Part shown: one piece after another, positions 1 to 64,000 of the stretch
Numbering within the stretch: position 1 is the stretch's first letter
Layout: every line of letters starts with the position of its first letter
Source of the DNA: Dehalococcoidia bacterium
GTDB lineage: Bacteria; Chloroflexota; Dehalococcoidia; GIF9; UBA5629
Assembly (NCBI GenBank): GCA_050011565.1
Contig: JBEKIW010000001.1
Location: 677,855 to 741,854 of the forward strand
DNA length: 64,000 nt
Direction: 5' to 3'
Notes under the pieces: generated by a model
What the model was told of the DNA's origin: nothing
Database searches by the model: none
The model's input: the letters and a program-made list of their open reading frames with translations, nothing else
Translations under genes and position numbers: made by a program

Positions 1-1436
1 TCCAAATCAGCATAATCTTTATCCAGTTTCTTAAGCTGTTTATGTAACTTTGACGCAACTCTCTTATTACTCGCAGCACAACCGTCCTTGACCTCAAGAT
101 AGACGTGCAGCACCGGCCTTTCCTTAATTATCTCTTTGCGTACTGTCCAATCTTGATAAGGTATGCCGCTACTCTCTATTGCCTGCCAGACTACTCGCTC
201 AGTCAACCTGGTGAAACCGGCGATATCGATGAGATCATCAGCCCGCCTCTCGAAAATCATCTGTGGAATATCTATGCCCAGCTTGTTGTTCCTAAGCGCA
301 GTAATCTTTACCATATCGCCGATTCTATACCTGACCATCGCACCACCATGAAAATTAGTGAGGACTATCTCATAATTCTTATCAACTGCTAGCTCATCTA
401 TCAATATAGTCTTTGGTATATAGGAATTATCCAACCTCCACTTGAGGTGCTCATCTTCAGGGATAAACTCGAGGAAGTTGAGATTAGGTATGAAGGTCAG
501 GCCACCATAATCCCAGGTCTGAGAGGCTATGAGACTACCTTCTGCACAAGCATAGGTTTCTAATGGGTATCGCCCCCATAAATAGCGTAGCCTTTCCCTG
601 AGCACAGTGCTATCAGCACCACCACTCATTATTCCGTTTACAGACCAAAGGTCTCTGGGCAGCATAGGCCTCCGTTCCATTCTGCTCTTGACTAGCCCCC
701 TGAGCAACCGAAATAGCGCTGCCGGCTGGGACAGCAAAGGCATAACCGTCAATCCCCTTGACCGTGCACTAAACTGTTCGCCGACAACTATCAGCACAGT
801 GGACAAACCAAAGAAGTAGTCAAACCCTCTGGACAAAGCAAGCCGAAAGCCTTCCCTGGTCCTCTGCTCAAACGACATGTTTTGAGCTTTATCCAAAGGC
901 GGTAGATACGCTGCACCAACTTCTTGCTGCATAATTTGGACAAAGACGCCAGAAGCATAGGGCGCAGGGGCCACGGCATAGACGATTTTCGCGTGCTCCT
1001 TAGCCTTAGACACATCTCCCCTGCCATTACAGCTGGCAAAAATTCCGGTCCCGTACATCAGTATCGCTAGCTCATGGGCGAATTTTTCACTGTAAGGCAC
1101 CCACTTATAAGGATATTCGCCAGACTTGCCTGAAGTATGTAGCCAGTGGGCAGATTTTGATGGCAGTACATCTTCTCGTTGTTCCAGAAGCTCTGGACAG
1201 TAATCCGAATACGTCGTCAGCGGTACCGTTCTACGGAATTCTTCCAAACTAGTTGGCATAGCACCACGCATCACCTTTCTCCCCAGTTCACAATTTCTGA
1301 GCAGCTCTAATTGATCTAGCAACAATCGCCGCTGGATAACCATAAACTGCTTCATGCTAAGGTCAATGTAGCCACAGCACATCTGCCACAGCTCTTCATT
1401 TCTGCCCTGCCGCAGTAGCTTCGTAATACTAGCCAA
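1..1436 (-). CDS. GH3 auxin-responsive-promoter family protein (acyl-adenylate ligase-like); 3' end runs off the window
   Basis: Manual translation from TTG at 1436 after RBS GGAGG: MASITKLLRQGRNEELWQMCCGYIDLSM...FRRTVPLTTYSDYCPELLEQREDVLP...HTSGKSGEYPYKWVPY. The VPLTTY and TSG..K motifs are GH3-type. Only the N-terminal part was translated by hand; probably missing from the ORF track because no stop falls in the window. Confidence 0.8.
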   Translation of the reverse strand, partial: MASITKLLRQGRNEELWQMCCGYIDLSMKQFMVIQRRLLLDQLELLRNCELGRKVMRGAMPTSLEEFRRTVPLTTYSDYCPELLEQREDVLPSKSAHWLHTSGKSGEYPYKWVPYSEKFAHELAILMYGTGIFASCNGRGDVSKAKEHAKIVYAVAPAPYASGVFVQIMQQEVGAAYLPPLDKAQNMSFEQRTREGFRLALSRGFDYFFGLSTVLIVVGEQFSARSRGLTVMPLLSQPAALFRLLRGLVKSRMERRPMLPRDLWSVNGIMSGGADSTVLRERLRYLWGRYPLETYACAEGSLIASQTWDYGGLTFIPNLNFLEFIPEDEHLKWRLDNSYIPKTILIDELAVDKNYEIVLTNFHGGAMVRYRIGDMVKITALRNNKLGIDIPQMIFERRADDLIDIAGFTRLTERVVWQAIESSGIPYQDWTVRKEIIKERPVLHVYLEVKDGCAASNKRVASKLHKQLKKLDKDYADL

Positions 1437-1999
1437 AGAATACCTCCTACATGATAATCAATATTACTTATAGAATGCTCCTCATCATTTGAACGGTACC
1501 TCTACTTGAAAAGGCTGCATACTCAGGCTGGCTTTTTTACAAGCTAAATTGGGCACCTTTTGCGATCCGGTGGGCTTCTGCCTCGACTGCGTACTTCCTT
1601 TTCTGTGAACAACCTCCACCCTCGCCTTTCCCAATGTATTGGATCACTTACGACTCTATCCTATAATAGCTTATGAATCACCAAATAGTACCTTAATAAG
1701 GGGTACTTTGGTACGGGTACTTTGGTAATAGTACTTTTGTGGTATTGGTACCTTATTAGTGCACCAAGGCTGAATTAAGCCACCCGGAAATGAGTCTAAA
1801 GTCTGACGAGAAACAAATTGATGGATGCACTAAATGCGAGAATTGAGCTGGTTGTTATGGGTATGGTAGTCCTCGTCTGGCAAGTCCCAGAGTAAGAAAC
1901 GTCGCAGCTTTCTAACGGGACATCAGTGGACGTGACCAAACCAAAAAATTGGGCGCGTATAGCTTGCCTCGGTTGCAACCTTGCAATAGAATATGAACC

Positions 2000-2581
2000 A
2001 TGATATACATTCTAATTGGTATTTGTGGCTTCCTGGTAGCCTATGCCTTTGATTGGGCGAGCCTGGGGAACTTACGAGTAATGAAACAGTTGATTGGCTT
2101 GTTGGCGATCTGTCTTTTGGTCTATGCCACCATCATGGTTTGTGTCATTCCCGTAAAGTTACATCTACCATTTTTTACGCTGCCTTTCGGGGTTGGTCTT
2201 CTAGTGTTTTCCTTATGTCTGCTCGTTTACTCGATGTTTATCGAGATTCCCTTTCACAATACTTATGCCGAGAATGGAGTAAGCAATAAGTTAATAACCA
2301 CCGGAACATATGCCCTGGTTCGCCATCCGGGAGTAATCTGGCTGGCTCTAGTCTATCTCTCCCTGGCACTGCTTTTCCCATCCACCACGCTGTTCCTCGC
2401 TGTCATCGTCTGGTTAATCATGGACATCATCATTGTCACACTACAAGACAAGCTATCATTCCCAAAGATGTTTCCTGCTTACCGCCGGTACCAACTGAAA
2501 ACACCTTTTCTTATTCCTACCAAGCAAAGCATATCAGCGTGCTTAAGAACAATAGACCCCCGAATTAAAGTGAGAAAATGA
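2000..2581 (+). CDS. Isoprenylcysteine carboxyl methyltransferase / PEMT family membrane protein
   Basis: Hydrophobic helices, LITTGTYALVRHP motif and C-terminal F..Y..Y...TP. Confidence 0.8.
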   Translation: MIYILIGICGFLVAYAFDWASLGNLRVMKQLIGLLAICLLVYATIMVCVIPVKLHLPFFTLPFGVGLLVFSLCLLVYSMFIEIPFHNTYAENGVSNKLITTGTYALVRHPGVIWLALVYLSLALLFPSTTLFLAVIVWLIMDIIIVTLQDKLSFPKMFPAYRRYQLKTPFLIPTKQSISACLRTIDPRIKVRK

Positions 2582-3027
2582 TAGAAAAGAAGCGTCTGTG
2601 TTCCCGTCTAAAAATCTACTGTACATGAGAAACGCTTGTGTCAGGTTGTACATAAAGAACGTCAAACCAATTTGGAGTTTGAGCGGACGCCAGAAGTGGC
2701 AGCCATGAGCGAGTTCTCTCCTTACTTTACATAATACTTAGAAATAGGCTTGCACGACCATCCTTTTAAGGAGAAGGGGATACAGGGACGAGGAGGATTG
2801 GCTTTGGATCAGCACCATCTTCTGTTTGACTTCTCTCATAATCTCCATCGCAATGACACTGGCACTCTTGACACCGTCTTCCTTTCACTAAATCATTACA
2901 TCTCGTCTTGAATAATACAACAAATTCTCGTGTTATCTGGGTGAACAAACGCTTGGTTTGTAAAATACCAATAATCATATATGTACCATTGACTTATATT
3001 CTAATTTTAGCTACGATTTAAAGCTGA

Positions 3028-3109
3028 AAGGAGGCAAGCGGTCTCCGCCTTTTGCTTAGCCTGCTTTGGGGCCATGAGGTCGGAGGTTCAAATCCTCTCA
3101 CCCCGACCA
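3028..3109 (+). repeat. Copy 1 of an ~82-bp element: hairpin plus 3' half of tRNA-Pro(TGG) ending in CCA
   Basis: AAGGAGGCAAGCGGTCTCCGCCTTTT...TTTGGGGCCATGAGGTCGGAGGTTCAAATCCTCTCACCCCGACCA; no D-arm or 5' acceptor strand. Confidence 0.85.
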
Positions 3110-3161
3110 GGCAAGTCAGCAAGGGATTTCGCCTTCGAGTCTGCTTTTGAAAGGAGCGCAG

Positions 3162-3632
3162 GTGTATCGTAGAATTATGGTGCCTCTCGATGGCTCTAAA
3201 CTGGCAGAATGTGTTCTTCCCCATATCGAGGCGATAGCGAAATTAAGCCAGGCAAGCATCGAGTTAGTTCACGTGATAGAACCTCTTGAATTACCTACTC
3301 GCGGGGGCATCGCTTTGAGTATCGACGACTTAAAGCAAATCGAGGTACATACCAAAAATGACGCTGAAAGCTATCTCCGTGAAATTGTGGAACGACTAAA
3401 ACTCGCTGGCATAAAGGCTCGTTCAAAAATACTTACTGGAAAAGCTGCTGACAGCCTCATTGACTACATACATAAGAGCAATTTTGACCTTGTCATTATG
3501 GCTACTCACGGCCGCTCCGGGATATCCCGGTGGATCTGGGGAAGCGTAGCTGAAAAGATACTGCACTCTTCCTCGATTCCGGTATTAATAGTGCGGCCTC
3601 CGGAATGTATTCCCGGCTCTAAAACTCGTTAA
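3162..3632 (+). CDS. Universal stress protein (UspA family)
   Basis: YRRIMVPLDGS...DLVIMATHGRSG...WGSVAEKILH; GTG at 3162 follows RBS AAGGAG. Confidence 0.92.
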   Translation: MYRRIMVPLDGSKLAECVLPHIEAIAKLSQASIELVHVIEPLELPTRGGIALSIDDLKQIEVHTKNDAESYLREIVERLKLAGIKARSKILTGKAADSLIDYIHKSNFDLVIMATHGRSGISRWIWGSVAEKILHSSSIPVLIVRPPECIPGSKTR

Positions 3633-3749
3633 CCGCTCCCAAATACAACTAAGGAGACTTCCTGCATCATGGGAGAGGGATTATTTTTATTCATTTACCG
3701 ATAAGAACTCATATAGTGAATCAACGTATTTAATACTGAGGGATACGAC

Positions 3750-4841
3750 ATGGAAATTGTTCCCAATGAGCCAGTACTGTATATGGTTATAGGGCTTTCT
3801 GTCGTTGTGCTATCTGTACTGGTCCTACCCTTCAGAGTCAAAAAGATCGAGCAAAACTTAGAGCCATTCTTTCTGGTAATGGGTGTAATTGCAGTAACCA
3901 TTTCCGGGCTCTGGAACTGGGAACTGGCCAAAGAAGCCCTTAAAGCCCCCGTAATGATTGGTGCCATCCCTGTAGGAATCTTTCAGGTAGTATTGATATT
4001 CGGCCTTCTAGTTCACTACTTCAACAAGGCCTTCTGCAATGGGATTATGTCCCTGGCTAACAAACTCGGGCCAACCACATTTATTGCCTTATTAATAATT
4101 GCGTTAGGGCTTATCTCCAGCGTCGTCTCGGTTATTGTCACAGCTTGTATTCTGTCGGAAGTCATAGCCGCACTTCCATTTAAAAGAAGCGACAAGATAA
4201 AGATAGTGGTAGTTACCTGCTTTGCGATGGGTCTGGGTGCAGGCTTAACCCCTCTGGGTGAACCTCTTTCCACAATCCTGGTTCAAAAGTTAGCCGGGCC
4301 ACCATATAATGCTGGCTTCCTATTCCCGTTTCAAAATCTCGGTATCTACATAATTCCAGGCGTTATAGCTCTAGCTGTTTTCGGAGCCATACTTATTGGC
4401 CGAAAGGTAAATTTAAAGGCAGAGGATATTGAGTCTGAATACAATGAGACTCTTAAAACAGTCATCATCAGAGCAGTTAAAGTTTATATTTTCGTCGCTG
4501 CTCTAATACTGCTCGGTGAAGGTTTAAAGCCATTAATCGTGTGGTATTTCACTAAGATTCCGGCCTGGGCACTGTTCTGGATTAATTCACTGTCAGCAAT
4601 TCTCGATAATGCCACTTTGACCGCAGTGGAGATAGGCCCGACTATGGCTATGCCCCAAATTATCAGCGCTGTTATGGCTCTACTCATTGCCGGAGGCATG
4701 CTGATACCAGGCAATATTCCAAACATAGTAGCCGCTGGGAGACTTAAAATAAAGATGAAGGAATGGGCAATAATCGGAGTGCCTATCGGACTAGCTCTAA
4801 TGATTATCTATTTCGCAGTACTGATACCACTTCTCTTTTGA
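3750..4841 (+). CDS. DUF1646-family predicted cation transporter (IT superfamily)
   Basis: Polytopic membrane protein with NLE.F, GLGAGLTPLGEPLSTI, SAILDNATL and GGMLIPGNIPNI motifs. Confidence 0.8.
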   Translation: MEIVPNEPVLYMVIGLSVVVLSVLVLPFRVKKIEQNLEPFFLVMGVIAVTISGLWNWELAKEALKAPVMIGAIPVGIFQVVLIFGLLVHYFNKAFCNGIMSLANKLGPTTFIALLIIALGLISSVVSVIVTACILSEVIAALPFKRSDKIKIVVVTCFAMGLGAGLTPLGEPLSTILVQKLAGPPYNAGFLFPFQNLGIYIIPGVIALAVFGAILIGRKVNLKAEDIESEYNETLKTVIIRAVKVYIFVAALILLGEGLKPLIVWYFTKIPAWALFWINSLSAILDNATLTAVEIGPTMAMPQIISAVMALLIAGGMLIPGNIPNIVAAGRLKIKMKEWAIIGVPIGLALMIIYFAVLIPLLF

Positions 4842-4945
4842 AAAGGTATAGCGTAATGTTACATTCCGATCACTGTGAAGGAATATTGAAGGATAAATAA
4901 GATTGCGCTATACTCATCTTTGTAGGTGGCAGTAGCAGGGTTTAA

Positions 4946-5884
4946 ATGATGACTAGAATATTTATGTTGTGTCTATTCGCCGTCTTACTAATAGTTGGTG
5001 CTTGTACTACTCCACCGGAGCAAAAGGCCGTGGACGGCGTGACAAGCGGTACAAGCGGTACTAAATATTTCCTTTACGGCGTCTGGGGCAACTCTTCCTC
5101 AGACATCTTCGCCGGGGGATTTAATGGCACCATCCTTCACTACAACGGTAAGACGTGGGGTGCCATGACAAGCGGCACCACAAACGCCATTTATGACATC
5201 TGGGGTAACTCCTCCTCGGACATCTTCGCCGTGGGGAGAGATGGTACCATACTTTATTACGACGGCAAGGCCTGGGGTGCTATGATAAGTGGAACCATAC
5301 AAAACCTTTATGGCACCTGGGGCAGTTCCTCCTCAGACATCTTTGCCGTTGGTAGTGGTGGCACCATCCTTCACTATGGCGGCGAGACTTGGGGCACTAT
5401 GAAAAGCGGCACCGCAAACGCCCTTTATTATATCTGGGGCAGTTCCTCCTCAGATGTCTTCGCCGGGGGATTTAATGGCACCATACTGCATTACGATGGC
5501 AAGGCCTAGGGCACTATGATAAGTGGAACGGTAAATGACCTTTATGGCATCTGGGGTAGTTCCTCCTTAGACGTCTTTGCCGTTGGGAGTGGTGGCACCA
5601 TCCTGCACTACGATGGCAAAGCCTGGTACGCCATGACAAGCGGAACCATAAATGATCTTTGGTGCATCTGGGGTAGCTCCTCCTCAGATGTCTTCGCCGT
5701 GGGATTTAATGGCACCATTCTTGAGTGCGATGGCGACACTTGGAGCGCCATGACAAGCGGCACCACAAACGCCCTTTATTACATCTGGGGTAGCTCCTCC
5801 TTAGATGTCTTCGCCGTGGGGTTTAAAGGCACCATCCTACACTACGACGGTAAGGCCTGGGGCACCATCACAGGCAACAATTAA
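4946..5884 (+). pseudogene. Lipoprotein with seven ~39-aa repeats (probable 7-blade beta-propeller) interrupted by an in-frame TAG
   Basis: ORFs 4946-5509 and 5516-5884 share one frame. TAG at 5507-5509 sits where the other repeats have TGG (GK[AT]W). Lipobox-like LIVGAC; repeat LY.IWGSSSSDVFAVG..GTILHYDG. Confidence 0.8.
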
Positions 5885-5961
5885 CAATAGTCAAAAAGTG
5901 TAGGAGATGTAATCCAAACGATGTTGACTATTCCTTCCCACGTCCATATAATTTGAAACGG

Positions 5962-6044
5962 AAGGAGGCAAGCGATCTCCGCCTTTTTTGTAGCTTGCTT
6001 TGAGACCATGAGGTCGGAGGTTCAAATCATTTCACCCCGGACCA
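5962..6044 (+). repeat. Copy 2 (more degenerate) of the hairpin plus tRNA-Pro 3'-half element
   Basis: AAGGAGGCAAGCGATCTCCGCCTTTTTT...TTTGAGACCATGAGGTCGGAGGTTCAAATCATTTCACCCCGGACCA, a direct repeat of 3028-3109. Confidence 0.85.
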
Positions 6045-6078
6045 TAGATTGTAAGCCTTTCCGTTCATGAACCCACAT

Positions 6079-6366
6079 CTACTGGCAGAAAGGGCACTTC
6101 ACAGAAGAGCCGATTACTGTAGCTTTAACATGTATCCTGCCGTGACGACTGCAGGTGAGCTGATAGTAAGCTCGAACTACTTTAGTGCTGGTATCTTCCA
6201 ATACTGCCGGGGCCGGGAAATAACTCATATTGTAAAACGTCTCTTTTTTCCCATTGCCGTTATATGAGGCGCCACATTTGGGACATTTGGTGGCATCGGG
6301 TAATGCAATGCAACCGCACCTCGAACATTGGATTGTGTCTTTTACTACCTGTACCATTTTGAGCAA
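6079..6366 (-). CDS. Small zinc-ribbon protein
   Basis: CSRC...CPKC and CSRH...CPFC motifs; RBS GGAGG upstream. Confidence 0.65.
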   Translation of the reverse strand: MLKMVQVVKDTIQCSRCGCIALPDATKCPKCGASYNGNGKKETFYNMSYFPAPAVLEDTSTKVVRAYYQLTCSRHGRIHVKATVIGSSVKCPFCQ

Positions 6367-6439
6367 ACCTCCTCCCTTAAAGCAACGACATCAAATTACG
6401 TTCAACACTTGTCCTATCGATGATTTGCGGGCTTAAGCC

Positions 6440-6691
6440 CTACTCGCAAATCCGTCCTAGATACCAGGAATTGGACGCTGTGTCGCGATAAATATCATAA
6501 AGACCTTTGCTGGTCCTGACTCTAAAGTAGTTCTTTAAATTTTCCTGTTCAAAAAGCTGTTCTGATACCCGCCACTGCTGGTATATTCTGTTTACACGCT
6601 CAGCTTTGCCATTCCTGCTGATAGTCAGTGGCGTGCCCTCGATATTAGCGGTTACCCTTAACTCCTCCGGTTTTTCAAGCAGTTTAGCCAT
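6440..6691 (-). CDS. DUF6504-like small protein (resembles the C-terminal domain of ImuB-type proteins)
   Basis: RVNRIYQQWRV...NYFRVRT..GLYDIYRD....WYL pattern; RBS GGAGG; directly downstream of lexA. Confidence 0.65.
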   Translation of the reverse strand: MAKLLEKPEELRVTANIEGTPLTISRNGKAERVNRIYQQWRVSEQLFEQENLKNYFRVRTSKGLYDIYRDTASNSWYLGRICE

Positions 6692-6746
6692 TTCGAACCT
6701 CCGTAATTTATTTTAGTAAAGACAACTATGGCCTCTTATTCTCGAT

Positions 6747-7373
6747 TCATAGTTTTCTGATAACCCCAACGACCTTCCCCTGGACCTCAACATTTTGGGG
6801 ATTGACATAGAGCGGCTTCATACTGGCATTAGACGGCTGAAGGCGAATCATCTCTTTCTCTCGAAAGAGCCTCTTGAGAGTAACTTCCTGCTTGTCTTTT
6901 AGCCAGACAGCAACCATATCGCCATCATCAGCTGTTTGTGCCGCTTCCATTAAGACAATATCACCGTCATCAATTAACGCGTCTACCATAGAAAGGCCTT
7001 TAACTTTCAAGGCATAGACTTCCTTCCCGGTAATCAGATCCTCGGTTAGATCTAATGCCTCTGCGGCATCTTTTTGCCATGTATCTGAATCGGGTACAGG
7101 TATGGGCTCGCCAGCGGCAATGTAGCCTAAAAGCGGCACTCTAACAATATGTTTCCTGTCAAGGAGTTGGATGCTTCTAAAAATCTCCGGGTCCCGATGT
7201 ATGTGGCCTTCTCTTTCCAGTATGTTCAGATGATGTTGAACGACCGCGGTTGAGCTGATATTGCAGCCCTTCAATATATCTCTAACTGTGGGTGCGTAAC
7301 CTATGTCTTCAATAAAAGCGCGGATAAACTTAAATATCCGCTGTCTGGTCTCACTTACACCCGGCTTTCTCAC
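6747..7373 (-). CDS. lexA: SOS repressor LexA
   Basis: wHTH GYAPTVRDI, Ala-Gly cleavage site IAAGEP, catalytic GLSM and TLKR. Confidence 0.97.
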   Translation of the reverse strand: MRKPGVSETRQRIFKFIRAFIEDIGYAPTVRDILKGCNISSTAVVQHHLNILEREGHIHRDPEIFRSIQLLDRKHIVRVPLLGYIAAGEPIPVPDSDTWQKDAAEALDLTEDLITGKEVYALKVKGLSMVDALIDDGDIVLMEAAQTADDGDMVAVWLKDKQEVTLKRLFREKEMIRLQPSNASMKPLYVNPQNVEVQGKVVGVIRKL

Positions 7374-7385
7374 TTGATTTCCTTA

Positions 7386-7445
7386 TTTAAACACATGTTT
7401 TACAAACTAGTGTGTTACAAACCATTGTTCTACAAACAAGTGTAC
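7386..7445. promoter_or_regulatory. Four tandem degenerate LexA (Cheo-type GAAC-N4-GTTC) boxes at 15-bp period upstream of lexA
   Basis: AAAC-ACAT-GTTT (7389), AAAC-TAGT-GTGT (7404), AAAC-CATT-GTTC (7419), AAAC-AAGT-GTAC (7434). Confidence 0.7.
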
Positions 7446-7600
7446 ACAACTTTTTGTCGGTTGTCAAGCCCTCTGAAGCAGATTTTGGTGTAAAATTGCG
7501 GAAATGAACAAAAAATGTGGTAGATGTTTACCGGAATTAGGCCTTCATGCCTAAATGGATGTCAGCAGGAGGGGAACAGTCATAAATCGACAAACGATTT

Positions 7601-8218
7601 TTACGTCTTTACCAGTTTAATGCCTTTATTGAAAGCTACTAAATTGGTTTCGATTTCCTTAGGAAATGTCTCACGCAACACAGGTTCTACCGACTTTTTA
7701 TCTAGCGGCAATACACCGGAGCCTATTAGGGCACCGATGAGAATCGCGTTGGCAAACATATGGCTTCCCATTTTCTGTGCTTCCTCGGTGGCATTTATAA
7801 GCCATGTTTGAGATGACAACTCCTTTACCGTCTCAATTAGCTTATCTAAATCTGGATATTGAGCGTGGCCGCCGGTGACATCAATGGAATATATGGGCCT
7901 CGGGTTAATTATGGTGATAACATTCGGATTACCATATTTCCCGAGCATCCGCAGTGTTTCCACAGGCTCCATACCGAGGATAATATCAGCACAACCCTCG
8001 GGAATAAACGGGCTGTACTGGGTTTCTTTAGAGATTCTCATATGGCTCATGACCGGCCCGCCACGTTGGGATGCGCCATAGGTCTCGCCAACAGTCACGA
8101 AGAAGCCATCCCTCACAAATGCATTGCCGATAATTAAGGAAATCATCACGTTGCCTTGTCCCCCGACACCGGTAATAATCAGGTTTAATGGGTCTTTCGT
8201 CAACTGTTTTTTTGTCAT
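7601..8218 (-). CDS. iorB: Indolepyruvate:ferredoxin oxidoreductase beta subunit
   Basis: ITGVGGQG and ETYGASQRGGPVMSHMR; ATG at 8218 overlaps the iorA stop (ATGA). Confidence 0.92.
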   Translation of the reverse strand: MTKKQLTKDPLNLIITGVGGQGNVMISLIIGNAFVRDGFFVTVGETYGASQRGGPVMSHMRISKETQYSPFIPEGCADIILGMEPVETLRMLGKYGNPNVITIINPRPIYSIDVTGGHAQYPDLDKLIETVKELSSQTWLINATEEAQKMGSHMFANAILIGALIGSGVLPLDKKSVEPVLRETFPKEIETNLVAFNKGIKLVKT

Positions 8219-10152
8219 GCTGCCTCCCTTATGATAGCTCCTTGCGGGCAGACGTCCGCGCAAACGCCACATCCGGAACAAATAACCTCGTCTATCCTGG
8301 ATTTACCGGCTTTCTTATCCCATATAAGTCCCGGGCAGAGGAAAATTCTGGTACATAGTCTGTCGCAGCCACAAGCTTCGCCGATGCACTTCTCGGCATC
8401 AATATGCACCTTGTAGGGTGTTTTTTCCTTTTTGGCTCTGACCAGTTCGCAACTGCGGCGCATTATAGCCACTTTAGCGCCTCCGTCCTCAGCCATCATC
8501 TTCAATAATGTATTAGTAGTACCTTTCAAGTCGAAGGGGTCGCAGACCTCAACATGCGCGCCCAAAGAGCGGCATAGAGCTTCCATGCTCACCACCTTGG
8601 TCGGCTCCCCCATAGCAGTCATTCCGGTGCCCGGATGAGGTTGAAAGCCGGTCATAGCCGTGGCACTGTTGTCCAGAATAACAAGTATAAACTTAGATTG
8701 ATTATAAATACCGTTTATCAATGCCGGAATAGTAGCGTGATAGAAAGTGGAATCCCCAACTACAGCAATCACCGGCTGGTCAAAGCCAAACTGTCCTAGC
8801 TTACCCAAACCGTTAGCCACACCGGCTCCACCGCCCATGCAGTGCATTGTCCTGACCTGAAAGAAGCCGGCAGGTCCCAATGCCAGGGAGTAACATCCTA
8901 TATCGCCTGTAACGAAACCATCACGCCCATCTAGCTTAAGCGCGTTCTTAATCGACCAGAACGTAGCACGATGTGGACAGCCAGCACAAAAGGTCATGCT
9001 CCTTTCCGGAACGCTGCTCTTAACCAGAGCTTCCGCTTTTTTGCTGTATTGGATGTCACGAGGTTGGTATGTCAACCCTAATATCGTGGATATAGCCTTG
9101 ATGACCATATCCGGATTTAGCTCCCCGTAGGCATTTATGTGCCCTGAACGCTTTCCATAAAAGGTAGGGCGTATAGCGTTTGGAGGTAAATTGCCGGCTA
9201 ATTCCATAACGCTCCGCTCCAGGAAAGGATCAATTTCTTCTACAAATAAAACTTTATCCGATTTATTCAGGTGCTCCGTAACAAACTTCTCCGGCAGCGG
9301 CCACAGCGTCCCCAGTTTGAGAATACCCACCCTGTCTCTCAGTTTTAGCGCCTCTATGGCATCCTGAGAGTAAAGCCAGCAACTACCGCTGGTTATAATC
9401 AGCAGATCCGACTTATCGGGCCCCGCATATCGATTAAACGGCGATGATTCGAACTTCTCACGTGCCTTGTCTAGCTTCATGTGTAAGAAGAAATGGCGCA
9501 AGGAACTCGGCATCGGCATGAATGTGGTTGGCATTACGTTTTTCAAATCGTGTATCTGGTCGAAATGAGCCTTATGCTGTTTCGCCGGCAGTTCACCTAG
9601 CTTTACATTACCTCGGGCATGAGCAATACGAGTCACACTGCGTAATATACAAAGGGTACCCAATTCTTCAGCCAGGTCAAAGAGCCATTTTGTCATATCT
9701 TTGGCCTCTTGAAAGTCACCCGGTTCTACCAGCGGAATGTCCAACCATTTGGCTATCGGCCGTGTATCCTGCTCATTAGAGCTGGATATAGCCGACGGGT
9801 CATCGCAGCTCACTAAAACCAGGCCTCCTTTGCCCGTACCGCTCATAACCAGGTTTGCCAGAAAATCAGAAACCACATTTATCCCGTTCTGTTTCATAGC
9901 AGCCAGAGCTCTAATGCCGGCAAAGGAAGCACCGGCGGCAGCTTCCATGGCCACCATCTCATTTATCGACCATTCTGCGTATATACCTATCTTCTTAGCT
10001 ACCTGAGCTAAGCTGCCTAGAATTTCCGATGATGGCGTGCCCGGATAGGCAGCGGCAAATCCTATACCAGCCTCCAGTGCTCCCCGGGCAATAGCTTCGT
10101 TACCAATAAAGAGCTGGCTGGTGCCAGGTGCATCTATCTCGATATTCGCCAT
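8215..10152 (-). CDS. iorA: Indolepyruvate:ferredoxin oxidoreductase alpha subunit
   Basis: GNEAIARG, YPGTPSSEI, FCAGCPHR, GDIGCY, GDSTF and C-terminal ferredoxin CSGCGVCADVCP. Confidence 0.94.
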   Translation of the reverse strand: MANIEIDAPGTSQLFIGNEAIARGALEAGIGFAAAYPGTPSSEILGSLAQVAKKIGIYAEWSINEMVAMEAAAGASFAGIRALAAMKQNGINVVSDFLANLVMSGTGKGGLVLVSCDDPSAISSSNEQDTRPIAKWLDIPLVEPGDFQEAKDMTKWLFDLAEELGTLCILRSVTRIAHARGNVKLGELPAKQHKAHFDQIHDLKNVMPTTFMPMPSSLRHFFLHMKLDKAREKFESSPFNRYAGPDKSDLLIITSGSCWLYSQDAIEALKLRDRVGILKLGTLWPLPEKFVTEHLNKSDKVLFVEEIDPFLERSVMELAGNLPPNAIRPTFYGKRSGHINAYGELNPDMVIKAISTILGLTYQPRDIQYSKKAEALVKSSVPERSMTFCAGCPHRATFWSIKNALKLDGRDGFVTGDIGCYSLALGPAGFFQVRTMHCMGGGAGVANGLGKLGQFGFDQPVIAVVGDSTFYHATIPALINGIYNQSKFILVILDNSATAMTGFQPHPGTGMTAMGEPTKVVSMEALCRSLGAHVEVCDPFDLKGTTNTLLKMMAEDGGAKVAIMRRSCELVRAKKEKTPYKVHIDAEKCIGEACGCDRLCTRIFLCPGLIWDKKAGKSRIDEVICSGCGVCADVCPQGAIIREAA

Positions 10153-10181
10153 AACACTTACCTCCTTGTTTCCGACACCTG

Positions 10182-11297
10182 CTAGGCTAGTAGCTTTTCG
10201 GTCAATCTGGGCGATAAACCAAGATACAACAGGTTGTTTTTGTCACCGCTCTTTTTGACAATCTCATTCATAGCCCGCTTCTTTTTGAGCAGCGCCGCTT
10301 CTTTGATATGCTCCAGGTTTGACGCAGGCAACTTGTCTACTTGAAGCTTCCCTTTCTTTTTTGCTATCTCAATTAGGTCGGCACCACCATCGGTGCGAAC
10401 TATGACGGTGTTCCATCCTTCGGTGCCCTCGACAGAGCCAACCGAAACGTCAGCAAACTCTGATGTCATATCCAAACAATAAGCGCAGGTAGGCATCGTG
10501 AACTTTCTGATTTGTTCCAGCGGAAACGAAGTTTTGCCCGATGCAGTATAAGCATCGAACCTGTTCGCCGGTGGTGGTGGGATATCGAATTTCTTAACTT
10601 TGGCCAGGTCGATATTTTCCTTCAAGAATCGATAGAATTTGTCGGGAGACAAAGCCCAGGTGCAGAACAGTCCGATAACCAATTCGACATTATCTATGCT
10701 AACTCTGTTCTCTGGTGGCTCTGCTTTCATCTTCGTCACAGATAAAACCTGACAAGGCATGGCAACAATTCCCAGTTTGAGAATGTCTTCTTTGGGGATT
10801 TGGTTATATCTTCCCAATACGGGACAGGCCATATAGCTGGAGCCGGCACATTGAAGCACATCATCGACACTTCGAGCCAGAAATGGAGCCGGAGTTTTAT
10901 CATCCGAAGTCTTAGTCAGGACGGCTCCATCGATAAGACCCTCAGCCAGTGCCAGTGATAATAGTGCAGTTACCACGCCGCCGTACTGTGCTTTTTTCTT
11001 AACGACAGCGTCCGTTGCTCTGGCCATGAATACTTCTTTTACGGTGCCTATCTCATTATCTCCATAAGGCGTGCCGAATATTTTTCGACTAATTGCATCC
11101 ATATCTGTGTAAGTACGTGGACAGTATTCATAGCATTGCGCTTCATCCGTTCTGGTACAATTATCCAGAAGCGCTACTCTACCGTTATGATAAGCCAGGT
11201 AAGGGCAATTACCAGTACAGGCGCCACATAAAGCACATAATCTGGTCTCTATGACTTCAGTGACAAGATCCTGGCAACCCTTGGCTTTTATAGCCAT
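10182..11297 (-). CDS. Coenzyme F420 hydrogenase/dehydrogenase beta-subunit (FrhB/FdhB) family protein
   Basis: CALCGACTGNCP, AQYGGVVTALL, MPCQ, IGLFC, C..C.D...EFADVSVG and GWNTVIVRT. Confidence 0.9.
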   Translation of the reverse strand: MAIKAKGCQDLVTEVIETRLCALCGACTGNCPYLAYHNGRVALLDNCTRTDEAQCYEYCPRTYTDMDAISRKIFGTPYGDNEIGTVKEVFMARATDAVVKKKAQYGGVVTALLSLALAEGLIDGAVLTKTSDDKTPAPFLARSVDDVLQCAGSSYMACPVLGRYNQIPKEDILKLGIVAMPCQVLSVTKMKAEPPENRVSIDNVELVIGLFCTWALSPDKFYRFLKENIDLAKVKKFDIPPPPANRFDAYTASGKTSFPLEQIRKFTMPTCAYCLDMTSEFADVSVGSVEGTEGWNTVIVRTDGGADLIEIAKKKGKLQVDKLPASNLEHIKEAALLKKKRAMNEIVKKSGDKNNLLYLGLSPRLTEKLLA

Positions 11298-11518
11298 AAC
11301 GCTCTCCTTTCTGGATTACAGCCCTGTGTAAACTAGCTCTACCATCGGGCTCTTTAATCTAATGTTTTAAAGCTAAATTCACGGAATTATAGCACAACAG
11401 TTTATGTTCTTAATAAAGATACAGGGCACAAATTACGGCTCTTATTTTTAGTATCGGATAGCTATCTAGCCAATCACATGCATTTTGCAGGTGTAAAGTT
11501 GTAGGTAGATAATATGTT

Positions 11519-13066
11519 CTACAAATCCTCGTTTGTTTTGAAAACGATATGTTTCTGCCAGTCCGGCGAAGGTTTCGGAAAGTCGGTACGGAAATGAGCA
11601 CCCCGGCTTTCTTCACGAAGCAGTGCAGCCTCAGCCATCAAGCGAGCATTCAAAACCATGTTATTGAGCTCGTACGAAGGCCGGTCTGTAGGCTGGGGCA
11701 GTAAACCCTGCCATGTTGCCAGGATATCCGTGGCTTTGGACAGCCCCTCACCGGAACGGACGATACCCACTTTATCCCAGAGAAGAGATTGCAGGTTTGT
11801 TAAGTTGAGTTTTGGTGCCGTTCTCAGCTTCTTGCGCTGCTCAAGATGGTAACAGTTGGTTTGGCTGGTTACCGGAGTTGAGATGGTCCCAGTAGCCTCC
11901 CTTGCTCTTTCAATAATCCGTTTACTGAAGACCACAACCTCGAGCAACGAGTTTGAAGCCAATCGGTTGGCACCGTGGACACCGGTACATGCAGTTTCAC
12001 CGGCAGCAAATAACCCGGCGATATTAGTCTCACCCCATATATTTACCTTAACCCCACCCATGAAATAATGGGCGGCTGGAGCTACCGGGATAAGGCCTTT
12101 GGTGATGTCCAGTCCATGGTCCAGACAGAAGCGATAGATATTTGGGAAACGCGTGGCGACACGGCGAGCCGGTATATGCGTCACATCCAGGAATACTCGA
12201 TCGCTGCCGGTTTTTCTCATCTCATAAATGATACTTCTGGCTACCACGTCTCTTGGTGCCAGTTCAGCTTCAGGAGTATAGTCGGGCATAAAGCGATAGC
12301 CTTCCACGTTACGCAAAATGCCGCCTTCGCCCCGCACAGCCTCGCTGATAAGAAAGGGCGGAACACCCGGGAGCCGAAGCGCAGTCGGATGAAACTGGAA
12401 AAATTCCATGTCCGTGATTTCGGCACCGGCTTGAAAAGCCAGAGTAATACCATCACCGGTGGCTACATCCGAGTTAGTAGTATATTTAAATAGTCGTCCG
12501 GCACCACCGGTAGCTATAATAACAAAACGGCAATCATAATCTTCAACTGAGCCAGTGCGGGCGTCAAGAGCTCGTACACCTTTGACTTTTCCGGATTCTA
12601 TCAAAATTTGAGTGACTAAACAGTATTCCAGGACTTTTATCGAAGACATGTGCACTCGCCGGCTCAGAGTAACCTCGATATGCTCACCGGTGGCATCGCC
12701 GCCGGCATGAAGTATACGCGGAACGGTATGCGCAGCTTCCCTGGTGAGTGCAATTTCTCCATCCTGTGTATCAAAAGGAACGCCGAATTTTATAAGGTCG
12801 GCAATGCGGTCAGGTGCCTCAGTGACCAGAATTCGTACTGCCTCGGGGTCACACAGCCCATCGCCGGCATTCATAGTGTCCTGGAAATGGAGCTCGGGAG
12901 AATCATTTTTGCCTATAGGGGCAGCAATGCCCCCTTGAGCATGCCTGGTATTACAATCTTCGATACTACCTTTAGTCAGAATAAGGACACTGCCTGCTTC
13001 TTTAGCCAGCAGAGCCGTATAAAGTCCGGCAATACCACTGCCCACTATGATGTAATCGTAAATCAT
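11519..13066 (-). CDS. nadB: L-aspartate oxidase
   Basis: GSGIAG, AQGGIAA, QFHPT, LISEAVRGEG, PAAHYFMGG, VHGANRLASNSLLE, ESRGAH. Confidence 0.96.
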   Translation of the reverse strand: MIYDYIIVGSGIAGLYTALLAKEAGSVLILTKGSIEDCNTRHAQGGIAAPIGKNDSPELHFQDTMNAGDGLCDPEAVRILVTEAPDRIADLIKFGVPFDTQDGEIALTREAAHTVPRILHAGGDATGEHIEVTLSRRVHMSSIKVLEYCLVTQILIESGKVKGVRALDARTGSVEDYDCRFVIIATGGAGRLFKYTTNSDVATGDGITLAFQAGAEITDMEFFQFHPTALRLPGVPPFLISEAVRGEGGILRNVEGYRFMPDYTPEAELAPRDVVARSIIYEMRKTGSDRVFLDVTHIPARRVATRFPNIYRFCLDHGLDITKGLIPVAPAAHYFMGGVKVNIWGETNIAGLFAAGETACTGVHGANRLASNSLLEVVVFSKRIIERAREATGTISTPVTSQTNCYHLEQRKKLRTAPKLNLTNLQSLLWDKVGIVRSGEGLSKATDILATWQGLLPQPTDRPSYELNNMVLNARLMAEAALLREESRGAHFRTDFPKPSPDWQKHIVFKTNEDL

Positions 13067-14367
13067 TATTTCAATCTCCTAGCTATGGCCGGCCCTGGCG
13101 ACTGCGCTTGCAATGCCCAGGGGCTTGTCTTAACTATAGTAACATCTACTAATCTTCCCAGGCAATCATCGGCGCTTTCAAAGAAGACCAGCTTGTTGCT
13201 CCGCGTGCGACCACACCATTTGCCGCCTTTTCTGCCGTCTACCAGCATCTCTACTGTCTTGCCCGTAAGTCGAGAGTTGATTTCAGCCGCTATGTTAGCT
13301 TGAATTTCCTCTACTTTGTTTAGACGTTCCTTCTTAATCTCAGGCGGAATATTGTCCTGATGCTCCTGTGAGGCAATGGTGCCAGGGCGGGGAGAATAGG
13401 CAGCAACATGAACAGTATCGAATCTGATTTCGTCGAGCATAGCCAGAGTTTGCTCAAATTGCTCATCGCTTTCATCAGGAAAGCCAACGATGACATCCGT
13501 GCTCAGTGCCACCTCGGGTATATATTTGCGGATGTTATTAACGAGCTGCCGGTACTGTTTTGCTGTATAACCCCGCCGCATGGCTTTGAGCACATCGTCA
13601 TTTCCTGCCTGGAGCGGAAGGTTTATATGCTTGCAGACCTTGTCTAAAGAAGCGATAGTTTGTATGAGCTGTTGGCTCATATCCTTGGGGTGATTGGTTA
13701 GAAAACGAATCCTAGCCAATCCAACTACATTGTTTAATGCGGAGAGCAAGTAGCCGAGGTCAGATGGTGCTGGTAGGTCGTGCCCGTACGAATTCACATT
13801 CTGGCCTAATAAAGTAACTTCCTTCGCCCCGCGCCCTGCCAGCCCTGTCACTTCACGGACCACCTCATCGATAGGTCGACTCCTTTCCCTTCCCCGCCGG
13901 TATGGGACAATGCAATAGGAACAGAAATTGTTGCATCCCTGAATAATTGGAATAAAAGCACTTACCTTTACGCTCTGGCTTGAAGGTAAGCATGCTATGT
14001 CTTCGGGTACAACAATAGCTTGCTTTTCAGCCCAGTTAAGCAATCCGGCATAATCGGACGGCTTGAAGAACAGGTCGACATGCGGGAAGCTATTCTCAAG
14101 TTGCTTAATATCAGAATCGACGAAGCATCCGGTAACCAGAATAGATAAATCGGACTTTTGACTCTTCATGCCCTTCAGGTAACCAAGCATACCGAGAACT
14201 TTGCTTTCCGCACTTTGCCGGACTACACAGGTATTGAGCACTACCAGATCAGCTTTCTGCAGCATGTCAGTCGCTTGATAGCCAAACAATCCGAGATAGT
14301 TAGCCACGTGCTGCGATTCTGTTCTGTTCATCTGGCAACCTATCGTCCAAATGTAATAGTCAGGCAT
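13066..14367 (-). CDS. miaB: tRNA-i6A37 methylthiotransferase
   Basis: TIGCQMN, NTCVVR, GCNNFCSYCIVP radical-SAM motif and TRAM domain. Confidence 0.96.
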   Translation of the reverse strand: MPDYYIWTIGCQMNRTESQHVANYLGLFGYQATDMLQKADLVVLNTCVVRQSAESKVLGMLGYLKGMKSQKSDLSILVTGCFVDSDIKQLENSFPHVDLFFKPSDYAGLLNWAEKQAIVVPEDIACLPSSQSVKVSAFIPIIQGCNNFCSYCIVPYRRGRERSRPIDEVVREVTGLAGRGAKEVTLLGQNVNSYGHDLPAPSDLGYLLSALNNVVGLARIRFLTNHPKDMSQQLIQTIASLDKVCKHINLPLQAGNDDVLKAMRRGYTAKQYRQLVNNIRKYIPEVALSTDVIVGFPDESDEQFEQTLAMLDEIRFDTVHVAAYSPRPGTIASQEHQDNIPPEIKKERLNKVEEIQANIAAEINSRLTGKTVEMLVDGRKGGKWCGRTRSNKLVFFESADDCLGRLVDVTIVKTSPWALQAQSPGPAIARRLK

Positions 14368-14535
14368 ATCTATTCCTTACGTTTCGAGGTCTCTGCTTCA
14401 AAAATTAAAAATCATTCCCGTTTTCAACTATGCTAGCTCAAAGCCAGAAATTGTGTCAATTCAGAGGTCATTTCTAAAGAGCAAAAGATACTATCAGAGA
14501 AGCTCAGTGTCGACGATTGAGGTGAATGTTTAACA

Positions 14536-14627
14536 TGGCGGAGGGAATGGGATTCGAACCCATGACCCCGATTTCTCGGAGCAACCGCTTAGCAGGCGGC
14601 CGCACTAGACCACTATGCGATCCCTCC
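14536..14627 (-). tRNA. tRNA-Ser(GCT)
   Basis: GGAGGGATCGCATAGTGG...GCCGC-CT-GCT-AA-GCGGT, long variable arm, GGTTCGAATCCC...CCCTCCGCCA. Confidence 0.96.
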
Positions 14628-14743
14628 AGCTGGCAACTTGGTTCAATATAGCACAGTTTTTTTATACCTTTCAACTAAATTAATGAGCACAGCCTTTATG
14701 GAGATACGCTATTTTGATATTATGCTCTTTACTAGGACAAATT

Positions 14744-15223
14744 ATGTTTGATCCTGAGATTAATATCTCAATTAAACGGAATATGGACTTACCTGTAGAT
14801 AAAAACTGGCTTGAAAGGATAGCCAGAAGAGTTCTTGAAGATGAGAGCATTGCCTCGTCAGCGGAGATGGGATTGCTCATTACCGATAGCAAGACGATTC
14901 AAAAGCTAAATAGAATTTATAGAGGTCAGGATAAACCAACAGACGTACTGGCTTTCCAAATGACGCCTAATATGAATCAGGAGCCTGAAGGGTCATTTGT
15001 AAGCCCTCCGGATGGCATTAGACATCTGGGTGAAGTAGTAATCTCATATCCGCAAGCAGTAAAACAAGCACAAGAGCAAGGCCACGGAGTGCCACGAGAG
15101 CTAGCACTGCTAATCGTCCATGGAATACTTCATCTCTTAGGCTATGACCATGAATTGCCGGAAGAAGAACAGAAGATGAGAGACAAGGAAAACGAAATTC
15201 TCTCGTTGCTGGAGTTAGTTTGA
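14744..15223 (+). CDS. ybeY: rRNA maturation RNase YbeY
   Basis: LN..YRGQDKPTDVLAF, LGEVVIS, HGILHLLGYDH; start uncertain (14714 or 14744). Confidence 0.95.
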   Translation: MFDPEINISIKRNMDLPVDKNWLERIARRVLEDESIASSAEMGLLITDSKTIQKLNRIYRGQDKPTDVLAFQMTPNMNQEPEGSFVSPPDGIRHLGEVVISYPQAVKQAQEQGHGVPRELALLIVHGILHLLGYDHELPEEEQKMRDKENEILSLLELV

Positions 15224-15277
15224 GGCGGGCCACTCTATCGCTTGGGACGAAGAACCACTAATTAACGCCGGATTTTC

Positions 15278-15901
15278 CTATAAACTTACCACCCCTGGTT
15301 TTGTCCCGCATTTCGCGGCGGTAACTGCAGCATTTATATGGGCGGCTGTGAGATCCAGATTGTCTGTATAACTTGTAATAACATAATCGAACATTAGCAA
15401 GCTTTCCATTTCTTCCTGAGCTTTGCCAAGTCGAACATCTAAATCGGCTGACGATAATCCGTACCGCTGTTTCAATCGATTAGCCAACTCTTCTGACGAT
15501 GGCGGCATCAGGAATATAAACAGGGCGTCGGGTAAAATTCGCTTGATGGTAGCCGCTCCCTGCACATCCACTTTCACCACAGCATCCAACCCCTGTTTTA
15601 GAGTCTCCTTAATTTGCCGTTCAGGCACGCCGTAGTAATTGCCGTAAACCTTTGCCCACTCCAAAAATTGATTCTTTTTAACCATTTGCTGGAATTTGTC
15701 TTCGGACAAAAACCAATAGTCAACGCCGTCTTTCTCTCCCGGGCGCTTCGGTCGGGTGGTGGCAGTCACAACGTAGTGGTAAGGTAGACCTGCTTTTTTC
15801 ATTCTATCTAAAGTGGCGTCCTTGCCGACACCTGAAGGGCCAGAAATGACAATAAGCAGCGGGTGTGCAGTTTTAGTGTTTTTCCCTTTGTTACGAGCCA
15901 C
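15278..15901 (-). CDS. gmk: Guanylate kinase
   Basis: GPSGVGK, TTRPKRPGEKDGVDY, GNYYG, DVQGA. Confidence 0.96.
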   Translation of the reverse strand: MARNKGKNTKTAHPLLIVISGPSGVGKDATLDRMKKAGLPYHYVVTATTRPKRPGEKDGVDYWFLSEDKFQQMVKKNQFLEWAKVYGNYYGVPERQIKETLKQGLDAVVKVDVQGAATIKRILPDALFIFLMPPSSEELANRLKQRYGLSSADLDVRLGKAQEEMESLLMFDYVITSYTDNLDLTAAHINAAVTAAKCGTKPGVVSL

Positions 15902-15969
15902 TATTATTCCTCGACGGATATCGATTTAAATCAATACCCGTAGCCTGGTGATTAACGGCGTGTATCAAG

Positions 15970-17283
15970 TTAATACTTGGCAAGACTACTCAGTTCTTCC
16001 CAAAAATCCGGATTTGATATTTCGGCAACACGAGCATTTTGAATTGAGGTGTTTCCTCCAGCAACCAGACCGGCTATTGCCAGACTCATCGCCAGCCGAT
16101 GGTCACCATGACTTTGTACTTCCTTGCCGAGCAGTGCCTTTCCCCCATGTATAACCATCCCGTCAGGTAATTCTTCAATCCTGGCACCAAGGCGGGATAG
16201 TTCCTGACTTGTTGACGCAATTCTATCAGATTCTTTGACCCGTAACTCGTTAGCGTCTCTGATTACAGTCTTGCCTTCGGCTACGCAGGCAGCCACAGTC
16301 AGCAGTGGTATCTCGTCGATTAATCGAGGAATTAAATCTCCACCGATTTCAATGGCTTTTAGGCGGCTGGATTCAATATGCAGGTCGGCAACGGGCTCAT
16401 TACCTTCTAATCGCTGGTTCTCTATTCTTAGTCTGGCGCCCATGGCTAAAAGTGCATCTATAATACCGGTCCGTGTCGGATTAACACCGCAATTCAGTAT
16501 CTTAATCTCGGCATTGGGATGGATAGCCCCGGCAACAAGCCAGTAGGCTGCCGAGCTGATATCACCAGGTACATGGAGGTCAACCGCGGTTAACGGAGTA
16601 TTTAAAGGTGTCAGGGAAATGTGTGCATTATCGCTTTCAAGTCTAGCCCCCATGCGTTTGAGCAGTCGCTCTGTATGATCGCGAGATAGCTGAAGTTGCT
16701 CCACAGTGGTATCTCCACGAGCAAACAGGCCGGCTAACAAAATTGCTGATTTAATCTGGGCACTTGGCATCGGTAAGGTGTAGCTCATGCCGTGGAGTTT
16801 CTTACCTCTAATTACTAGGGGAGCCAGGGAATCGTCATCACGTCCATAGATTTCGGCACCCATTAACCGAAGTGGCTCAATTAAGCGTTTCATCGGCCTG
16901 GACCGAAGAGAAGTATCGCCAGTGAGAACAGAAAGGAAGGGCTGTGAAGAGAGAACGCCACTAAGTAGACGTATGGTAGTACCGCTGTTCCCGGCATTGA
17001 GGACATCTCGAGATTCGGTTAAGCCGGCGTTACCAGCTCCAGTAATGAGTATAGCCGGTGGTTTTCCGTCCTGCTTTATCAGCTTAACCCCGAGAGCCCT
17101 TAAACAGTTTATAGTCGAAAGGCAATCTTTGCCTGGCGATAGATTAGTGATTTGACTGTTACCAAGGGCCAGGCTGTTAAGAATAAGAGCACGGTGCGAA
17201 ATAGATTTATCACCAGGTACGGGGATTTCTCCGACCAATTGCCTGGGAGGTAAAATGTTCATTAGTTGCGCTTTTCCAGCCAT
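15970..17283 (-). CDS. aroA: 3-phosphoshikimate 1-carboxyvinyltransferase
   Basis: PGDKSISHRA, GNSGTT, SAQIKSA, ELRVKESDR, DHRLAM; true start may be 17262. Confidence 0.96.
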   Translation of the reverse strand: MAGKAQLMNILPPRQLVGEIPVPGDKSISHRALILNSLALGNSQITNLSPGKDCLSTINCLRALGVKLIKQDGKPPAILITGAGNAGLTESRDVLNAGNSGTTIRLLSGVLSSQPFLSVLTGDTSLRSRPMKRLIEPLRLMGAEIYGRDDDSLAPLVIRGKKLHGMSYTLPMPSAQIKSAILLAGLFARGDTTVEQLQLSRDHTERLLKRMGARLESDNAHISLTPLNTPLTAVDLHVPGDISSAAYWLVAGAIHPNAEIKILNCGVNPTRTGIIDALLAMGARLRIENQRLEGNEPVADLHIESSRLKAIEIGGDLIPRLIDEIPLLTVAACVAEGKTVIRDANELRVKESDRIASTSQELSRLGARIEELPDGMVIHGGKALLGKEVQSHGDHRLAMSLAIAGLVAGGNTSIQNARVAEISNPDFWEELSSLAKY

Positions 17284-18119
17284 TTTTGCCTCGCCTCGTT
17301 AGCTATAGCCAGAGCTCGCTCTATTTCTTCGCTGCCGTCAGCCACCAGCTTACGTAGTTTTTGCAGCTCCTCGATGAACATATCAATCCAGGAGACAATG
17401 GCAGCCTGGTTACTAAGGCAAATATGTGCGCCAAGTTCCGGATTTCCCGAAGCCAGACGCGTGAGGTCACGATATCCGCTAGCTGCTAGACGTGACATCT
17501 TTGGCCAGGAGGGATTTTCAGTGGTTGCCAAGACCAAAGCTACCGACAATAGTAATGGCAGATGACTGATACCAGCTACCAGTCTATCGTGTTCTTCAGC
17601 CTCTATGACAAGAGGAACTGCTCCCAGTGCTTTTACCATATCTTTCACTGTTCTCACAGCAGCTGGCTTGGCTTGCGACAGCGGTGTTAAGCAATAGGTG
17701 CATTTGCGGAACAGGTCGGCTGTAGCAGCTTTAATGGTCGAAATCTCTTTACCCGCCATGGGATGGCCGCCAATAAAGCTTGTCCTAGACGGCAACAATT
17801 TTTGTGCCCATCGCATAACCTGCAGCTTGGTGCTTGCGGTGTCAGTAACAATAGAGCCGTCTGACAACTCGGGAGCAATCTGCGCGAAAACATCTTTTAT
17901 TACCAAGACCGGCGTGGCCACAATAATGATATCAGCGCTCTTGACTGCTTTACGAAGGTCTAATTCGACCCTGTCGATGGCACCTGATTTCCGCGCCAGA
18001 GACGCTGTTTCCCGGCGACGGGCGTAACCGGTTACCTCTGCTCGTCGCCAATTGGCTTGTTTCAAAGCCAATCCTATAGAGCCACCTATAAGACCCAGCC
18101 CGATAATAGCAATACGCAC
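17262..18119 (-). CDS. tyrA: Prephenate dehydrogenase
   Basis: GLGLIGGS, D..STK, GGHPMAG, EEHD...A.ISHLP, G.RD.TRLA. Confidence 0.93.
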   Translation of the reverse strand: MRIAIIGLGLIGGSIGLALKQANWRRAEVTGYARRRETASLARKSGAIDRVELDLRKAVKSADIIIVATPVLVIKDVFAQIAPELSDGSIVTDTASTKLQVMRWAQKLLPSRTSFIGGHPMAGKEISTIKAATADLFRKCTYCLTPLSQAKPAAVRTVKDMVKALGAVPLVIEAEEHDRLVAGISHLPLLLSVALVLATTENPSWPKMSRLAASGYRDLTRLASGNPELGAHICLSNQAAIVSWIDMFIEELQKLRKLVADGSEEIERALAIANEARQKWLEKRN

Positions 18120-18291
18120 GGCACTATTATAGCATTGCTCGAATCAGCTTGAGAACCCATTTGCAAAAAACTATCTTGATTTTGTCTCCGCCATTAGATA
18201 TACTCCAGTTAGATTGGCCAGGACAATAATTGTCCAATAGTCGGGTCAGCATTTCGGAAAATATCTTTCGTTCAGTGCTCTGCGGCAGCTT

Positions 18292-19083
18292 ATGAAACTA
18301 GCTATTACCGGTAAGGGCGGCGTAGGTAAAACCACATTAACAAGCCTTCTAGCCCGGATATACTCAACTGAGGGCAATCGGGTTATAGCTATTGACGCCA
18401 ATCCCGACGCTAATTTAGCTACAGCCCTGGGTATTAGCGCTGAAGAGGCACAGCAGATTACTCCAATTGCCGAACTCCAGGAGTTGATACAGGAACGCAC
18501 TGGAGCTAAATCAAGCAGCTTCGGCATGTTCTTCAAGCTCAATCCTAAAGTCGACGACATCCCTGAGCGATTTTCAATTGAAAAAGACGGTATAAAGCTA
18601 CTGGTCATGGGAACGGTCAAAAGGGGAGGCAGTGGGTGCCTGTGCCCGGAAGGAGCCATGCTGAAAAGCCTGGTGAGCCATCTGGTCTTAGGCAGGTCTG
18701 AGGTGGTTATTATGGACATGGATGCCGGTGTTGAGAACCTGGGACGTGGAACGGCTAAAGCTGTAGATGCCTTCATCATAGTAGTTGAACCCGGGCAGCG
18801 TAGTTTTCAAACAGCTCGAGCCATTCAACGTTTAGCCAAAGACCTGGGCGTCAAAAAGTGCTACATTGTCGGCTCAAAAACTCATGATGACGATGAGCGC
18901 CGGTTTATTATTGACAACCTGTCCGATTTTGAGGTACTGGGTTTTATTAACTATCACCCGGAAGTGGCTCAGGCTGACCGACTTGGAAAGAGCGTATTCG
19001 AAACAGCTCCGGCAGCAGTGGCTGAAGTCAAGGATATAAAGAAAAAACTGGAACGAACCATATCAGGAAAACAGGTTGGCTAA
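18292..19083 (+). CDS. cooC: CooC/AcsF-family nickel-insertion ATPase
   Basis: GKGGVGKTT, DANPDANL, GGSGCLCPE, DMDAGVENLGRGT. Confidence 0.88.
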   Translation: MKLAITGKGGVGKTTLTSLLARIYSTEGNRVIAIDANPDANLATALGISAEEAQQITPIAELQELIQERTGAKSSSFGMFFKLNPKVDDIPERFSIEKDGIKLLVMGTVKRGGSGCLCPEGAMLKSLVSHLVLGRSEVVIMDMDAGVENLGRGTAKAVDAFIIVVEPGQRSFQTARAIQRLAKDLGVKKCYIVGSKTHDDDERRFIIDNLSDFEVLGFINYHPEVAQADRLGKSVFETAPAAVAEVKDIKKKLERTISGKQVG

Positions 19084-20263
19084 AAAGACTATTAGAGACA
19101 TAGAGGTTGACGGGAAGAAAGTTTTGGTGAGAGTGGATTTCAATGTCCCGTTGGACATAAAGACATGTGCCATTAGCGATGATAGTCGCATGCGGGCTGT
19201 TCTGCCTACCCTAAAATACCTTGTTGAGCATAAGGCGAAAGTTATTATATGTTCCCACCTGGGACGCCCGGATGGCAAGGTGGTCGAGGGACTGCGAATG
19301 GCTCCCATAGCCCAGCGACTTTCTCGACTCATAAACCTGCCGGTATCAACTGTCTCGGACTGTATAGGTTCCGATGTGGAAAAAGCAGCAGACAATCTTA
19401 AGCCGGGCGATATTCTGCTTCTGGAGAACTTGCGCTTTCATGCTGAGGAAGAAGCCAATGACCCTTCTTTCGCCCAGGCGTTAGCCAAGCTGGCTGATAT
19501 CTATGTAGATGACGCCTTCGGCACCGCTCATCGCGCTCATGCTTCAACGGTAGGTGTGGCTAAATACCTGCCGGCTGTCGCGGGTTTTCTGATGGAAAAA
19601 GAGTTGCAGGCCCTCGGCAGCCTTCTAACAAGTCCTGAACATCCCTTTGTTGCTTTATTAGGAGGTGCCAAGGTCAGCGATAAAATCGGCTTGATTCAAA
19701 ATATACTGAGCAAAGTCGATGTGCTGCTCATCGGCGGCGGCATGGCAGCCACCTTCTTGAAAGCCCAGGGCTACGAAGTAGGGTTGTCTCTAGTCGAAGC
19801 TGACAAACAGAGTCTGGCTCAGGAATTGATAGAAAACGCCAGAAGAAACGGCGGAGCTTTGCTTCTGCCGGTAGATGTTATTGTAGCCAGTAACATAAGC
19901 CCGGAAGCTAAAGGTGAGGTAGTCCGGGTTAGCGATATACCGGCAAACAAAAATATCGTCGATATTGGCCCCCAAACCGTTGAACTCTTTTCTCAAAAAA
20001 TAAGGCAATGCCGAACGGTCTTTTGGAACGGTCCCATGGGGGTATATGAGATAGAGCAATTTGCCGGAGGAACCAAGGCCATGGCTGAGTTGCTGGCCAG
20101 CTTGAAAGCAACGACTATTGTTGGCGGTGGCTCGACAGCGGAGATCGTTGAAAAGATGAACCTGGCCAATAAAATGACCCATGTCTCCACAGGCGGTGGT
20201 GCCAGCCTGAAATTTCTGGAAGGGAAGACCCTTCCGGGAGTGGCTGTGCTACTGGATAAATGA
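19076..20263 (+). CDS. pgk: Phosphoglycerate kinase
   Basis: RVDFNVP, SHLGRP, ENLRF, DAFGTAHRAHAS, WNGPMG, STGGGASL. Confidence 0.98.
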   Translation: MAKKTIRDIEVDGKKVLVRVDFNVPLDIKTCAISDDSRMRAVLPTLKYLVEHKAKVIICSHLGRPDGKVVEGLRMAPIAQRLSRLINLPVSTVSDCIGSDVEKAADNLKPGDILLLENLRFHAEEEANDPSFAQALAKLADIYVDDAFGTAHRAHASTVGVAKYLPAVAGFLMEKELQALGSLLTSPEHPFVALLGGAKVSDKIGLIQNILSKVDVLLIGGGMAATFLKAQGYEVGLSLVEADKQSLAQELIENARRNGGALLLPVDVIVASNISPEAKGEVVRVSDIPANKNIVDIGPQTVELFSQKIRQCRTVFWNGPMGVYEIEQFAGGTKAMAELLASLKATTIVGGGSTAEIVEKMNLANKMTHVSTGGGASLKFLEGKTLPGVAVLLDK

Positions 20264-21471
20264 AAATGGTCTCATTAGAAGAAATAAAAGAGATTAGCGT
20301 AGTCTCAGCATCTAAAATAGTGATGCTGGTTATCGATGGCCTCGGTGGGCTACCGGATGCTAAGACCGGCCATACCGAATTAGAAACAGCCCACACCCCT
20401 TATCTTGACCAGCTGGCTAAGAAAAGCATATGCGGACTCATCGATCCGGTAAGTCCGGGAATCACACCGGGAAGTGGACCCGGGCATCTGGCATTATTTG
20501 GCTACGACCCATTAAAATTTAGCATTGGGCGGGGAGTTCTTGAAGCACTGGGTATCGATTTTGAACTGACCAAAAATGACGTAGCCGCTAGAGGCAATTT
20601 TTGCACCGTTGATGACGACGGATTAATCACCGACCGCAGAGCCGGCCGCATTGCAACGGAGAAATGCGCTGGACTGTGTAAGCTGCTGGGCCAAATCAAA
20701 TTAGAAGGAGTTGAGCTTTTTGTCTTACCAGTCAAAGAACATCGATTTTCATTTGTCTTACGCGGCAAAGATTTGCGTGCTGAACTCAACGATACCGACC
20801 CACAAAGGTCAGGATTAGCTCCCTATCCAGCTAAGTACCTGAAAATAATAGCCAAGCATACGGCTGACATTGTAAATGAGTTTATTAGCAAGTCTAAAGG
20901 AATCTTAGCAAAAAATCATCCAGCCAATATGATTTTGCTCCGCGGTTTTTCTAAATTACCGGATATCCCATCTATGGGTGAAATATACAAGCTGACACCG
21001 GCAGCTATAGCCGTCTACCCCATGTATAAGGGGCTGGCTAAATTGATAGGTATGAAAGTATTCAGGGCCGACGGTGGCATCCAGGAAGAACTCAAGATTC
21101 TAGCTGATTACTTCGACAAGCACGATTTCTTCTATGTTCACGTCAAACATGCAGACAGTGCCGGTGAAGACGGGGACTTTTCAAGGAAGGTCAAGGTTAT
21201 CGAAGAGGTTGATTCCGCTCTGCCACAATTATTAAATTTGAAACCGGACGTTATCGTCGTTACCGGCGACCATTCGACCCCGGCTGTACTGAAAGGGCAC
21301 AGCTGGCATCCGGTACCTGTTTTATTATATTCTCAGTGGTGCCGGTCCGATGATGTCAAAGAATTCTCGGAATCGGCTTGTCTTTCCGGTGGGTTGGGCA
21401 GGCTCCACGCCACGGACATCATGCCTCTGGCGATGGCTAATGCCTTAAAACTTACCAAATTTGGAGCTTGA
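20260..21471 (+). CDS. apgM: 2,3-BPG-independent phosphoglycerate mutase, ApgM type
   Basis: DGLGG, PGSGPGHLALFGYDP, DRRAGRI, TGDHSTP, HSWHPVP. Confidence 0.93.
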   Translation: MKMVSLEEIKEISVVSASKIVMLVIDGLGGLPDAKTGHTELETAHTPYLDQLAKKSICGLIDPVSPGITPGSGPGHLALFGYDPLKFSIGRGVLEALGIDFELTKNDVAARGNFCTVDDDGLITDRRAGRIATEKCAGLCKLLGQIKLEGVELFVLPVKEHRFSFVLRGKDLRAELNDTDPQRSGLAPYPAKYLKIIAKHTADIVNEFISKSKGILAKNHPANMILLRGFSKLPDIPSMGEIYKLTPAAIAVYPMYKGLAKLIGMKVFRADGGIQEELKILADYFDKHDFFYVHVKHADSAGEDGDFSRKVKVIEEVDSALPQLLNLKPDVIVVTGDHSTPAVLKGHSWHPVPVLLYSQWCRSDDVKEFSESACLSGGLGRLHATDIMPLAMANALKLTKFGA

Positions 21472-22238
21472 CTGTGCGGAAACCATTAATCGCCGGCAAC
21501 TGGAAAATGAATACTGTACTGGAAGAGGCCAAAAGTCTTGTTCGGGCTATACTTAATGAGCTGGATGGCACAGACGGTGTGGAAAAAGTGCTTTGCCCGC
21601 CATTTATCTCACTGGCTGCTGTCAAGGAACTTTTAAAAGGCACTCCTGTGAAGCTCGGTGCTCAGAATATGTATTTTGAGGAAAAAGGCGCCTACACTGG
21701 CGAAATATCACCCATTATGCTCACTGATTTATGCGATTTTGTCATCCTTGGCCATTCGGAGCGCAGACAGTACTTTTTTGAAACAGACGAGATAGTCAAT
21801 AAAAAAGTGAAGAAAGCTTTCGAATCTGGACTGAAACCCATTGTATGTGTCGGAGAAAGCCTGAAAGACAATGAGACCGGCAAGGCCGAACAGGTAATTG
21901 CCGGTCAGGTAAAAGCAGGCCTGGCCGGTATAAGTCCTACGAACCAACTCGTTATCGCCTATGAGCCTATCTGGGCTATCGGCACCGGCAGAGCAGCTAC
22001 AGGCAAACAAGCTAACACTACCATTGGTCTGATTCGCGGTATCGTGGCTGGTCTATGGAATAGAGAAACCGCCGAAGCAGTGCGCATACTATACGGCGGC
22101 AGCGTCACCGGCAACAACATTGCGGAATTCATCGCCGAACCTGATATCGATGGTGCCCTGGTCGGCGGCGCCAGCCTTAAATCTAATGAGTTCGTGAGCA
22201 TCGTCAAACAGACAGCCAACCTCAAATCAACAAGATGA
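21468..22238 (+). CDS. tpiA: Triosephosphate isomerase
   Basis: AGNWKM, GHSERR, AYEPIWAIGTG, YGGSV, GALVGGASL. Confidence 0.98.
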   Translation: MTVRKPLIAGNWKMNTVLEEAKSLVRAILNELDGTDGVEKVLCPPFISLAAVKELLKGTPVKLGAQNMYFEEKGAYTGEISPIMLTDLCDFVILGHSERRQYFFETDEIVNKKVKKAFESGLKPIVCVGESLKDNETGKAEQVIAGQVKAGLAGISPTNQLVIAYEPIWAIGTGRAATGKQANTTIGLIRGIVAGLWNRETAEAVRILYGGSVTGNNIAEFIAEPDIDGALVGGASLKSNEFVSIVKQTANLKSTR

Positions 22239-23170
22239 AATGCCTGGTTGCTGTTATTGGCCCGACGGCAGCAGGTAAGAGCCAACTCGCTTTACACCTG
22301 GCCCAAAAATTCCAGGGCGAGATAGTAAATGCGGATAGCCGGCAAGTTTACCGATATATGGACATCGGCACAGCCAAGTCCAGCCGTGCTGAGCTATCAC
22401 TGATTCGACATCACCTTGTTGACCTGATTGACCCTGACGAATCCTTCAACCTAGCCATATATCAGAAACTGGCTTTTGAGGCCATTGAAGATATTCAACG
22501 GCGAAATAAGCTTCCTCTTCTGGTTGGCGGCAGCGGCCTGTATGTTTGGTCTGTAGTGGAAGGCTGGAAGATACCGCCGGTGCCTCCGAATGCTGAATTC
22601 AGACACGGGCTTGAGAAAAGAGCTCAAGAAAAGGGTGGCTACGCCTTGTTTCAAGAACTGCAGAAAGTGGACCCGGTGGCTGCTACCAGGATTATGCCAG
22701 GCAACCTGCGGCGCATCATAAGGGCGTTGGAGATATGCCAGAAAACCGGACGGCCTGTTTCCGAGCTATGGCAAAAACAACCACCGCCGTACCCCATTTT
22801 AATTATCGGCTTAACCATGCAGCGGGACAACCTATATCGTAGAGTTGACTCGAGGGTAGACGAGATGATAAAACAGGGGCTGGTAGACGAAGTAAAAGAT
22901 TTGATAGCTAAGGGCTACAGCCTGGATTTGCCTTCCATGTCCGGTATAGGCTATAAACAGATAGCTATGTTCATTCAAGAAGAGATGGATTTGAACACAG
23001 CTATCGAGCAGATTAAAAAGGAGACACATCGTTTTGCCCGCCATCAATATGCCTGGTTCCGGCCAGGCGACGCCAGAATTCACTGGCTCAATGAATATGA
23101 TGACACACCAAGAGAGGCAGCCAATCTGGTGTCATCATTTCTGGCTGGTGTTCAACAGGAAGAAGACTAA
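22235..23170 (+). CDS. miaA: tRNA dimethylallyltransferase
   Basis: GPTAAGKS, DSRQVYRYMDIGTAK, VGGSGLY, IGYKQ. Confidence 0.97.
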   Translation: MKCLVAVIGPTAAGKSQLALHLAQKFQGEIVNADSRQVYRYMDIGTAKSSRAELSLIRHHLVDLIDPDESFNLAIYQKLAFEAIEDIQRRNKLPLLVGGSGLYVWSVVEGWKIPPVPPNAEFRHGLEKRAQEKGGYALFQELQKVDPVAATRIMPGNLRRIIRALEICQKTGRPVSELWQKQPPPYPILIIGLTMQRDNLYRRVDSRVDEMIKQGLVDEVKDLIAKGYSLDLPSMSGIGYKQIAMFIQEEMDLNTAIEQIKKETHRFARHQYAWFRPGDARIHWLNEYDDTPREAANLVSSFLAGVQQEED

Positions 23171-23172
23171 TC

Positions 23173-24033
23173 ATGAATTTCACTAAATTGCAGGGTACCG
23201 GAAACGATTTCATATTCATAGATGCCCGCAACATGGAACGCGATTGGTCCAAGTTAGCTCGGGAGCTGTGCCATCGCTATTTTGGCGCAGGTGCTGATGG
23301 CCTTATTCTGGTAGCAAATTCAAATACTGCCGGCTTGAAAATGCGGCTTTTTAATTCCGATGGTTCGGAGGCTGAGGTCAGCGGCAACGGTTTGAGATGC
23401 TTTGCCAAGTACGTAATCGATAGGCAAATGGTTGCCGGGCCGAATCTGACTGTGGAAACAATGTCGGGCATCCGAACTATCGAAGCCACCGCATCTGGAG
23501 GTAAAGTGACTCATGGCAGGGTGAACATGGGCATGCCTCGCTTCAAAGCGGAAGAAATACCAGTTTCACTAGACAAGCCACAAAAGGGCAGGGGAGAAGT
23601 TGACATAATACCAATTCTAGATTATCCTTTAACTATAGGACGAAGAGGTCTGAACCTTTCATTTGTGTCGATGGGCAATCCGCATGCCGTAGTTTTTCTA
23701 TCCCAGCATGTTGCTGATTTTCCTCTTTGCGCAATAGGTCCAAAAGTAGAAAACCATCATATATTCCCGGAACGGGTGAATTTCGAGATAGCCAGGGTGT
23801 TAAAGCGAAACAAGATAGAGGCCAGGGTATGGGAGCGAGGAGTCGGTGAAACACTATCTTGCGGCAGCGGCGCCTGCGCCACAGCTGTAATCGCCAGAAT
23901 CAAAGGTTACATAGATGATGAAGTAGACATAATGTTAGAAGGAGGCGATTTGACCGTATACTGGAATGGTGAGGGGGAGGTATATTTGAGTGGGCCTGTT
24001 GAAGAAGTTTTTAATGGAGAGTGGCCAAGATGA
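23173..24033 (+). CDS. dapF: Diaminopimelate epimerase
   Basis: GTGNDF, GADG, NSDGS.AE.SGNG.RC, MGNPH, ERGVGETLSCGSG. Confidence 0.95.
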   Translation: MNFTKLQGTGNDFIFIDARNMERDWSKLARELCHRYFGAGADGLILVANSNTAGLKMRLFNSDGSEAEVSGNGLRCFAKYVIDRQMVAGPNLTVETMSGIRTIEATASGGKVTHGRVNMGMPRFKAEEIPVSLDKPQKGRGEVDIIPILDYPLTIGRRGLNLSFVSMGNPHAVVFLSQHVADFPLCAIGPKVENHHIFPERVNFEIARVLKRNKIEARVWERGVGETLSCGSGACATAVIARIKGYIDDEVDIMLEGGDLTVYWNGEGEVYLSGPVEEVFNGEWPR

Positions 24034-25196
24034 GACTTTCTCAGCGACTTGATAAGCTGCCACCATATCTGTTCGTAGAAATCAATAGAAAGATCGCCGA
24101 GAAGAAAGCCAGGGGAGAGGATATAATCAGCTTTGCTATTGGCGACCCAGATATGGCAACACCACAGCATATCATCGACGAGCTATGTAAGGCAGCCCAT
24201 GACCCGGCCAATCATCGCTATCCTGAGACTGCGGGACTGCCTGAACTTTGCATCGCTATCGCACGGTGGTATCATGACCGCTTTGGAGTCACACTTGACC
24301 CGAATAAAGAAGTATTGCCCCTCATCGGCTCTAAAGAAGGCGTCGGCCATATATCATTCTGCCTCATCGACCCCGGCGATATAGCTCTGGTACCAAACCC
24401 GGGATACCCCGTCTATTCCATGAGCACTTTACTTGCCGGTGGTAAGCCTTACTTCCTGCCTCTGACTGAGAAGAATGACTTTCTGCCTGACCTGGAAAGC
24501 ATTCCTAAGAGAATAGCCGAGAAGGCTAAGCTATTATGGCTAAATTATCCCAATAATCCCACCGGAGCAGTGGCTGATATCGCTTTTTTCCAGAAGGCGG
24601 TGCATTTTGCGAAGAAAAATAACCTGGCCATATGCCACGACGCGCCTTATACTGAAGTCGCCTTCGATGGCTACCGGCCGCCAAGCCTTATGCAAATACC
24701 GGAGGCCAGAGACGTTAGCATCGAATTCCATTCTTTGTCCAAGACTTACAATATGACTGGCTGGAGAATTGGCATGGCTGTAGGCAACAGCAAGATGATA
24801 GACGCTCTGTTCAGGTTCAAGTCCAACCTCGATTCGGGCATACCACAGGCCATACAGCAAGCGGCCATCAAAGCCTTAACCGGTGCCCAGGATTTTATTG
24901 CTGAACACAATGCTATCTATCAGCGACGTCGAGACAGACTGGTTAAAGCCCTCAATGATGTAGGCTTAAGGGCCAGGCTACCTAAAGCCAGCTTCTACAT
25001 CTGGGCCAGGATACCCGATGGCTATACATCAGTAGAGTTCACGACCGAATTACTGGATAAAGCCAATGTGGCAGTCACTCCCGGAACCGGCTACGGGAGC
25101 GCCGGTGAAGGCTACGTACGTTTATCATTGACCTTGCCAGACGACCGCCTTGATGAAGGTATAAGCCGATTAATGAAATGGCACGAGGCCAAGTAA
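24021..25196 (+). CDS. dapL: LL-diaminopimelate aminotransferase
   Basis: LPPYLF, LIGSKEG, NYPNNPTG, SLSKTYNMTGWRIG; adjacent to dapF. Confidence 0.88.
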   Translation: MAKMRLSQRLDKLPPYLFVEINRKIAEKKARGEDIISFAIGDPDMATPQHIIDELCKAAHDPANHRYPETAGLPELCIAIARWYHDRFGVTLDPNKEVLPLIGSKEGVGHISFCLIDPGDIALVPNPGYPVYSMSTLLAGGKPYFLPLTEKNDFLPDLESIPKRIAEKAKLLWLNYPNNPTGAVADIAFFQKAVHFAKKNNLAICHDAPYTEVAFDGYRPPSLMQIPEARDVSIEFHSLSKTYNMTGWRIGMAVGNSKMIDALFRFKSNLDSGIPQAIQQAAIKALTGAQDFIAEHNAIYQRRRDRLVKALNDVGLRARLPKASFYIWARIPDGYTSVEFTTELLDKANVAVTPGTGYGSAGEGYVRLSLTLPDDRLDEGISRLMKWHEAK

Positions 25197-25223
25197 AATC
25201 AGGATGCCATAATGTTATAAACA

Positions 25224-26372
25224 ATGCGACAAAACATGCTCAAGACTCGAATTGAAACAGAGAAAGCTTTTTTGGTTGGTGTTGATAGTAAAGCTTCTGC
25301 TGATGGATGGTCGATAGGCAGTTCTCTTGAGGAATTATCCTATTTGGCCAAAACTGCCGGCGCTGAAGTGGTTGGCAGGTTAGTCCAGAAACTGGAAAGA
25401 CCGTCTCCGACTTATTATCTGGGCAAGGGAAAGCTAGACGAGCTTATTAAGGCCAGAGAGCATTGTTCTTACAGCGTGGTTATCTTTAACGACGAACTAA
25501 AGCCCAGACAGCAAAGAAATCTCGAAGAAACCCTGGAAGTCAAGGTTATTGACCGTACAGCACTGATTCTGGATATTTTTGCCCGGCGAGCCCAAACCCG
25601 TGAAGGTCAGCTACAGGTAGAATTAGCTCAACACCAGTATCTTCTGCCGCGCCTGGCCGGGCAGTGGAGCCATCTGGAACGTCTGGGCGGCGGCATCGGG
25701 ACTAGGGGGCCCGGTGAGTCACAGTTGGAGACGGACCGTCGCTTGATACGCAAGCGAATCCAACGTCTACAGAGTCAAATCGAGGCGGTGAGACGTCATC
25801 GGGCGCTCTATCGACAAAAACGCAGGCAGAATCGTATTCCTGTAATCGCCCTAGTCGGCTATACTAACGCCGGCAAAAGCACCTTGCTCAATGCCTTGAG
25901 CCGGGCCGATGTCCTGGTTGAAGACAGGCTTTTTTCCACTCTGGACCCGGTGACGCGTCGACTGGCTTTGCCCGATGGTAAACAGGTTCTGCTAACCGAT
26001 ACTGTTGGTTTTATTCATAGGCTGCCACCATTAATAGTTGCTGCCTTCAGAGCCACGCTTGAGGAATTAACCGAAGCCGACTTGTTAATACATGTAGTTG
26101 ACATAACGCATAGTGATGCTGCTGAGCAGTTTCAAACGGTACTGGACATCCTGGCCGAGCTCGGCCTAGCCGACAAGCCGCAGCTAACAGTCCTGAACAA
26201 GATGGACAAAGTTTCAGGGAACCAGGAGGAAATGAACGGACTAGCTCTGGCCACGGTTGTAAAACCACCAGACGACAATACTTTAGCTATCTCAGCGTTA
26301 AAAGGCTGGGGACTGGACAAGCTTTTGGATAGGATTGCTATACAATTTAATACGAAATCCAACTCAATATGA
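25224..26372 (+). CDS. hflX: GTPase HflX
   Basis: GTRGPGESQLETDRR, GYTNAGKST, LFSTLDP, DTVGF, NKMD. Confidence 0.97.
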   Translation: MRQNMLKTRIETEKAFLVGVDSKASADGWSIGSSLEELSYLAKTAGAEVVGRLVQKLERPSPTYYLGKGKLDELIKAREHCSYSVVIFNDELKPRQQRNLEETLEVKVIDRTALILDIFARRAQTREGQLQVELAQHQYLLPRLAGQWSHLERLGGGIGTRGPGESQLETDRRLIRKRIQRLQSQIEAVRRHRALYRQKRRQNRIPVIALVGYTNAGKSTLLNALSRADVLVEDRLFSTLDPVTRRLALPDGKQVLLTDTVGFIHRLPPLIVAAFRATLEELTEADLLIHVVDITHSDAAEQFQTVLDILAELGLADKPQLTVLNKMDKVSGNQEEMNGLALATVVKPPDDNTLAISALKGWGLDKLLDRIAIQFNTKSNSI

Positions 26373-26620
26373 GCTAGAGTGACGTCGGCATATGCGCGGC
26401 GGGGACTCAATGTCCAAATAAAGTACTGAGGCAAGAAGCTGTGCACGGGTATCTCGCTTTTGTCGTGGTGGCGACAAATGCGCGCCGGCCTGTCCCGCAG
26501 AAGCAATATAGATCAAAAGCGCTTGACAAGGGAATGAAGAACTGTTAACCTGAATCAGGTTCTTAAAATGACACTTTTGCGAACCGTAGATATGCTCAAA
26601 ACACTCCAAAGGAGCCAGCC

Positions 26621-27559
26621 ATGAGCTTAGAACCGCTCATCGATGATTTCCTAGAATATATGGAGGTCGAGAAAGGCCGGTCACCTCTCACTGTTCGTGA
26701 ATACAGGCATTATCTAAACCGTTTCCTCAACTGGCTCAAGGCAAACTCCAAAGCAACAGGACCTGATGACATAAAATCAGAGCTTATTAGAAGATACCGG
26801 TTGTACCTGGCTCATCTATGCAATCCGGATGGAACATTATTAAAACGTGTAACTCAGACTTACCATATTATCGCCTTGAGGGCTTTTCTTCGATATCTAC
26901 TGGTTCAGCGGGATATTGCTACCCTATCCCCAGACAAAATCGAACTGCCGAAGCAAAGTCAACGTTCAGTGGCTTTTCTGTCCCCAGAGCAAGTAGAAAG
27001 GCTGCTTAATAGCCCCAAAATAGCTGACGAGGCCGGTCTTAGAGACAAGGCTATTTTGGAAACTCTGTTCAGTACCGGGCTTAGAGTTTCGGAATTGGTG
27101 CGACTGAATCGCGACCAGATAAACCTGGACCGCAAAGAATTCGGTGTCAGAGGCAAAGGAGATAAGCTAAGGGTTGTCTTTCTGTCAGATACGGCTGCAA
27201 ACTGGCTCGAGCGCTACCTGCAAACACGCAAAGACAGCTTTAAGCCGCTGTTTAGACGCTATAGCGGTAGAGTTGATACTACAAAGGATGGCGAAAAGAT
27301 GCGATTAACTGCTAGGTCGGTACAGGAAATCGTTAACAAGTATGCCAAAAGATGCGGTTTACCCATCGAAGTCACTCCACACACCTTGAGGCACTCTTTT
27401 GCTACGGACCTGCTAATCGGCGGCGCTGACCTTCGCTCTGTGCAAGAAATGCTTGGCCACGAAAGCATTCGAACAACACAGGTCTACACCCACATCACCG
27501 ACAGACATCTGAAAGAGGTTCACAAAGCTTTTCATAGCAGAAACAAACGCCGAGAATAA
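26621..27559 (+). CDS. XerD/XerC-like tyrosine recombinase (intact)
   Basis: RD.AILETLFSTGLRVSEL, GKGDK.R, TPHTLRHSFAT, LGHESIRTTQVYTH; sigma70-like TTGACA-17-TAACCT at 26523-26551. Confidence 0.93.
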   Translation: MSLEPLIDDFLEYMEVEKGRSPLTVREYRHYLNRFLNWLKANSKATGPDDIKSELIRRYRLYLAHLCNPDGTLLKRVTQTYHIIALRAFLRYLLVQRDIATLSPDKIELPKQSQRSVAFLSPEQVERLLNSPKIADEAGLRDKAILETLFSTGLRVSELVRLNRDQINLDRKEFGVRGKGDKLRVVFLSDTAANWLERYLQTRKDSFKPLFRRYSGRVDTTKDGEKMRLTARSVQEIVNKYAKRCGLPIEVTPHTLRHSFATDLLIGGADLRSVQEMLGHESIRTTQVYTHITDRHLKEVHKAFHSRNKRRE

Positions 27560-27567
27560 GGAGGAAT

Positions 27568-28125
27568 ATGGTAGCTAAAACCTCGGCACAGGGAGGGCTG
27601 CCTTGGCATGTTGTTGAAGAGGCCATTAAACGTGAGAGTGAATGGCTGCGAAGTGTGGTCGTTCAGAGCGCTACTGAAAAAATGCCTGGTTGTGATGAAT
27701 GTCAATATACGTTTAGGAAAATCGCTCTTCTAATTATTACAGGTGAAGTACAAGCCAAGGAATTCACCGCTGAGGATGGACATGACTTGTGGGATGGTTT
27801 GACACAAAGGCATAGCATTGCAAAATCAGCATGGCATGGTGGCGATTGGCATAAAAAAATGATGGATGTGATTACTAAGTACTTTGAACGCGAGGGATTT
27901 GAAGTAATTCCAGAACCTTATCTTAGCAAAGGCCGAGCTGATCTTGGTATTTATAAGGATGGCTATATGGATCTGTTTATCGAAATCGGAACTACTTCTG
28001 TGTACAAGCTATGGTGGAATCTACAGATGTTGACAGATTGTAAAATTCTGCTGGTGACAGATGAGAGTCGGGCTATAGAATTTACCTGTCACGATGCGTA
28101 TGGTGACAAGATTCGCAGACTATAA
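27568..28125 (+). CDS. Hypothetical protein, possible PD-(D/E)xK nuclease fold
   Basis: C-terminal EVIPEP...GRADLG.....LFIEIG pattern; RBS GGAGGA. Confidence 0.55.
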   Translation: MVAKTSAQGGLPWHVVEEAIKRESEWLRSVVVQSATEKMPGCDECQYTFRKIALLIITGEVQAKEFTAEDGHDLWDGLTQRHSIAKSAWHGGDWHKKMMDVITKYFEREGFEVIPEPYLSKGRADLGIYKDGYMDLFIEIGTTSVYKLWWNLQMLTDCKILLVTDESRAIEFTCHDAYGDKIRRL

Positions 28126-28145
28126 AGAATAGGGCTTAATAAAGA

Positions 28146-29081
28146 ATGCTGCCTCATCTTGATGATTTTCTGTTGAACTTACAGGTGAACAAATACTCTC
28201 AGGAAACTGTATATAATTATGAGCGAGATTTAAAAGTTTTCGATACCTTCTTGACTGAAAGCAATATTGATTTCGAAAAACTCGATAAGAAGGCTATTAC
28301 CTACTATAAAAGCTATCTGGTTTCACGGGACCGCAAGACGGCAATCTTGGCTCAGCATGGTGATAAGGAGCTTGATTCGCGCTCTGTCAACCGGATGCTG
28401 TCAGCTATTCGCTCTTATCTGCACTACCTTATAGATATGGATTATCCTTGTCCACTGCCACCAGAGGCAATTAAGTTAACTAAGGCTGGCCGAAAGCACC
28501 CGCAAGTGGCTGAATTTGATGATTTAGTCAGACTGATCGAATCGCCAACTTCACTGGAATCAGACACTAAAGTAGCTTTAAGAAACCGGGCTATGTTGGA
28601 GGTATTATTTGCCACTGGTATGCGGATTTCCGAGCTATGCAACCTCAATCGTAACCAAGTCGATAACAATGGGCGTATATTTATAACTGGCAAAGGTAAG
28701 AAGCAGCTTTTTATCTATCTGACCCCAAGAGCCAAGCAGCACCTTGATAACTATCTTACCGTGCGAGATGATGTCGCTGCAGCCTTATTCGTCCCTTATG
28801 CCGGAAGAAATGTAGTCAAACCAAAGAGACGGATCTCCACGAACTATCTTCAGGAGCGAATCAAGAACTACCGAGAGAAGCTTAAAATAAACGTGCCTAC
28901 TTCAGCGCATTCGCTAAGGCACGGTTTCGCTATATATCTCGCTGAGGCAGGTGCTAATCCAGCGGCAATTCAGATTCTCCTTGGCCACGAATCTCTGGAT
29001 ACAACTACCCGCACGTTCATGCATCCGATAAATACGCTGAGGAGACACATAAAAAATTTCATCCTTTGGCATAGAGCGTAG
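28146..29081 (+). pseudogene. Second Xer-like tyrosine recombinase with a frameshift at the catalytic Tyr
   Basis: RNRAMLEVLFATGMRISEL, HSLRH, LGHESLDTTTR. Inserting one T after 29012 restores ...TTTRYVHASDKYAEETHKKFHPLA* (stop 29072-29074). Confidence 0.85.
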
Positions 29082-29123
29082 ATTTTATGGTAATGTTGCT
29101 TCAAATGCGCGATTAATATGTAA

Positions 29124-29825
29124 TTGAGGACAATACTTATGAATAGAGGTGAAGTTACACTTGACAATGTAAAAGATGGCCTCGAGAGATTCAATAAGGA
29201 ACACGGGCATTATCCGGCTTCTGAAGAAATAGACAATTGCCCATATTTACCTTCTGCTAGACGAATTCAGCAAAAATTCGGCGGTTTAAAAAAGCTTAGA
29301 AATGTCTTAGGGTTGAATGATCTCGATTATCGCACGGGAAGTCGTCGCCAAGTTACGATTAACGAGTTTCTCCGACTAGCTATAACTTCGGAGATGGCGA
29401 CTAAGGAATTTCTTGACAAAAGGTACGGAGAGATATGTGTCCACGAAGAAAAGAAATACGGTGAAGGAAGGAATAGAGTGGACTTCTTTGTATATGCGAA
29501 GGAAAATTTTGCAGTGGAGGTATTCAACACATACTCTATTAGAAATCTAGCTAATAACCTAAATATCAAGCTGCATAAGTTCAGTGATTTCCCCTTTAAA
29601 CTGTATTTTGTTGTTACCGGAGGAGATTTTTCACAAAAACATATCGATGTCTTAATCTCTAACAAAAAGAATTTACGGCTGTTACCTAATATGAAGTGTC
29701 TGGTAATCGACGAATTAAAGAAAGAATGCTTGCGCAAACTACCACCCTTGTCTATGAGAACACGATACACTAAGGCGTTTCCTCACAAGATGGCGCTATT
29801 TGACGAATCTTTCAGTAATTACTAA
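29124..29825 (+). CDS. Hypothetical protein: homing-endonuclease-associated-repeat-like N-terminus plus PD-(D/E)xK-like C-terminus
   Basis: GHYP...ID..PYLPS...IQ.KFGG....R..LG and EEKKY...NRVDFFV....FAVEV; AT-rich. Confidence 0.55.
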   Translation: MRTILMNRGEVTLDNVKDGLERFNKEHGHYPASEEIDNCPYLPSARRIQQKFGGLKKLRNVLGLNDLDYRTGSRRQVTINEFLRLAITSEMATKEFLDKRYGEICVHEEKKYGEGRNRVDFFVYAKENFAVEVFNTYSIRNLANNLNIKLHKFSDFPFKLYFVVTGGDFSQKHIDVLISNKKNLRLLPNMKCLVIDELKKECLRKLPPLSMRTRYTKAFPHKMALFDESFSNY

Positions 29826-29954
29826 TCAATATTATTAATGTCAGATATGGATATGGAGGCGGAAATTTTTGCACCAGGGTCAAAGGGATAGATAAGGAAA
29901 GTAATTTCATCAGATTTGTTTCAGAAGAAACAAAAATAGTGCCATTACATTATG

Positions 29955-32102
29955 TCAAGTGTTTCGGACACCGACCTTCCCGCCCAATATCTCCTCAGCC
30001 AATTCCACCACCACCCGCGGATTGAAAGGCTTGGTCAGGTATGGCTTTCCCGTTGAATCAAGGAAATCCTGTGTCGACGGTGTTATCGTATCGCCGGTAA
30101 TAAACATCACCTTTTCGGTTGAGGACGGATGCTTCTCCATCATGGTTTCGTAAAGTTTCTTGCCGCTTATCTTCGGTAGCTTCAGGTCGATAATAAAAAG
30201 GTCATAGCCGTTTTCAGCTAACTTAGCCAAAGCAGTTTTGGCATCTGAAGCACAGTCGGTTCGGTAGCCTCTTTCAGAGAGAATCCTGGTCAGGATATCA
30301 CGAATACCTGGTTCGTCATCTATTATCAGTATGTTCTCGCCTGCTGTTTGACGGCGCCGAGAAATATCCTCAGGCACAGCGGGCTCTTCCTCGATGTCAA
30401 TCTCTTTGGCGATCGCTACCGGCAGCTCAATAATGAAGGCAGCACCTTTTCCCTTTTCGCTTTCAACATATATTTTGCCGCCATGTGCAGTCACGATGCC
30501 ATGGCAAACGCTTAATCCCAGGCCGGTACCCTTGCCTAGTTCCTTGGTGGTAAAGAAGGGGTTAAAAATTTTGTCTATGTTACTCTCGGAAATTCCGGGC
30601 CCATTATCAGCAATATTGATTCTGATGCGGTCTTTCACTGCACTGGTTGTTAACGTAATTTTGCCCCGGCGCCTCATCTCAGTCAGAGCTTGCTCGGCAT
30701 TTATTAGTATATTCAATACTACCTGCTGGATTTGATGGTAATCAGCCTTTATCTCCGGCACATCCGGCTTTAAATTGACGAAAACACTGATGTTGTTTAC
30801 CTTGAGTTCATAACTTCGCAAGTCCAGAGTTTTTTGAACTAAATTATTGATGTCGAAATAGGTCTTCTCAGGCCTGCGCCGGCGGGCAAAGCTCAGCAGG
30901 TTCTGCACTATCCTGGCAGCCCTCTGGCTCTCCTGGTAAACCTTATCCAGGTCTGATTTAATATGTTCAGGAACATCCTTACTTTCAATCAGCAGCTGCG
31001 CATATCCCATAACGGTGGTTAGTGGATTGTTCAGCTCATGAGCCACTCCGGAAGCCAGTTCGCCAATGGATGCCAGCTTGTTAGTCAAAAGCACTTGCTG
31101 CTCCATCGCTTTCCGTTCAGTGACATCATTTAGAATCCCCCTAAAACCAACTATTTCTCCCTGGCCGTCGAACTTGGGAGCTATCGATGCCTCGATAAAT
31201 CGTTTCTCCCCGTTTTTGGCTGCATATTGCCAGGAAAACCACTTGGCCGGCCTGCGTGTCCTGTAAACACTGTTAGTATATCTATATATCTTCCGGGCAT
31301 TCGCTTCGTCATAGGCGTATGAGCGATAATTTGTCCCTATTACCTCTCCGCTCGAATATCCTAGCATACGACATATTGAATCGTTGACAAAAGTGATATT
31401 TCCGGCAACGTCTACCTCATAATAGCCTTTTCCCATATCTTCCAGTATCGTCCGATAGCGCTCCTCGCTCTTTAGTAATGCCTCCTCCGCTTTCTTGCGC
31501 CCGGTAACGTCAGTCAGGAAAACAAGTGCCGCAGGTTTTTCCTCCCAAATAACCTCGATAGATGTAGTTTCTGCCCATTTGATATTGCCCCTTTTGGTAA
31601 TAACCCTGTACGTGTAGTTAGCTGGCGATAGTTTTTTACTGTTAATTGCTGCCAGATAGCGGCTGATTGCAACCTTGCGGTCATCCGCATGAACAAGCTC
31701 TATAAATTGCCTGGAAGATAATTCGCTGATTGGATAGGCTAATAATCTCGCGGCTCTGGGATTAGCGAATTTGACTATCCCATCCTGAACTACCAGTATG
31801 CCTTCGCTGGCATGCTCCTGCAACAAGCGATACTGCTCTTCTGAGTCCAGCAGTGCCGCTTCTGTTCGCTTTTGTCGCGACAGCAGCTTCGTTAACATTA
31901 GACCGATAGAAAGGCCAACGATAAATATGAGCAGTATTTCAAAGATTACCCCAGCCCAATTGAACGGCGTGGGTGGGGCATTAAACACCAAATGCGGAAT
32001 GTCAAAATACGCATTGGCTATGTCCATAAGAGCCACTAGGGCAACGCCGCTCGTAAATGCGGCCAGTATGGTGTTGGATTTACTTTTATCTTGGTTTTTC
32101 AT
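29955..32102 (-). CDS. Membrane-bound PAS-PAS hybrid histidine kinase with receiver domain
   Basis: Two N-terminal TM helices, two PAS domains, H-box AHELNNPL, DNGPG and GTGLGL, C-terminal REC (IIDDE, D, KPF). Confidence 0.93.
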   Translation of the reverse strand: MKNQDKSKSNTILAAFTSGVALVALMDIANAYFDIPHLVFNAPPTPFNWAGVIFEILLIFIVGLSIGLMLTKLLSRQKRTEAALLDSEEQYRLLQEHASEGILVVQDGIVKFANPRAARLLAYPISELSSRQFIELVHADDRKVAISRYLAAINSKKLSPANYTYRVITKRGNIKWAETTSIEVIWEEKPAALVFLTDVTGRKKAEEALLKSEERYRTILEDMGKGYYEVDVAGNITFVNDSICRMLGYSSGEVIGTNYRSYAYDEANARKIYRYTNSVYRTRRPAKWFSWQYAAKNGEKRFIEASIAPKFDGQGEIVGFRGILNDVTERKAMEQQVLLTNKLASIGELASGVAHELNNPLTTVMGYAQLLIESKDVPEHIKSDLDKVYQESQRAARIVQNLLSFARRRRPEKTYFDINNLVQKTLDLRSYELKVNNISVFVNLKPDVPEIKADYHQIQQVVLNILINAEQALTEMRRRGKITLTTSAVKDRIRINIADNGPGISESNIDKIFNPFFTTKELGKGTGLGLSVCHGIVTAHGGKIYVESEKGKGAAFIIELPVAIAKEIDIEEEPAVPEDISRRRQTAGENILIIDDEPGIRDILTRILSERGYRTDCASDAKTALAKLAENGYDLFIIDLKLPKISGKKLYETMMEKHPSSTEKVMFITGDTITPSTQDFLDSTGKPYLTKPFNPRVVVELAEEILGGKVGVRNT

Positions 32103-32171
32103 TTTTACATCATGCTGCTATTAATCATGCAGGTTCGGCTTAATTCATTGCTAAATCCAAACGTTTCAAAT

Positions 32172-32735
32172 CTATTCAAGGCTTTTCCTTGCCTTGCCCT
32201 TCGCCCTGGCACCGCTGAGGAAGTTTTCAGTGGACCGCAGTATATCTTTAGCGCCAAACGGCTTTTTCATGATCCCGAATGGCGCTTGCTTTAAAGCTTT
32301 CTGCAGCAGCTCGCTGGCCGTGTAACCGGTGATGATAACGACAGGCACGGACTTATCAATTCGCCTTATTCTGCGAAAGGTTTCGACTCCATCCATATCA
32401 GGCATTTTGAGGTCGAGGAAAATCAAATCGAAGGTCCAACTTTGTGCCAGTTTTATCGCTTTACTGCCGTTACCAGAGGTCAATACGTGATAGTTATTTT
32501 TCTCTAATGTCTCTTTGAACAGCCTCCCTATGGGCTCATCGTCGTCAACAACCAGGATGCGCTTCTTGGATGTCGAATTATTGTGCAGCCACTCATCTAT
32601 CTGCTTCTTATCAAATCTGAAGTGACCGCCTACCTTAATAGCCGGTATTTCTCCTTTTTTCACGCTACGAAGCACGGTTTCAGGTCTAAGCTTGAGATAA
32701 CTGGCAACTTCCTTTGTAGTAAGTAACTCGGTCAA
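32172..32735 (-). CDS. Response regulator with N-terminal excisionase-type HTH (HTH_17) and receiver domain
   Basis: LLTTKEVASYLK...GEIPAIKVGGHFRF followed by ILVVDDD...FLDLKMP...ITGY...KPF. Confidence 0.9.
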   Translation of the reverse strand: MTELLTTKEVASYLKLRPETVLRSVKKGEIPAIKVGGHFRFDKKQIDEWLHNNSTSKKRILVVDDDEPIGRLFKETLEKNNYHVLTSGNGSKAIKLAQSWTFDLIFLDLKMPDMDGVETFRRIRRIDKSVPVVIITGYTASELLQKALKQAPFGIMKKPFGAKDILRSTENFLSGARAKGKARKSLE

Positions 32736-33004
32736 TTTTTCCTCACAAAATTAAAATTCGCTGCAAATCAAGGAGTAAAACTAATAAGAACGGCAGACAA
32801 TTCGTTATAATGACACGGAAAACATGCGTTGTCAATATATTACATTATAATAAGTGATAAATCATGACCAAAGTCCCATCGACACCAGAGAGGAAAGTCC
32901 TAACTTGCTATCCGCATATATTATGTCAAGCGTAGACCAGCCTGAGTTCCAAGACAAATAATACAATCACCTGATATAATTAAATACCGGGCAAGTATAG
33001 AGAA

Positions 33005-33922
33005 ATGAGTAAATACGAGGTCATCATCATCGGCGGCGGCCCAGCCGGGCTTACTGCCGGCTTATACACATCCAGAGCCGGGCTAAAGTCACTGCTCGTA
33101 GAACGTGGTATATTCGGCGGCCAGATAGTGAATGCCAGGCAGGTTGATAACTATCCCGGCTTTCCCGATAGCATTTCCGGATTTGAATTAGCTTCGCTTA
33201 TGCACGAGCAAGCTATCAAATACGGACTGGAGACCATCAACGCCACGGTCACAGCTATTAAGCCGGGAGGCAAATACAGCGTCATTACAGCCGAGGGCAA
33301 TTTCGAAGCTGAAGCGGTGATTATCGCTGCCGGCTCGGAATATCGTAAGCTCGGAGTGCCCGGCGAGCAGGAACTTGTGGGCCGTGGTGTTTCCTATTGC
33401 GCTACTTGTGATGGCTTCCTGTTTCGTGACTTGGATGTAGCCGTTGTCGGAGGCGGCGATACGGCTATTACCGATGCCCTAGAGTTGAGCGAGCATGCCA
33501 GCAAGGTCTACGTTATACATCGGCGGGACCAGCTCCGCGCCGGGCAAATCCTTCAACAAAAGGCTTTAGCCCGGCCCAAACTTGAGCCCGTCTGGAATAC
33601 GGTGGTCGAGGAGATTATCGGAGACAATAAAGTAAGCTGCCTCAGCCTGCGCAATGTAAAAACAGGTGAAATTACTAAGCTCGAGGTGGCTGGTGTCTTC
33701 GTTGCCATCGGCATTGAACCCAATAGCCAGTGCTTCGCTGATATAGTGGAGCTGGATGAAACAGGTCTTATCAAGACGGATGAGTTGATGGCCACATCGG
33801 CGCCCGGCATCTTTGCTGTCGGTGACATACGTAAGAATTCACCCCGACAGGTTGCCGGTGCCGTCGGCGATGGCGCTGCCGCAGCTCTATCCGCCTTCAA
33901 ATACCTCCGCGAAAGAATCTAG
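33005..33922 (+). CDS. trxB: Thioredoxin-disulfide reductase
   Basis: GGGPAG, GVSYCATCDG, GGGDTA, HRR, GIFAVGD. Confidence 0.96.
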   Translation: MSKYEVIIIGGGPAGLTAGLYTSRAGLKSLLVERGIFGGQIVNARQVDNYPGFPDSISGFELASLMHEQAIKYGLETINATVTAIKPGGKYSVITAEGNFEAEAVIIAAGSEYRKLGVPGEQELVGRGVSYCATCDGFLFRDLDVAVVGGGDTAITDALELSEHASKVYVIHRRDQLRAGQILQQKALARPKLEPVWNTVVEEIIGDNKVSCLSLRNVKTGEITKLEVAGVFVAIGIEPNSQCFADIVELDETGLIKTDELMATSAPGIFAVGDIRKNSPRQVAGAVGDGAAAALSAFKYLRERI

Positions 33923-34001
33923 GCTGCAGCCTATACCAGCTCCCACACATATCAATCGAAGAATTAAAGCAGGTTATTATGCGTTTCAGGCTGACCCAAG
34001 A

Positions 34002-34076
34002 TGGTGGGCTCGGCAGGGTTCGAACCTGCGACCAACCGGTTATGAGCCGGTCGCTCTGCCACTGAGCTACGAGCCC
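34002..34076 (-). tRNA. tRNA with CAT anticodon, probably tRNA-Ile2 (lysidine) rather than Met
   Basis: GGGCTCGTAGCTCAGTGG...ACCGG-CT-CAT-AA-CCGGT...GGTTCGAACCC...GAGCCCACCA; lacks the initiator features (C1 mismatch, GGG/CCC anticodon stem). Confidence 0.9.
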
Positions 34077-34233
34077 GTGAAGTATATAATATTTGGTAAG
34101 CGAACCGCCCTACCCTATCGGCAAATAGTATATCATAGCCTTGAAATCATCTGCATCAACTCGCTAGCCAGTATTTACAGGCTTATCTCTTAACAAAGAA
34201 AAACTTGACCGGATATCCAAATTTGTTATAAAA

Positions 34234-34260
34234 TTAGCAATTGCAAAATGAGACTGCTAA
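34234..34260. promoter_or_regulatory. CIRCE-like HrcA operator
   Basis: TTAGCAATT-N9-GACTGCTAA versus consensus TTAGCACTC-N9-GAGTGCTAA, immediately downstream of a TTGACC...TATAAA promoter. Confidence 0.7.
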
Positions 34261-34325
34261 TTCGTTTAGCGAAAGCTAAATGTAGTTTATAATCTTTAAC
34301 TTCTCCGCTGATCAGGAGGTTGACT

Positions 34326-34595
34326 ATGCCCATTTATCAGTACCATTGCCCGAAGTGTAATTTGAAATTCGAGCTGAAACAAAGCTTTTCCGATGAATCA
34401 ATGGTTGCTTGCCCTAAATGCCAGAACGGAGCACAGCGCTGTATCTCTGCAGTGCCCGTAATTTTCAAAGGCTCCGGCTTCTATGTCACCGATAATAGAA
34501 AAAGTAGCCCTGAAAGCACGAGTTTGGAAAATAAAGTAGACAAAAAAGAAGATAAAAAAGAAGATAAAGGCGCTCAGAAGGAAACACAACCTTAG
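34326..34595 (+). CDS. FmdB-family zinc-ribbon protein
   Basis: MPIYQYHCPKC...CPKC...FKGSGFYVTD; RBS AGGAGG. Confidence 0.9.
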   Translation: MPIYQYHCPKCNLKFELKQSFSDESMVACPKCQNGAQRCISAVPVIFKGSGFYVTDNRKSSPESTSLENKVDKKEDKKEDKGAQKETQP

Positions 34596-34647
34596 GCAGC
34601 ATAACCGCTCTTGCCAGTTAATTTCTCCTGTGCTACACTCAGGCCCG

Positions 34648-34720
34648 GTCCCTGTAGCTCAGTGGACAGAGCGGCTGCCTTCTAAGCAGCGGGTCGTGGG
34701 TTCGAATCCCTCCAGGGACG
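34648..34720 (+). tRNA. tRNA-Arg(TCT), CCA not encoded
   Basis: GTCCCTG/CAGGGAC acceptor, GCTGC-CT-TCT-AA-GCAGC, GGTTCGAATCCC. Confidence 0.95.
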
Positions 34721-34724
34721 CATT

Positions 34725-35732
34725 TCAAATTTTTTTACCGCCTTTAACCTTCTTTCTCCCTTTTAATTTCTGCGCACTTCTGTAATTTCTCATCCGGCAG
34801 CGAGTGGAGCAGAACTGTGCACGCGGGTCATGCGTATTAAAATACTCACCGCAGATGCCGCATCGCAATATTCTAGTGCCACCGCTAATCTCTAACAGAA
34901 ACATAAGCCATATAGCGGACAGCAAGCTATCCGGGAAAAAGTAAACTTCGTGGTTTCTCAGAGCCGGTATTCTCGGCGTCAAGGTATTAAGTAAGCGCTT
35001 GTCTAATTCAAGCGAAAGATAATATAGCGCCGGTCCCTTGACGTCTCCCCTGTGCCATCTGGTTAAGAGATTCATGTTTGTCCTGCCTACCAGATGGATA
35101 TAACTGTCATCGAGTCTCAAGGCTATTCCGTCCCGGTGCCATAAGACGATATCCTTCAATTCTTTGTCGTCTGACGATACCATATCCCACAATTTCAAAC
35201 AGGCAGCCAAATCACTAATCTCTTCCTGCCACCAGAGCCAGGACTCGCCCAGTTGAACTTGCTTCCCACTATCCCGGTCCCTGAAAACCAGGTTGTGCGC
35301 CGGATGACGCTTCAATAATCCATATTTGTTGGCGAAGTTCAATGCATCTTTTTCATCTTTTCCTACGAGTCCGGCGAAATGCCGATGTAGGGCACATTCA
35401 TCGGAGCTCATTGGGTCAGCTGTCGATTCTTTACTTCCCTTCTCCAGCGGATTATATCTCCGTTGTCGAATTGAATTGGGCGTAATCCATAGAGGCTTTG
35501 TCTCTGCCCTCTTCAGGCCGATATTGAATACGCTCTTTAGTATTTCGCTCTGGTAACTACCGTCGGTGGAAGTAAGCGGCTGACACTCATTCACCCTGGC
35601 CAGGACCTCGCTGGTTTCAAACCCCGGCACAGGACTGCTGCTAAGGGAATAGCTGTCCCGGCATATGCTTAGTACAGATGTGTACGAGCCGATTTTCATG
35701 TCTCTTAAAGAGATTCCATATCCCTTACGCAT
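34725..35732 (-). CDS. Hypothetical protein with C-terminal CGNR-like zinc finger
   Basis: RCGICGEYF......QFCSTRCR.R.YR; F...YGLL and P.SLLSAIW motifs. Confidence 0.7.
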   Translation of the reverse strand: MRKGYGISLRDMKIGSYTSVLSICRDSYSLSSSPVPGFETSEVLARVNECQPLTSTDGSYQSEILKSVFNIGLKRAETKPLWITPNSIRQRRYNPLEKGSKESTADPMSSDECALHRHFAGLVGKDEKDALNFANKYGLLKRHPAHNLVFRDRDSGKQVQLGESWLWWQEEISDLAACLKLWDMVSSDDKELKDIVLWHRDGIALRLDDSYIHLVGRTNMNLLTRWHRGDVKGPALYYLSLELDKRLLNTLTPRIPALRNHEVYFFPDSLLSAIWLMFLLEISGGTRILRCGICGEYFNTHDPRAQFCSTRCRMRNYRSAQKLKGRKKVKGGKKI

Positions 35733-35872
35733 TATCGTTACGGTTCTTCAGGATATATCCGTAACACCATTTTATAACACTAACAAGCCCAAGTCAACAG
35801 GGTTGAATTGGGTACCAAGGGAACGACCAAAATAGCGTCGACTCTCAAAATATCCTATAATTCACCAAGCCG

Positions 35873-36460
35873 ATGGAGCAAAGCCAGCTTAACCGGGATT
35901 TATCAAAGTTGAAAGAAAGCCTGGGCCCTCTTCCTGAAGCGACGGTTAACCCTGGCTTCGTAGTTGTCAGCGGTTTACCGGGGACAGGCAAGTCCTACTT
36001 CTGCGGAAAGCTGGCTGAAAAGCAACCATTTTATATTCTCGAGAGCGATGCGCTGCGTAAAGTTCTGTTCCCCTCGCCCGATTACAGCCCTGTCGAAAGT
36101 GCCCGTCTCTTTGCTGCGATACACAGCCTCATGGAAGGGCTTTTGAAAAATGGTGTGCCCGTATGCTTCGATGCTACCAACCTGTCAGAACATAATCGCG
36201 AATATCTTTACCGCATCAGCGACAGAGCTGGAGCCAGACTGGTTTTAGTAAGTGTGGAAGCACCACCGGATGTAGCCTATCAGCGTCTCCAGGCACGAAA
36301 AAACGGGGCTATTCCGGATAGTAAATCAGACGCTGACTGGGAAATCTACAGGCAGATGAAGCCAAAAGCAGAGAAAATTGGACGCAATTATTTTGTAGTG
36401 GATACCTCACGGGACATAACACCGGTCATTGACAAGATAATTCACGCCTTAAATCGTTGA
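35873..36460 (+). CDS. AAA_33-type P-loop kinase
   Basis: GLPGTGKS, SDALRK.L, DAT, SDADW. Confidence 0.85.
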   Translation: MEQSQLNRDLSKLKESLGPLPEATVNPGFVVVSGLPGTGKSYFCGKLAEKQPFYILESDALRKVLFPSPDYSPVESARLFAAIHSLMEGLLKNGVPVCFDATNLSEHNREYLYRISDRAGARLVLVSVEAPPDVAYQRLQARKNGAIPDSKSDADWEIYRQMKPKAEKIGRNYFVVDTSRDITPVIDKIIHALNR

Positions 36461-36589
36461 AATCATGTGCCTGAAACAGCCCGAAAGGCATTCCCTTCCC
36501 ATGCCCAATGGGATAAAATAGATATTGGATAAGCTCTGAAGGTTCTGGAAACCTCGAAACCAGGAACTACACATACTGAGGAGGCGAAT

Positions 36590-38089
36590 TTGGAAGTAAA
36601 AGTAATCACCGGCGATATTACCAGTATCGAGGCTGATGCCATTGTAGTTAATCTTTTTGAAGGAGTGGAGCCTCCTGGGGGAGCCACCGGAGCGGTGGAT
36701 AAAGCGCTGGATAAGACCATCACCGCACTTATTAAACAAGGCGAGCTCAAGGGAAAGTTCAATGAAATCAGCATCATTCATAGCCTGGGTAAGGTTCCGG
36801 CACGGATAGTCGCCGTTGCGGGACTGGGCAAAGAGTCGGATTTCACACTCGATAGGATTCGCACTTTAGCCGCGGAAATAAGCCGCTCTTTGAGAAAGCT
36901 AAATTGCCGCCGTATAGCCACCATCGTCCATGGTGCCGGAATCGGTGGAGTTGAGCCGGAAGCGGCATCTCAAGCCATAACGGAAGGCAGCCTGCTGGGA
37001 CTGTACAGATTTCGAAAGCATATGACCAAAGAGGCTGAAAACCAAGAGGTGGCAGAACTTCTTATCGTAGAAAGAGATGCAGCTAAGTTACAGGCCCTGG
37101 AACGCGGCTGCCGTAAAGGGCGAATTGTTGCCGAAGCCACCAATCTGGCTCGGGACTGGATAAATGAGCCGGCTAATTATATGACGCCCACGGACCTGGC
37201 GAAGGTAGCCCAGGAGCTGGCCAGGGCTCACGGCCTGGACTTGACCATACTGGACCGAGAGCAAATGGAAAAAGAGGGAATGTGGTCGCTTTTGGGGGTA
37301 GCCAAAGGAAGCTGCCAGCCGCCGAAACTGATAGTGCTAAGTTATAGCGGTGATAAGAAATCCCATGTTACCGCAGGTTTCATTGGCAAAGGCATAACCT
37401 TCGACTCCGGCGGGATATCTATTAAGCCATCAGAGAATATGGCCGAGATGAAAGGCGATATGGCCGGGGCGGCTGCCGCTATGGCAGCGGTGAGTGCTAT
37501 CGCCCAACTTAAGCCAAAAATCAATGTTACCGCCGTCGTTCCGGCTACCGAAAATCTGCCCAGCGGTAAAGCTCTGAGGCCAGGCGACATTTTAAAGGCC
37601 ATAAACGGAAAGACTATAGAGGTGGTGAACACCGATGCCGAAGGAAGGCTCATATTGGCCGATGCACTGGGCTATGCCGTGAAGAAAGGCTTTTCATCAT
37701 TGGTCGATATTGCCACCCTGACCGGCGCCTGCCATATAGCCCTGGGAGACATTTGCAGCGGGATATTCGGCAATTCCCAGGAGTTAATAGATAAGATAGT
37801 TAAGGCTGGTGCCGAAGCCGGAGAGCGCCTATGGCAAATGCCAATGTATGAAGAATATAAGGAACAGAACAAAAGCGACGTAGCCGATATCAAGAATAGC
37901 GGCGGACGATATGGTGGCGCTATTACCGCGGCACAGTTTCTGTCTGAATTTGCCGATAAGACGCCCTGGGTGCATATCGACATAGCTGGCACTTCGATGA
38001 CCGAAAAGGAACGCGGTTATTTAGTAAAAGGAGCCACGGGTGTCTGCGTGCGAACGCTGGTCAATTTTGCGCTAAATTTGGCAAAGTGA
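36590..38089 (+). CDS. pepA: Leucyl aminopeptidase
   Basis: GKGITFDSGG, MKGDMAG, NTDAEGRL.LAD, ATLTGA. Confidence 0.96.
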   Translation: MEVKVITGDITSIEADAIVVNLFEGVEPPGGATGAVDKALDKTITALIKQGELKGKFNEISIIHSLGKVPARIVAVAGLGKESDFTLDRIRTLAAEISRSLRKLNCRRIATIVHGAGIGGVEPEAASQAITEGSLLGLYRFRKHMTKEAENQEVAELLIVERDAAKLQALERGCRKGRIVAEATNLARDWINEPANYMTPTDLAKVAQELARAHGLDLTILDREQMEKEGMWSLLGVAKGSCQPPKLIVLSYSGDKKSHVTAGFIGKGITFDSGGISIKPSENMAEMKGDMAGAAAAMAAVSAIAQLKPKINVTAVVPATENLPSGKALRPGDILKAINGKTIEVVNTDAEGRLILADALGYAVKKGFSSLVDIATLTGACHIALGDICSGIFGNSQELIDKIVKAGAEAGERLWQMPMYEEYKEQNKSDVADIKNSGGRYGGAITAAQFLSEFADKTPWVHIDIAGTSMTEKERGYLVKGATGVCVRTLVNFALNLAK

Positions 38090-38156
38090 CAGGGAACCGA
38101 TGGGCCGGGCTGGGCGAATTTATATTGATAATTGATTAGAGACCAGGAGGTGCATC

Positions 38157-38804
38157 ATGAAGGTGAAATGGCTGGGACATGCTTCTTTTCTGATTACCTC
38201 TGAGGCTGGCGTCAAGATTATTACTGACCCGTACCCTCAGGGTAGCGGGCTCAGTTACGCACCGATAAATGAGGCTGCGGATATCGTGACCATGAGTCAT
38301 GATCACTTCGACCACAACAACGTCTCATCGGTGCCGGGCAAACCTCAGGTAATCACCGGCAGCGGCGTAAAAAACATAAAAGGAGTTCAATTCAGAGGTA
38401 TCGATACCTACCATGACGAGTCACAGGGAAAAGAACGTGGCGCTAACAAGGCATTCTGCTTTTCCGTGGACGGGATAAAGCTGTGTCATTTAGGTGACCT
38501 CGGCCACAGGCTTAGCCAGAAGCAGATAGCTGAAATCGGTAGCATAGATGTATTGTTCATCCCCATTGGCGGTTTCTTCACTATTGACGCCAAAATGGCA
38601 GGTACGGTGACTGATGATTTGAAGCCGAAGGTTGTCATGCCTATGCACTATAAAACGGCTAAATGTGACTGGCCGCTAAATACGATTGATGATTTTCTGG
38701 TGGATAAGAAGAACGTTAAGAAATTAAATTCGAGCGAGATGGAATTAAAGGCCGGCAAGTTGCCGGAAGCTACTGAAATTGTGATACTTCAACCGGCATC
38801 ATAG
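38157..38804 (+). CDS. MBL-fold metallo-hydrolase
   Basis: WLGHASF, SHDHFDH, HLGDLGH, PMHY. Confidence 0.9.
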   Translation: MKVKWLGHASFLITSEAGVKIITDPYPQGSGLSYAPINEAADIVTMSHDHFDHNNVSSVPGKPQVITGSGVKNIKGVQFRGIDTYHDESQGKERGANKAFCFSVDGIKLCHLGDLGHRLSQKQIAEIGSIDVLFIPIGGFFTIDAKMAGTVTDDLKPKVVMPMHYKTAKCDWPLNTIDDFLVDKKNVKKLNSSEMELKAGKLPEATEIVILQPAS

Positions 38805-38815
38805 ACACGATGGTT

Positions 38816-39517
38816 CTACTCGGCCGACAATTTCTCCCAGGCTGAGCGAGCAGCCTCCATCTCTGCCGCTCTTTTAGTTTTTCCTGAACCGGACCCCAAC
38901 GTCCTATCCCCGAGCGTGACTTCAACAACGAAGCTTTTGTCATGGTCGGGACCCGAAGCTTCCGCGACGCGGTAAGCCGGCAGCTGTTTGTATTTAGCCT
39001 GCGTCAACTCCTGCAGTAGAGCTTTAAAGTTTCGCCCTATCCCCCTGGCTCTCACCTCCTCAAGCTGCGCGGCAAATTTGGCTAAAACAAAATCCGAAAC
39101 GATGCTTAACCCCTGGTCAAGGAATATAGCCCCAATCAGGGCTTCGAAGGCATCAGCCAGGTTAGTTTGTTTCTGGCGTCCTCCGGTTACCTCTTCACCC
39201 TTTCCCAAAAGTAGGTAATCGCCTAGCTTAAGTCCTGCGGCAATTTCCGCTAAATTTTCCTGGCGAACTAACGACACTCGAATCTCAGTCAGGTCACCTT
39301 CGCTAAAATTGGGAAACTCACGGTACAGTTCCTCAGCAACGATAAAGCTCAATAACGCGTCGCCGAGGAATTCAAGTCGCTCATTATCGGCAATTGGAGA
39401 GCCTGGATTCTCATTTGTATAGGAGGAATGAATAAAAGCTTGCTGCAGTAAGGACTCATCTTTAAAGTTTATCCCGATAACCTGCTGCAAAGCCTGCCAG
39501 TCAATCAAAGTACTCAA
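38816..39517 (-). CDS. rnc: Ribonuclease III
   Basis: NERLEFLGDA, ADAFEALIGA and dsRBD. Confidence 0.97.
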   Translation of the reverse strand: MSTLIDWQALQQVIGINFKDESLLQQAFIHSSYTNENPGSPIADNERLEFLGDALLSFIVAEELYREFPNFSEGDLTEIRVSLVRQENLAEIAAGLKLGDYLLLGKGEEVTGGRQKQTNLADAFEALIGAIFLDQGLSIVSDFVLAKFAAQLEEVRARGIGRNFKALLQELTQAKYKQLPAYRVAEASGPDHDKSFVVEVTLGDRTLGSGSGKTKRAAEMEAARSAWEKLSAE

Positions 39518-39725
39518 TCCTCTGTAATTGAGTATAGCAACGAGTCGGCAATAGTGGCAAATTAAGTTGTGCTCAATGATTAGAAATAAACGTCAAATAA
39601 GGCGTCGGTGGGTCAAGGAAAGAATTGGCGGGACAAAGGAATGAGCTTCCTCAGTCCCGCCCTTATAGCTGCCTATTTATATGTTACAGAGGTTTGTGTC
39701 TATAATAAACTAACTAGCCAATTCG

Positions 39726-40709
39726 TTAAAGGCTGCCATCGCCATCGACTCGGATTAGCCAGTTGATCCCCTGGTATTTAATCGGAACTTCCACAGGTTG
39801 ACCCATGTTAGATATACCCGACCGGGTTTCAGTAGATGACACGCCTGAAGTTATGTATGGATTAGGCCTGTCATAGCCCACGAAAATGGCAGGACGAACT
39901 TCAGAACCCCATGGCCAGGCCACCATTTCACCCTGGAACTGGGGACTATGCGTGACTATTTCCACATAGAAATCGCCGTTAGCGCTGACGTTCGGAACTT
40001 CAATCTCCTTCCAGAAACTACCCACATCATTCCAAAAAACGCGCCACGGAAGATTCACTGACCATAGTTGCTGCGTTCTGTTACTGTCCCAAATTCTCAC
40101 TGTTGCAGATCTATCGTACCAGTCACTGTCCTTGGCCACAATGCCCTGCACATATAATTCGATTTTTTGTATTTTAAAAGGCGTTGCCGGCGGCGAGAAA
40201 TGAACTATATAGCCATAATCTCCGGCTACACTTAATAGTTCTCCATAGGCATTTCCCAAGTCATACTGGATTCTATACGGCCACTGGTAAACATTCAGTG
40301 TAGCGGACGAGTCTACAATTTCTAGCTTATAGCTGCCGGGGGCATTCTTGTTTACCTGGAAGGTTACAGCCTCAGTACCCCCAGGCTCAATCGAGACATC
40401 TTTTTGGTTAGCCGGCTGTCCATCAATGGTTAGAACTGCGGTATAAGTACCCTGGACGCCGCCCGTGTTTGTAACAGTTGCAGAAACTGTTGCCATCTCG
40501 CCGACACTTACGCCACTTCGAGTTACCGTAAGCGGCCCCACTTCAAACTCGGCATAGTCCTTAGGTATCGGATTAGTGACGTTAGCTCCGTCAGATGAGA
40601 CCTTTCCCGCCCCGGGCATTGATTGCACACAGCCTGTTGCTGAGATGGGCAACAACAGAAGAAAAAACCCTACAGCAAAGATTAGATACCGGTATCCGTT
40701 CATACACAC
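39726..40709 (-). CDS. Secreted or lipoprotein with CARDB/Ig-like domain
   Basis: N-terminal hydrophobic signal ending ATGC; VSATVTNTGG..G.Y...L.IDG....V...PG....VTF. Confidence 0.7.
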   Translation of the reverse strand: MCMNGYRYLIFAVGFFLLLLPISATGCVQSMPGAGKVSSDGANVTNPIPKDYAEFEVGPLTVTRSGVSVGEMATVSATVTNTGGVQGTYTAVLTIDGQPANQKDVSIEPGGTEAVTFQVNKNAPGSYKLEIVDSSATLNVYQWPYRIQYDLGNAYGELLSVAGDYGYIVHFSPPATPFKIQKIELYVQGIVAKDSDWYDRSATVRIWDSNRTQQLWSVNLPWRVFWNDVGSFWKEIEVPNVSANGDFYVEIVTHSPQFQGEMVAWPWGSEVRPAIFVGYDRPNPYITSGVSSTETRSGISNMGQPVEVPIKYQGINWLIRVDGDGSL

Positions 40710-40949
40710 CTCCGAAAAGACTATTTTACGCTTGTTATAACGTTTTTTCTGTGCCTAAGGTTTATGTCGTATACTACAATTATACTGCCAATCTGTGACA
40801 TAGGTAATGATGATTTAGTACTAAAAAGACTAGTAATTTGGTAATAGATACCTTAAAGTCTGGGAATTGCAGCTAAAATATGAGAAGATCTGCCAATATT
40901 TCATTACGGTTGCCATAGATATAAACCTTTGTTATAATCCCCGACAGGT

Positions 40950-41023
40950 TGGGGATTAGTCTAGCGGTAGGACAGCGGACTCTGAATCCGTGAGGCCAGG
41001 TTCGAATCCTGGATCCCCAGCCA
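40950..41023 (+). tRNA. tRNA-Gln(CTG)
   Basis: TGGGGAT/ATCCCCA acceptor, GCGGA-CT-CTG-AA-TCCGT, GGTTCGAATCC, CCA. Confidence 0.96.
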
Positions 41024-41181
41024 CTGTGTAGCTATCACGAACTCCCATTTCAGGTAAAGCCATATATCAATTGCCATTAGTAAGTAAATCTAAACTGGTT
41101 TGTGCTTGACAGGCTGCTCCAGCAAGTAGCATCATAATTCAAATCCAAAATACTACAAAATACCCTTATATAAAAAAGGTA

Positions 41182-42105
41182 ATGATGGTAGAACCGGAAA
41201 TATTTACTGTAACGCCAAACATCAGGCTTTTACATCTACAGCCGCCCATACCCGGATACAACAAATTTATCGGGACTTACCTGCTTTCGGGTGAAAAGAA
41301 CGCCGTCGTAGATACTGGACCTACGGCGGCTATTCCGTCCTTGCTTTCTGCATTGAAGAAAGCTGATATCAATCCCGAAGACATTGACTACATTGTGTTC
41401 ACACATATTCACATCGACCATGCCGGTGGTGCCGGAGGAGTGGTTAAGGCACTGCCTAACGCCAAAGTTCTGGCTCACAGTCGCGCTCATGCGCATTTGA
41501 TAAATCCTACTGCATTGTGGGAGTCCAGCCTGAAAGTTTTAGGCGACTACGCCGTTAAAAGCGGCCCGATTGAACCGGTGCCCGAAGATAGGCTAATAGA
41601 TGCGGCGGACGGAATGAGACTCGACCTTGGTCACGACCTGATTCTAGAAGTCTGTCTTACCCCGGGGCATGCCGTCCATCACTTGAGCTTATTTGACCGA
41701 GCTAACGGCGTTCTGCTTGCCGGCGAAGCTGCGGGCGTCTGCATCAATGGGGCCCTAAGGGTGGCAACGCCGCCACCGTTTAAATTGGAGGTAACTCTCT
41801 CTTCCGTTGACAAACTCATGGCACTAAAACCCCGGAAGATTTGCTACAGCCATTTCGGTTGCTATGACAATGGGCTCGAACGACTAAAACTCTATAGAAC
41901 AAAGCTCGTTGAATGGTATGAGTATATCGGCTCGGCAGCTCGGATGGGGAAAAACCCCGAAGAGATATTAAAGGCGCTTAGAGAGAAAGATAGGGACTTA
42001 GACTATCTTGACGAATTGGACCGCGACGTATATTCCCGAGAGATTGCGCTGCTCACCAATAGTATTCGTGGCATAGCCGGAATTACAGCCAGCCAGCCAA
42101 TTTGA
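41182..42105 (+). CDS. MBL-fold metallo-hydrolase
   Basis: THIHIDHAGG, TPGHAVHH, SHFG. Confidence 0.9.
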   Translation: MMVEPEIFTVTPNIRLLHLQPPIPGYNKFIGTYLLSGEKNAVVDTGPTAAIPSLLSALKKADINPEDIDYIVFTHIHIDHAGGAGGVVKALPNAKVLAHSRAHAHLINPTALWESSLKVLGDYAVKSGPIEPVPEDRLIDAADGMRLDLGHDLILEVCLTPGHAVHHLSLFDRANGVLLAGEAAGVCINGALRVATPPPFKLEVTLSSVDKLMALKPRKICYSHFGCYDNGLERLKLYRTKLVEWYEYIGSAARMGKNPEEILKALREKDRDLDYLDELDRDVYSREIALLTNSIRGIAGITASQPI

Positions 42106-42216
42106 CTTTCCATTTACCAGGGGAGATAATGTCCAACGGCGCCTATCATTCTTGCACAGATAAAGTCCGGGCGCAGAGTCCTTCTTACGGCTAGCCAAGT
42201 AATAATGGGTGCCTGT

Positions 42217-42293
42217 GGCGCATTCGTCTAGGGGTTTAGGACGCCGCCCTCTCAAGGCGGAGATCACGGGTTCGAATCCCGTATGCGCTACCA
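42217..42293 (+). tRNA. tRNA-Glu(CTC), integration site
   Basis: GGCGCAT/ATGCGCT acceptor, CCGCC-CT-CTC-AA-GGCGG, GGTTCGAATCCC, CCA. Confidence 0.96.
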
Positions 42294-42353
42294 AACCCCC
42301 TTCGTTAGATTCAATTTTTGTCCTTTATGTCAAATCTGCTAACAATCTGCTAA

Positions 42354-43517
42354 TTACAGGTCCCGCCGCTTCATTATTTCGTCAAATTTTCTGGCCGCTT
42401 CCTCGTCCAGGCCCGGCATGACGTGAGAATAGATATCCGCGGTCACATCAATGCCTGAGTGCCCTAACCTTTCAGATACCACCTTTAAATTAGTGCCGGC
42501 TAAAAGCATTAAGCTGGCATAGGTGTGGCGGGCATCATGCAGGCGGATCCGTTTGACACCGCATTTCTTGATTACCATAGTCCAGGCCCGGGTGACTGTA
42601 TTAGGTCGAAGCGGGCCCCCCTTAGATGTGCAAAATACCAAATCGCTATCGCCTTTTCTCTTGCCAAAAACCGTATCTTCCATTTTCTGAGATTTAAAAT
42701 GCTCTTTAAGAAGCAAAGTCAGAGAGGTTGGTATGGCTATTGACCGCCGGCTTGTCTTTGATTTCGGTTCGGCAAAAATGTACGTGCCCCCTTTGAGCTG
42801 GTGAAGGCCACGACTTATAGCGATACGGCCGTGCTGCAGGTCTATGTCGGTCCATTTCAAGCCCAGGAGCTCGGAGCGGCGCATTCCGGTGTAAAGCGCG
42901 GTGCAAAACGGTACATAATATGGCGTGTCTTTGGCCGCTCCAAGAAACTGGTTTATATCGTCCTGGGTCCAGATTTCCATTTCCTTGCGCATGACCCGAG
43001 GCAGATCAACCTTATCGGCTACGTTTTGATTTAACAGGTCTTTTTTAACCGCTGTCTGCAGCGCCTTATGAATAACCGAATGGTGAAACCGGACCGTATT
43101 AGCTGAATCTTTACCCTGGCCGCGGCCCCTGGCCATGATCATGTCGTAATGCTGTCTTAGGTGCGCCGCCCGGAGCTCGCTTAATTTAACATGGCCGAAT
43201 GCCGGAATAAAATAGGTTTCGATGATCCCCTGGTAACGCTCGAGGCTGCGCTGTGACAGTCTGTTTTTACAATAATCGTCAAGCCATTCCCGGAGATATC
43301 CGGCTACCGTCTTCTTGCCAGAATCAGGAAAACTGCCGCGGTCGATGCGCTGCAGTTCGTCTCTTAACCGGCGCTCAGCGTCTGCCTTTGTGCCGCGGAC
43401 CGTCATCCACTTCTGCCGATATTTGCCGGTGCCCGGGTCCAGCTGGCTAACGATAATGGTATAACTGCCGGCTGCCCGCTTTTTAATGCTGCCGGTGCCC
43501 CTTGCCCGTCTCTTCAT
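42354..43517 (-). CDS. int: Tyrosine integrase (phage/ICE type)
   Basis: Likely start MKRRARGTGSI at 43517; YTGMRRSELLGL, KSK, RLHDARHTYAS, RLGHS..VTADIYSH. Confidence 0.95.
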   Translation of the reverse strand: MKRRARGTGSIKKRAAGSYTIIVSQLDPGTGKYRQKWMTVRGTKADAERRLRDELQRIDRGSFPDSGKKTVAGYLREWLDDYCKNRLSQRSLERYQGIIETYFIPAFGHVKLSELRAAHLRQHYDMIMARGRGQGKDSANTVRFHHSVIHKALQTAVKKDLLNQNVADKVDLPRVMRKEMEIWTQDDINQFLGAAKDTPYYVPFCTALYTGMRRSELLGLKWTDIDLQHGRIAISRGLHQLKGGTYIFAEPKSKTSRRSIAIPTSLTLLLKEHFKSQKMEDTVFGKRKGDSDLVFCTSKGGPLRPNTVTRAWTMVIKKCGVKRIRLHDARHTYASLMLLAGTNLKVVSERLGHSGIDVTADIYSHVMPGLDEEAARKFDEIMKRRDL

Positions 43518-43560
43518 TTCAGTGGCCTGGCCAGCCTTAGTATATCCTTTAACCTTTTGC

Positions 43561-43610
43561 TTGTCGACATTTGACGACAAGTGACGACACTTGACGGCAG
43601 ATGACGGCGA
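43561..43610. repeat. Five tandem 10-bp direct repeats over the int promoter region
   Basis: TTGTCGACAT TTGACGACAA GTGACGACAC TTGACGGCAG ATGACGGCGA. Confidence 0.85.
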
Positions 43611-43614
43611 GTAG

Positions 43615-43881
43615 TTATTTCTCAAGAAATACCTCACTACGGCTTGCTACATCTACTACAGTAGCAGCAGTTCCCATGATTACATCTTTAACTTTTAACC
43701 GGTTGTCTTTCAAGATACCGAAAATATAAGCCGCGGAGCAGCCTAACTCTTCCGCCGCCGGGTCCACACTACCGTGCCTGTTAAGCGCCTCAATAACTTT
43801 TTTGAGCGATATATTCAGCCGGCGGCGCCCTAAACCCTGGACTTTAACCTTTTCGCCGCATTTTGGACATTCAACTTCCAT
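43615..43881 (-). CDS. Small protein with CxxC motif and Fis-like HTH
   Basis: MEVECPKCG...EAL..HGSV..AAEELGCS..YI. Confidence 0.7.
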   Translation of the reverse strand: MEVECPKCGEKVKVQGLGRRRLNISLKKVIEALNRHGSVDPAAEELGCSAAYIFGILKDNRLKVKDVIMGTAATVVDVASRSEVFLEK

Positions 43882-44452
43882 TTTTCTTAACCTTCACTGG
43901 CCTTTTATGTTTTGCTTGCAAAACCCTACGGGAATTGGTTTTTCTTCGCTGGTTATTCTTAGGTGGTTTTTCTTCAATGGTTCTTCTTAGAGGGTCTGTT
44001 TTAAGCCGATTGCGGTACCTGTTTTGAGTTGATTGCCTTACTTGTTTTAAGCCGATTGCGGTACCTGTTTTAAGCTGCGGTACTATTTTAACCTGTGGTA
44101 CTGATATAACCTGCGGTACCTGTTTTAAGTCGCAATATACTGCTTGATTCTTATCCCAAATATCGACAACGCTGATTATGTGGCGAACGTGCCCCCCATT
44201 AACCTCTTTTTTTATCCGAATTAACCTCTTTTTTTTGAGTTCCTGTTTAGCGCGACACACGGTATTTTTATTCATGTGGCATATGTGTGCGAGCCGATCC
44301 TGGCTTTGCCAGCAAGAGCCCCCCTCATCTTCCCCACAGACTCTTCTGAGATGTGCATAAAGACGAAAGCCGGCAGGTGTCAGCTTCATGTCATCGACAA
44401 GATGCGGGACCTGTGTAAAGTAGCTATGGTGTCCGTTATTTTGGTCCGTCAT
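43871..44452 (-). CDS. Replication initiator-like wHTH protein with internal iterons
   Basis: FTQVP.......L....FRLY..L......CW.SQ.RLA....M..NTV.RA..EL....LI; repeated GCGGTACCTGTTTT at 43997-44130. Confidence 0.75.
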   Translation of the reverse strand: MTDQNNGHHSYFTQVPHLVDDMKLTPAGFRLYAHLRRVCGEDEGGSCWQSQDRLAHICHMNKNTVCRAKQELKKKRLIRIKKEVNGGHVRHIISVVDIWDKNQAVYCDLKQVPQVISVPQVKIVPQLKTGTAIGLKQVRQSTQNRYRNRLKTDPLRRTIEEKPPKNNQRRKTNSRRVLQAKHKRPVKVKKNGS

Positions 44453-44651
44453 ACCCGGATCCCTCAGTCTGGTTTAAAAACTTTGTAAGTTTATCCCGCG
44501 GCACCAGGATGCGCCGGCCGAGGCGCTTCACCGGCAACTTGCCTTCCCTGATATATTTGAACGCCGTTGACTTGCCAATCCCCAAAGCCGCAGCTGCCTC
44601 TTCAACGGAAAGCACCAGGCGGTCAGTATTGATATCGGTTTTATTAACCAC
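44436..44651 (-). CDS. Excisionase-family HTH_17 DNA-binding protein
   Basis: LSVEEAAAALGIGKSTAFKYIREGKLPVKRLGRRILVP. Confidence 0.88.
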   Translation of the reverse strand: MVNKTDINTDRLVLSVEEAAAALGIGKSTAFKYIREGKLPVKRLGRRILVPRDKLTKFLNQTEGSGYDGPK

Positions 44652-44813
44652 CTAGGGTATTCCTTTTCTTCATGTCTCGCCCGCTGCTACCTGCAGCGTC
44701 CAGGAAGGATATATTGATTTCCTCTAAGCTAACCGAGCTGCGCCTTAAAAGCTCGCTTGCTGTATATTTTCCTGCCATCATGCTTTTCACCCGCTCAAAA
44801 ACATTCCTGACGA

Positions 44814-45116
44814 TTATTCTTTGGCTTTACCCAGGCCCCCCCCTACCCCACGGTCCGCCACTGCCGGCGTCGGGTCAAGTATAGGTTCGATTTTGCCGTG
44901 TATCCTGGCCGATTCCTCACGTTCAAACGATACATACTGCCTTTTCAATGGTCGAATTTGAATAGAAACGCTTTGACCCAGAAACTGTCTCAAGTAAAAA
45001 TCAGCCGGCAGGACCTCAGTTTGCCCCTCGAGACGAAAACCTTCCGCGGTAACCTCGCCCCGGTATACAACTGAGCCGCGCTCTAGAATATCTTTTGCCG
45101 TGTTCCCTGCCGCCAT
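44814..45116 (-). CDS. Hypothetical protein
   Basis: 100-aa ORF co-oriented with neighbouring element genes. Confidence 0.45.
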   Translation of the reverse strand: MAAGNTAKDILERGSVVYRGEVTAEGFRLEGQTEVLPADFYLRQFLGQSVSIQIRPLKRQYVSFEREESARIHGKIEPILDPTPAVADRGVGGGLGKAKE

Positions 45117-45217
45117 ACTTTCTTAGTGCCTCAGACCTTAGTCTCTACAAAAATGATTATTCCCTTTAATCCGCTGGCTTCTTACGGCCGTTGGTGGACC
45201 TTAACAGCCCCGGGTTA

Positions 45218-45790
45218 TCACTTCAGATTTGATAAAATCTCATTTTCCTGATTCGCGATCATAACGAGCAATCCCTGGGAAACATAAGGGATATCTATCG
45301 GCTCTGCGGTCGCGCCTTCAACAAATGAGTACACAGCCTGTTTATCTTTTAAAATCTCGAGGTTAGCACCGATGAGAGCTCCCGGCGCATCCGGAGCAAA
45401 CATTCTCTTCGCTCCATTCTTTAATCTCAAATATTCGGCAGTATAGAAAGCCAGCCGCGGATAACCGTCTATCATATCTCTCAGGTCTTCATCCCCCACC
45501 ACGTCACTATAGGATTTATAGATTTTACCTTCCAAATAAGTCCCCACTTTAACGACCCATCGCATTTTTGAAGGTGGTATTTGTTCTAGCCACATGAGAG
45601 TATGAATGGCATGTATTTTTTCAAGAGTGTCTTTAGGGTAATATGCGTGCGCACCTTTCCCGGCACCTTGAGAAACAGGCTGGTCGATGAGCTCCTCTTT
45701 AGCATAATTTATCATCGTTACATTGGTAATTGCCCTATTCACCTTGCTCAACTGAGAAATAATCTCTTTGCGGCTGATTAGGTCGTTCAT
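45218..45790 (-). CDS. MerR-like HTH-containing regulator (hypothetical)
   Basis: T..T...Y.KE.LI..P...G.G.G....YP...L..I pattern; RBS AAGGAG; consensus promoter upstream. Confidence 0.6.
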   Translation of the reverse strand: MNDLISRKEIISQLSKVNRAITNVTMINYAKEELIDQPVSQGAGKGAHAYYPKDTLEKIHAIHTLMWLEQIPPSKMRWVVKVGTYLEGKIYKSYSDVVGDEDLRDMIDGYPRLAFYTAEYLRLKNGAKRMFAPDAPGALIGANLEILKDKQAVYSFVEGATAEPIDIPYVSQGLLVMIANQENEILSNLK

Positions 45791-45819
45791 TTTGAGCTCC
45801 TTATATAAATCATTACTTT

Positions 45820-45848
45820 ATTATAAACCCGCACTTTATACTTGTCAA
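45820..45848 (-). promoter_or_regulatory. Consensus sigma70 promoter
   Basis: TTGACA-17bp-TATAAT on the minus strand. Confidence 0.8.
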
Positions 45849-45999
45849 TAGAGGCGTACCAGAAATTTAAAGCTAATGAGCTGCCGGAGCAGAAAAAATT
45901 TGTCAACTTCGCTAGTTCAGAGCCGGGTAGTGTATTATTTTGAAATCTGATATCATTGAAAACACTAATGTGTTAAACCTCGAGCGGAGTTAGAATGCT

Positions 46000-46287
46000 A
46001 TGGACAAAACATATACTGAATCCGAATTACGAGATAAGTTAAGCCGAAAGACAGAACGGATAACTGAAGGATTGATTGGTCGTTTAAGGGATGATGGACT
46101 TTTAAATGACCGCCATTTCAGGGTACAAAGTAAAATTGAGCCAAATGGTTCCATAACAATAGATGGTGAACCTATCCGACAAAGCGTTCAGGAATTCGTT
46201 CACGTTCTATTAGTAGAATTTTTGAAAGAACTCCTTGTCGCCCTTTTCGAAGAAGATGGTAACTCGGACATACCCTTTCATAATTAA
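46000..46287 (+). CDS. Hypothetical protein (the only plus-strand gene called in the element)
   Basis: 95-aa ORF with GGAG RBS, divergent from the regulator. Confidence 0.55.
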   Translation: MDKTYTESELRDKLSRKTERITEGLIGRLRDDGLLNDRHFRVQSKIEPNGSITIDGEPIRQSVQEFVHVLLVEFLKELLVALFEEDGNSDIPFHN

Positions 46288-46565
46288 CTATCCTTCAATG
46301 TGTTTAGCCGTTATATTGGCTGATTACCGGGGTTTGGCAAGCCAGCCAGCGCCGGCAAAGGTGTTGAAGCCGTTTATTGCTAAAACCAAGCCCCTACGAT
46401 GCGATTTCTGAGGCATCCAGGCTTTTACCCGCCTAATTCCCCATAAGACCACCCGGCAATGGAGAGGCTGCCAATTACCTCTCCAAAGCCAGGGGCTTAA
46501 GCGAGTATATCAAGGCCCGAAGGCCGTTGATACCTTCCCCTGGTCAATTATTTCTCAGGAAATAC

Positions 46566-46871
46566 CTAAGCATCGCGGTTTAAGTCCAGGAGGCCCCCTT
46601 TGCCCTTTTTGACAGCCGGCTTCCCGATAAACGCGGCACAGCATTTTTCAATAAACTCTGCCACTGAAATACCCTCTTTGTCGGCTTGTTGTTGGCAGGC
46701 AATAAATAGCTGCTGTTTATTTTTAAATGTTTTGGATTCGCCTCGCTTGGCAAAATATGCCTCGACACAATCGGCCACAAAGCGGGCGAGTTTTTGCCCT
46801 CTCTTTATCGCCTCTAATTCGCATTGTGAATAGAGGCCGAAATTGTTAAAAAAAATAATATCTTTTATCAT
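46566..46871 (-). CDS. Hypothetical protein, possible tandem ribbon-helix-helix
   Basis: Two similar halves: A...G..LARFV..C and A..EGISVAEFI..C. Confidence 0.5.
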   Translation of the reverse strand: MIKDIIFFNNFGLYSQCELEAIKRGQKLARFVADCVEAYFAKRGESKTFKNKQQLFIACQQQADKEGISVAEFIEKCCAAFIGKPAVKKGKGGLLDLNRDA

Positions 46872-46908
46872 GCTGGTTTATCCAGGAACCGCCCAGGGCC
46901 ACTCCACC

Positions 46909-47068
46909 CCGGGCGGTCCCCCATGCGAAACGTATATCAACACCAGAGCGAATTGGTGGTGATACCGAAGTTCGAGGGCCGCCCGGATAGAACTCAGACT
47001 AAAGCTCCGGGCGGTCCCCATGCTGAACGGATATATCAACGCCAGGAGTTGGCGGTGATACCGAAGTT
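46909..47068. repeat. Two ~62-bp direct repeats, each containing a hairpin, just downstream of the capsid gene
   Basis: CCGGGCGGTCCCC..ATGC...TATATCAAC[AG]CCAG...TTGG[TC]GGTGATACCGAAGTT at 46909-46972 and 47007-47068. Confidence 0.85.
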
Positions 47069-48266
47069 AAGCGCTATGCTCGGTCAGAAGCACCAGGGCT
47101 TTATTGGACGGTTTAATAAGGTATCCGCCTACCCTTCGATACACTATGAAACCCACTAACCCGGCCTCAGCATAGAGCTCATTAAGCCGTAGTATGGTTA
47201 TCTCCGAGCGATCGAGTATGCGGTAGCCATACTGGAAGTTGCCGAAGACCGCGATCACACCCTGGGTACCGGTCAGGTCTTCCATGTCATCCTGGTTATA
47301 CACAGGGTAGCCAAGGAATGTAGGCGGGGCACCGGCTATTAGAGACGGCTGCCAGAGGTAATTTCCGTAGTAACCGTCTGCTACCTCGGCCCGCAGCTTA
47401 CGGATCTCTAATTCTAACGTAGAGTTAAAAACCCAGGCTGAGCCCTGCCGGTACTTGGGCGGGACTTCATAGATGCACTGTAGAAAGTCATCGATAGTCA
47501 CCACCCCATCATCTGCAGTGGCCTTAGTGGCCGCCACCAGAGTCGGGTCTACGGTTATGCCGTCAGGTTCGTTTTCACTATGCCCCCTACCTTTGAGGAA
47601 GCCATAGTTTTCCTTTTCAGCTATTGCCCGGCCAAAGGAATCGGACATAAAGTTAACCAGGTCATAGTCTGAGTCTTCGAGCTCATCTCTGCCTACCTTA
47701 ACGAGCCCGGAGAGGTCCTCGATGTATTTGTAATCCTCCGAGGGCGCGGGCGTGGCTTCGGTGATTGCAGCTCCGGTTTCGAGCTTACCCCAGTTCACTT
47801 CGGCCTCGGTTATGTCACGCACCAGTATTCGGTCCTTAGTAATCGTGCGTTGGCTGGCGAGCTGGCGGACTACTACAAATTTAGCCAAGCTTCGCTGCAG
47901 TTCCTCTTCGATAGCCGGCGAGACCAGGTAGCCGCCGGTAGAATCCTCTACAAGCGCCCTTTCCTCGTCCTGAGTGATGCCGGTTTTCCCTTTGCGTATG
48001 TAGTTTAGGAAAGCTCGGTCCTCATCGGCGAGATAGATGCCTTTTCCACCTCTTCCACCACCGGGTGCGGTAGCCATTTCCAGGCTGTTCTGCATTTTTC
48101 CCTTGTCTATGCGAACAGTCAGGTCATCGACCTCAGCTATTAGGTTTTTGTATTCCGTGTCCTCACCTTCAGACATGCCCCTATGCTCTGCATTGTCAAG
48201 AAGCTCACGAGCTTTTGCAAGAAGCTCCGTTCTTTTCCTTTGCATTGCTGGAATATTTTGTAACAC
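47067..48266 (-). CDS. HK97-family major capsid protein
   Basis: Coiled-coil delta domain, RAF..YIR.G, GGYLV, F.KG.G....PDGI, GNYLWQP, T.LGYPV, FGNF..GY.I.DR, GLVGF...RRVGG; RBS AAGGAGG. Confidence 0.93.
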   Translation of the reverse strand: MLQNIPAMQRKRTELLAKARELLDNAEHRGMSEGEDTEYKNLIAEVDDLTVRIDKGKMQNSLEMATAPGGGRGGKGIYLADEDRAFLNYIRKGKTGITQDEERALVEDSTGGYLVSPAIEEELQRSLAKFVVVRQLASQRTITKDRILVRDITEAEVNWGKLETGAAITEATPAPSEDYKYIEDLSGLVKVGRDELEDSDYDLVNFMSDSFGRAIAEKENYGFLKGRGHSENEPDGITVDPTLVAATKATADDGVVTIDDFLQCIYEVPPKYRQGSAWVFNSTLELEIRKLRAEVADGYYGNYLWQPSLIAGAPPTFLGYPVYNQDDMEDLTGTQGVIAVFGNFQYGYRILDRSEITILRLNELYAEAGLVGFIVYRRVGGYLIKPSNKALVLLTEHSA

Positions 48267-48536
48267 TTTGATACCTCCTTAGTTTTTAAACAAAAGTTTT
48301 CACTCGCCTGAGCCACTGTTAGCTCAAGAGCTCCCCTTGAGACCAATTCCTCAGCCTCAAGACAAACCCCCACGCTCCCAAAGGAATCAAGCTCGTCTGC
48401 CGGCAACCAATTCGACCTGGCTCCGGCCTTATTAAGTTAGTGCCCGAGGAGTACAGAACGGCTTGAACAATATCATGGAAAAAAAGAGCCGCCTGCCTAT
48501 TCAGGGCATTTATTCGGACAGACTCCTATCAAATAT

Positions 48537-48692
48537 TCACCTTGATTTTCTCGATCTTCTTTCCTTAACAAGCTTTTTATAAGCCTGAAGAACAGCTGAT
48601 AACCCACCATGCCGCGATTGTCTGTACGTTCCGTTAAGAATATGTTGCTCAATGGACTTTTTGTTGCTTCCTCCCGAACCAGGTCCCCCCAT
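48537..48692 (-). CDS. 51-aa ORF resembling the N-terminus of P27-family (HK97-type) terminase small subunits
   Basis: Manual translation MGGPGSGGSNKKSIEQHILNGTYRQSRHGGLSAVLQAYKKLVKERRSRKSR*, with RBS AAAGGAGGT; below the ORF-track cutoff. Confidence 0.6.
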   Translation of the reverse strand: MGGPGSGGSNKKSIEQHILNGTYRQSRHGGLSAVLQAYKKLVKERRSRKSR

Positions 48693-48884
48693 TTAATTTA
48701 CCTCCTTTTCTGGTTTTGCTGCCCACGGTTTTGCTGCCCATGGTCAAATCGGGTTTTTTTGTCCGAATTAACCGGAAAATCAGCCAGCAAAAGTTTTGCT
48801 AACTGCTTTATTTCCCCAGTTTTTGAAGCTAAATTACCCATTTTGCCACCATATATTAATTTCTATCTTCATGATTTATCTTCC

Positions 48885-48966
48885 TGTTTTGCTGGCTGTG
48901 TGTGCGCGAAACTGCCCACTCGGTTCTGAAGCTTTGAAGCTGCAGCGATTTGATGGGGCTATCCCT
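48885..48966 (-). other. Putative cos packaging region
   Basis: Minus strand GGGATAGCCCCATCAAATCGCTGCAGC...AGAACCGAGTGGGCAGTTTCGCGCACAC...GCAAAA resembles the GGG..AAATC.CT...ACCG...CGCG pattern recalled upstream of terS in HK97-like cos phages. Confidence 0.5.
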
Positions 48967-49004
48967 GGTCAAATTATTTCTTGAGAAATACCTTACGATC
49001 CTAA

Positions 49005-49124
49005 TTACCTGGCCGGCCGTGTTCTCCGTCTTTTTATCTTCGGCCTCTCCGGCAGTTCAGAGTATAGCCAGCCACAAAGAACCAGACACCAGATTAAGAA
49101 ACAGAATATAACTATTATTTCCAT
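49005..49124 (-). CDS. 39-aa single-TM peptide with basic tail
   Basis: MEIIVIFCFLIWCLVLCGWLYSELPERPKIKRRRTRPAR*; RBS AAGGAAGG. Confidence 0.45.
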   Translation of the reverse strand: MEIIVIFCFLIWCLVLCGWLYSELPERPKIKRRRTRPAR

Positions 49125-49150
49125 AAGTCACCTTCCTTTGCTGACAGTCT

Positions 49151-50299
49151 TTAGACATAAGATTTCCTTAACTGTTGCAGGCGATAAAGTTCTTTGGCTA
49201 TTCGCTGGACGTCGGCCTCTTCCCTGACTATCAGTTGAGAAACGGTAATATTAACTCCGGAGCCGCCGGCCGGTGATATAACTTCACCACCATGGACCAT
49301 TGCAAGTTGAGGCTCCCCGATTGAGCCGGGGACTATACCGCCGGATTGATAACCCTGAAGATGAGCTAGATAATTCTGCTGGCTAATCTCGGCCTGGCTC
49401 ATGCCACCAGTGGAAACCGCTCCACCGCTTTCAGAACCTGGACTTGCCCACAATTGGCTGAGTCCACCAGTAAACCATGATGGCATATTCAAGATTTTCG
49501 ACAAATCCAGACGGCTTAATGTACTATTCAGTTTATTCATCCAATCGACAGCTTGCTTAATATAGCCTACAAGCGTAGCCAGGTCTCCAATGAAGGATGT
49601 CAGACTAGGGAAAACGGTCGCTGCAAGTGCACCAGTTAATCCCTGCCAGGCGGTGTGGAGGTCTTCAGTAGCCCCTTTGGTATCTGCAAGAGCAGTTACT
49701 TGAGCATCGCTGAGAATTCCTAACTCGTGTAACCTGCTAATATAGGTGTCCAAGTTACCTATCATAGGTAGCAATTCTGTACCGGAACGCCCAAAAATCT
49801 CCATGGCCAAAGCGGCGCGTTGAGTTGGGTCAGGAATATTATTTAATGCCCGAGCAATCGCTTTGAATTGGCTTTCCGGGTCCATTTGTTGCAGGTCATT
49901 GAAGGATAATCCTAATTGCTGGAATGTTCTTACAGCTGTCACCGAACCATTCTCTGCATCAAGCAAAACCCTGGCGAATTGCTGCATCCCTACTCGCACC
50001 TGGTCAAGAGATGAGCCCCCTTTTTCTGCCGCGTAGCCTAGTTCCTGAAGTGCCTGAGTAGACATACCGGTGCGTATGGCTGTATTTGTAAGGTCCTCGC
50101 CCAGGTTCATAAGATTAGACGCGATTGCCCCCATGCCTGCTACAACAGCAGCCATGCTCATTTCGGGTAGAAGCCCCCCTAATAAAGAATTCAGCTTGCC
50201 AATAGAACTTTGGGCTGAGGACTGCAGGTCCTTCATGCCTTGCTGAAATTCTTCAGTTTTGGCGCCTATGACAACAAAAAGTTTGCTTAATTCGTTCAT
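49151..50299 (-). CDS. Short phage tail tape-measure-like protein (382 aa)
   Basis: N-terminal L.V.IGA....F..G; core TGMST.ALQEL.YAA and D...RAALAMEIFGRSG.ELLP; C-terminal Y.SGGIVPG..G.P.LA.VHGGE...REEADV..IA. Confidence 0.85.
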   Translation of the reverse strand: MNELSKLFVVIGAKTEEFQQGMKDLQSSAQSSIGKLNSLLGGLLPEMSMAAVVAGMGAIASNLMNLGEDLTNTAIRTGMSTQALQELGYAAEKGGSSLDQVRVGMQQFARVLLDAENGSVTAVRTFQQLGLSFNDLQQMDPESQFKAIARALNNIPDPTQRAALAMEIFGRSGTELLPMIGNLDTYISRLHELGILSDAQVTALADTKGATEDLHTAWQGLTGALAATVFPSLTSFIGDLATLVGYIKQAVDWMNKLNSTLSRLDLSKILNMPSWFTGGLSQLWASPGSESGGAVSTGGMSQAEISQQNYLAHLQGYQSGGIVPGSIGEPQLAMVHGGEVISPAGGSGVNITVSQLIVREEADVQRIAKELYRLQQLRKSYV

Positions 50300-50574
50300 T
50301 TAATTCCCCTTTCCTTTTTAAAAAGGCGGAAGGCTTTCTTTAGCCCTTTTACTACTTCGCGGTAATGTGAAATAAGAAGCTTCTTTGCTTCTTTAATGGT
50401 CAATGCCGGATCATCCTGGACAAGCCCTCCCCATAACAAAACAACGGCATGATATGGCAGACTTGATATTTCAGGCTTCAATTTAATGCCGGTTGTCTCT
50501 TCAAATAGACCCAAGGTTATAAGATTGAGGCGGAAGCGCCGTTTTTTGTCCAGTTTCATTGTAACTTCTGCCAC
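50296..50574 (-). CDS. Phage tail assembly chaperone-like protein
   Basis: KLDK.R..RL....L..FEE.TG...LLWGGL...DP.LT......L; stop overlaps the tape-measure start (ATGA). Confidence 0.7.
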   Translation of the reverse strand: MAEVTMKLDKKRRFRLNLITLGLFEETTGIKLKPEISSLPYHAVVLLWGGLVQDDPALTIKEAKKLLISHYREVVKGLKKAFRLFKKERGIK

Positions 50575-50637
50575 TTTTAAATCTCCTCAAGGCGGCCTGT
50601 TTGACCGCCCCTAATTATTTCTCAAAAAATATCTTGG

Positions 50638-50907
50638 TTACAATTGCCGGTTTATCGCTTTGGCCACGCCGTAGACATGCTGCCCCTTTAAACTGTCAGA
50701 ACCAGTAAATTTTAGTAGCCCTGGCTTTTTTGTAGCCAGCTCGTTAACAAACAAAGTGTCCCCGGCTTTCGGCGCCGCTGCCGGGTCGAAAACAACGATA
50801 TCGCCCTCAAATAAAACAGGTTCCGCGCAATGCCCTACACATCTGACGGCAATTAGTGAATGGCCATCTGCCAGGTCTGCCGGTATGAAAGTGGTCCCTA
50901 TAGTCAT
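50638..50907 (-). CDS. Stand-alone S24 (LexA/UmuD/CI C-terminal) peptidase-like domain
   Basis: AVRCVGHCAEP.L.EGDIVV.DP...P..GD...V......LK...YGV; no HTH. Confidence 0.65.
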   Translation of the reverse strand: MTIGTTFIPADLADGHSLIAVRCVGHCAEPVLFEGDIVVFDPAAAPKAGDTLFVNELATKKPGLLKFTGSDSLKGQHVYGVAKAINRQL

Positions 50908-51011
50908 GTTCCCCCCTTGCTAATTAAGTTGCTAATATACTGCAAAACACTAGATAGCACAGCGAAGTTTTGAATACTACAGAAGCGTATGTAGGTTTTA
51001 CTGGTCTAGGT

Positions 51012-52859
51012 TCAAATCCCTAGAATCCCGTATGCGCTACCATTCATAACTTTTCGGCACTTAGTTGCTAACTCACATTCCTCATCGGCTTGTGATTTAC
51101 TTAATTGCACCTTATCACTTTGGATATCTGATTGCACCTGACCAAGATTTAGCTGGCAGCTTACCCTCATAGTCTTGAGATCTTCGGAGGGATAAACCTT
51201 GATGCCCAGCTTGGAGATAACGTCCAGTCGCTCTTCGAAGGTGGCTCCATCGAGATTGCTATCCCTCAGTACCTTCAATTCCTCTCTTAATGCCTCCAAG
51301 TCGGTGCAACCAGAGACCGAGTCCTCTAGTTCTTCTCTGAGTCGTTTAATCTCTTTTTCCGCTTTGGCTATCGTCGCCCGGTGTTCGTCGATACGCATCT
51401 TGGCTTCGTACCGGTTGTACAGTCCACCCTCGAAGCCCTCTTGAACCTTAGTAATTCTGGCCTCCGCCTGTGATGTCTTCAGCAACTGAAGTCTGAGTAG
51501 CTTTTCCACATTCTCGTCCTGCAATAGTTCCGTGGAGAGCTGTTGCTCAACCCAGGCATCAGTCCTAAGCCACGAGCAAATGTCCTGCCATACCAGTTGA
51601 TCCCATGTGCCAGGGACGAATTTCCTGTAATTGCAGGGGTGCTCAACCCAAGGCTTGAAGTATCGGGAACAGTAGTAGTAGACACCATTCAGGTGGCCCG
51701 CACGTCTAACCACCATTGGCTGGCAACACCTGGGGCAATATATGCGATTGCGAAGTAAGGCCTGGATTGTCTTCCCCTGCTTACCTCTTCCCCTTCCCCT
51801 CTGGGCAATAGTAGCGTTGGCCTTTTGCCATAGTTCTTCACTCACCAAGGTTGGAACTTTGAATTCTACCCAATCATCCTTGGGTTTAGGTCTGAGAAGG
51901 GTCCTCTTAATCTCTGCAGTTATGTCAACTAGAGGTCTATCGGGATTTGGCACTCTGGCATTGGCGTTATAATAGTGAGTCCCTGTGTAGCAGTGATGAC
52001 GGACGATGGCAGAAACCCCGGCAGGCGACCATTTGCCACCATCTGGGGCCTTGATACCCATCTCATTCAGTTTGTTGGCCACCCAGAAGAGGCTGAGTCC
52101 TTCACTGCCAACCCAGGTAAAGATCTGAATCACAACCCAGGCTGGACTCGGATAAATGAGTTGACCGTCAGGATCAGACTCGTCAAGTTCCCACCAGGCA
52201 CGCTTGATGATAACCTTGCCGTCAGGGGCTATCTCCCTGTCTGCCTTGTAGCGATAACCGTAAGCGGCGCGGCTTGCCGGCACCATGCCTTTGAGTACCC
52301 TTCCTATGTTGCCCGCCCTGGCGCTGTCTCTGTTTGTTTGGACCCTGAGAGCATTGGCCTTAGCCATGATCAGGCGGCTGGTGCTACTGGCCCAATCCGC
52401 TCCACTAGGCACATCGCCGAAGACAAACTCCACACCATAGTGCGTGCATTCCCTCTCGAAGATAAGCTGCTGTCCCGGATCCATTGTCAGCCGTCCCTGC
52501 AAAGGTATCAGCACTCCCTGAATCCTACGCTTGGCTATTAACTCCTTCCTGAGGAACGCCATATTTTTCCGGTCAAGGTATTCGCTGCTCTCATGGTCAA
52601 CAACAATATATTCCTGCGGCACGGTTAAGGCTCTCTGCTTCGCCATGCGTGCGCAGGTAAGCAGATACTCAGGTATGCGATTGTTTTGCGCCTGCTCCAC
52701 CAAGCTCTGCCGGACGTAAGCCGCCCACCAGGTAGGCTTCATAAGGTCACAGCTTTTGACGCCGAAACCATCCTCATACCCTGCTGCCTTGGCTGCTTCG
52801 TCGATGTAACCATCCAACTGATCTCGGCTCATAACCTCTGTCTCTTTGTCATGCTTCAT
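51012..52859 (-). CDS. Large serine recombinase (resolvase + recombinase + zinc ribbon + coiled coil)
   Basis: AAYVRQS, GRL, AAYGY, Y.G, P.LVSEELW, LL...IYCPRC...YYYC. Confidence 0.92.
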   Translation of the reverse strand: MKHDKETEVMSRDQLDGYIDEAAKAAGYEDGFGVKSCDLMKPTWWAAYVRQSLVEQAQNNRIPEYLLTCARMAKQRALTVPQEYIVVDHESSEYLDRKNMAFLRKELIAKRRIQGVLIPLQGRLTMDPGQQLIFERECTHYGVEFVFGDVPSGADWASSTSRLIMAKANALRVQTNRDSARAGNIGRVLKGMVPASRAAYGYRYKADREIAPDGKVIIKRAWWELDESDPDGQLIYPSPAWVVIQIFTWVGSEGLSLFWVANKLNEMGIKAPDGGKWSPAGVSAIVRHHCYTGTHYYNANARVPNPDRPLVDITAEIKRTLLRPKPKDDWVEFKVPTLVSEELWQKANATIAQRGRGRGKQGKTIQALLRNRIYCPRCCQPMVVRRAGHLNGVYYYCSRYFKPWVEHPCNYRKFVPGTWDQLVWQDICSWLRTDAWVEQQLSTELLQDENVEKLLRLQLLKTSQAEARITKVQEGFEGGLYNRYEAKMRIDEHRATIAKAEKEIKRLREELEDSVSGCTDLEALREELKVLRDSNLDGATFEERLDVISKLGIKVYPSEDLKTMRVSCQLNLGQVQSDIQSDKVQLSKSQADEECELATKCRKVMNGSAYGILGI

Positions 52860-53245
52860 CTCTTCTCCCTCCTCCTGAACAATGATTCCTGAATCCTCTG
52901 CAGGCGCTGCGCTTCATCGTTGGAAAGCCTCAGTTTACCTCGGCACAGCTGGCACTGTTCTAGAATCTGCTTCCAGTTGTCCTTCCAGCTTTCATCCTCA
53001 CATTTGCCTCTCATCCATGGTTCGGGCTGGCTCGGCACCAATCGGCGGTCAAACCCCAGGGGACAATTGGCAAGTCCCTGCTTCACTTGATGGAAAGCGA
53101 CCGGACAGCCCTGGATGCCGGGGAATTCCCAAAGCGTCACGGTCTCCCCCTCTGGAATGCCCAGAATCTGTCTCGCTAATTCTCCGATGCCCGTATCCAC
53201 TTTTTCACCCAGTCTTCCGCTTTTTCTGGCGTCCTTTTCCTTCAA
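52856..53245 (-). CDS. Hypothetical Cys-rich protein, translationally coupled to the recombinase
   Basis: ATGA overlap with the recombinase; CP...CP...C...CQLC. Confidence 0.55.
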   Translation of the reverse strand: MKEKDARKSGRLGEKVDTGIGELARQILGIPEGETVTLWEFPGIQGCPVAFHQVKQGLANCPLGFDRRLVPSQPEPWMRGKCEDESWKDNWKQILEQCQLCRGKLRLSNDEAQRLQRIQESLFRRREKR

Positions 53246-53537
53246 CAGCCTCTATCAGTATGTCCAAAGCTCGATGCAGGGCTTCAAATTTCTTGATAGC
53301 CTCGCCAAAGTCCGCAATCGCATTCCCTTCGATAGCTCTAGCTAACCTCGTTTCAACATCAACGCCCAGAATCTCCAGGCGGTGCAGGTCAGCAAAGAGA
53401 CTTACACTCCGCCGTATAACCTCGGAAACACTGCCATAGCCGAACTCATCACGGAGCCATTCCATGTCTTGGTGCTGCTCCGCTGGCAGCCTTAAGGCAA
53501 TAAGCTCATCATGCTTAGTTACTCTGCCCATCAACAT
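53205..53537 (-). CDS. Ribbon-helix-helix-like regulator
   Basis: IALRLP.......E.L....GY.SVSEVIR; TTGACA-17-TATACT promoter at 53541-53569 immediately upstream (near-leaderless). Confidence 0.65.
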   Translation of the reverse strand: MLMGRVTKHDELIALRLPAEQHQDMEWLRDEFGYGSVSEVIRRSVSLFADLHRLEILGVDVETRLARAIEGNAIADFGEAIKKFEALHRALDILIEAVEGKGRQKKRKTG

Positions 53538-53904
53538 AAAAGTATAACATCAAGTCATACACTTGTCAAGTCCTTTCGGCGACGTTTGTTGATCAATAGG
53601 TAAAAGTAATTGATGGGGCAACTTTTGAGAAACTATTTGGCTTCCACGGAGAGGGAAAGGTAACAATTCAGGCTATTGTTACCTAGATTTTATAAAATGC
53701 ACTCTCGCTGGGTATAGAAGCTTTCCAAACTTCCAGCCTATGCGATTACTCCCTCTGACCTCGGCCAGGTCTTCTCGCATTGCGAGTTCCATAAACCAAC
53801 TTTCAACGAACCGGAGGGAGACAACAAGAACTTTCACAGCATCTTGTCGGCATAACTAGCCGTTTCTTTAGCTAAAACTCGACCATAACAATTTATTACC
53901 TAAT

Positions 53905-53943
53905 CTTCATGCAATTTTGTAACTTTCTTCGCAATATCTTCAT
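53905..53943 (+). promoter_or_regulatory. 11-bp-periodic PhoB/OmpR-type direct repeats upstream of glgC
   Basis: CTTCAT-N5-TTTGTA-N5-CTTCGC-N5-CTTCAT, followed by a TATAGT -10 at 53954. Confidence 0.45.
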
Positions 53944-53964
53944 ATTGACCTGATATAGTTTTCT

Positions 53965-55269
53965 GTGTTGAGGGAGGGCGAGGCTATGACAAAGGTGCTA
54001 GCCATGATTCTTGCCGGTGGGCGGGGCGAAAGGATGGGTATTCTATCCTACTTGAGGGCAAAACCAATCCTGTCTTTCGCAGGCAAATTCCGGGTTATTG
54101 ACTTTGTACTGACCAATTGTGTACGTTCTGGAATTGGCGATATAGCCGTCTTAACTGATTACCAGCGTTCCAGCATAGAAAGCTATTTGAGCCAGTGGCA
54201 ATTTATGAACGGCAACCATAGCAACTTCCACGTCCTTGAGCCGAAGGTAAGCTCTTATACAGGCACTGCCGACGCTGTTTATCAGAACATTGATTATTTA
54301 CAGCGACAAAGTGCTAACTCCATATTGATATTGGCCGCTGACCACATTTACAAAATGGACTACAGCAAGATGTTGGCTTTCCATCAGAAGGTAGAAGCTG
54401 ATGTTACCGTAGGGGTGGTGTCAGTACCAATTGAACAGGCTCATCGGTTTGGCATAGTCAAAACAAGGAATGAAGGCAGGATAGTAGACTTTGTGGAGAA
54501 GCCCAGAATTCCTGGAAGCAACCTGGTTTCCATGGGTATCTATATCTTTAACAAACAAACCCTGCTGGAACGTCTTGCGGAGGACGCTGCCGACCTTAGT
54601 TCACCCCACGACTTTGGACACGCCATAATACCCAAGATGGTAAGCAGGGATAAGGTCTTCGCCTATAAATTCAATGAATACTGGCAAGATATAGGGACTG
54701 TGGAAGCATATTACCGGGCAAATATGGAGCTTACCCGCCAAGTGCCATCTCTTAGCCTCAACACCCAATGGTCTATCCTCACTCAAGACGATGGGAGTCT
54801 GCCACCACCAAAAATTTCCGGGCAAGGCAGTGTAAAAGACAGCCTTATAAGCCCCGGCTGTGTGATTAAGGGTGAAGTCCATGACTCTATTTTGTCCCCT
54901 GGCGTCAGGGTCGAAGAAAAGGCCGTGGTAAGAAATTCAATAATAATGGCAGAGACCGTAATAGGCGAACACAGTGTAGTCGACCGCTCAATCCTTGATG
55001 AAGGAGTGAAGGTAGGCGAATTCTGCTATGTTGGCCTTAGAACTTCGCGCGTCCCCAGCGACGTAGGTATCACAGTCGTGGGAAAGGCTGTCACAATACC
55101 ATCGCACACTGCCATATGCAGCAGTTGCAGGGTATTGCCTGATGTGGGACCAGGGGATTTTGTCAAACACGTCGTACATGCGGGTACCGTAGTCTCACAG
55201 CATTTGGCTCAGCTTGCGAGTGCTGGAGCCGTAGCTGACCAGACATTCAGAAGAGAAATAGTAGGTTGA
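53965..55269 (+). CDS. glgC: Glucose-1-phosphate adenylyltransferase family protein
   Basis: ILAGGRGER, RAKP, YTGTADAVYQN, ADHIYKMDY, FVEKP, SMGIYIF, DFG, YWQDIGT; probable start ATG 53986. Confidence 0.9.
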   Translation: MLREGEAMTKVLAMILAGGRGERMGILSYLRAKPILSFAGKFRVIDFVLTNCVRSGIGDIAVLTDYQRSSIESYLSQWQFMNGNHSNFHVLEPKVSSYTGTADAVYQNIDYLQRQSANSILILAADHIYKMDYSKMLAFHQKVEADVTVGVVSVPIEQAHRFGIVKTRNEGRIVDFVEKPRIPGSNLVSMGIYIFNKQTLLERLAEDAADLSSPHDFGHAIIPKMVSRDKVFAYKFNEYWQDIGTVEAYYRANMELTRQVPSLSLNTQWSILTQDDGSLPPPKISGQGSVKDSLISPGCVIKGEVHDSILSPGVRVEEKAVVRNSIIMAETVIGEHSVVDRSILDEGVKVGEFCYVGLRTSRVPSDVGITVVGKAVTIPSHTAICSSCRVLPDVGPGDFVKHVVHAGTVVSQHLAQLASAGAVADQTFRREIVG

Positions 55270-55577
55270 AAATGGTTGTAAAGAATAAACAGGATGCTGC
55301 TAGAGTCTTGGCAGACGTGACAGGTGATAAGCGTTTCTTCTGTGAAGATGGCTGTGTCAGTGCCAACTTGACTGAACTGGTCAACTGTCTAAATTATATG
55401 ACAGAGGCGACATTTAACCACCACGTCACATCTTGGAAAAATGACTTTAGTACTTGGATTCGGAATGTTTTGGGTGACGACAAGTTGGCTGGCGATTTAA
55501 CTAAGGTCAATAACCCCATTGAGGCGGCTAAAGTAGCAACGCAAAGAGTAGCTTGGCTCCAGAAGAAATCAAAATGA
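55266..55577 (+). CDS. DUF5752-like small protein
   Basis: FF..DG....NL.EL...L..M....F.HHV...KNDFS.WIR.VLGD..LA. Confidence 0.7.
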   Translation: MKMVVKNKQDAARVLADVTGDKRFFCEDGCVSANLTELVNCLNYMTEATFNHHVTSWKNDFSTWIRNVLGDDKLAGDLTKVNNPIEAAKVATQRVAWLQKKSK

Positions 55578-55626
55578 ACGTCCTTCAATTGCACAAAACG
55601 CCCTATTGTTGCTTAGCTCCGTCTGT

Positions 55627-56298
55627 CTAATACTTTGAAGCTCCTATCTCTTTCATCTTCCCCGTTACAATAAAAACCACCCTCTCGCATATGTTGGTCA
55701 CCCTATCTGCACTACGCTCCAAGTTGTGAGCTACCCAGATGAGTCGCGTCGCCCTGGTAATGGTCTTGGGGTCGTCCATCATGAAAACGAGTAATTCACG
55801 AAAGACCTGGTTATAAAGGTTATCTACTTCATCATCCTCAGCAGCTATTTTTGTGGCGCTTTCAGCGTCTCGATTAACAAAAGCTTCCAGGCTGCGGCGT
55901 AGCATTTGATTTGTCTTTTCGGCCATGCGTGGGATATCAATAAGTGGCTTTAAGGGTGGTTCATCCCCAATTTCTAATGTAATTTTACCTATACCTTCAG
56001 CATGGTCACCTATTCGTTCCAGTTCCGTTATTATATTAAGGACAGCAACAATAATACGGAGGTCGCTGGCCATAGGTTGCTGGGTAGCTATGAGCTGAAT
56101 ACACTTTTCTTCTATGTCAAATCGCTTCTGATTTATCTTCTGGTCATCGGTAATTATTTGGTGCGCAAGGGTCAGGTCTCGTTTCTTTAAAGCCTCTATG
56201 GAGCGACTAATCGCCTTTTCTACCATGCTTCCCATGACCAGAATATCATCCTCAATTTCTCTTAGTCTCTTATGAAAGGTTGACCTTGTCTCCATCAA
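55627..56298 (-). CDS. phoU: Phosphate signalling protein PhoU
   Basis: QQPMASDLR, ELERIGDH, DDEVD, LERSADRVTNICE. Confidence 0.96.
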   Translation of the reverse strand: MMETRSTFHKRLREIEDDILVMGSMVEKAISRSIEALKKRDLTLAHQIITDDQKINQKRFDIEEKCIQLIATQQPMASDLRIIVAVLNIITELERIGDHAEGIGKITLEIGDEPPLKPLIDIPRMAEKTNQMLRRSLEAFVNRDAESATKIAAEDDEVDNLYNQVFRELLVFMMDDPKTITRATRLIWVAHNLERSADRVTNICERVVFIVTGKMKEIGASKY

Positions 56299-56312
56299 AA
56301 CCTCCTTTGCCT

Positions 56313-57179
56313 TTACCCAAATCGGCCTGTAATGTAATCCTCGGTGCGTTTGTCTTTTGGATTCGTGAACAGTTGAGAAGTTTGCCCGTACTCCACGAGC
56401 ACCCCGGCTCTGTCCGAGTCAGTCATGAGAAAGGCAGCTATGTCTGAGACTCTTGCGGCCTGTTGCATATTGTGGGTAACTATAACGATAGTATATTGTT
56501 TAGCCAAGCTTCTCATCAACTCCTCAATTTTAAGGGTAGCTGCCGGGTCTAGTGCGCTGCAGGGCTCATCCAGCAATATTATCTCTGGCTCTACGGCTAA
56601 AGCACGGGCGATACACAGGCGCTGCTGTTGCCCGCCTGAAAGAGAAGCCCCGGACTGATTAAGTTTGTCTTTTACCTCATCCCACAGCGCTGCTTGCCGT
56701 AGACTGCCTTCCACAATCTCTGCCAGTTCCCATCTACGGGTCCAGAGCCGTGTTAGCCTGAGGCCCGCTGCCACATTGTCGAAAACTGACATCGTAGGGA
56801 AAGGAGTTGGCTTCTGGAAGACCATGCCGATGCGCTGCCGGAGTATGACAGGGTCAACGTCCCTGGCGTAGATATCTTTTCCGTCCAGCAAGACGCAGCC
56901 CTCTACTCGTCCGCCATGCGAGACTTCGTGCAGCCGGTTGAGACAGCGAATGAAGGTGGACTTTCCGCAGCCAGAAGGGCCGATGATAGCAGTGATTAGC
57001 TGCGACTTGATACTCATGCCGATGTGTTTGATGGCAAGCGTGTTTCCATACCATGCACTCAAGTCCTGGACCTCAAGAATGCCTTTCTTGCCTTCAAAAC
57101 CGGCGATATATTCTTTTGGCTCGCACTGCGTTTTGTCGTTGACCAAGTTATTCACAATGGTCATTTTTCTTCCTTTCAT
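56313..57179 (-). CDS. pstB: Phosphate ABC transporter ATPase
   Basis: [50 protein letters not shown]. Confidence 0.97.
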
Positions 57180-57195
57180 ATATTTTCATGACGGG

Positions 57196-58038
57196 TTAAA
57201 TACGCCTCCGATTGCTAATCCAGCGCACCAGAACGCTTATACCGAGAACCAGCATTATCAGGACGAAAGCTCCTGCCCAGGCCTGTTGGTGCCAGTCCGG
57301 ATAAGGCGACATAGCGTAGCGAAATATCTGTAGCGGTAGTGCCCCGATAGGCTTAAGGAGACCCTGGAAGCCAAAGGAGCTGCCCAGTGCTGTGAATATG
57401 AGCGGAGCGGTTTCTCCGGCAATGCGAGCAATGGCAAGCATTATTCCAGTAACAATCCCGGTGATGGCGCCGGGTATGATTACCCCTACCACTGCCCGCC
57501 ACCGAGTGATGCCCAAAGCCAGTGCTGCCTCTCGCATTGAATTCGGCACCAGACGCAATGACTCCTCGGCTGTCCGGGCGACAATAGGAACTATGATGAT
57601 AGCAAGTGCCACACCTGCGGATAGTGCGGAGTAGGAGTGCATCGGCCGGACCATGATAGCGTAGGCGAATACGCCGACAACAATTGAGGGCACACCGGCA
57701 AGAATATCAGCCATGAATCGAACTGCAGACGCCGCCCTCGGGCTGGCGAATTCGGCCAGGAAAATACCCGCCATCAGTCCAACCGGCAGACCGAATACTG
57801 AAGCCAGTACTATTAGGATAATGGTGCCGAGAATTTCATTGCGCATCCCTCCTCCGGCTTCGCCAACCGGCTTGGCCGCCTGAGTAAGAAAATCCAGGTT
57901 GAGAAAGGCGATGCCGTGCACAACTATATAACCCAGGATAAGGGCTAGAATCAGAACACCGAACCCCGCGGCAGCACTGCTCAGACCAAGCATAAGTCGG
58001 TTAAGCCATTTACGTCGCAAGTAATCAGTTTTATACAT
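57196..58038 (-). CDS. pstA: Phosphate ABC transporter permease
   Basis: LAGVPSIVVG, REAALALG, RIAGETAPL. Confidence 0.95.
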   Translation of the reverse strand: MYKTDYLRRKWLNRLMLGLSSAAAGFGVLILALILGYIVVHGIAFLNLDFLTQAAKPVGEAGGGMRNEILGTIILIVLASVFGLPVGLMAGIFLAEFASPRAASAVRFMADILAGVPSIVVGVFAYAIMVRPMHSYSALSAGVALAIIIVPIVARTAEESLRLVPNSMREAALALGITRWRAVVGVIIPGAITGIVTGIMLAIARIAGETAPLIFTALGSSFGFQGLLKPIGALPLQIFRYAMSPYPDWHQQAWAGAFVLIMLVLGISVLVRWISNRRRI

Positions 58039-58041
58039 TGG

Positions 58042-59094
58042 TCATTCTATGGGCGCCTTCACTGCCGTCATGCGCCATATCAGCAGGCGAGCCACAATGT
58101 TGATCAGCAGCGTGACAGCGAAAAGTACGAGCGCCAATTCCACCAGACTTCCGATGAAAACGCCACCGGTAGCCTCACTGAACTCGCTGGCTATCTTGCT
58201 GGCAATGGTGGCACCGGGCGAGAAAAGAGAGGCTGTCAGTGCATAAGAGTTTCCAATGACCATAGTTATCGCCATTGTCTCGCCAAGGGCACGACCTAGC
58301 CCCAGGATGACTGCACCAACTAAGCCCGAGCGGCAATAGGGGAGAACTGCTCGTCGAATCGTTTCCCAGGGCGTTGCTCCCAGAGCCATCATTGCTTCAC
58401 GCTGGCTATCGGGGACGGCCCGTATTGCATCCCGGCTAACTGCCGTAATGATTGGGATAACCATGATAGCGAGAATGATTCCCGCAGCAAGAAAGCCCAC
58501 ACCGAACGGTGGTCCCTGGAACAAAGGCAGAAATCCCAGCTTACTTCCCAGCCAGCTTTCAACCGGACTTCGCACTAATGGCACCAAAACGAATAGACCC
58601 CACAATCCGATAATTACACTGGGTATGGCGGCTAGCATCTCGATAAGGAAGGAAGCTGTCCCTTTCAGCCATGATGGTGCCATTTCAACCAGAAAAATGG
58701 CCGCCCCCAGGCTTATCGGTACGGCAATAACCAGCCCAATTAGAGAGCTGAGCAGAGTGCCGTAAATAGCCGGCAAAGCTCCGAACTGCTCTTTGACTGG
58801 GTCCCATGATGAGCTGCCAAGAAATGAAAGCCCGAACTTGCTAATGGCTGGTATGGCATCTATGTTCAGGATGACTACGAAGCCGAACAGAATCCCTACT
58901 ATTACCAGGGCAAAAATGAGTGTTAGATTGGAGAAGATTCGGTCACCGAAACGCTGTGGGCGACCCGATGTCCAACCTCTCACCCGTCCGGGCGACGCCG
59001 TTTCCGGTTCAATGTGCTTCACATTCTCAAGGCCTCCCCACAACTTTTCAAAAGCGGCAAAATGCAGGAGAGGTTCCCCCCCTGCATTCATCAA
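58042..59094 (-). CDS. pstC: Phosphate ABC transporter permease (start uncertain)
   Basis: WDP...FG, LAAIPSVIIGLWG, GRALGETMA. Confidence 0.95.
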   Translation of the reverse strand: MMNAGGEPLLHFAAFEKLWGGLENVKHIEPETASPGRVRGWTSGRPQRFGDRIFSNLTLIFALVIVGILFGFVVILNIDAIPAISKFGLSFLGSSSWDPVKEQFGALPAIYGTLLSSLIGLVIAVPISLGAAIFLVEMAPSWLKGTASFLIEMLAAIPSVIIGLWGLFVLVPLVRSPVESWLGSKLGFLPLFQGPPFGVGFLAAGIILAIMVIPIITAVSRDAIRAVPDSQREAMMALGATPWETIRRAVLPYCRSGLVGAVILGLGRALGETMAITMVIGNSYALTASLFSPGATIASKIASEFSEATGGVFIGSLVELALVLFAVTLLINIVARLLIWRMTAVKAPIE

Positions 59095-59117
59095 ACTTAT
59101 GGTGCTGTCTTTACTTT

Positions 59118-60242
59118 CTAGCGACGTAGCAAGGGTTGCTCCTGATATTTGATGGATAGTATCTCATTTTCCGCCTTAGTTACTGTTCCACCTGCCAGGG
59201 GGGCATAACTAAGCGCTGCGGTGTACTGCTGTCCATCATGTATCGCCCACCATAGCATGTTAACCAGTGCTTCACCTTTGGCTTTATCTGTCTGGTTTAC
59301 ATATACCAGCATCCAGGTGAACCCTACGATTGAGTAAGCATCCGGGTTGGCTGAGTTGGTTAGCATCACTTTCATGTCGTCCGGCAGAGTCACGCCCTCG
59401 GCTGCCCTGGTAGTAGACGCCAGCGAAGGTGTGATGTAGTTACCCGCAGCGTTCTTCAGGGTAGCATAGGTAATATTGTTTTGTAGTGCATAGGCCAACT
59501 CGACGTACCCTATGGAGCCAGGTATTTGCTGCACCTGACCGGCGACGCCGGCATTGCCCTGACCACCGATATCACCGGGCCAGTTCACCGAGGTAGCATT
59601 GCCAACTTTGGTCTTCCACTCATCGCTTATCTTAGACAGGTAGTTGGTGAAGATATAAGTGGTGCCGGAACCGTCAGAGCGATGTACGACTGCTATTGCC
59701 GTATCAGGCAGTGTCAGGTCGGGGTTGAGAGCGACTATTCTCGGGTCGTTCCATTTGGCTATCTTCTTCAGGTAGATGTCCGCCAGGACATCAGGGGTAA
59801 GTTTAATGCCAGAACTTACTCCAGGCAAGTTATAGACTATTGCCTCTGACCCACTGGTCATGGGTATGTGCAGAATAGGGCCATGCGCCGGCTCCGCTTT
59901 CGCAAGCTGTTCGGCGGTCATGATGCCGTCACTAGCGCCAAAGTCGACGGTACCTTCCGTAATCTGGCTTATGCCGCCTCCGGAACCGATCGACTGGTAG
60001 TTCACTTTTACCCCGGTGATCTTGTAATACTCATCAAACCATTTAGAGTATAAGGGGTAAGGGAAAGTAGCTCCGGCACCGTTGAGATTGACCGCTGCCG
60101 TTGGTGTTGGGGCGGGTATAGTTGCTGTTGATGAGCAGCCAACCAGGACAATGCTTGCCAAAAGCAAGATTGATACTATTGGTACAGCCCCTTTTTTTGT
60201 TAGTTTTGTCATAAACTTTTTTACTCCTTGTCTCATTTTCAT
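59118..60242 (-). CDS. pstS: Phosphate-binding lipoprotein
   Basis: Lipobox LVGC, GAGATFPYP, YQSIGSGGG, DFGASD, RSDGSGTT. Confidence 0.96.
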   Translation of the reverse strand: MKMRQGVKKFMTKLTKKGAVPIVSILLLASIVLVGCSSTATIPAPTPTAAVNLNGAGATFPYPLYSKWFDEYYKITGVKVNYQSIGSGGGISQITEGTVDFGASDGIMTAEQLAKAEPAHGPILHIPMTSGSEAIVYNLPGVSSGIKLTPDVLADIYLKKIAKWNDPRIVALNPDLTLPDTAIAVVHRSDGSGTTYIFTNYLSKISDEWKTKVGNATSVNWPGDIGGQGNAGVAGQVQQIPGSIGYVELAYALQNNITYATLKNAAGNYITPSLASTTRAAEGVTLPDDMKVMLTNSANPDAYSIVGFTWMLVYVNQTDKAKGEALVNMLWWAIHDGQQYTAALSYAPLAGGTVTKAENEILSIKYQEQPLLRR

Positions 60243-60482
60243 TATTTCTTTTTACTTGTCTGTCATTCCCTCTGGTCATGGGCTGACGTCATTTGTGTGA
60301 CCTTATTACCTTGTTAGATTAACTCCTTATTTTCATTCTACCGATATCGTTTCTATGTTGTCTTCAGTTGCATCTTTAGCTGCATTGGCCGTACCTTCAC
60401 AAATCTCGGTTTCTGCTCCCGCATTGAATATGAGCGCGGCTTACGAGTCGCAGGTCCATTGCAGGGGTAAAGAGCTTCATTG

Positions 60483-60923
60483 TCATATCGCTGTCGCCAC
60501 ATTTTCACCTCTTTTTCCTATAATTTCCTGTATCAGTTTCTTCACTTTAGCCTCGATTTCATCTCTGATTTCCCTTACCTTCTCGATAGATTTGCCCTCC
60601 GGGTCCTCTAAATGCCAGTCTTCGCTGGGGACAAAGGTAACAGGGCAAACGCCTTCCACTCCACAGCCCATGGTGACTGCCTTATCAACACCTTCCATCA
60701 TTTCAGGTGTCAGCATTTTAGGACGATTCGAACTGATGTCTATGCCTAACTCTTTCATAGCTTCCACCACTGTACGGTCGACATGGCTTGCCGGTTGGAT
60801 TCCTGCGGATATAGCTGTGGCTTTCCCGGAAGCGTAATGGTTAAAAAATGCCTCCGCCATCTGGCTTCTACCCGAATTGTGGACACAGACAAACAAAACC
60901 TTTTTCATCCTATTACAAGACAA
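60483..60923 (-). CDS. arsC: Arsenate reductase, LMW-PTP family (start probably 60908)
   Basis: CVHNSGRSQMAE, TMGC...CP, W.LEDP. Confidence 0.9.
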   Translation of the reverse strand: MSCNRMKKVLFVCVHNSGRSQMAEAFFNHYASGKATAISAGIQPASHVDRTVVEAMKELGIDISSNRPKMLTPEMMEGVDKAVTMGCGVEGVCPVTFVPSEDWHLEDPEGKSIEKVREIRDEIEAKVKKLIQEIIGKRGENVATAI

Positions 60924-60969
60924 AATGCTCTAAACAATACGATCAACTATAGATAGGATAACAGGCGGA

Positions 60970-61008
60970 GTTTAATGGCGGTTTAAGGTATTGTTAAGGA
61001 TTTGTTAA
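60970..61008 (-). promoter_or_regulatory. Pho box: four 11-bp-periodic repeats upstream of arsC
   Basis: Minus strand TTAACA-N5-TTAACA-N5-TTAAAC-N5-TTAAAC, resembling the Bacillus PhoP TT(A/T/C)ACA-N5 consensus. Confidence 0.7.
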
Positions 61009-61012
61009 ATTT

Positions 61013-62791
61013 TTACTGATGATTTTGGGGATTTGGCCAGAGAGGAAGGCTGAAACTGAAGGTAGATCCTTTGCCCTCTTCACTTTCAACCCAGATGTTG
61101 CCACCATGAGTCTGTACTGTATGCTTGGCGATGGCCAGCCCAAGCCCGGTCCCGCTAGTTGAGCGGGATTTATCCGCCTTGAAGAAGCGCTCGAAGATAT
61201 GAGGCAAATCATCTTTTGAGATTCCTATGCCAGTATCAGATACCCGGGCCATGACTGACTCCCCGCTATGCTTGGTAGAGATTACTACCCGACCACCCGA
61301 AGGGGTGAATTTAATAGCATTGTGCACGATATTCACTATCACCTGCTGGATTCGCTCCTTATCGGCTTGAACAAGTGGCAAATCGGAAGAAAGCTCCGTC
61401 GAAAGCGATACTTGCTGTCTTTCTGCCTGAGGACTTAACCTGGTAGCGACCTCTTCTATGAGTGAATTAATATTCACCGGCTCCAGCTTAAGTTTGATTG
61501 TGCCAGTCTCAATGCGTGATAGCTCTGTCAGTTCGGCTACCATCTGCGTCATCCCGTCTACTTCAACGTCAAGCCTGTTCAAGAAGTTCATGGCAGCTTT
61601 TTTGTCATCGATAGCGCCATCCCGTAGCGTGTCAACTATTGCCTTTATTGCCGCGAGCGGTGTCCTTAGCTCGTGAGATACATTGCCCACAAATTCCCGC
61701 CGCATTGTTTGCAGGCTTCGCAGTTCGGTGAGGTCTTGAAACAGGACTAATGCCCCTGATAACTTACCGGTTGTTATCGGGGTGGCGATAACCCTGAGGA
61801 AACGGCCTGTCACGGAATCTAGCTGGGCGGATTGCTCACTGGCTGTATTGATGCATTTCTTGACCACGTCGTCTATTTCGTAATCATGGACAGCTTCTAT
61901 TAGTGGACGACCTATCGCTTTCGCTTCTTCGAAGTTGAAGAGCCGCTCGGCTGCCGGGTTAACTAAGGCAACATTTCCTTCAGAATCCGTCATCACAACA
62001 CCGTCAGTTATGCTGGAGAGAACAGTTACCAGTTTGCTTCTTTCATCTACTATTGTTGCCATCGTGTTCTTCAGGTTCGAGGACATCTTATTGAAGGCAC
62101 GGCCGAGCCGTCCTATCTCGTCGTTGGTCTGTATTGGAATCTGCTGATCTAGCTTTCCCGAGGCAATTCCTTCAGCCGCTTTTGTGATTTGTCTTACAGG
62201 TCGGGTTATCATTCTGGCGATGAGCGCCGCAGCTATAATAACCAGCAAGGTGGTTATCGCTATCGCCCAGGCAATAGTCATAGCTGCACTATTTACCGCG
62301 CTTTCCACCGCTGTTAGCGGGAGAGCCACTCTAGCTATTCCCAGGACTTCACCCTGATTTGTTACGAGCACAGCAACGTACATCATGTTCTCATGAAGGG
62401 TAGCGCTGTAGCGAGTCGCCTGCCCCATGCCGGAAGCTAGCGCCTCTACTACCTCAGGGCGGGTGGCGTGATTTTCCATAGTAAGCGGGTCCTGGTCAGT
62501 ATCACCTAGGACAGTGCCATTTTTGGCGATCAGTGTTATCCTGGCTTGAATCTCTTTGCCGGTTGTCTTGGCAATACTATCAAGGTCAGTTTGTCTGCCC
62601 GGGTCCACAAAACTCGGCTTGCTGATATCAGCAACGAGCCTGGCTTCATTCGTTAGTTGAGTCTCCAGGTGGTTAATCTGAGTATTCCTGGTAGAATCAA
62701 CCATGTAGAACCCCAAAATACTCATGCCGACCAAGACAATCAGTGTAAAAGGAATCGTGATTTTCCAGTAAATACTGTGAGACACCTTCAT
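61013..62791 (-). CDS. phoR: Phosphate-regulon sensor kinase
   Basis: [43 protein letters not shown]; next to pst. Confidence 0.9.
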
Positions 62792-63480
62792 CCCTCTAGC
62801 TTGTACCCCACGCCTCTGACGGTCACCAGGCGCTTGGGCTCCTCTGGATTATCCTCTATCTTCTCCCGAAGCCACCGTACGTGGACATCTACAGTGCGAG
62901 TATCTCCAGAGTAATCGTAACCCCATACCTTTTCTAGAAGTTGGTCCCGGCTAAAGACAAGGCTTTCATTCCTAGCTAGGAACGTAAGCAGATCAAACTC
63001 CTTTGGCGTGAGACTTAGTATATTGCCACCTTTGGTGACTGCGTGACGTCGGATATCGACTTCAATGTCACCAAACTTGAGTTGGTTTTCAGCAGCGAGC
63101 TTTGGTGCCTGCATTTCCGCTCTCCGAAACATGGCACGTACGCGCGCAAGTAACTCTCTCATGCTAAAGGGTTTGGTCATGTAATCGTCGGCTCCCAAAT
63201 CAAGGCCCGCTATCTTGTCTATCTCGTCATCCTTGGCGGTAAGCATGAGGATTGGCACCGTCATCTCCTTGCGCAAAATGCGACATACTTCAAAGCCACT
63301 CATTTTAGGCAGCATTATATCCAGGATGATTAAGTCTGGTTTTTCTTTCCGCGCAGCCTCCAATGCGTGGGCACCATCAGTGGCAGTGACCACATTGTAG
63401 CCTTCTTTAGCAAGATTGTATTCGAGAACACTAAGTAGGGTTTGGTCATCTTCAACGATAAGGACTTTGCTATCAGCCAT
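62788..63480 (-). CDS. phoB: OmpR-family response regulator PhoB/PhoP
   Basis: REC plus wHTH LTPKEF, TRTVDVH..WLREKIE, TVRGVGY; coupled to phoR. Confidence 0.88.
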
Positions 63481-63648
63481 CCACTATAGTATAAGACCAA
63501 TAGGATAACTCATCAAATGGCTATTCTGCATACACGGTATCTTCGGGGAGAATACAGGTGAGAGGGTACTATGTGGCACGGACTAGACCTTGACAATCAA
63601 ACTAAACGCTAAATCGTGCAATAAGTTAAGACAGAATTGCCTGCCTAT

Positions 63649-64000
63649 TTATCGAATCCGGGGGGATAGCGAAATGATTGCGATACCCACCAAAAACAAA
63701 AGAAGTACGTTGACAGCACCTTGTTCATTCGCTACCGCTAATGTATAGAGTGGAAGCAGGAAAAAGAAATCAAAAGCGGGCACGCTGAGAATCAAGACCA
63801 TTATAGATGGACCAATTCCCAGGTAAAAGGCAGATATAACAACACACAGAAGATAGAGCATGTCCATATTGCCGGGGTCAAAATAAGGAATGGTTTTCAA
63901 TAGTTCGCCAATAATAGTGGCTCCAAATACTAGCCCTATGCCTATTAGATATGCCTTCCAGCGGCCAGACCTCTGTTTTCGCAAAATTTTCTCTTGTCTT
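63649..64000 (-). CDS. DUF4118 (KdpD transmembrane-domain-like) membrane protein; frame open to the window end
   Basis: N.DMLYLL.VV.SA...G..P......S...FDFFF..P. Confidence 0.7.
   Translation of the reverse strand, partial: RQEKILRKQRSGRWKAYLIGIGLVFGATIIGELLKTIPYFDPGNMDMLYLLCVVISAFYLGIGPSIMVLILSVPAFDFFFLLPLYTLAVANEQGAVNVLLLFLVGIAIISLSPRIR

What the first reader, a model, noticed from the sequence alone, without database searches (positions are those of the whole stretch)
42274..51042. Compact phage satellite carrying its own capsid and a tail-length module (chaperone plus short tape measure) but no portal, TerL, protease or tail tube
Seen: an ~8.75-kb unit bounded by a perfect 20-bp tRNA-Glu 3' repeat, with intact-looking int, xis, rep, HK97-fold capsid, tail chaperone and 382-aa tape measure. 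Nearly all genes are on one strand, several have strong RBSs, and no decay is visible. Known: PICIs and SaPIbov5-type satellites remodel helper capsids, and cf-PICIs encode a whole head but no tail genes. Inference: this element borrows portal, TerL, protease and tail proteins from an HK97-like siphophage while setting both head size (own capsid) and tail length (own tape measure). That two-part size hijack is uncommon, and I do not know of it in Dehalococcoidia.
Basis: partly seen in the sequence, partly recalled or inferred. Interest (0 to 1): 0.92.

Follow-up and report, generated by a model that had tools for sequence, protein, structure and literature searches.

The report
Small capsid-and-tape-measure phage satellite
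An 8.75-kb element inserted at a tRNA-Glu gene carries its own phage capsid and tail-ruler genes but no packaging motor, portal or tail tube, and it belongs to a wider lineage of similar mini-elements that most likely ride on helper phages.

Summary
The unit is real. tRNA-Glu and a perfect 20-bp repeat (42274-42293 / 51023-51042) bound 8.75 kb holding a tyrosine integrase, Xis-type HTH, an O-like replication initiator with iterons inside its gene, an HK97 capsid gene, a 382-aa tape-measure protein and a 92-aa gene in the chaperone position. It has no portal, TerL, protease or tail tube, and the 2.0-Mb genome has none either.

Comparison favours a satellite over a one-off decayed prophage. In an MCP tree, all 19 capsid genes without portal or protease upstream form one clade (support 100) that excludes all 55 phage capsids. 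Eight relatives are att-bounded at tRNAs; seven measure 7.5-11.5 kb and one 14.8 kb. Capsid dN/dS in the clade is 0.05-0.25. Two other full-length short tape measures exist (364 and 386 aa).

A 51-aa stub of a small terminase sits in the 884-bp gap. No excision junction was seen in contigs, and no helper was identified.

Novelty is moderate. Satellites with their own tape measure (PLEs, EPIPs) and portal-less mini HK97 elements are already in print. This is a new variant, found mainly in Dehalococcoidia-type genomes.

The parts
42217..42293 (+). tRNA-Glu (ctc), the integration target
   Evidence: ARAGORN
42274..42293 (.). attL core: the last 20 nt of the tRNA
   Evidence: Perfect 20-bp direct repeat, (family D7); read directly
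51023..51042 (.). attR core, an identical 20-mer
42354..43637 (-). Tyrosine integrase. The likely true start is the ATG at 43517; the ORF extends to 43637.
   Evidence: PF00589 1.7e-27, phrog_1 5e-81. It is 92.5% identical to the integrase at the same tRNA-Glu in a same-genus genome, with dN/dS 0.07.
43615..43881 (-). 88-aa ORF of unknown function
   Evidence: No family hit
43871..44452 (-). Replication initiator (HTH_36, lambda-O-like) with direct repeats (candidate iterons/ori) inside its own 3' half, at 43936-44130
   Evidence: PF13730 2e-08; phrog_270 5.4e-11; phrog_678 and phrog_345 'O-like'. Repeat families D1, D2 and D4. The ori function is inferred.
44436..44651 (-). Excisionase / AlpA-type HTH_17 protein
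   Evidence: PF12728 5.3e-13; phrog_66. Homologues occur in mini-elements L006, L019 and L021.
44814..45116 (-). 100-aa ORF of unknown function
   Evidence: No family hit
45218..45790 (-). 190-aa ORF, first gene of the early operon; weak MerR-like leads only
   Evidence: Atlas search, (a lead, not a test); no HMM hit
45820..45848 (-). Consensus sigma-70-type promoter (12 of 12 positions) upstream of the 190-aa ORF
   Evidence: pattern match only
46000..46287 (+). 95-aa ORF, the only plus-strand gene, divergent from the early operon; candidate repressor (inference)
   Evidence: Position only; no family hit
46566..46871 (-). 101-aa protein, 63-64% identical to a small gene lying between portal and protease in complete phages
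   Evidence: tblastn to L057/L162 (5759-6052) and L155; gene maps. Weak Arc-like hit, phrog_582 8.2e-4.
47067..48266 (-). HK97-type major capsid protein, 399 aa
   Evidence: PF05065 2e-45; TIGR01554 3.1e-68. It keeps all 54 invariant columns of a 20-sequence alignment. Member of the mini-element clade.
48537..48692 (-). 51-aa stub of a small-terminase gene (N-terminal about 43 aa only), with a strong Shine-Dalgarno site
   Evidence: 59% identity to residues 10-43 of a 216-aa ORF directly upstream of TerL in L169. No other 28-90-aa homologue in the 5.8-billion-protein search. No Pfam hit.
49005..49124 (-). 39-aa hydrophobic ORF just after the tape measure; function unknown
   Evidence: Read, translated; no family hit
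49151..50299 (-). Short tape-measure protein, 382 aa
   Evidence: phrog_9483 2.8e-24 and 20 other families listed, most annotated tape measure. The C-terminal about 70 aa align to the extreme C-termini of phage TMPs at 46-62%. Full-length short homologues of 364 and 386 aa exist.
50296..50574 (-). 92-aa protein in the tail-assembly-chaperone position; its stop overlaps the tape-measure start
   Evidence: Homologues lie after the tail tube and before F29+TMP in L082 and L088, and before the TMP in L005. AF2 pLDDT 83. BFVD best E 0.1, with several chaperone-named rows; not significant.
50638..50907 (-). 89-aa ORF, weakly like the C-terminal (S24) part of phage repressors
   Evidence: phrog_4 E 0.011; not significant
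43616..43631 (.). 16-bp palindrome TATTTC-N4-GAAATA, copy 1 of 4 (others at 46549, 48975 and 50616)
   Evidence: All 4 window matches lie in the island; 0.35 expected by chance. Eight matches in the whole 2.0-Mb genome. Also found in mini-elements L006, L015 and L019.

Best explanation
The unit is an integrated phage satellite, a member of a lineage of tRNA-integrating mini-elements of about 7.5-11.5 kb (one of 14.8 kb). These elements kept a phage capsid gene but not the portal, protease or terminase motor. Proposed mechanism (inferred): when an HK97-like siphophage infects the cell, Int and Xis excise the island at the 20-bp core. The O-like initiator replicates it from the iterons inside its own gene. 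The structural operon then makes the island's own MCP, a chaperone-like protein and a short tape measure. These combine with the helper's portal, S78 protease, terminase, tail tube and tail tip to build chimeric particles: a shell of satellite MCP and a tail whose length is set by the 382-aa ruler. At the 1.6 A per residue quoted in the PLE preprint, that is about 61 nm, against about 78-127 nm for the 488-793-aa tape measures of the related phages. The tape measure's phage-like C-terminus would dock on the helper's tail tip. Because this copy's TerS is reduced to a stub, packaging would have to use the helper's terminase on a cos or pac site; I guess this lies in the retained terS 5' region. 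Shown: the anatomy, the lineage, its boundaries and purifying selection on it. Inferred: every functional step.
For: Anatomy. Lineage: of 92 MCPs of 300 aa or more from the fetched loci, 19 lack portal or protease within 2.5 kb upstream despite at least 2.5 kb of upstream sequence. All 19, plus 11 with too little context, form one clade (SH-aLRT 100) containing 0 of the 55 MCPs that follow a protease or portal. 17 of the 19 loci hold a tyrosine integrase and at least 17 hold a RepB-primase/helicase-like protein. Boundaries: 8 relatives are flanked by exact tRNA-derived repeats of 37-43 bp, giving seven elements of 7.5-11.5 kb and one of 14.8 kb. No ORF in them is large enough or similar enough to be portal or TerL. 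Selection: MCP dN/dS is 0.05-0.25 in the 8 clade pairs with unsaturated dS, and the tape measure of L015/L019 gives 0.28. This island's integrase against its same-site relative gives 0.07. The tape measure is not a random truncation: its N-terminal 260 aa and the C-terminal GGIV...HGGE motif are shared end to end with proteins of 364, 386 and 354 aa. A tape measure next to the MCP recurs in 5 of 19 mini-element loci, plus fragment L103. Other members carry TerS (L013, L018, L087) or HNH (L005, L103), which are typical satellite packaging genes. Helper candidates: complete siphophages with TerL, portal-MuF, S78 protease, MCP, tail tube, TMP and Dit form the sister group and occur in Dehalococcoidia/Dehalococcoidales MAGs. 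One MAG holds both a complete phage (L086) and a mini-element remnant (L105). Precedent: PLE satellites use their own TAC and TMP and have tails about 10 nm shorter, as their TMP length predicts (10.1101/2025.01.29.635557, section 7).
Against: No helper: the genome (99.2% complete, 8 contigs) has no portal or TerL family hit and no other phage structural gene. No activity seen: in contigs of three public runs the island assembles at the same depth as its flanks, and no joint skips or circularises it. Contigs cannot show rare forms, so this is weak evidence. This copy carries a scar, a 51-aa TerS stub in an 884-bp gene-poor gap. It lacks the F7 replication protein of its relatives and has the integrase co-oriented at the end of the operon instead of divergent. 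The chaperone assignment rests on synteny and a non-significant fold match. No close relative of this particular element exists (best MCP identity 64-68%), so selection on this copy's own MCP and tape measure could not be measured because dS is saturated. That an MCP alone, without its own portal and protease, can redirect assembly has not been demonstrated for any system I read about.
Confidence: 0.58

Rival explanations
1. This copy is a dead remnant: a satellite, or a deletion derivative of a prophage, that can no longer be mobilised and is simply carried by the chromosome.
For: There is a truncated TerS stub with no short homologue elsewhere, and an 884-bp gap with only tiny ORFs. No helper genes are in the genome. 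No excision joint appears in contigs, and identical pieces occur at chromosomal depth in a run from another study. The lineage does decay in place: a 1.9-kb att-bounded remnant with integrase and MCP fragments (L003/L104), and integrase and MCP fragments at a tRNA-Thr in L105.
Against: The att repeats are perfect. Integrase, Xis, Rep, MCP, tape measure and the 92-aa gene are all open, and the MCP keeps all 54 invariant columns of the 20-sequence alignment. Integrase dN/dS is 0.07. The short tape measure is a conserved full-length form. Cos-type satellites need no TerS of their own (general knowledge of P4 and cos-SaPIs, as summarised in PMC10690885, introduction passages).
Confidence: 0.22
2. 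The structural genes act mainly as a defence. A foreign MCP and a short tape measure would poison the assembly of an infecting siphophage (dominant-negative decoys), protecting the host population whether or not the island is itself transferred.
For: Satellites commonly interfere with helper assembly. PLE tail manipulation is coupled to defence. Tail-assembly interference is described as a common defence strategy (PMC11364771, search-listing abstract only). Relatives carry defence-like cargo: DUF4917 in L070 and a methylase-Mrr fusion in L084.
Against: No PADLOC hit for any of the 8 small island-region ORFs tested. The conserved integrase-Xis-Rep-att apparatus and the TerS or HNH in relatives point to transfer, not defence alone. 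This reading does not exclude the satellite reading.
Confidence: 0.1
3. It is an autonomous, non-canonical mini HK97 entity, or an encapsulin-like compartment, that needs no tailed helper. This has been raised for portal-less mini genomes.
For: PMC13669383 (sections 9 and 14) describes integrase-bearing mini genomes with an MCP and no portal, terminase or tail, and discusses helper-independent alternatives. One large group there averages 8.75 kb.
Against: This MCP hits only the phage capsid family PF05065 / TIGR01554, not an encapsulin family. Its sister group is ordinary siphophage MCPs. The island carries a tape measure, a chaperone-like gene and a terminase stub, which only make sense with a tailed, terminase-packaged particle.
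Confidence: 0.05

Closest known systems
PLE satellites of Vibrio cholerae (chimeric tails; bioRxiv 10.1101/2025.01.29.635557, section 7 read)
   Same: The satellite encodes its own tail assembly chaperone and a shorter tape measure next to each other, and uses the helper's tube and other tail parts. Tail length follows the satellite's tape measure.
   Different: PLEs use the helper's MCP, resized by the scaffold TcaP, and also encode a baseplate hub. Their helper is a myophage. No sequence relationship was tested here, and the host phylum differs.
EPIPs of Mycolicibacterium (PMC12822802, passages read)
   Same: Small satellites that encode both an MCP and a tape measure and lack most capsid and tail genes. 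They are the closest known match in gene content.
   Different: EPIPs have a serine integrase, TerS, a scaffold, a head-tail adaptor and a stopper, and they show longer tails. The island has a tyrosine integrase, no adaptor, stopper or scaffold hit, only a TerS stub and a short tape measure.
Capsid-forming PICIs (cf-PICIs; abstract of 10.1101/2022.09.08.507074 in a search listing; description in PMC10690885 introduction)
   Same: An integrative satellite with its own HK97-type MCP that depends on the helper for tails.
   Different: cf-PICIs encode the whole head and packaging set (HNH, TerS, TerL, portal, protease, MCP, connectors) and no tail genes. The island has only the MCP from that set, plus two tail-assembly genes.
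Portal-less 'mini' HK97 genomes from metagenomes (PMC13669383, sections 8, 9 and 14 read)
   Same: Size of 5-11.6 kb; integrase, sometimes excisionase, and replication genes; an HK97 MCP; no portal or terminase. Occasionally a single tail gene (one ORF annotated as tape measure in the encapsulin-enriched group).
   Different: The group described in detail is from human gut, with encapsulin-like MCP domains and a scaffold gene. This MCP is a plain PF05065 capsid. The element is anchored in a host chromosome with defined att sites and sits in a clade sister to complete siphophages. The supplementary tables, which might list relatives, were closed.
Classical PICIs / SaPIs
   Same: tRNA- or site-specific integration, integrase-Xis-regulator-replication modules, TerS in some relatives, and accessory cargo at one end.
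   Different: Classical PICIs resize helper capsids with small scaffold-like proteins and carry no MCP or tape measure. Here the integrase is co-oriented at the end of the operon.

Membership tests
Phage satellite (general sense) | Small mobile element with its own integration/excision and replication functions | tested here: met
   8.75 kb between perfect att repeats, with integrase, HTH_17 Xis-type protein and O-like initiator with internal repeats
Phage satellite (general sense) | Lacks the gene set needed to build a virion on its own | tested here: met
   No portal, TerL, protease, tail tube, tail tip or lysis hit in the unit
Phage satellite (general sense) | Induced by, and packaged into particles made with, a helper phage | not testable with these tools
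   No helper in the genome. Only contigs of public runs were available, and they showed no joints.
cf-PICI | Encodes the full head and packaging set: HNH, TerS, TerL, portal, protease, MCP and head-tail connectors | tested here: not met
   Only the MCP and a 51-aa TerS stub are present
Classical PICI | Integrase at one end, divergent repressor/regulator pair, pri-rep with ori, TerS and/or capsid-size genes | tested here: inconclusive
   A divergent pair (95-aa ORF against the 190-aa ORF, with a consensus promoter) and Rep with repeats are present. The integrase is co-oriented, TerS is truncated and no cpm-like gene was identified.
HK97-type major capsid protein (PF05065 / TIGR01554) | Full-length match above the curated cut-offs | tested here: met
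   155.8 bits against a cut-off of 24.2; 230.7 bits against 27.5
Tape measure protein | Match to tape-measure families; conserved N- and C-terminal ends; gene preceded by a chaperone | tested here: met
   21 PHROG families listed, best 2.8e-24, most annotated tape measure. The C-terminus aligns to the ends of phage TMPs. A chaperone-position gene lies upstream. Caveat: TIGR01760 scores 26.4 bits, below its 28.8 cut-off, and there is no Pfam hit.
Tail assembly chaperone (gpG-like) | Family or fold match; -1 frameshift extension (gpGT) | tested here: inconclusive
   No HMM hit. PDB had no match at E <= 0.001. BFVD best E was 0.1, with chaperone-named rows. There is no room for a frameshift extension because the stop overlaps the TMP start. 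Only synteny supports the assignment.
Encapsulin | Encapsulin-family shell protein with a cargo operon and no mobile-element context | tested here: not met
   Only PF05065 was hit; the gene is flanked by integrase, Rep and tape measure
EPIP / PLE families | Sequence relationship to their core genes | not tested
   No EPIP or PLE sequences were fetched; the comparison is by the gene content described in the papers

The most novel reading that the evidence does not exclude
A widespread lineage of minimal satellites, seen mainly in Dehalococcoidia-type genomes and anoxic sediment or peat metagenomes, hijacks siphophages by replacing only the shell subunit and, in a subset, the tail ruler. One to three genes (MCP alone, or MCP with a tape measure and sometimes a chaperone) would build chimeric virions on a helper's portal, protease, terminase and tube, setting head and tail dimensions independently of the helper.
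Probability: 0.33. Interest if true: 0.8.

Novelty: new variant of a known kind. Interest (0 to 1): 0.6.

Why it matters
If these are working satellites, they show the smallest structural toolkit yet proposed for taking over a tailed phage: one capsid gene without its portal or protease, and in some members a ruler and chaperone for the tail. That would give a host-anchored, att-defined example of the portal-less mini HK97 genomes now being pulled from metagenomes, whose lifestyle is an open question. It also points to candidate helpers, the sister siphophages found in the same host class. For Dehalococcoidia-type bacteria, whose tailed phages are hardly studied, it marks a route of gene transfer and of phage interference. 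The MCP clade and the conserved palindrome give simple markers for finding more members.

Tried and rejected
A single-protein pattern scan of genome contigs with the MCP found no relative. The alignment-based scan did.

IMG/VR: of 80 loci, 76 show protease and/or portal just upstream of the MCP and 4 start at the MCP. None has an integrase or F7 hit. The virus catalogue therefore added only complete-phage relatives.

A search for an HNH or other remnant in the 48267-49150 gap, using all proteins of L004, L005, L015, L019 and L103, found nothing. Pfam at E <= 10 on four small gap ORFs found nothing useful.

Family searches (Pfam, PHROGs, NCBIfam, PADLOC) left the 88-, 89-, 92-, 95-, 100- and 190-aa ORFs unnamed. 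The Atlas gave only MerR-like leads for the 190-aa ORF.

Fold of the 92-aa protein: the PDB had no match at E <= 0.001, and BFVD had none at E <= 0.001.

Empty-site test: one same-genus genome (G011) has tRNA-Glu followed by unrelated genes. GlgC relatives were not found next to the tRNA, so the right-hand boundary could not be confirmed by synteny. G005 has the same integrase at the same tRNA but other cargo, and its contig ends 1.85 kb on. No other island DNA was found in G005, which is 90% complete.

Reads: no RNA holder is listed. Laying the contigs of three runs gave no joint across or around the island, and depth equal to the flanks. Contigs drop rare forms, so this says nothing about absence.

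The encapsulin reading was rejected (Pfam hit only PF05065). Relation to the Dehalococcoides IME1 elements was rejected: they are 21-28 kb and lack tailed-phage hallmarks (10.64898/2026.09.15.751708, abstract and passages).

Literature searches for a description of such elements in this phylum: 'Dehalococcoidia, prophage, capsid, integrase' returned 2 papers, and 'Chloroflexota, phage satellite' matched 5 papers, of which 3 were listed. None of the listed papers describes them. The tables of PMC13669383 might list relatives of this MCP.

Full report
**What is there.** ARAGORN finds tRNA-Glu(ctc) at 42217-42293. Its last 20 nt recur perfectly at 51023-51042, 8749 bp away. Between the two copies almost every gene is on the minus strand. 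In the direction of transcription the order is:
- an 89-aa ORF, weakly like the S24 part of repressors (phrog_4 E 0.011);
- a 92-aa ORF whose stop overlaps the next start;
- a 382-aa tape-measure protein (21 PHROG families listed, best 2.8e-24, most annotated tape measure; TIGR01760 at 26.4 bits, just under its 28.8 cut-off);
- an 884-bp gene-poor stretch;
- a 399-aa HK97 major capsid protein (PF05065 2e-45, TIGR01554 3.1e-68) with an AAGGAGG site before its GTG start;
- a 101-aa ORF;
- one divergent 95-aa ORF on the plus strand;
- a consensus sigma-70-type promoter, 12 of 12 positions;
- 190-aa and 100-aa ORFs;
- an HTH_17 excisionase-type protein (5.3e-13);
- an HTH_36 / lambda-O-like replication initiator (phrog_270 5.4e-11), whose 3' half contains three families of direct repeats at 43936-44130;
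- an 88-aa ORF;
- a tyrosine integrase (PF00589 1.7e-27, phrog_1 5e-81).

No ORF matches portal, TerL, prohead protease, tail tube, tail tip or lysis genes.

**What lies around it.** To the right of attR sits a 615-aa large serine recombinase whose last ten codons run through the repeat. It is followed by two small ORFs and a glucose-1-phosphate adenylyltransferase-like host gene. I read this as an older element, or its remnant, next to the tRNA, with the 8.75-kb unit inserted between the two. Contigs of public runs show two alleles about 9% apart and doubled depth over this recombinase.

**Is it a lone wreck or one of a kind?** The genome (2.0 Mb, 8 contigs, 99.2% complete) has one MCP and one tape measure, both in this island. 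It has no Phage_portal, TerL_ATPase or Terminase_6N hit. A tblastn with every recurrent protein family of the fetched phage loci found no other structural gene. Among 76 other genomes of the taxonomic family, only one has a match, and that is a 116-aa fragment. Public protein data hold many relatives at 45-68% identity.

I fetched 80 metagenome loci and 24 genome loci with an MCP alignment, called ORFs and clustered them. Two architectures appear. One is a standard siphophage: TerL, a portal-MuF fusion, S78 protease, MCP, connector, tail tube, tape measure and Dit (Pfam). The other is small: a tyrosine integrase, often a divergent small gene, an HTH, a 400-650-aa RepB-primase/helicase-like protein, sometimes TerS (L013, L018, L087) or HNH (L005, L103), and then the MCP, followed by host genes or accessory cargo.

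**Phylogeny.** I labelled each of the 92 MCPs of 300 aa or more by context:
- P (55): protease or portal within 2.5 kb upstream;
- S (19, including the window): none, despite at least 2.5 kb of upstream sequence;
- unknown (18): too little upstream sequence.

In an IQ-TREE (LG+G4, quick search) all 19 S rows plus 11 unknowns form one clade with SH-aLRT 100 and no P row inside. The window's nearest rows are L004, L005 and L006. In IMG/VR, 76 of 80 related loci have protease or portal upstream of the MCP, the other 4 begin at the MCP, and none has an integrase nearby. The closest relatives of this capsid gene are therefore all in mini-elements, and they share one origin.

**Boundaries.** Eight mini-elements have both ends on their contig, flanked by exact 37-43-bp repeats of part of a tRNA gene:

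| Locus | tRNA | Element size |
|---|---|---|
| L004 | Arg | 9.3 kb |
| L010 | Lys | 7.5 kb |
| L014 | Arg | 7.8 kb |
| L070 | Phe | 7.7 kb |
| L084 | Thr | 8.4 kb |
| L087 | Arg | 8.2 kb |
| L015 | Ala | 11.5 kb |
| L013 | Arg | 14.8 kb |

None contains an ORF that could be a portal or TerL. Pfam on ten of the largest unnamed ORFs (184-498 aa) gave DUF4917, a methylase-Mrr fusion and a BpsA-like domain, and nothing structural. The lineage also decays in place. G061 holds a 1.9-kb att-bounded remnant with integrase and MCP fragments (L003/L104), and L105 holds integrase and MCP fragments next to a tRNA-Thr.

**Selection.** By Nei-Gojobori, MCP dN/dS within the clade is 0.05-0.25 in the 8 pairs where dS is not saturated. 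The tape measures of L015 and L019 give 0.28. The island's integrase is 92.5% identical to one at the same tRNA-Glu in a same-genus genome (G005), with dN/dS 0.07. Similarity stops at the integrase start, and G005 carries other cargo there, so the int-att module is exchanged between elements. The island's own MCP and tape measure have no relative close enough for a meaningful ratio. The MCP does keep all 54 invariant columns of a 20-sequence alignment.

**The tail genes.** The tape measure's first ~260 residues align with the N-terminal parts of PHROG tape-measure profiles and with the tape measures of L004 and L005. Its last ~70 residues align with the extreme C-termini of phage tape measures, for example residues 597-667 of 673 in L088, at 46-62% identity. 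Two database proteins of 364 and 386 aa align end to end at 40% and 37% identity. The short form is therefore a recurring full-length type, not a random truncation. Complete tape measures in the mini-elements are 354, 382, 452, 732 and 792 aa. Those of the closer siphophage group are 488-793 aa.

A tape measure beside the MCP occurs in 5 of the 19 S loci, plus fragment L103. It is upstream of the MCP in all of these except L004.

The 92-aa protein has ten relatives in the 1.84-billion-representative search, one of them essentially itself. In two complete phages its homologue lies just after the tail-tube genes and two genes before the tape measure, and in L005 directly before it. The AF2 model (pLDDT 83) matched nothing in the PDB. 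In BFVD it matched only weakly (best E 0.1), with several rows named tail assembly chaperone. The chaperone reading is reasonable but rests on position.

The 101-aa gene after the MCP is 63-64% identical to a small gene lying between portal and protease in three phage loci, two of which are the same contig fetched twice.

**The scar.** In the 884-bp gap a 51-aa ORF with a strong Shine-Dalgarno site (48537-48692, minus strand) matches residues 10-43 of a 216-aa ORF at 59% identity. That ORF lies directly upstream of TerL in phage locus L169. The conserved TerS core (residues ~90-205, shared with other phage loci) is absent from the window. No other protein of 28-90 aa resembles the stub among 5.8 billion sequences. 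I read it as a truncated small-terminase gene, so 'no decay visible' does not hold. Whether the retained 5' end marks a packaging site is a guess.

**Regulatory motif.** The palindrome TATTTC-N4-GAAATA occurs four times in the 64-kb window, all in the island and each just downstream of a gene end, against 0.35 expected. There are eight copies in the whole genome. It recurs in mini-elements L006, L015 and L019, three of the four loci that either share the HTH_17 gene or are close kin of one that does. It is a candidate operator; this was not tested.

**Activity.** Three public runs hold the island, and two of them may be its source. Their contigs cover it at the depth of the flanks and show no joint that skips or circularises it. 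A run from another study holds identical pieces at chromosomal depth. Contigs cannot reveal rare forms, so this neither supports nor excludes excision.

**Comparison with what is known:**
- cf-PICIs carry the whole head and packaging set and no tail genes (PMC10690885, introduction passages). The island fails that definition.
- MulchRoom and MiniFlayer carry terminases and portal as well as the MCP (same paper).
- VEIMEs carry no MCP (PMC9618062, passages).
- PLEs encode their own chaperone, tape measure and hub. They incorporate them into chimeric tails that are about 10 nm shorter, as their length predicts, and they need them for transduction (10.1101/2025.01.29.635557, section 7).
- EPIPs encode MCP, scaffold, TerS, adaptor, stopper and a tape measure (PMC12822802, passages).
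- Mini HK97 genomes of 5-11.6 kb with integrase and MCP but no portal, terminase or tail were reported from metagenomes, with satellites as one hypothesis. In that paper, 4.3% of the small genomes with MCPs carry a tail gene, usually just one (PMC13669383, sections 8, 9 and 14).
- Searches for such elements in Dehalococcoidia or Chloroflexota found none among the listed papers.

**Verdict.** The satellite reading is the best supported, at the level of the lineage. For this copy it is likely but unproven, and the TerS stub raises the chance that the copy is crippled. It is a new variant of a known kind: a satellite that keeps the MCP alone from the head module and adds a chaperone-like gene and a short tape measure.

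Noticed in passing
window 51012-53537: A 615-aa large serine recombinase (Recombinase plus Zn-ribbon domains) lies directly right of attR. Its last ten codons read through the att repeat and would otherwise run into the tRNA-Glu antisense strand. Two small ORFs follow. It is probably an older element or remnant at the same tRNA. Contigs of public runs show two alleles about 9% apart and doubled depth here.
   Followed up: partly
window 43616, 46549, 48975, 50616: A 16-bp palindrome, TATTTC-N4-GAAATA, occurs four times, only in the island (8 copies in the whole 2-Mb genome), each just after a gene end. It recurs in related mini-elements L006, L015 and L019. It is a candidate operator for a conserved regulator.
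   Followed up: partly
L131 (G005:C133) 1808-3903: A same-genus genome has a 92.5%-identical integrase at the same tRNA-Glu, but it is followed by a different HTH protein and a second tyrosine-recombinase-like gene. The int-att module is therefore shared between otherwise unrelated cargoes.
   Followed up: partly
window 26672-29075: Two further tyrosine-recombinase-like genes lie here (tblastn with integrases of the mini-elements), next to a G+C dip to 0.38 at 29-30 kb. This may be another mobile element.
   Followed up: no
own genome: C1 about 29.2, 129.5 and 453.7 kb; C2 about 141.9 kb; C3 about 42.3 and 271.2 kb: Six places match only the C-terminal Mu-F-like domain (about 100 aa) of the phage portal-MuF fusion proteins, with no portal part. 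They look like stand-alone MuF-domain genes of unknown role.
   Followed up: no
L070 7279-8280; L084 4165-5328: Related mini-elements carry accessory genes at their ends: a DUF4917 protein and a DNA methylase-Mrr nuclease fusion. These look like defence cargo, as in other satellites.
   Followed up: no
window 51009-51022: Just inside attR lies GGTTCAAATCCCTA, which resembles a tRNA T-arm. It may be the trace of a longer, now degenerate, homology between attP and the tRNA.
   Followed up: no

Follow-up and report, generated by a model that had tools for sequence, protein, structure and literature searches.

What role does a short palindrome play when it recurs at the borders between the gene blocks of an integrated, satellite-like element? 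The question is raised by a window of 64,000 nucleotides from a Dehalococcoidia bacterium (the whole stretch of DNA that was analysed), in which a sequence-only reading had noticed four copies of a 20-bp palindromic motif. The element carrying them extends from about 42294 to 51042 (8.75 kb) and is bounded by tRNA-Glu att repeats, the right one overlapping the 3' end of an adjoining serine-recombinase ORF that lies outside the element. The following features were recognised:

42217..42293, + strand: tRNA-Glu (CTC), the integration target, with the left att repeat as its final 20 nt (42274-42293)
42354..43516, - strand: tyrosine integrase (int), from family searches
43539..43612, - strand: five GTCGTCA-like repeats, then a promoter-like TCGACA-17-TATACT, between copy 1 and int
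43615..43881, - strand: 88-aa ORF with a Cys-x2-Cys ribbon and an HTH-like segment, with only weak Pfam matches
43871..44452, - strand: HTH_36 replication-initiator-like protein, with iteron arrays within the gene (43936-44129)
44436..44651, - strand: 71-aa HTH_17 (excisionase/MerR-clan) protein, from a family search
45218..45790, - strand: 190-aa protein, with a MerR-like lead only
46000..46287, + strand: 95-aa ORF, on the opposite strand and convergent with the capsid block
46566..46871, - strand: 101-aa ORF with a weak Arc-like (ribbon-helix-helix) match, its stop touching copy 2
47067..48266, - strand: HK97-type major capsid protein, from family searches
49151..50299, - strand: 382-aa tape-measure-like protein, from a family search
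50638..50907, - strand: 89-aa ORF with a weak S24-peptidase-like match, the first gene inward of the right att repeat
51023..51042, + strand: right att repeat, 20/20 identical to the tRNA-Glu 3' end

The true start of int is probably the ATG at 43516 and not the GTG at 43637 of the mechanically called ORF, and a perfect TTGACA-17-TATAAT is found at 45820-45848, ahead of the 190-aa gene. Homologues of the HTH_17 protein occur in L012, L014, L017, L021, L027, G402, the element of G452, and G485. Family searches returned no match for the 95-aa ORF (46000..46287) and no confirmation of the labels 'cos', 'terS' and 'TAC' that had been given earlier to parts of the element.

The four copies were recovered exactly at the positions first reported (43615, 46548, 48974 and 50615) and, as had been claimed, all share one orientation, on the + strand as written, while copies 2 and 3 have in common the upstream stretch CCCTGGTCAA on the + strand (repeat family D1). 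Read on the coding strand, they are:

43615-43634, - strand: copy 1, 0 mismatches, reading AGGTATTTCTTGAGAAATAA
46548-46567, - strand: copy 2, 1 mismatch, centre CCTG
48974-48993, - strand: copy 3, 2 mismatches, reading ..CTCA.., centre CA
50615-50634, - strand: copy 4, 2 mismatches, reading AGATATTTTTTGAGAAATAA, with T for C in one arm

The central dinucleotide of copy 3 (CA, coding strand) is flipped relative to the other three copies. Shuffled sequences gave an expected count of 0.05 matches, and five were reached in 0 of 100 shuffles. The fifth match of the scan is copy 3 seen from the opposite strand. Across the 1,996,460-base genome the degenerate pattern gave four matches, all of them in the element, and its reversed control none; the motif is not frequent genome-wide. 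The initial impression that it is absent outside the element holds at up to two mismatches, where only these four sites are found, but not for the 16-bp core TATTTCTTGAGAAATA, of which one copy lies elsewhere, in an intergenic gap at C1:499402.

Five transcription blocks can be distinguished (the 89-aa ORF; a 92-aa ORF with the tape-measure-like gene and a 39-aa ORF; the capsid block; the regulation/replication block; and int), and the copies occupy all four junctions between them, in agreement with the earlier claim that the motif marks module boundaries and with the placement relative to genes described for each copy. The 88-aa ORF runs with its final codons and stop into copy 1, which is about 100 nt ahead of where int starts. 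Copy 2 directly adjoins the TAG that ends the 101-aa ORF, and after it come TTGACCAGGGG and two G+C-rich hairpins. Copy 3 lies about 11 nt past the stop of the 39-aa hydrophobic ORF and precedes the capsid block, while copy 4 is located 4 nt past the 89-aa ORF stop and 41 nt ahead of the GTG of the 92-aa ORF, with a small G+C hairpin, an RBS and that GTG downstream.

The motif is also present in related metagenomic phage and satellite contigs. Its core consists of 7-bp arms, TATTTCT/AGAAATA, around a YR dinucleotide, and is often extended to AATTATTTCT-YR-AGAAATAATT (16-22 bases). Of 82 capsid-homologue loci (716,571 bases), ten contained the exact core, each with the extended arm and the YR centre though four central bases were left free in the scan, and up to one mismatch gave 18 matches, compared with 0-5 for five permuted control palindromes. 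In IMG/VR, 30 stretches carried the motif (for 16, the contig has a G+C of 0.45-0.59), with 2-6 copies in each phage. Three copies are present in the provirus G401, two in G403, six in the prophage contig G485:C1 and two in G402, with a third on L051, which joins the ends of G402. Additionally, 17 of 151 genomes of the same order contained the motif (reversed-pattern control, 0/151). The motif is thus conserved in homologous elements and, judged from these sequences, may represent a cis-element shared lineage-wide by the phages and prophages of Dehalococcoidales-type hosts and by their satellite-like elements.

Comparison of 55 independent contexts revealed a centre of CA/TG in 40, TA in 13 and CG in 2, flanks that prefer AAT, and an innermost arm pair that is complementary in 53 contexts despite being unable to pair in an RNA hairpin. 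Since this pair is kept and both centre and flanks show preferences, it is the sequence, and not structure alone, that is conserved. The predicted RNA hairpin is weak (-1.6 to -3.9 kcal/mol) and, for copies 2 and 4, a different fold has the minimum energy. The sites lie mostly directly past stop codons or directly ahead of ribosome-binding sites: 32 of the 54 sites overlap a stop codon (ORF of at least 60 aa) or have one within 25 nt, compared with 24% of random positions, and a stop together with an SD-plus-start on the same strand accompanies 7/54, against 1.8%, while an SD-plus-start within 35 nt is found in only 10/54, against 11%. Annotated junctions bearing the motif include portal or minor-head to protease, head to tail, the late operon end beside int and both flanks of a helicase gene; genes in these relatives are mechanical ORFs called with no gene finder. 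Some copies lie within coding sequence, as where FISQEII is encoded in a head-tail connector gene, and a crude open-frame test marked 12 of the 55 contexts as possibly coding-internal.

A possible explanation, which we favour tentatively, is that a dimeric DNA-binding regulator, provided in trans, binds at the motif and so insulates or silences gene blocks. A symmetric, sequence-specific dimer would recognise the motif as double-stranded DNA and, because one copy lies at each of the four block junctions, the bound protein would stop or insulate transcription passing between blocks, in the manner of a roadblock or insulator. All blocks of the element would then fall under one factor also used by related full-size phages, on the principle by which temperate phages use dispersed operators, and this shared factor would couple the element to a helper. 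The three copies in L075 carry an identical change in both arms of each, a single symmetric variant of the kind expected from a binder with shifted specificity. Precedents exist in the stoperators, as dispersed regulator sites described in the cited part of PMC9283540, and in the 17-bp dyad repeat of Cluster O mycobacteriophages, for which a dimeric DNA-binding protein was predicted in the cited part of PMC4351075.

The suggestion that the motif is an operator for an element- or helper-encoded regulator fits the finding of a conserved palindrome common to the element, related satellites and full-size phages; no binding protein was identified for it. Counting against the regulator are the lack of any protein family common to all motif-bearing records and the weak or generic matches of the element's own candidates (the ribbon-HTH protein of the 88-aa ORF, a candidate DNA binder by its sequence, the HTH_17 protein, the 190-aa MerR-like lead and the 101-aa Arc-like protein). 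Moreover, repressor-operator pairs tend to diversify; a site kept 16/16 identical while the capsid proteins of the phages share only 40-50% identity is unusual for such a pair and counts against the regulator as well. The best family guess from the site sequence is ParB/Noc, two co-occurrence tests speak against that family, and this also weighs against a regulator.

Several sites lie 2-17 nt upstream of an RBS inside co-directional operons, so that a role at the RNA level fits too, and this serious rival, although rather unlikely in our judgement, deserves consideration. Transcribed as part of polycistronic mRNA, the motif would either fold into a short hairpin rich in A and U or serve as an operator to which an RNA-binding protein or a nuclease attaches, between a stop and the next RBS, and would set how the mRNA is processed, how stable it is or how well the downstream gene is translated. 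The spacing of 2-17 nt ahead of RBS and start is found in G485 (four of six copies), L075 (three of three), L076, L054, L013 and L104, and the excess of sites combining a stop with an SD-plus-start points in the same direction. Besides, some variants follow a compensatory path, C-G becoming G-U (coding strand) in copy 4, G402:21162 and L051:2176 and U-A in all three L075 copies; single-arm C-to-T variants are G-U wobbles on the local coding strand in three of four cases; and the deviant base of copy 2 falls in the would-be loop. The nearest precedent by position is given by the start-associated sequences with inverted-repeat extensions of Cluster K mycobacteriophages, in the cited part of PMC3203893. 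However, the hairpin is marginal, with another fold preferred for two copies, and its two unpairable innermost arm bases are conserved; the small share of sites with an SD-plus-start within 35 nt, the 100-700 nt that separate copies 1-3 of the window from the next start, the C-A mismatch on the local coding strand at L014:1702 and the lack of any Rfam match also argue against an RNA signal.

Use of the 16-22 bp motif as a linker at which phages and satellites swap gene blocks, by short-homology or site-specific recombination, appears improbable. The capsid and tail blocks of the element would in that case be cassettes with the motif on both sides, and indeed the capsid block lies between copies 3 and 2 and the tape-measure block between copies 4 and 3. 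The order of these genes varies among related small elements (tape-measure, motif, capsid in the window; capsid, tape-measure, motif in L012; tape-measure then capsid in L013), the centre of copy 3 is flipped with the flanks in one orientation, phage copies are located between functional modules, and the PeSL promoter-terminator cassettes of T4-type phages provide a precedent in the cited parts of PMC2839356 and PMC4122927. Nonetheless, the earlier idea of a recombination site that shuffles modules found no direct support: contigs from three metagenome runs, which miss rare forms, contained no inter-copy joints and no excised or inverted forms, and in the one clean presence/absence case (L104 compared with G402 and L103) the flanks are conserved and the genes on both sides are 86-90% identical, so the site is not a mosaic breakpoint. 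Beyond the capsid gene, the element showed no nucleotide similarity to any locus compared; the tyrosine integrase is the only recombinase inside the att repeats, the large serine recombinase being outside; and few of the Cluster O repeats are placed at rearrangements by the authors in the cited part of PMC4351075.

Still less probable is a parS/NBS-like loading site for a helper-phage ParB-family CTPase clamp, whereby the four copies would let the ParB-like protein of an incoming phage coat, silence or partition the satellite, as with the dispersed sites of KorB and N15. The half-site TATTTCT(T/C) agrees at 6-7 of 8 positions with the Noc site TATTTCCC-GGGAAATA and at 5-6 of 8 with parS TGTTTCAC-GTGAAACA, the geometry is an equal 16-bp palindrome, and differences fall at one of two specificity positions, according to the cited part of PMC7383237; KorB is a precedent in that of PMC11790492. 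Proteins with ParB_N plus HTH_ParB are encoded by three motif-bearing phages, with the motif exact inside the gene (G485), exact about 420 nt upstream (G403) or with two mismatches about 100 nt upstream (G401), and the recognition helix of G401 differs, in our own mapping, from ParB and Noc at the specificity positions. The host has neither a canonical parS nor an HTH_ParB gene, and HTH_ParB is accessory in the order (13/151 genomes), the motif occurring in 6/13 genomes with it and 11/138 without it, these related genomes not being independent. In contrast, the order's 15 other loci with HTH_ParB (148,059 bases) all lacked the motif at up to two mismatches, and none of six IMG/VR loci encoding ParB of the same subfamily (52-63% identity, the helix altered likewise) had it within 10 kb or shared a perfect 16-bp palindrome. 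In addition, family searches found no ParB encoded by the satellite or its small relatives and no ParB_N was found in G402 (63% complete); 11 of 17 motif-positive genomes have no HTH_ParB, the conserved flanks reach past 16 bp, and the likeness to ParB/Noc was noticed post hoc.

Least probable, and very unlikely, is a packaging signal read by small-terminase-type HTH proteins and copied by the satellite for helper packaging: a copy does lie 6 nt ahead of the ATG of an HTH ORF in G402/L051, directly upstream of a 438-aa ORF (presumably the large terminase, from its Walker-A motif), seven apparently chromosomal sites join the motif and an RBS to a decayed start 'M(A/S)RKPTGR' that is intact in an HTH gene of G401, a 51-aa ORF (48692..48537) situated 282 nt downstream of copy 3 has an N-terminus that we take to be like small terminases, and a similar HTH segment is found in the 88-aa ORF that ends in copy 1, but these HTH ORFs gave only sub-threshold generic HTH matches and none to a terminase-small-subunit family, the 2-6 dispersed copies per genome, some in replication modules, are unlike known pac or cos arrangements, and the idea leans largely on sequence signatures.

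For the dispersed site of a dimeric DNA-binding protein that we favour, stoperators are one comparison, being asymmetric 13-bp sites of a monomeric repressor, typically in short intergenic gaps at gene ends, where the bound immunity repressor stops transcription elongation. The four window copies keep one flank orientation relative to transcription, as stoperators do; unlike them, the motif is palindromic, and no homologue of a repressor turned up. The Cluster A stoperators (L5/Bxb1 type) also resemble it as one short site in many copies over the phage genome (PMC9283540, in the part cited). The likeness to parS/NBS concerns the 16-bp palindrome of two 8-bp half-sites, TATTTCTY having TATTTC in common with NBS (TATTTCCC) and TxTTTC with parS (TGTTTCAC), whereas specificity 'position 6' is T in the motif and A or C in parS/NBS, which are clustered near an origin and not dispersed (PMC7383237, cited part). 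The SAS/ESAS of Cluster K are likewise short conserved repeats a few bases ahead of start codons, in genes of different families, and are described in the cited part of PMC3203893 as limited to a subset of genes, absent from the host and of unknown function to their authors; SAS are asymmetric and include the ribosome-binding site, whereas the motif is a palindrome upstream of it, and only about a fifth of motif sites are start-associated. PeSLs are also repeated intergenic motifs at gene-cassette borders, for which regulation of expression and modular shuffling were proposed, but they are composites of an early promoter and a stem-loop terminator, whereas the motif has no promoter consensus and no recombination was seen (PMC2839356, PMC4122927, parts cited).

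In the Cluster O 17-bp repeat (TGTTCGGNNNCCGAACA), too, inverted arms of 7 bp are invariant and enclose a short centre that varies, and the copies are scattered over the phage genome, many of them between ORFs or near gene ends; the cited part of PMC4351075 gives the repeat as absent from the host genome and of unknown function to its authors, who propose a role other than promoter control. It differs from the motif in sequence, in its spacer (3 bp compared with 2) and in copy number (more than 30 per genome compared with 2-6), and, as described there, it is limited to one phage cluster, whereas the motif is common to diverse phages, satellite-like elements and decayed remnants across the host order.

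The palindrome TATTTCT-YR-AGAAATA occurs four times in the window, each time within the capsid-carrying integrated element at 42294-51042 and at the sites that the sequence-only reading had given, with the common orientation that it had described, since all four copies lie on the + strand as written (the shuffled-sequence expectation for the window was 0.05 matches). The last 20 nt of a tRNA-Glu (42274-42293) recur as an exact repeat at 51023-51042, and these bounds give an element of about 8.75 kb. The long ORFs around the copies are all on the - strand, along which the features are ordered as follows.

Features of the element in - strand order, with the motif copies numbered by rising coordinate and read on the coding (-) strand
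89-aa ORF, - strand, weak S24-like match, first in order
Copy 4, 50615-50634, two mismatches, AGATATTTTTTGAGAAATAA
92-aa ORF, 382-aa tape-measure-like protein and 39-aa hydrophobic ORF, - strand
Copy 3, 48974-48993, two mismatches, AGGTATTTCTCAAGAAATAA
About 570 nt without a long ORF, then an 88-aa ORF, - strand
HK97-type major capsid protein, then a 101-aa ORF with a weak Arc-like match, - strand
Copy 2, 46548-46567, one mismatch, AGGTATTTCCTGAGAAATAA
Two G+C hairpins, then a convergent 95-aa ORF, + strand
Perfect TTGACA-17-TATAAT promoter, preceding the 190-aa protein
190-aa protein (MerR-like lead only), 100-aa ORF and 71-aa HTH_17 protein, - strand, in this order
HTH_36 initiator-like protein, - strand, with iterons within its gene
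88-aa ribbon-plus-HTH ORF, - strand, whose last codons are copy 1
Copy 1, 43615-43634, no mismatch, AGGTATTTCTTGAGAAATAA
Five GTCGTCA-like repeats and a promoter-like site, then a tyrosine integrase from ATG 43516, - strand

This gene order places one motif copy at each of four junctions between five blocks. Portal, protease and large terminase genes were not found in 42294-51042, and satellite-like is thus a fair label for the element. Three small contigs (L012, L013 and L014) carry the same capsid and integrase families in different gene orders, and there may be a capsid-encoding satellite family in Dehalococcoidia. G452, a genome from the host's own genus, holds a different integrative element in which a single motif copy and a homologous att arm are present.

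Other signals were observed within and beside the element. Iteron-like repeats with 14-nt and 23-nt periods lie at 43936-44129, inside the HTH_36 initiator-like gene, and this array probably marks an origin. The five GTCGTCA-like repeats (43555-43612) form a second, different iteron-like array between copy 1 and the integrase promoter; they are candidates for integrase arm sites or for a further operator. Directly after copy 2 on the coding strand (46460-46547), a long imperfect stem, CCAGGGG...CCCCTGG, encloses a UUCG-looped hairpin and is accompanied by a second G+C hairpin of 7 bp; together they resemble a bidirectional terminator separating the capsid block from the convergent 95-aa ORF. 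Outside the element, just beyond the right att repeat, lie two small ORFs and a 615-aa large serine recombinase (51012-52859) whose ORF shares its last codons with the 20-nt tRNA-Glu fragment. The stretch 51012-53537 may represent an earlier island at this tRNA.

In the 1,996,460-base host assembly, the degenerate pattern matched only the four element copies and its reversed control matched nothing, and a mismatch scan returned four sites at up to two mismatches. The sequence-only reading, which had not noticed the motif outside the element, is borne out at that threshold but not for the 16-bp core, which has five copies in the 2.0 Mb genome, four of them in the element and one at C1:499402. 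This exact core sits in the intergenic gap separating a zinc-ribbon gene, which encodes a 297-aa protein, from an AAA ATPase gene with a 190-aa ORF after it; the core is about 150 nt upstream of the first gene and about 450 nt upstream of the second, and no prophage was seen near it. In another genome, G376 (locus L174), a double-zinc-ribbon gene has a motif copy about 150 nt upstream.

Beyond the host, loci encoding homologues of the capsid protein were fetched, 80 from metagenomes and 2 from IMG/VR (716,571 bases). Ten of them contained TATTTC-N4-GAAATA exactly, and because the free centre read TTGA, TCAA or TTAA in all ten, the arms were set at 7 bp around a pyrimidine-purine centre. With at most one mismatch, these loci gave 18 matches, compared with 5, 3, 0, 0 and 2 for five permuted control palindromes. 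An exact IMG/VR search with TTATTTCTYRAGAAATAA returned 30 stretches, 16 of them in contigs of G+C 0.45-0.59; the 14 in contigs of G+C 0.22-0.39 were set aside as possible chance matches or another family and excluded from the 55-context, arm-pairing and gene-end counts below. The G+C-normal contigs have portal, protease and tail genes in common with the capsid-derived set, so both searches, by motif and by capsid, lead to a single phage group. Provirus G401 carries three copies and phage records G403 and G402 two each, and a third copy of G402 was located on locus L051. This locus is 100% identical to both ends of G402 and connects them through 950 nt (its positions 1516-2465), which makes the G402 genome a closed circle of about 32.6 kb, although the completeness rating of the record is 63%.

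Of 151 genomes in the host's order, 17 contained the 16-mer, and its reversed control was found in none. Copies in the other genomes of the order ranged from 0 to 6, and G485 has six on one contig within 32 kb of prophage. The symmetric core proved to be the right query, as opposed to the asymmetric form of the window copies (GGTATTTC..), which gave two single matches in 400 other genomes of the class, the control level. Searching genome contigs with the single capsid protein gave no matches; a capsid alignment search recovered four MAG loci of Dehalococcoid(al)es as well as distant actinobacterial prophages, all of which lacked the motif. The shuffles, the genome scan, the control palindromes and the order-wide count rule out a chance origin, and the motif is real, statistically solid and conserved. 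The copy number rules out a REP-like repeat or host regulon, as REP sequences number tens to hundreds chromosome-wide.

Over 55 independent contexts the centre, for which the pattern required YR, was CA/TG in 40, TA in 13 and CG in 2. The flanks outside the arms prefer AAT (T at -1 in 69 and A at -2 in 65 of 110 half-sites), and the full consensus is thus AATTATTTCT-YR-AGAAATAATT. The window copies look oriented because their upstream flank is AGG (or AGA), not AAT, in every case; locus L104 has the same asymmetric form.

Site positions were taken relative to mechanical ORFs. A rough open-frame test put 43 of the 55 contexts outside long open frames. At 32 of 54 sites, a stop codon of an ORF of at least 60 aa overlapped the motif or lay within 25 nt, compared with 24% for random positions from these loci; the motif's own TAA inflates the figure for the sites (counted from the individual sites, a stop lies 0-22 nt upstream in 25/54). 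An SD-plus-start followed within 35 nt downstream at 10/54 sites (11% of random positions), and both signals occurred on one strand at 7/54 (1.8% of random positions). The earlier description of the copies as marking module boundaries is fair, while gene ends and short intergenic gaps describe the sites more generally.

Placement of motif copies in related phages
G401: gap between minor-head and protease genes; gap between head genes and head-tail adaptor; past the last tail gene
L054 and L076: between portal-sized and protease-sized ORFs
G402: 65 nt beyond the integrase stop
G402, copy on L051: 6 nt ahead of the start codon (ATG) of an HTH ORF that is directly followed by a terminase-like ORF
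G485: between the tail genes and the integrase region; flanking a helicase gene on either side; in front of a promoter-like TTGACA; once within a ParB-like gene

Plainly coding copies were also found, reading FISQEII in the head-tail connector gene of G402, L035, L103 and L104.

As a mechanism, we tentatively favor a dimeric DNA-binding protein acting in trans, predicted to insulate or silence gene blocks. This DNA reading is ranked first and an RNA reading is kept beside it. The main rival, a role at the RNA level between cistrons, is the less probable of the two, although ribosome binding sites lie 2-17 nt downstream of many sites in co-directional operons, and single-arm C-to-T variants become G-U on the coding strand in copy 4, at G402:21162 and at L051:2176. 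The variant at L014:1702, however, has no such reading on the coding strand. Moreover, it is the sequence itself that is conserved and not merely its pairing: the innermost arm bases, which could not form a pair within an RNA hairpin, are complementary in 53 of the 55 contexts, and the centre is always YR, the flexible step. The hairpin is also weak (-1.6 to -3.9 kcal/mol), and copies 2 and 4 have another structure as their minimum-energy fold. On locus L075, both arms of three copies have changed together from C-G to T-A, which fits compensatory evolution and a homodimer of shifted specificity equally well. A search against the covariance models of Rfam 15 returned only tRNAs and sub-threshold chance matches.

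Two conventional transcription signals were rejected. An intrinsic terminator is ruled out by the A+T-rich stem with one G-C pair, its low stability and the lack of a U-tract; separate G+C hairpins follow copies 2 and 4. A sigma-70-type promoter in fixed register is likewise ruled out, since a 9-of-12 match overlaps copy 4 only and no -35/-10 hexamers occur in the same register at copies 1-3.

Clustering of ORFs found no protein family common to all motif-bearing records; the most widely shared families were HTH_17 and integrase. One candidate is a ParB-family partner. According to PMC7383237, the Noc site NBS is TATTTCCC-GGGAAATA and parS is TGTTTCAC-GTGAAACA; the motif has the same geometry, a 16-bp palindrome of two 8-bp half-sites, and its half-site TATTTCT(T/C) agrees with these published forms at 6-7 of 8 positions for NBS (TATTTCCC) and 5-6 of 8 for parS (TGTTTCAC). 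Besides, three motif-bearing phages encode a true ParB_N plus HTH_ParB protein with a copy inside or close to the gene, parS and an HTH-bearing ParB are both missing from the host, and HTH_ParB is accessory in the order, occurring in 13/151 genomes, of which six also have the motif. Nevertheless, the motif is absent from all 15 other ParB loci of the order and all six IMG/VR loci of the same ParB subfamily, and the satellite-like element lacks ParB, so we retain this partner as a minor rival only. Canonical parS was absent from the host genome at up to two mismatches, and given also the small number of genomes with HTH_ParB, chromosomal ParABS seems largely missing from the order. The phage ParB-dependent T-dioxygenase is not a relevant parallel, as those ParBs have no DNA-binding domain (PMC13229309).

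The sequence-only reading had also proposed a recombination site used in module shuffling. The window, L012 and L013 do not have the same module order, and motif copies flank both the capsid and the tail block. However, contigs from three peat-metagenome DNA runs, two of them possibly the source sample, showed the element intact with no joints between copies. In the sole clean case of gain or loss, on L104, a 9-nt stretch separating a stop codon from a ribosome binding site is replaced by 22 nt that include the motif, with genes on both sides 86-90% identical to those of G402 and L103, so that here the motif was gained or lost as a small intergenic change and not as a cassette border. None of the loci compared was closely related to the element itself.

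Several motif sites in other genomes are surrounded by ordinary genes. At seven of them (L159/L178, L165, L163, L167/L173, L168/L176, L172 at position 4991, and L174), a ribosome binding site about 5 nt past the motif is followed by M(A/S)RKPTGR, the degraded beginning of an HTH gene of which G401 has an intact version, and one apparently chromosomal site abuts a tRNA fragment. We read these sites as probable remnants of mobile elements, a reading not extended to other apparently chromosomal sites, which are flanked by ordinary metabolic genes. A second near-palindrome, TTTAGC-GGA-GCTAA(G), lies beside the motif at L163 (~1517-1535), L172 (~1170-1197) and L164 (~1471-1495) and resembles the KorB operator, TTTAGCSGCTAAA.

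A broader and considerably more speculative proposal is that the motif serves a whole guild of Dehalococcoidales phages, and the parasites of these phages, as a shared "address label", with one trans-acting factor recognising this 16-22 bp site at block borders in both. Either the helper phage or the element would supply such a factor, and the satellite would be activated, silenced or insulated in concert with its helper; alternatively, the satellite's own copies might titrate the helper's factor. A sharper version of this doubtful scheme would posit a third ParB/Noc specificity class (A at position 1, T at position 6) that serves dispersed KorB-like silencing in phages. If the binder were helper-encoded, the satellite would have adopted the cis-regulatory code of its helper, and if the RNA signal were true, the motif would be a new intercistronic element. 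The host order is hard to grow, and the motif is common to its uncultured phages, a minimal capsid-carrying element and decayed remnants, which makes it a ready marker for these mobile elements in Dehalococcoidia metagenomes. It also offers a handle on satellite-helper wiring, because a 22-bp oligonucleotide site suits pull-down.

The motif belongs to a known kind of sequence, the dispersed conserved repeats of phage genomes, which have been described in a handful of cultured systems. Examples are the Cluster O dyad repeats (PMC4351075), the stoperators (PMC9283540) and SAS/ESAS (PMC3203893). Further sites drawn on for comparison are the phiC31 conserved inverted repeats, the dispersed centromeres of N15, P1 boxA and VirB sites. 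No repressor family common to the motif-bearing records was found, and the motif, as a palindrome, differs from the stoperators, which are asymmetric 13-bp sites of a monomeric gp71-type immunity repressor. Compared with a PeSL-type shuffling border, its one informative case is the 22-nt-for-9-nt swap within a conserved intergenic gap. Like the stoperators, its copies lie in short intergenic gaps and at gene ends, with four at four junctions in the element and 32 of 54 related sites near a stop codon. What sets it apart from these repeats is that it is common to diverse phages, a capsid-encoding satellite-like element and remnants across the host order.

Follow-up and report, generated by a model that had tools for sequence, protein, structure and literature searches.

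A probable cos-type phage satellite with a small-terminase stub at a tRNA-Glu gene of a peat Dehalococcoidia bacterium

Why would a Dehalococcoidia genome carry an open reading frame of only 51 aa that resembles the start of a phage small terminase (TerS), preceded by a region that resembles a phage cos site? An earlier note on this DNA had proposed that a satellite keeps a helper-compatible cos there, together with a truncated TerS that could redirect or jam the packaging of the helper. The locus was analysed within its window (the whole stretch of 64,000 nt, or 64 kb) and against the host genome, which measures 2.0 Mb and is 99% complete. The best explanation of the whole, to which we assign a probability of about 0.6, is that the block is the packaging module of an 8.75-kb cos-type phage satellite integrated at the tRNA-Glu gene. 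The sequencing runs that contain the stretch are peat metagenomes, and no RNA datasets are among those listed.

The island is bordered by a perfect 20-nt direct repeat and, since the second copy of this repeat marks its far end, spans approximately 42294-51042 (Table 1). Starting from attR, the order is an 89-aa S24-like fragment, the tail assembly chaperone, the tape measure gene, the 39-aa ORF and the cos/stub region, continuing towards attL with the capsid gene, a tandem Arc-like protein, two ORFs without assigned function, the excisionase, the replication initiator, an 88-aa ORF and the integrase. All named genes are encoded on the minus strand, except a 95-aa ORF at 46000-46287. The capsid gene has a GTG start and its own Shine-Dalgarno sequence (SD; AAGGAGG at 48279-48273), and five copies of the iteron TGCGGTACCTGTTTTAAG are located within the replication initiator gene. 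The phage ORF that matches the island chaperone (phage L028) lies directly ahead of the tape measure gene of that phage. Further copies of the 17-nt palindrome are found at 43615-43631, 46548-46564 and 50615-50631, with none elsewhere in the 64-kb window (eight strand matches, equal to four sites, versus 0.15 expected), and these sites precede four gene blocks. With att repeats at a tRNA gene, integrase, excisionase and replication genes and only part of the virion genes, the element has the satellite-like make-up that had been claimed for it.

Table 1. Features of the island and of its packaging region (positions in the 64-kb window; strand left empty where none applies)
Feature	Position	Strand	Basis
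attL	42274..42293		20-nt direct repeat, 3' end of tRNA-Glu(ctc) 42217-42293
Tyrosine integrase	42354..43637	-	PF00589 1.7e-27; phrog_1 5e-81
Replication initiator (HTH_36)	43871..44452	-	HTH_36 and replication-initiator PHROGs; repeats D2-D4
Excisionase-type HTH_17 protein	44436..44651	-	PF12728 5e-13
HK97-type major capsid protein	47067..48266	-	TIGR01554 3e-68; PF05065
51-aa stub TerS: N-terminal arm of P27-family TerS and basic helix, no ring-forming core	48537..48692	-	phmmer, arm HMM, tblastn
47-aa ORF, probably non-coding spacer	48698..48841	-	Overlies repeated CAGCAAAAC sites
Two tandem CAGCAAAAC sites, period 15 nt	48713..48736	-	48736-48728 and 48721-48713
Inverted pair of one-mismatch CAGCAAAAC sites (AGCAAAAC-TTTTGCT)	48785..48801		Motif scan
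cos element, homologous to phage HNH-terS intergenic region	48870..48978	-	nhmmer, alignment
Palindrome TATTTCTCAAGAAATAA, 17 nt	48974..48990		Repeat D1; candidate operator ahead of gene blocks
39-aa ORF, hydrophobic stretch and basic tail, putative	49005..49124	-	ORF list
Tail tape measure protein, 382 aa	49151..50299	-	phrog_9483 3e-24
Probable tail assembly chaperone, 92 aa	50296..50574	-	26% identity, E 2e-7, to an ORF of phage L028
attR	51023..51042		Second copy of the 20-nt tRNA-Glu end, 100% identical to attL (repeat family D8)

The 51-aa ORF reads as quoted in the earlier note, and the strong ribosome-binding site mentioned there is an AAGGAGG at 48707-48701, with a gap of 8 nt to the ATG. 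A phmmer search against 1.84 billion representative sequences returned 33 matches besides the query at E <= 1e-3, 30 of which align from one of their first six residues onwards. All but two of these proteins are 106-280 aa long (31/33), the two short ones measuring 53 and 74 aa. PF05119 is matched at E <= 0.01 by 21 of the 33, with 17 scoring above the curated cut-off, and TIGR01558 (‘P27 family’) by nine of the ten full-length relatives tested. Against an HMM of 27 arms from which the query was left out, the stub scores 70.8 bits. The arm alignment contains 10 invariant and 4 near-invariant columns, all in the first 28 residues, and the stub retains 14 out of 14; the consensus, MGGxGSGGxNKKS..GTYRxDRHG, is a feature of a subset of P27-family members. 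The resemblance to the N-terminal arm of P27-family small terminases, which had been put forward in the earlier note, is thus confirmed by profile methods.

Based on Pfam, PHROGs and NCBIfam, the stub itself has no match, including to PF05119 and TIGR01558. These libraries are silent because their P27 models begin only after the arm, i.e. after residue 41-157 in the relatives. No remnant of the Terminase_4 core was detected in any frame of the island by tblastn with the 33 relatives, only the arm being matched, in agreement with the earlier statement that the oligomerisation body is missing. The stub adjoins the capsid gene, not a TerL gene. Its AlphaFold model (pLDDT 73) has a floppy Gly-rich start followed by helices at residues 14-20 and 25-28 and a long basic helix at 31-49. 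Neither this model (Foldseek) nor the sequence of a full-length relative had a match in the PDB, and tblastn of the stub against 50,697 GenBank phage records gave none at E <= 10. A word-index protein search returned the query alone among proteins of 28-90 aa and nothing among longer ones, and the arm was not found in 400 other genomes of the class. We regard the ORF as the arm of a P27-family TerS without its ring, for which a role in DNA recognition is suggested by analogy.

In the viral contigs L022, L023, L025 and L026, a conserved non-coding element of about 110 nt precedes terS. The window aligns to this element along the G-rich box, AAATC.CT.CAGC, GAACCGAG.GG.CAG, TTCGCG and CAGCAAAA up to the SD region, and the SD and ATG of the stub are homologous to those of the phage terS genes in this alignment. 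Two of the 13 core bases of the island box, which starts at 48951, differ from the phage box, and the first CAGCAAAAC site follows at 48894-48886. Using an nhmmer profile of the four phage HNH-terS intergenic regions, with the window left out, the sole significant match in the whole 2.0-Mb genome is window 48978-48870 (E 2.1e-6, 27.1 bits), so the cos-like region noticed upstream of the stub is homologous to a phage HNH-terS intergenic element and unique in this genome. The second-best match (E = 2, contig C6) sits in a pyruvate-dehydrogenase operon and was dismissed as chance. Judging by this homology, the segment most likely represents a copy of the cos carried by one group of HK97-like phages, and its likeness to metagenomic phages leads us to infer that it would be compatible with a helper.

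The resemblance of the window to HK97 itself is weak, with 14 of 16 bases identical, a value attained by 16 of 500 shuffles for a narrow stretch and by 53 of 300 for a wider one. A 9-mer shared with the HK97 cos (ACCCGATTT), spotted by eye, is at chance level and was discarded. A loose pattern, AATCTCTACAG-N12-17-AAACCG, was found in 36 viral contigs, 20 of which have an ORF of at least 60 aa ending no more than 120 nt upstream. Eighteen of these ORFs were tested, leaving out two of 62 aa that resemble chance matches inside genes, and 16 encode an HNH endonuclease; downstream of the pattern, terminase genes of several kinds are present. One downstream TerS with a PF05119 match resembles HK97 gp1 by eye, and its contig starts 4 nt before the box; HK97 gp1 gave no match in Pfam. 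No HNH gene lies upstream of the island cos, nor is there an HNH relative in the island or the genome, as expected if the helper supplies this enzyme.

The geometry of the element indicates where it might be cut. From the first base of the box to CAGCAAAA, the distance is 57 nt in the window, L022, L023 and L025, and 56 nt in L026. Among the 80 viral loci with an arm-type terS, 20 have a contig end at most 200 nt upstream of the ATG, and 11 of these 20 contigs begin 18-19 nt before CAGCAAAA (at most one mismatch), placing the motif at position 19 in ten cases and at position 20 in one. Some of the 11 are close relatives, but they come from separate assemblies. We interpret this pile-up of contig starts as true DNA termini located 38-39 nt past the box; HK97 is similar, with a like box that starts 39 nt before the mapped right end of its genome. 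Because the phage contigs end 18-19 nt before the motif, the cut in the island is predicted at approximately 48912. According to the accessible part of Chechik et al. (2024, PMC11331095), HK97 TerS binds an A-tract-containing site at +15 to +29, with its N-terminal arm extending into the DNA; by analogy, CAGCAAAA is a putative TerS site. The distance from cos to the stub ATG is 193 nt in the island versus 25-83 nt from cos to ATG in the phages, and the region has therefore been rearranged.

These ends also bear on a different account of the 110-nt element, namely that it is a promoter or leader of the late operon ahead of terS, borrowed by the island to time its expression. The element does precede the first late gene, its island copy comes directly after the candidate operator, and as no Rfam family matches the cos region, a leader RNA outside the named families is conceivable. 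However, in 11 of the 20 contigs the ends accumulate at a single position 18-19 nt ahead of the motif, and the spacing matches that mapped by experiment for the genome end and TerS site of HK97 (accessible part of PMC11331095). The element is also flanked by HNH and terS, which is the arrangement of known HNH-dependent cos phages. We therefore consider a mere expression signal highly improbable.

The motif is also repeated. Exact copies of CAGCAAAA occur within 200 nt upstream of 23 of the 80 arm-type terS genes, and their density there (1.66/kb) is 11-fold higher than in the rest of the loci (0.15/kb). In L021, L022, L023 and L025, the motif is present once at -33 to -83 and two to three more times at +106 to +256, inside terS and just past the arm-coding part. 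No other copy was found in L021, L023 and L025 (6-11 kb examined), and L022 (12.1 kb) has one extra copy on the opposite strand at -4078. The island contains three of the four exact CAGCAAAAC sites of the 64-kb window together with two one-mismatch copies, all within 182 nt, located at -202, around -100 (the inverted pair), -44 and -29 relative to the stub ATG. The pair at -44 and -29 has the same 15-nt period as a tandem pair in phage L023, and the last site stands at a phage-like distance ahead of SD and ATG. As a search pattern in viral contigs, tandem CAGCAAAAC gave at least 118 matches, mostly unrelated, and the 80 examined showed no arm or cos.

The 47-aa and 39-aa ORFs that had been placed in the same block are indeed there, and Pfam, PHROGs and NCBIfam give no match for either. 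The 47-aa ORF has its ATG at the position of the phage terS starts, 44 nt past the first CAGCAAAAC site; from this ATG it is 105 nt to the beginning of the tandem pair, compared to 106 nt in three phages. The idea that this ORF is a decayed first copy of the arm was rejected, as no DNA or protein signal of an arm was found in it. The layout of the sites looks like the outcome of unequal exchange between sites.

Whether the stub still has a function is a separate matter. Full-length ORFs of 156-280 aa were found at 80 out of 80 viral loci with an arm-type terS, at a further seven out of seven (156-280 aa, or a 622-aa TerL with the arm at its start) and at both genome loci (142 and 159 aa). A second island with a stub TerS was not encountered among these 87 viral and two genome loci. 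The conservation of the short length among relatives, which the earlier note had proposed to check, is thus not supported by these loci. The same note would have given way to full-length relatives of which the stub is a recent truncation; the full-length relatives, one half of this condition, were found, and the truncation may be of any age. With 87 out of 87 viral relatives full length, the stub may be a working product or a leftover.

A leftover, here, means that the cos is or once was used, and that the stub is the 5' end of terS, captured with the cos or cut by a deletion, and without consequence whether or not it is translated. We hold this to be possible but uncertain. Every readable relative is full length, and the stub SD and ATG are homologous to those of the phages; the retained arm residues and SD may simply have been inherited. 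Moreover, the phage CAGCAAAA sites straddle the arm-coding part, so that the arm would tend to be carried over whenever a working cos is captured. Another small island, in a deltaproteobacterial MAG (L035), with a serine recombinase followed by a 159-aa, full arm-type TerS directly before an HK97 capsid gene, resembles the untruncated state. In contrast, the five island sites are all upstream of the ORF, so no need at the DNA level to keep the latter is visible. The ORF still has each of the 14 conserved arm positions, a consensus SD and a clean stop, whereas nothing of the core is left in any frame. In the phages, the arm is encoded between the first site and the tandem pair; the corresponding stretch of the island has no arm signal.

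Since all sites lie upstream of the ORF, and the conserved residues, SD and stop were kept when the core was lost, a function of the stub is favoured by these features. Within the cos-satellite frame, which is well supported, we put the odds at roughly even, with a slight lean in favour, that the stub is produced and biases packaging, by an action either at the CAGCAAAAC sites or on the terminase of the helper. The more specific proposal, in which a working stand-alone arm would occupy the CAGCAAAAC sites or cap the helper TerS and so tilt packaging towards the five-site cos, is tentative and less likely than not.

Turning to the island as a whole, its structural genes are, by sequence, related to those of the same phage group as the cos. 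The capsid protein is 42% identical to G445, from the L023 phage, and 44% to G440; the tape measure protein is 42% identical to G444, from the L022 phage, 33% to G443 and 32% to G447. The latter protein is full length, as both its ends match the 444-aa phage protein (56% and 70% identity); around the tape measure matches in the phage group, the open frames measure 359-779 aa. No TerL, portal, protease, HNH, major tail or lysis genes were recognised among the scanned island ORFs, nor any head-tail adaptor or stopper genes in the island. The genome has no PF05119, no PF03354 and no second PF05065 match, and searches with 14 phage HNH proteins and with the L022 TerL and portal recovered no relatives there; like the island, it is without TerL, portal, protease and HNH genes of this kind, and a helper phage was not found in it. 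With its cos copy and TerS stub, the island is most likely a parasite that is packed into the particles of a helper phage.

Alternatively, cos, stub, capsid and tape measure might be chance survivors of a decayed HK97-like prophage, without a present role. That the pieces have their homologues in a single phage group, that an S24-like fragment sits at the attR end and that the helper is absent from the genome would all fit such a history, as would the lack of an excision signal in contigs: no excision joint was seen in the contigs of three peat metagenomes, although contigs cannot show ends, and the depth of the island equals that of its flanks (13.2 versus 12.8-14.8; 40.4 versus 39.4-41.4). 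Some contigs of low depth diverge from the window at 48874, 48044 and 49030 and may belong to sister elements. Decay is nevertheless improbable. The larger ORFs are all intact, on one strand and tightly packed, with SDs present where checked; the att repeats match perfectly, the tape measure gene encodes a full-length protein, and the 17-nt palindrome stands before four gene blocks and nowhere else in the 64 kb. In addition, the genes do not follow the order of the phage map (cos-terS-terL-portal-protease-capsid-...-tape measure). The island order of chaperone, tape measure, cos, stub, capsid, regulators, replication genes and integrase, with the integrase/replication block between the capsid and chaperone genes, cannot be derived from that map by deletions alone.

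The capsid protein was not found in 60 relatives, nor by a scan of genome contigs, and the replication initiator has no match in viral contigs. A similar small island (L005) has genes for an integrase and an AAA_25 protein, and its lone capsid gene is 62% identical to the one described here; the part examined shows no arm and no cos match. Neither a satellite with a truncated TerS nor a tailed-phage satellite in Dehalococcoidia was found in the literature, of which subscription journals lay outside the coverage.

From the observed homologies, architecture and geometry, the following course of events can be proposed for the satellite. The source phages carry an HNH gene, then the cos, then a P27-family terS whose product starts with the arm consensus. 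Of this cos, the island still has the AAATC box, the region of the predicted cut and, 18 nt past that cut, a CAGCAAAAC site, to which it adds four more copies of the site. Upon phage infection, the island would excise through its integrase and excisionase and replicate through its initiator and iterons. TerS, TerL and HNH of the helper, on which we infer the island to depend, would then cut and pack its DNA at the island cos, into heads that are built with, or reshaped by, the island capsid protein.

Cos-stealing satellites are known from a few cultured hosts. The island would add uncultured Dehalococcoidia from peat to these, and its equipment is unusual in combining a terminase stub with genes for a capsid protein, a tail chaperone and a tape measure protein. 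If correct, it would be the first Dehalococcoidia satellite that brings its own capsid and tape measure proteins. The analysis also yields a testable cos map for many metagenomic HK97-like phages, with the box, a predicted cut 38-39 nt later and CAGCAAAA at +19, which ties the arm, the most conserved part of TerS, to a conserved DNA motif. If the stub is active, it would be evidence that part of the helper's recognition protein can be put to new use by a satellite, and a terminase fragment serving as hijacking factor would be a principle of packaging interference not described so far. If the stub is a relic, it marks the capture of a cos together with the start of terS.

Compared to known P27-family small terminases (PF05119/TIGR01558), residues 1 to approximately 45 of the stub are homologous to the arm that precedes the family domain, whereas the family-defining domain is absent and no TerL gene follows. 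With the HK97 cos, as described in the accessible part of Chechik et al. (2024, PMC11331095), the island shares a G-rich run and an AAATCT box about 39 nt before the cut, which is predicted in the island, as well as a TerS site, putative in the island, with an A-tract at around +15 to +29. In HK97, HNH is located upstream and terS downstream of the genome end, and the arm-type phages have the same layout. However, the direct sequence likeness between HK97 and the island is weak, and the reading of the site by the arm is carried over by analogy.

Among satellites, the closest counterparts in design are the cos-type SaPIs such as SaPIbov5 with its Ccm protein (Carpena et al. 2016, PMC5052747), likewise small integrated islands without their own terminase. 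According to the accessible part of this study, SaPIbov5 shares with the island a copy of the helper cos, a lone HK97-fold capsid homologue with an N-terminal delta-like part, and an HNH-dependent cos phage as helper, which for the island is only presumed. The two belong to hosts of different phyla and have no sequence relationship. At 8.75 kb, the island is smaller, and it adds a tail chaperone, a tape measure protein and the stub TerS, none of which the accessible text of PMC5052747 describes for SaPIbov5. The EPIP satellites of Mycolicibacterium (Qian et al. 2025, preprint, PMC12822802, accessible part) are about 10 kb and combine TerS, capsid and tape measure without the remaining virion genes. 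Compared by description, they possess a complete TerS, genes for a head-tail adaptor and a stopper, and a serine integrase; the island encodes a tyrosine integrase and a replication initiator of its own, and of TerS it has just the arm.

For the stub, candidate parallels are small satellite proteins that retarget or block the small terminase of the helper. Ppi of SaPIs is one of them; it and Rpp are unrelated proteins that bind TerS. In Gram-negative PICIs, this role is taken by Rpp (Fillol-Salom et al. 2019, PMC6739421, accessible part). The stub differs from both Rpp and Ppi in being itself a piece of TerS, and would be, as a putative factor, a fragment of the very protein that they target.

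A 17-nt palindrome, TATTTCTYRAGAAATAA, embedded in a conserved AAGGTATTTCT..AGAAATAATT sequence, is present in four copies, all of which are confined to the island, the putative phage satellite integrated at tRNA-Glu, with each copy preceding a gene block. The palindrome probably serves as an operator for a regulator encoded by the island; the tandem Arc-like protein may be that regulator. Another repeated sequence, the 20-nt TTTTTTTRTCCGAATTAACC (19/20 identical between its two locations), is found in the iteron-rich portion of the replication gene and in the spacer separating cos from the stub, the 51-aa ORF corresponding to the N-terminal arm of a P27-family TerS.

Coordinates of features in the window and on the related contigs
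Feature	Sequence	Position
17-nt palindrome	window	43615-43631, 46548-46564, 48974-48990, 50615-50631
20-nt shared sequence	window	44207-44226, 48754-48773
Tandem Arc-like protein	window	46566-46871
Tail gene pair	window	49151-50574
89-aa S24-like ORF	window	50638-50907
Large serine recombinase gene	window	51012-52859
Island with lone capsid gene	L005	268-6773
622-aa arm-bearing protein	L024	2286-4154
Block with TerS-like gene	L035	1610-7991

Near the attR end, the 89-aa ORF shows a weak likeness (E 0.027) to the S24 peptidase portion found at the C-terminus of LexA/CI repressors. It has no DNA-binding domain and, judged by eye, carries GHCAEP at the expected position of the catalytic Ser motif. 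A large serine recombinase gene lies immediately outside the island, with its final codons extending into the tRNA-end repeat at attR. Peat metagenome contigs carrying 29-32 differences across 349-370 nt show that a diverged second copy is present in the same metagenomes. Low-depth contigs from these metagenomes match the island as far as 48874, 48044 and 49030 before diverging into other sequence, and may represent sister elements or phages having part of the module in common.

The arm also occurs on other contigs. On the viral contig L024, the MGGPGSGGHNKKS arm start is fused at the N-terminus of a 622-aa protein, which by eye looks like a large terminase. In a Deltaproteobacteria MAG (L035), a small block encodes a serine recombinase, several ORFs of unknown function and a 159-aa TerS-like protein bearing this arm; the TerS-like gene is directly followed by an HK97 capsid gene, with neither TerL nor portal between them. 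This block may be a satellite showing the untruncated TerS state. Metagenome contig L005 holds an island adjoining a tRNA, encoding integrase, Cro-like, excisionase-like and AAA_25 proteins, along with an isolated capsid gene that shares 62% identity with that of the window; neither the arm nor a match to the cos profile was found within the 7.5 kb examined.

The tape measure protein of the island is short (382 aa) yet full-length, and the second tail gene encodes a probable tail assembly chaperone. The EPIP preprint on Mycolicibacterium satellites (PMC12822802) describes it as unusual for a satellite to carry a tape measure gene.
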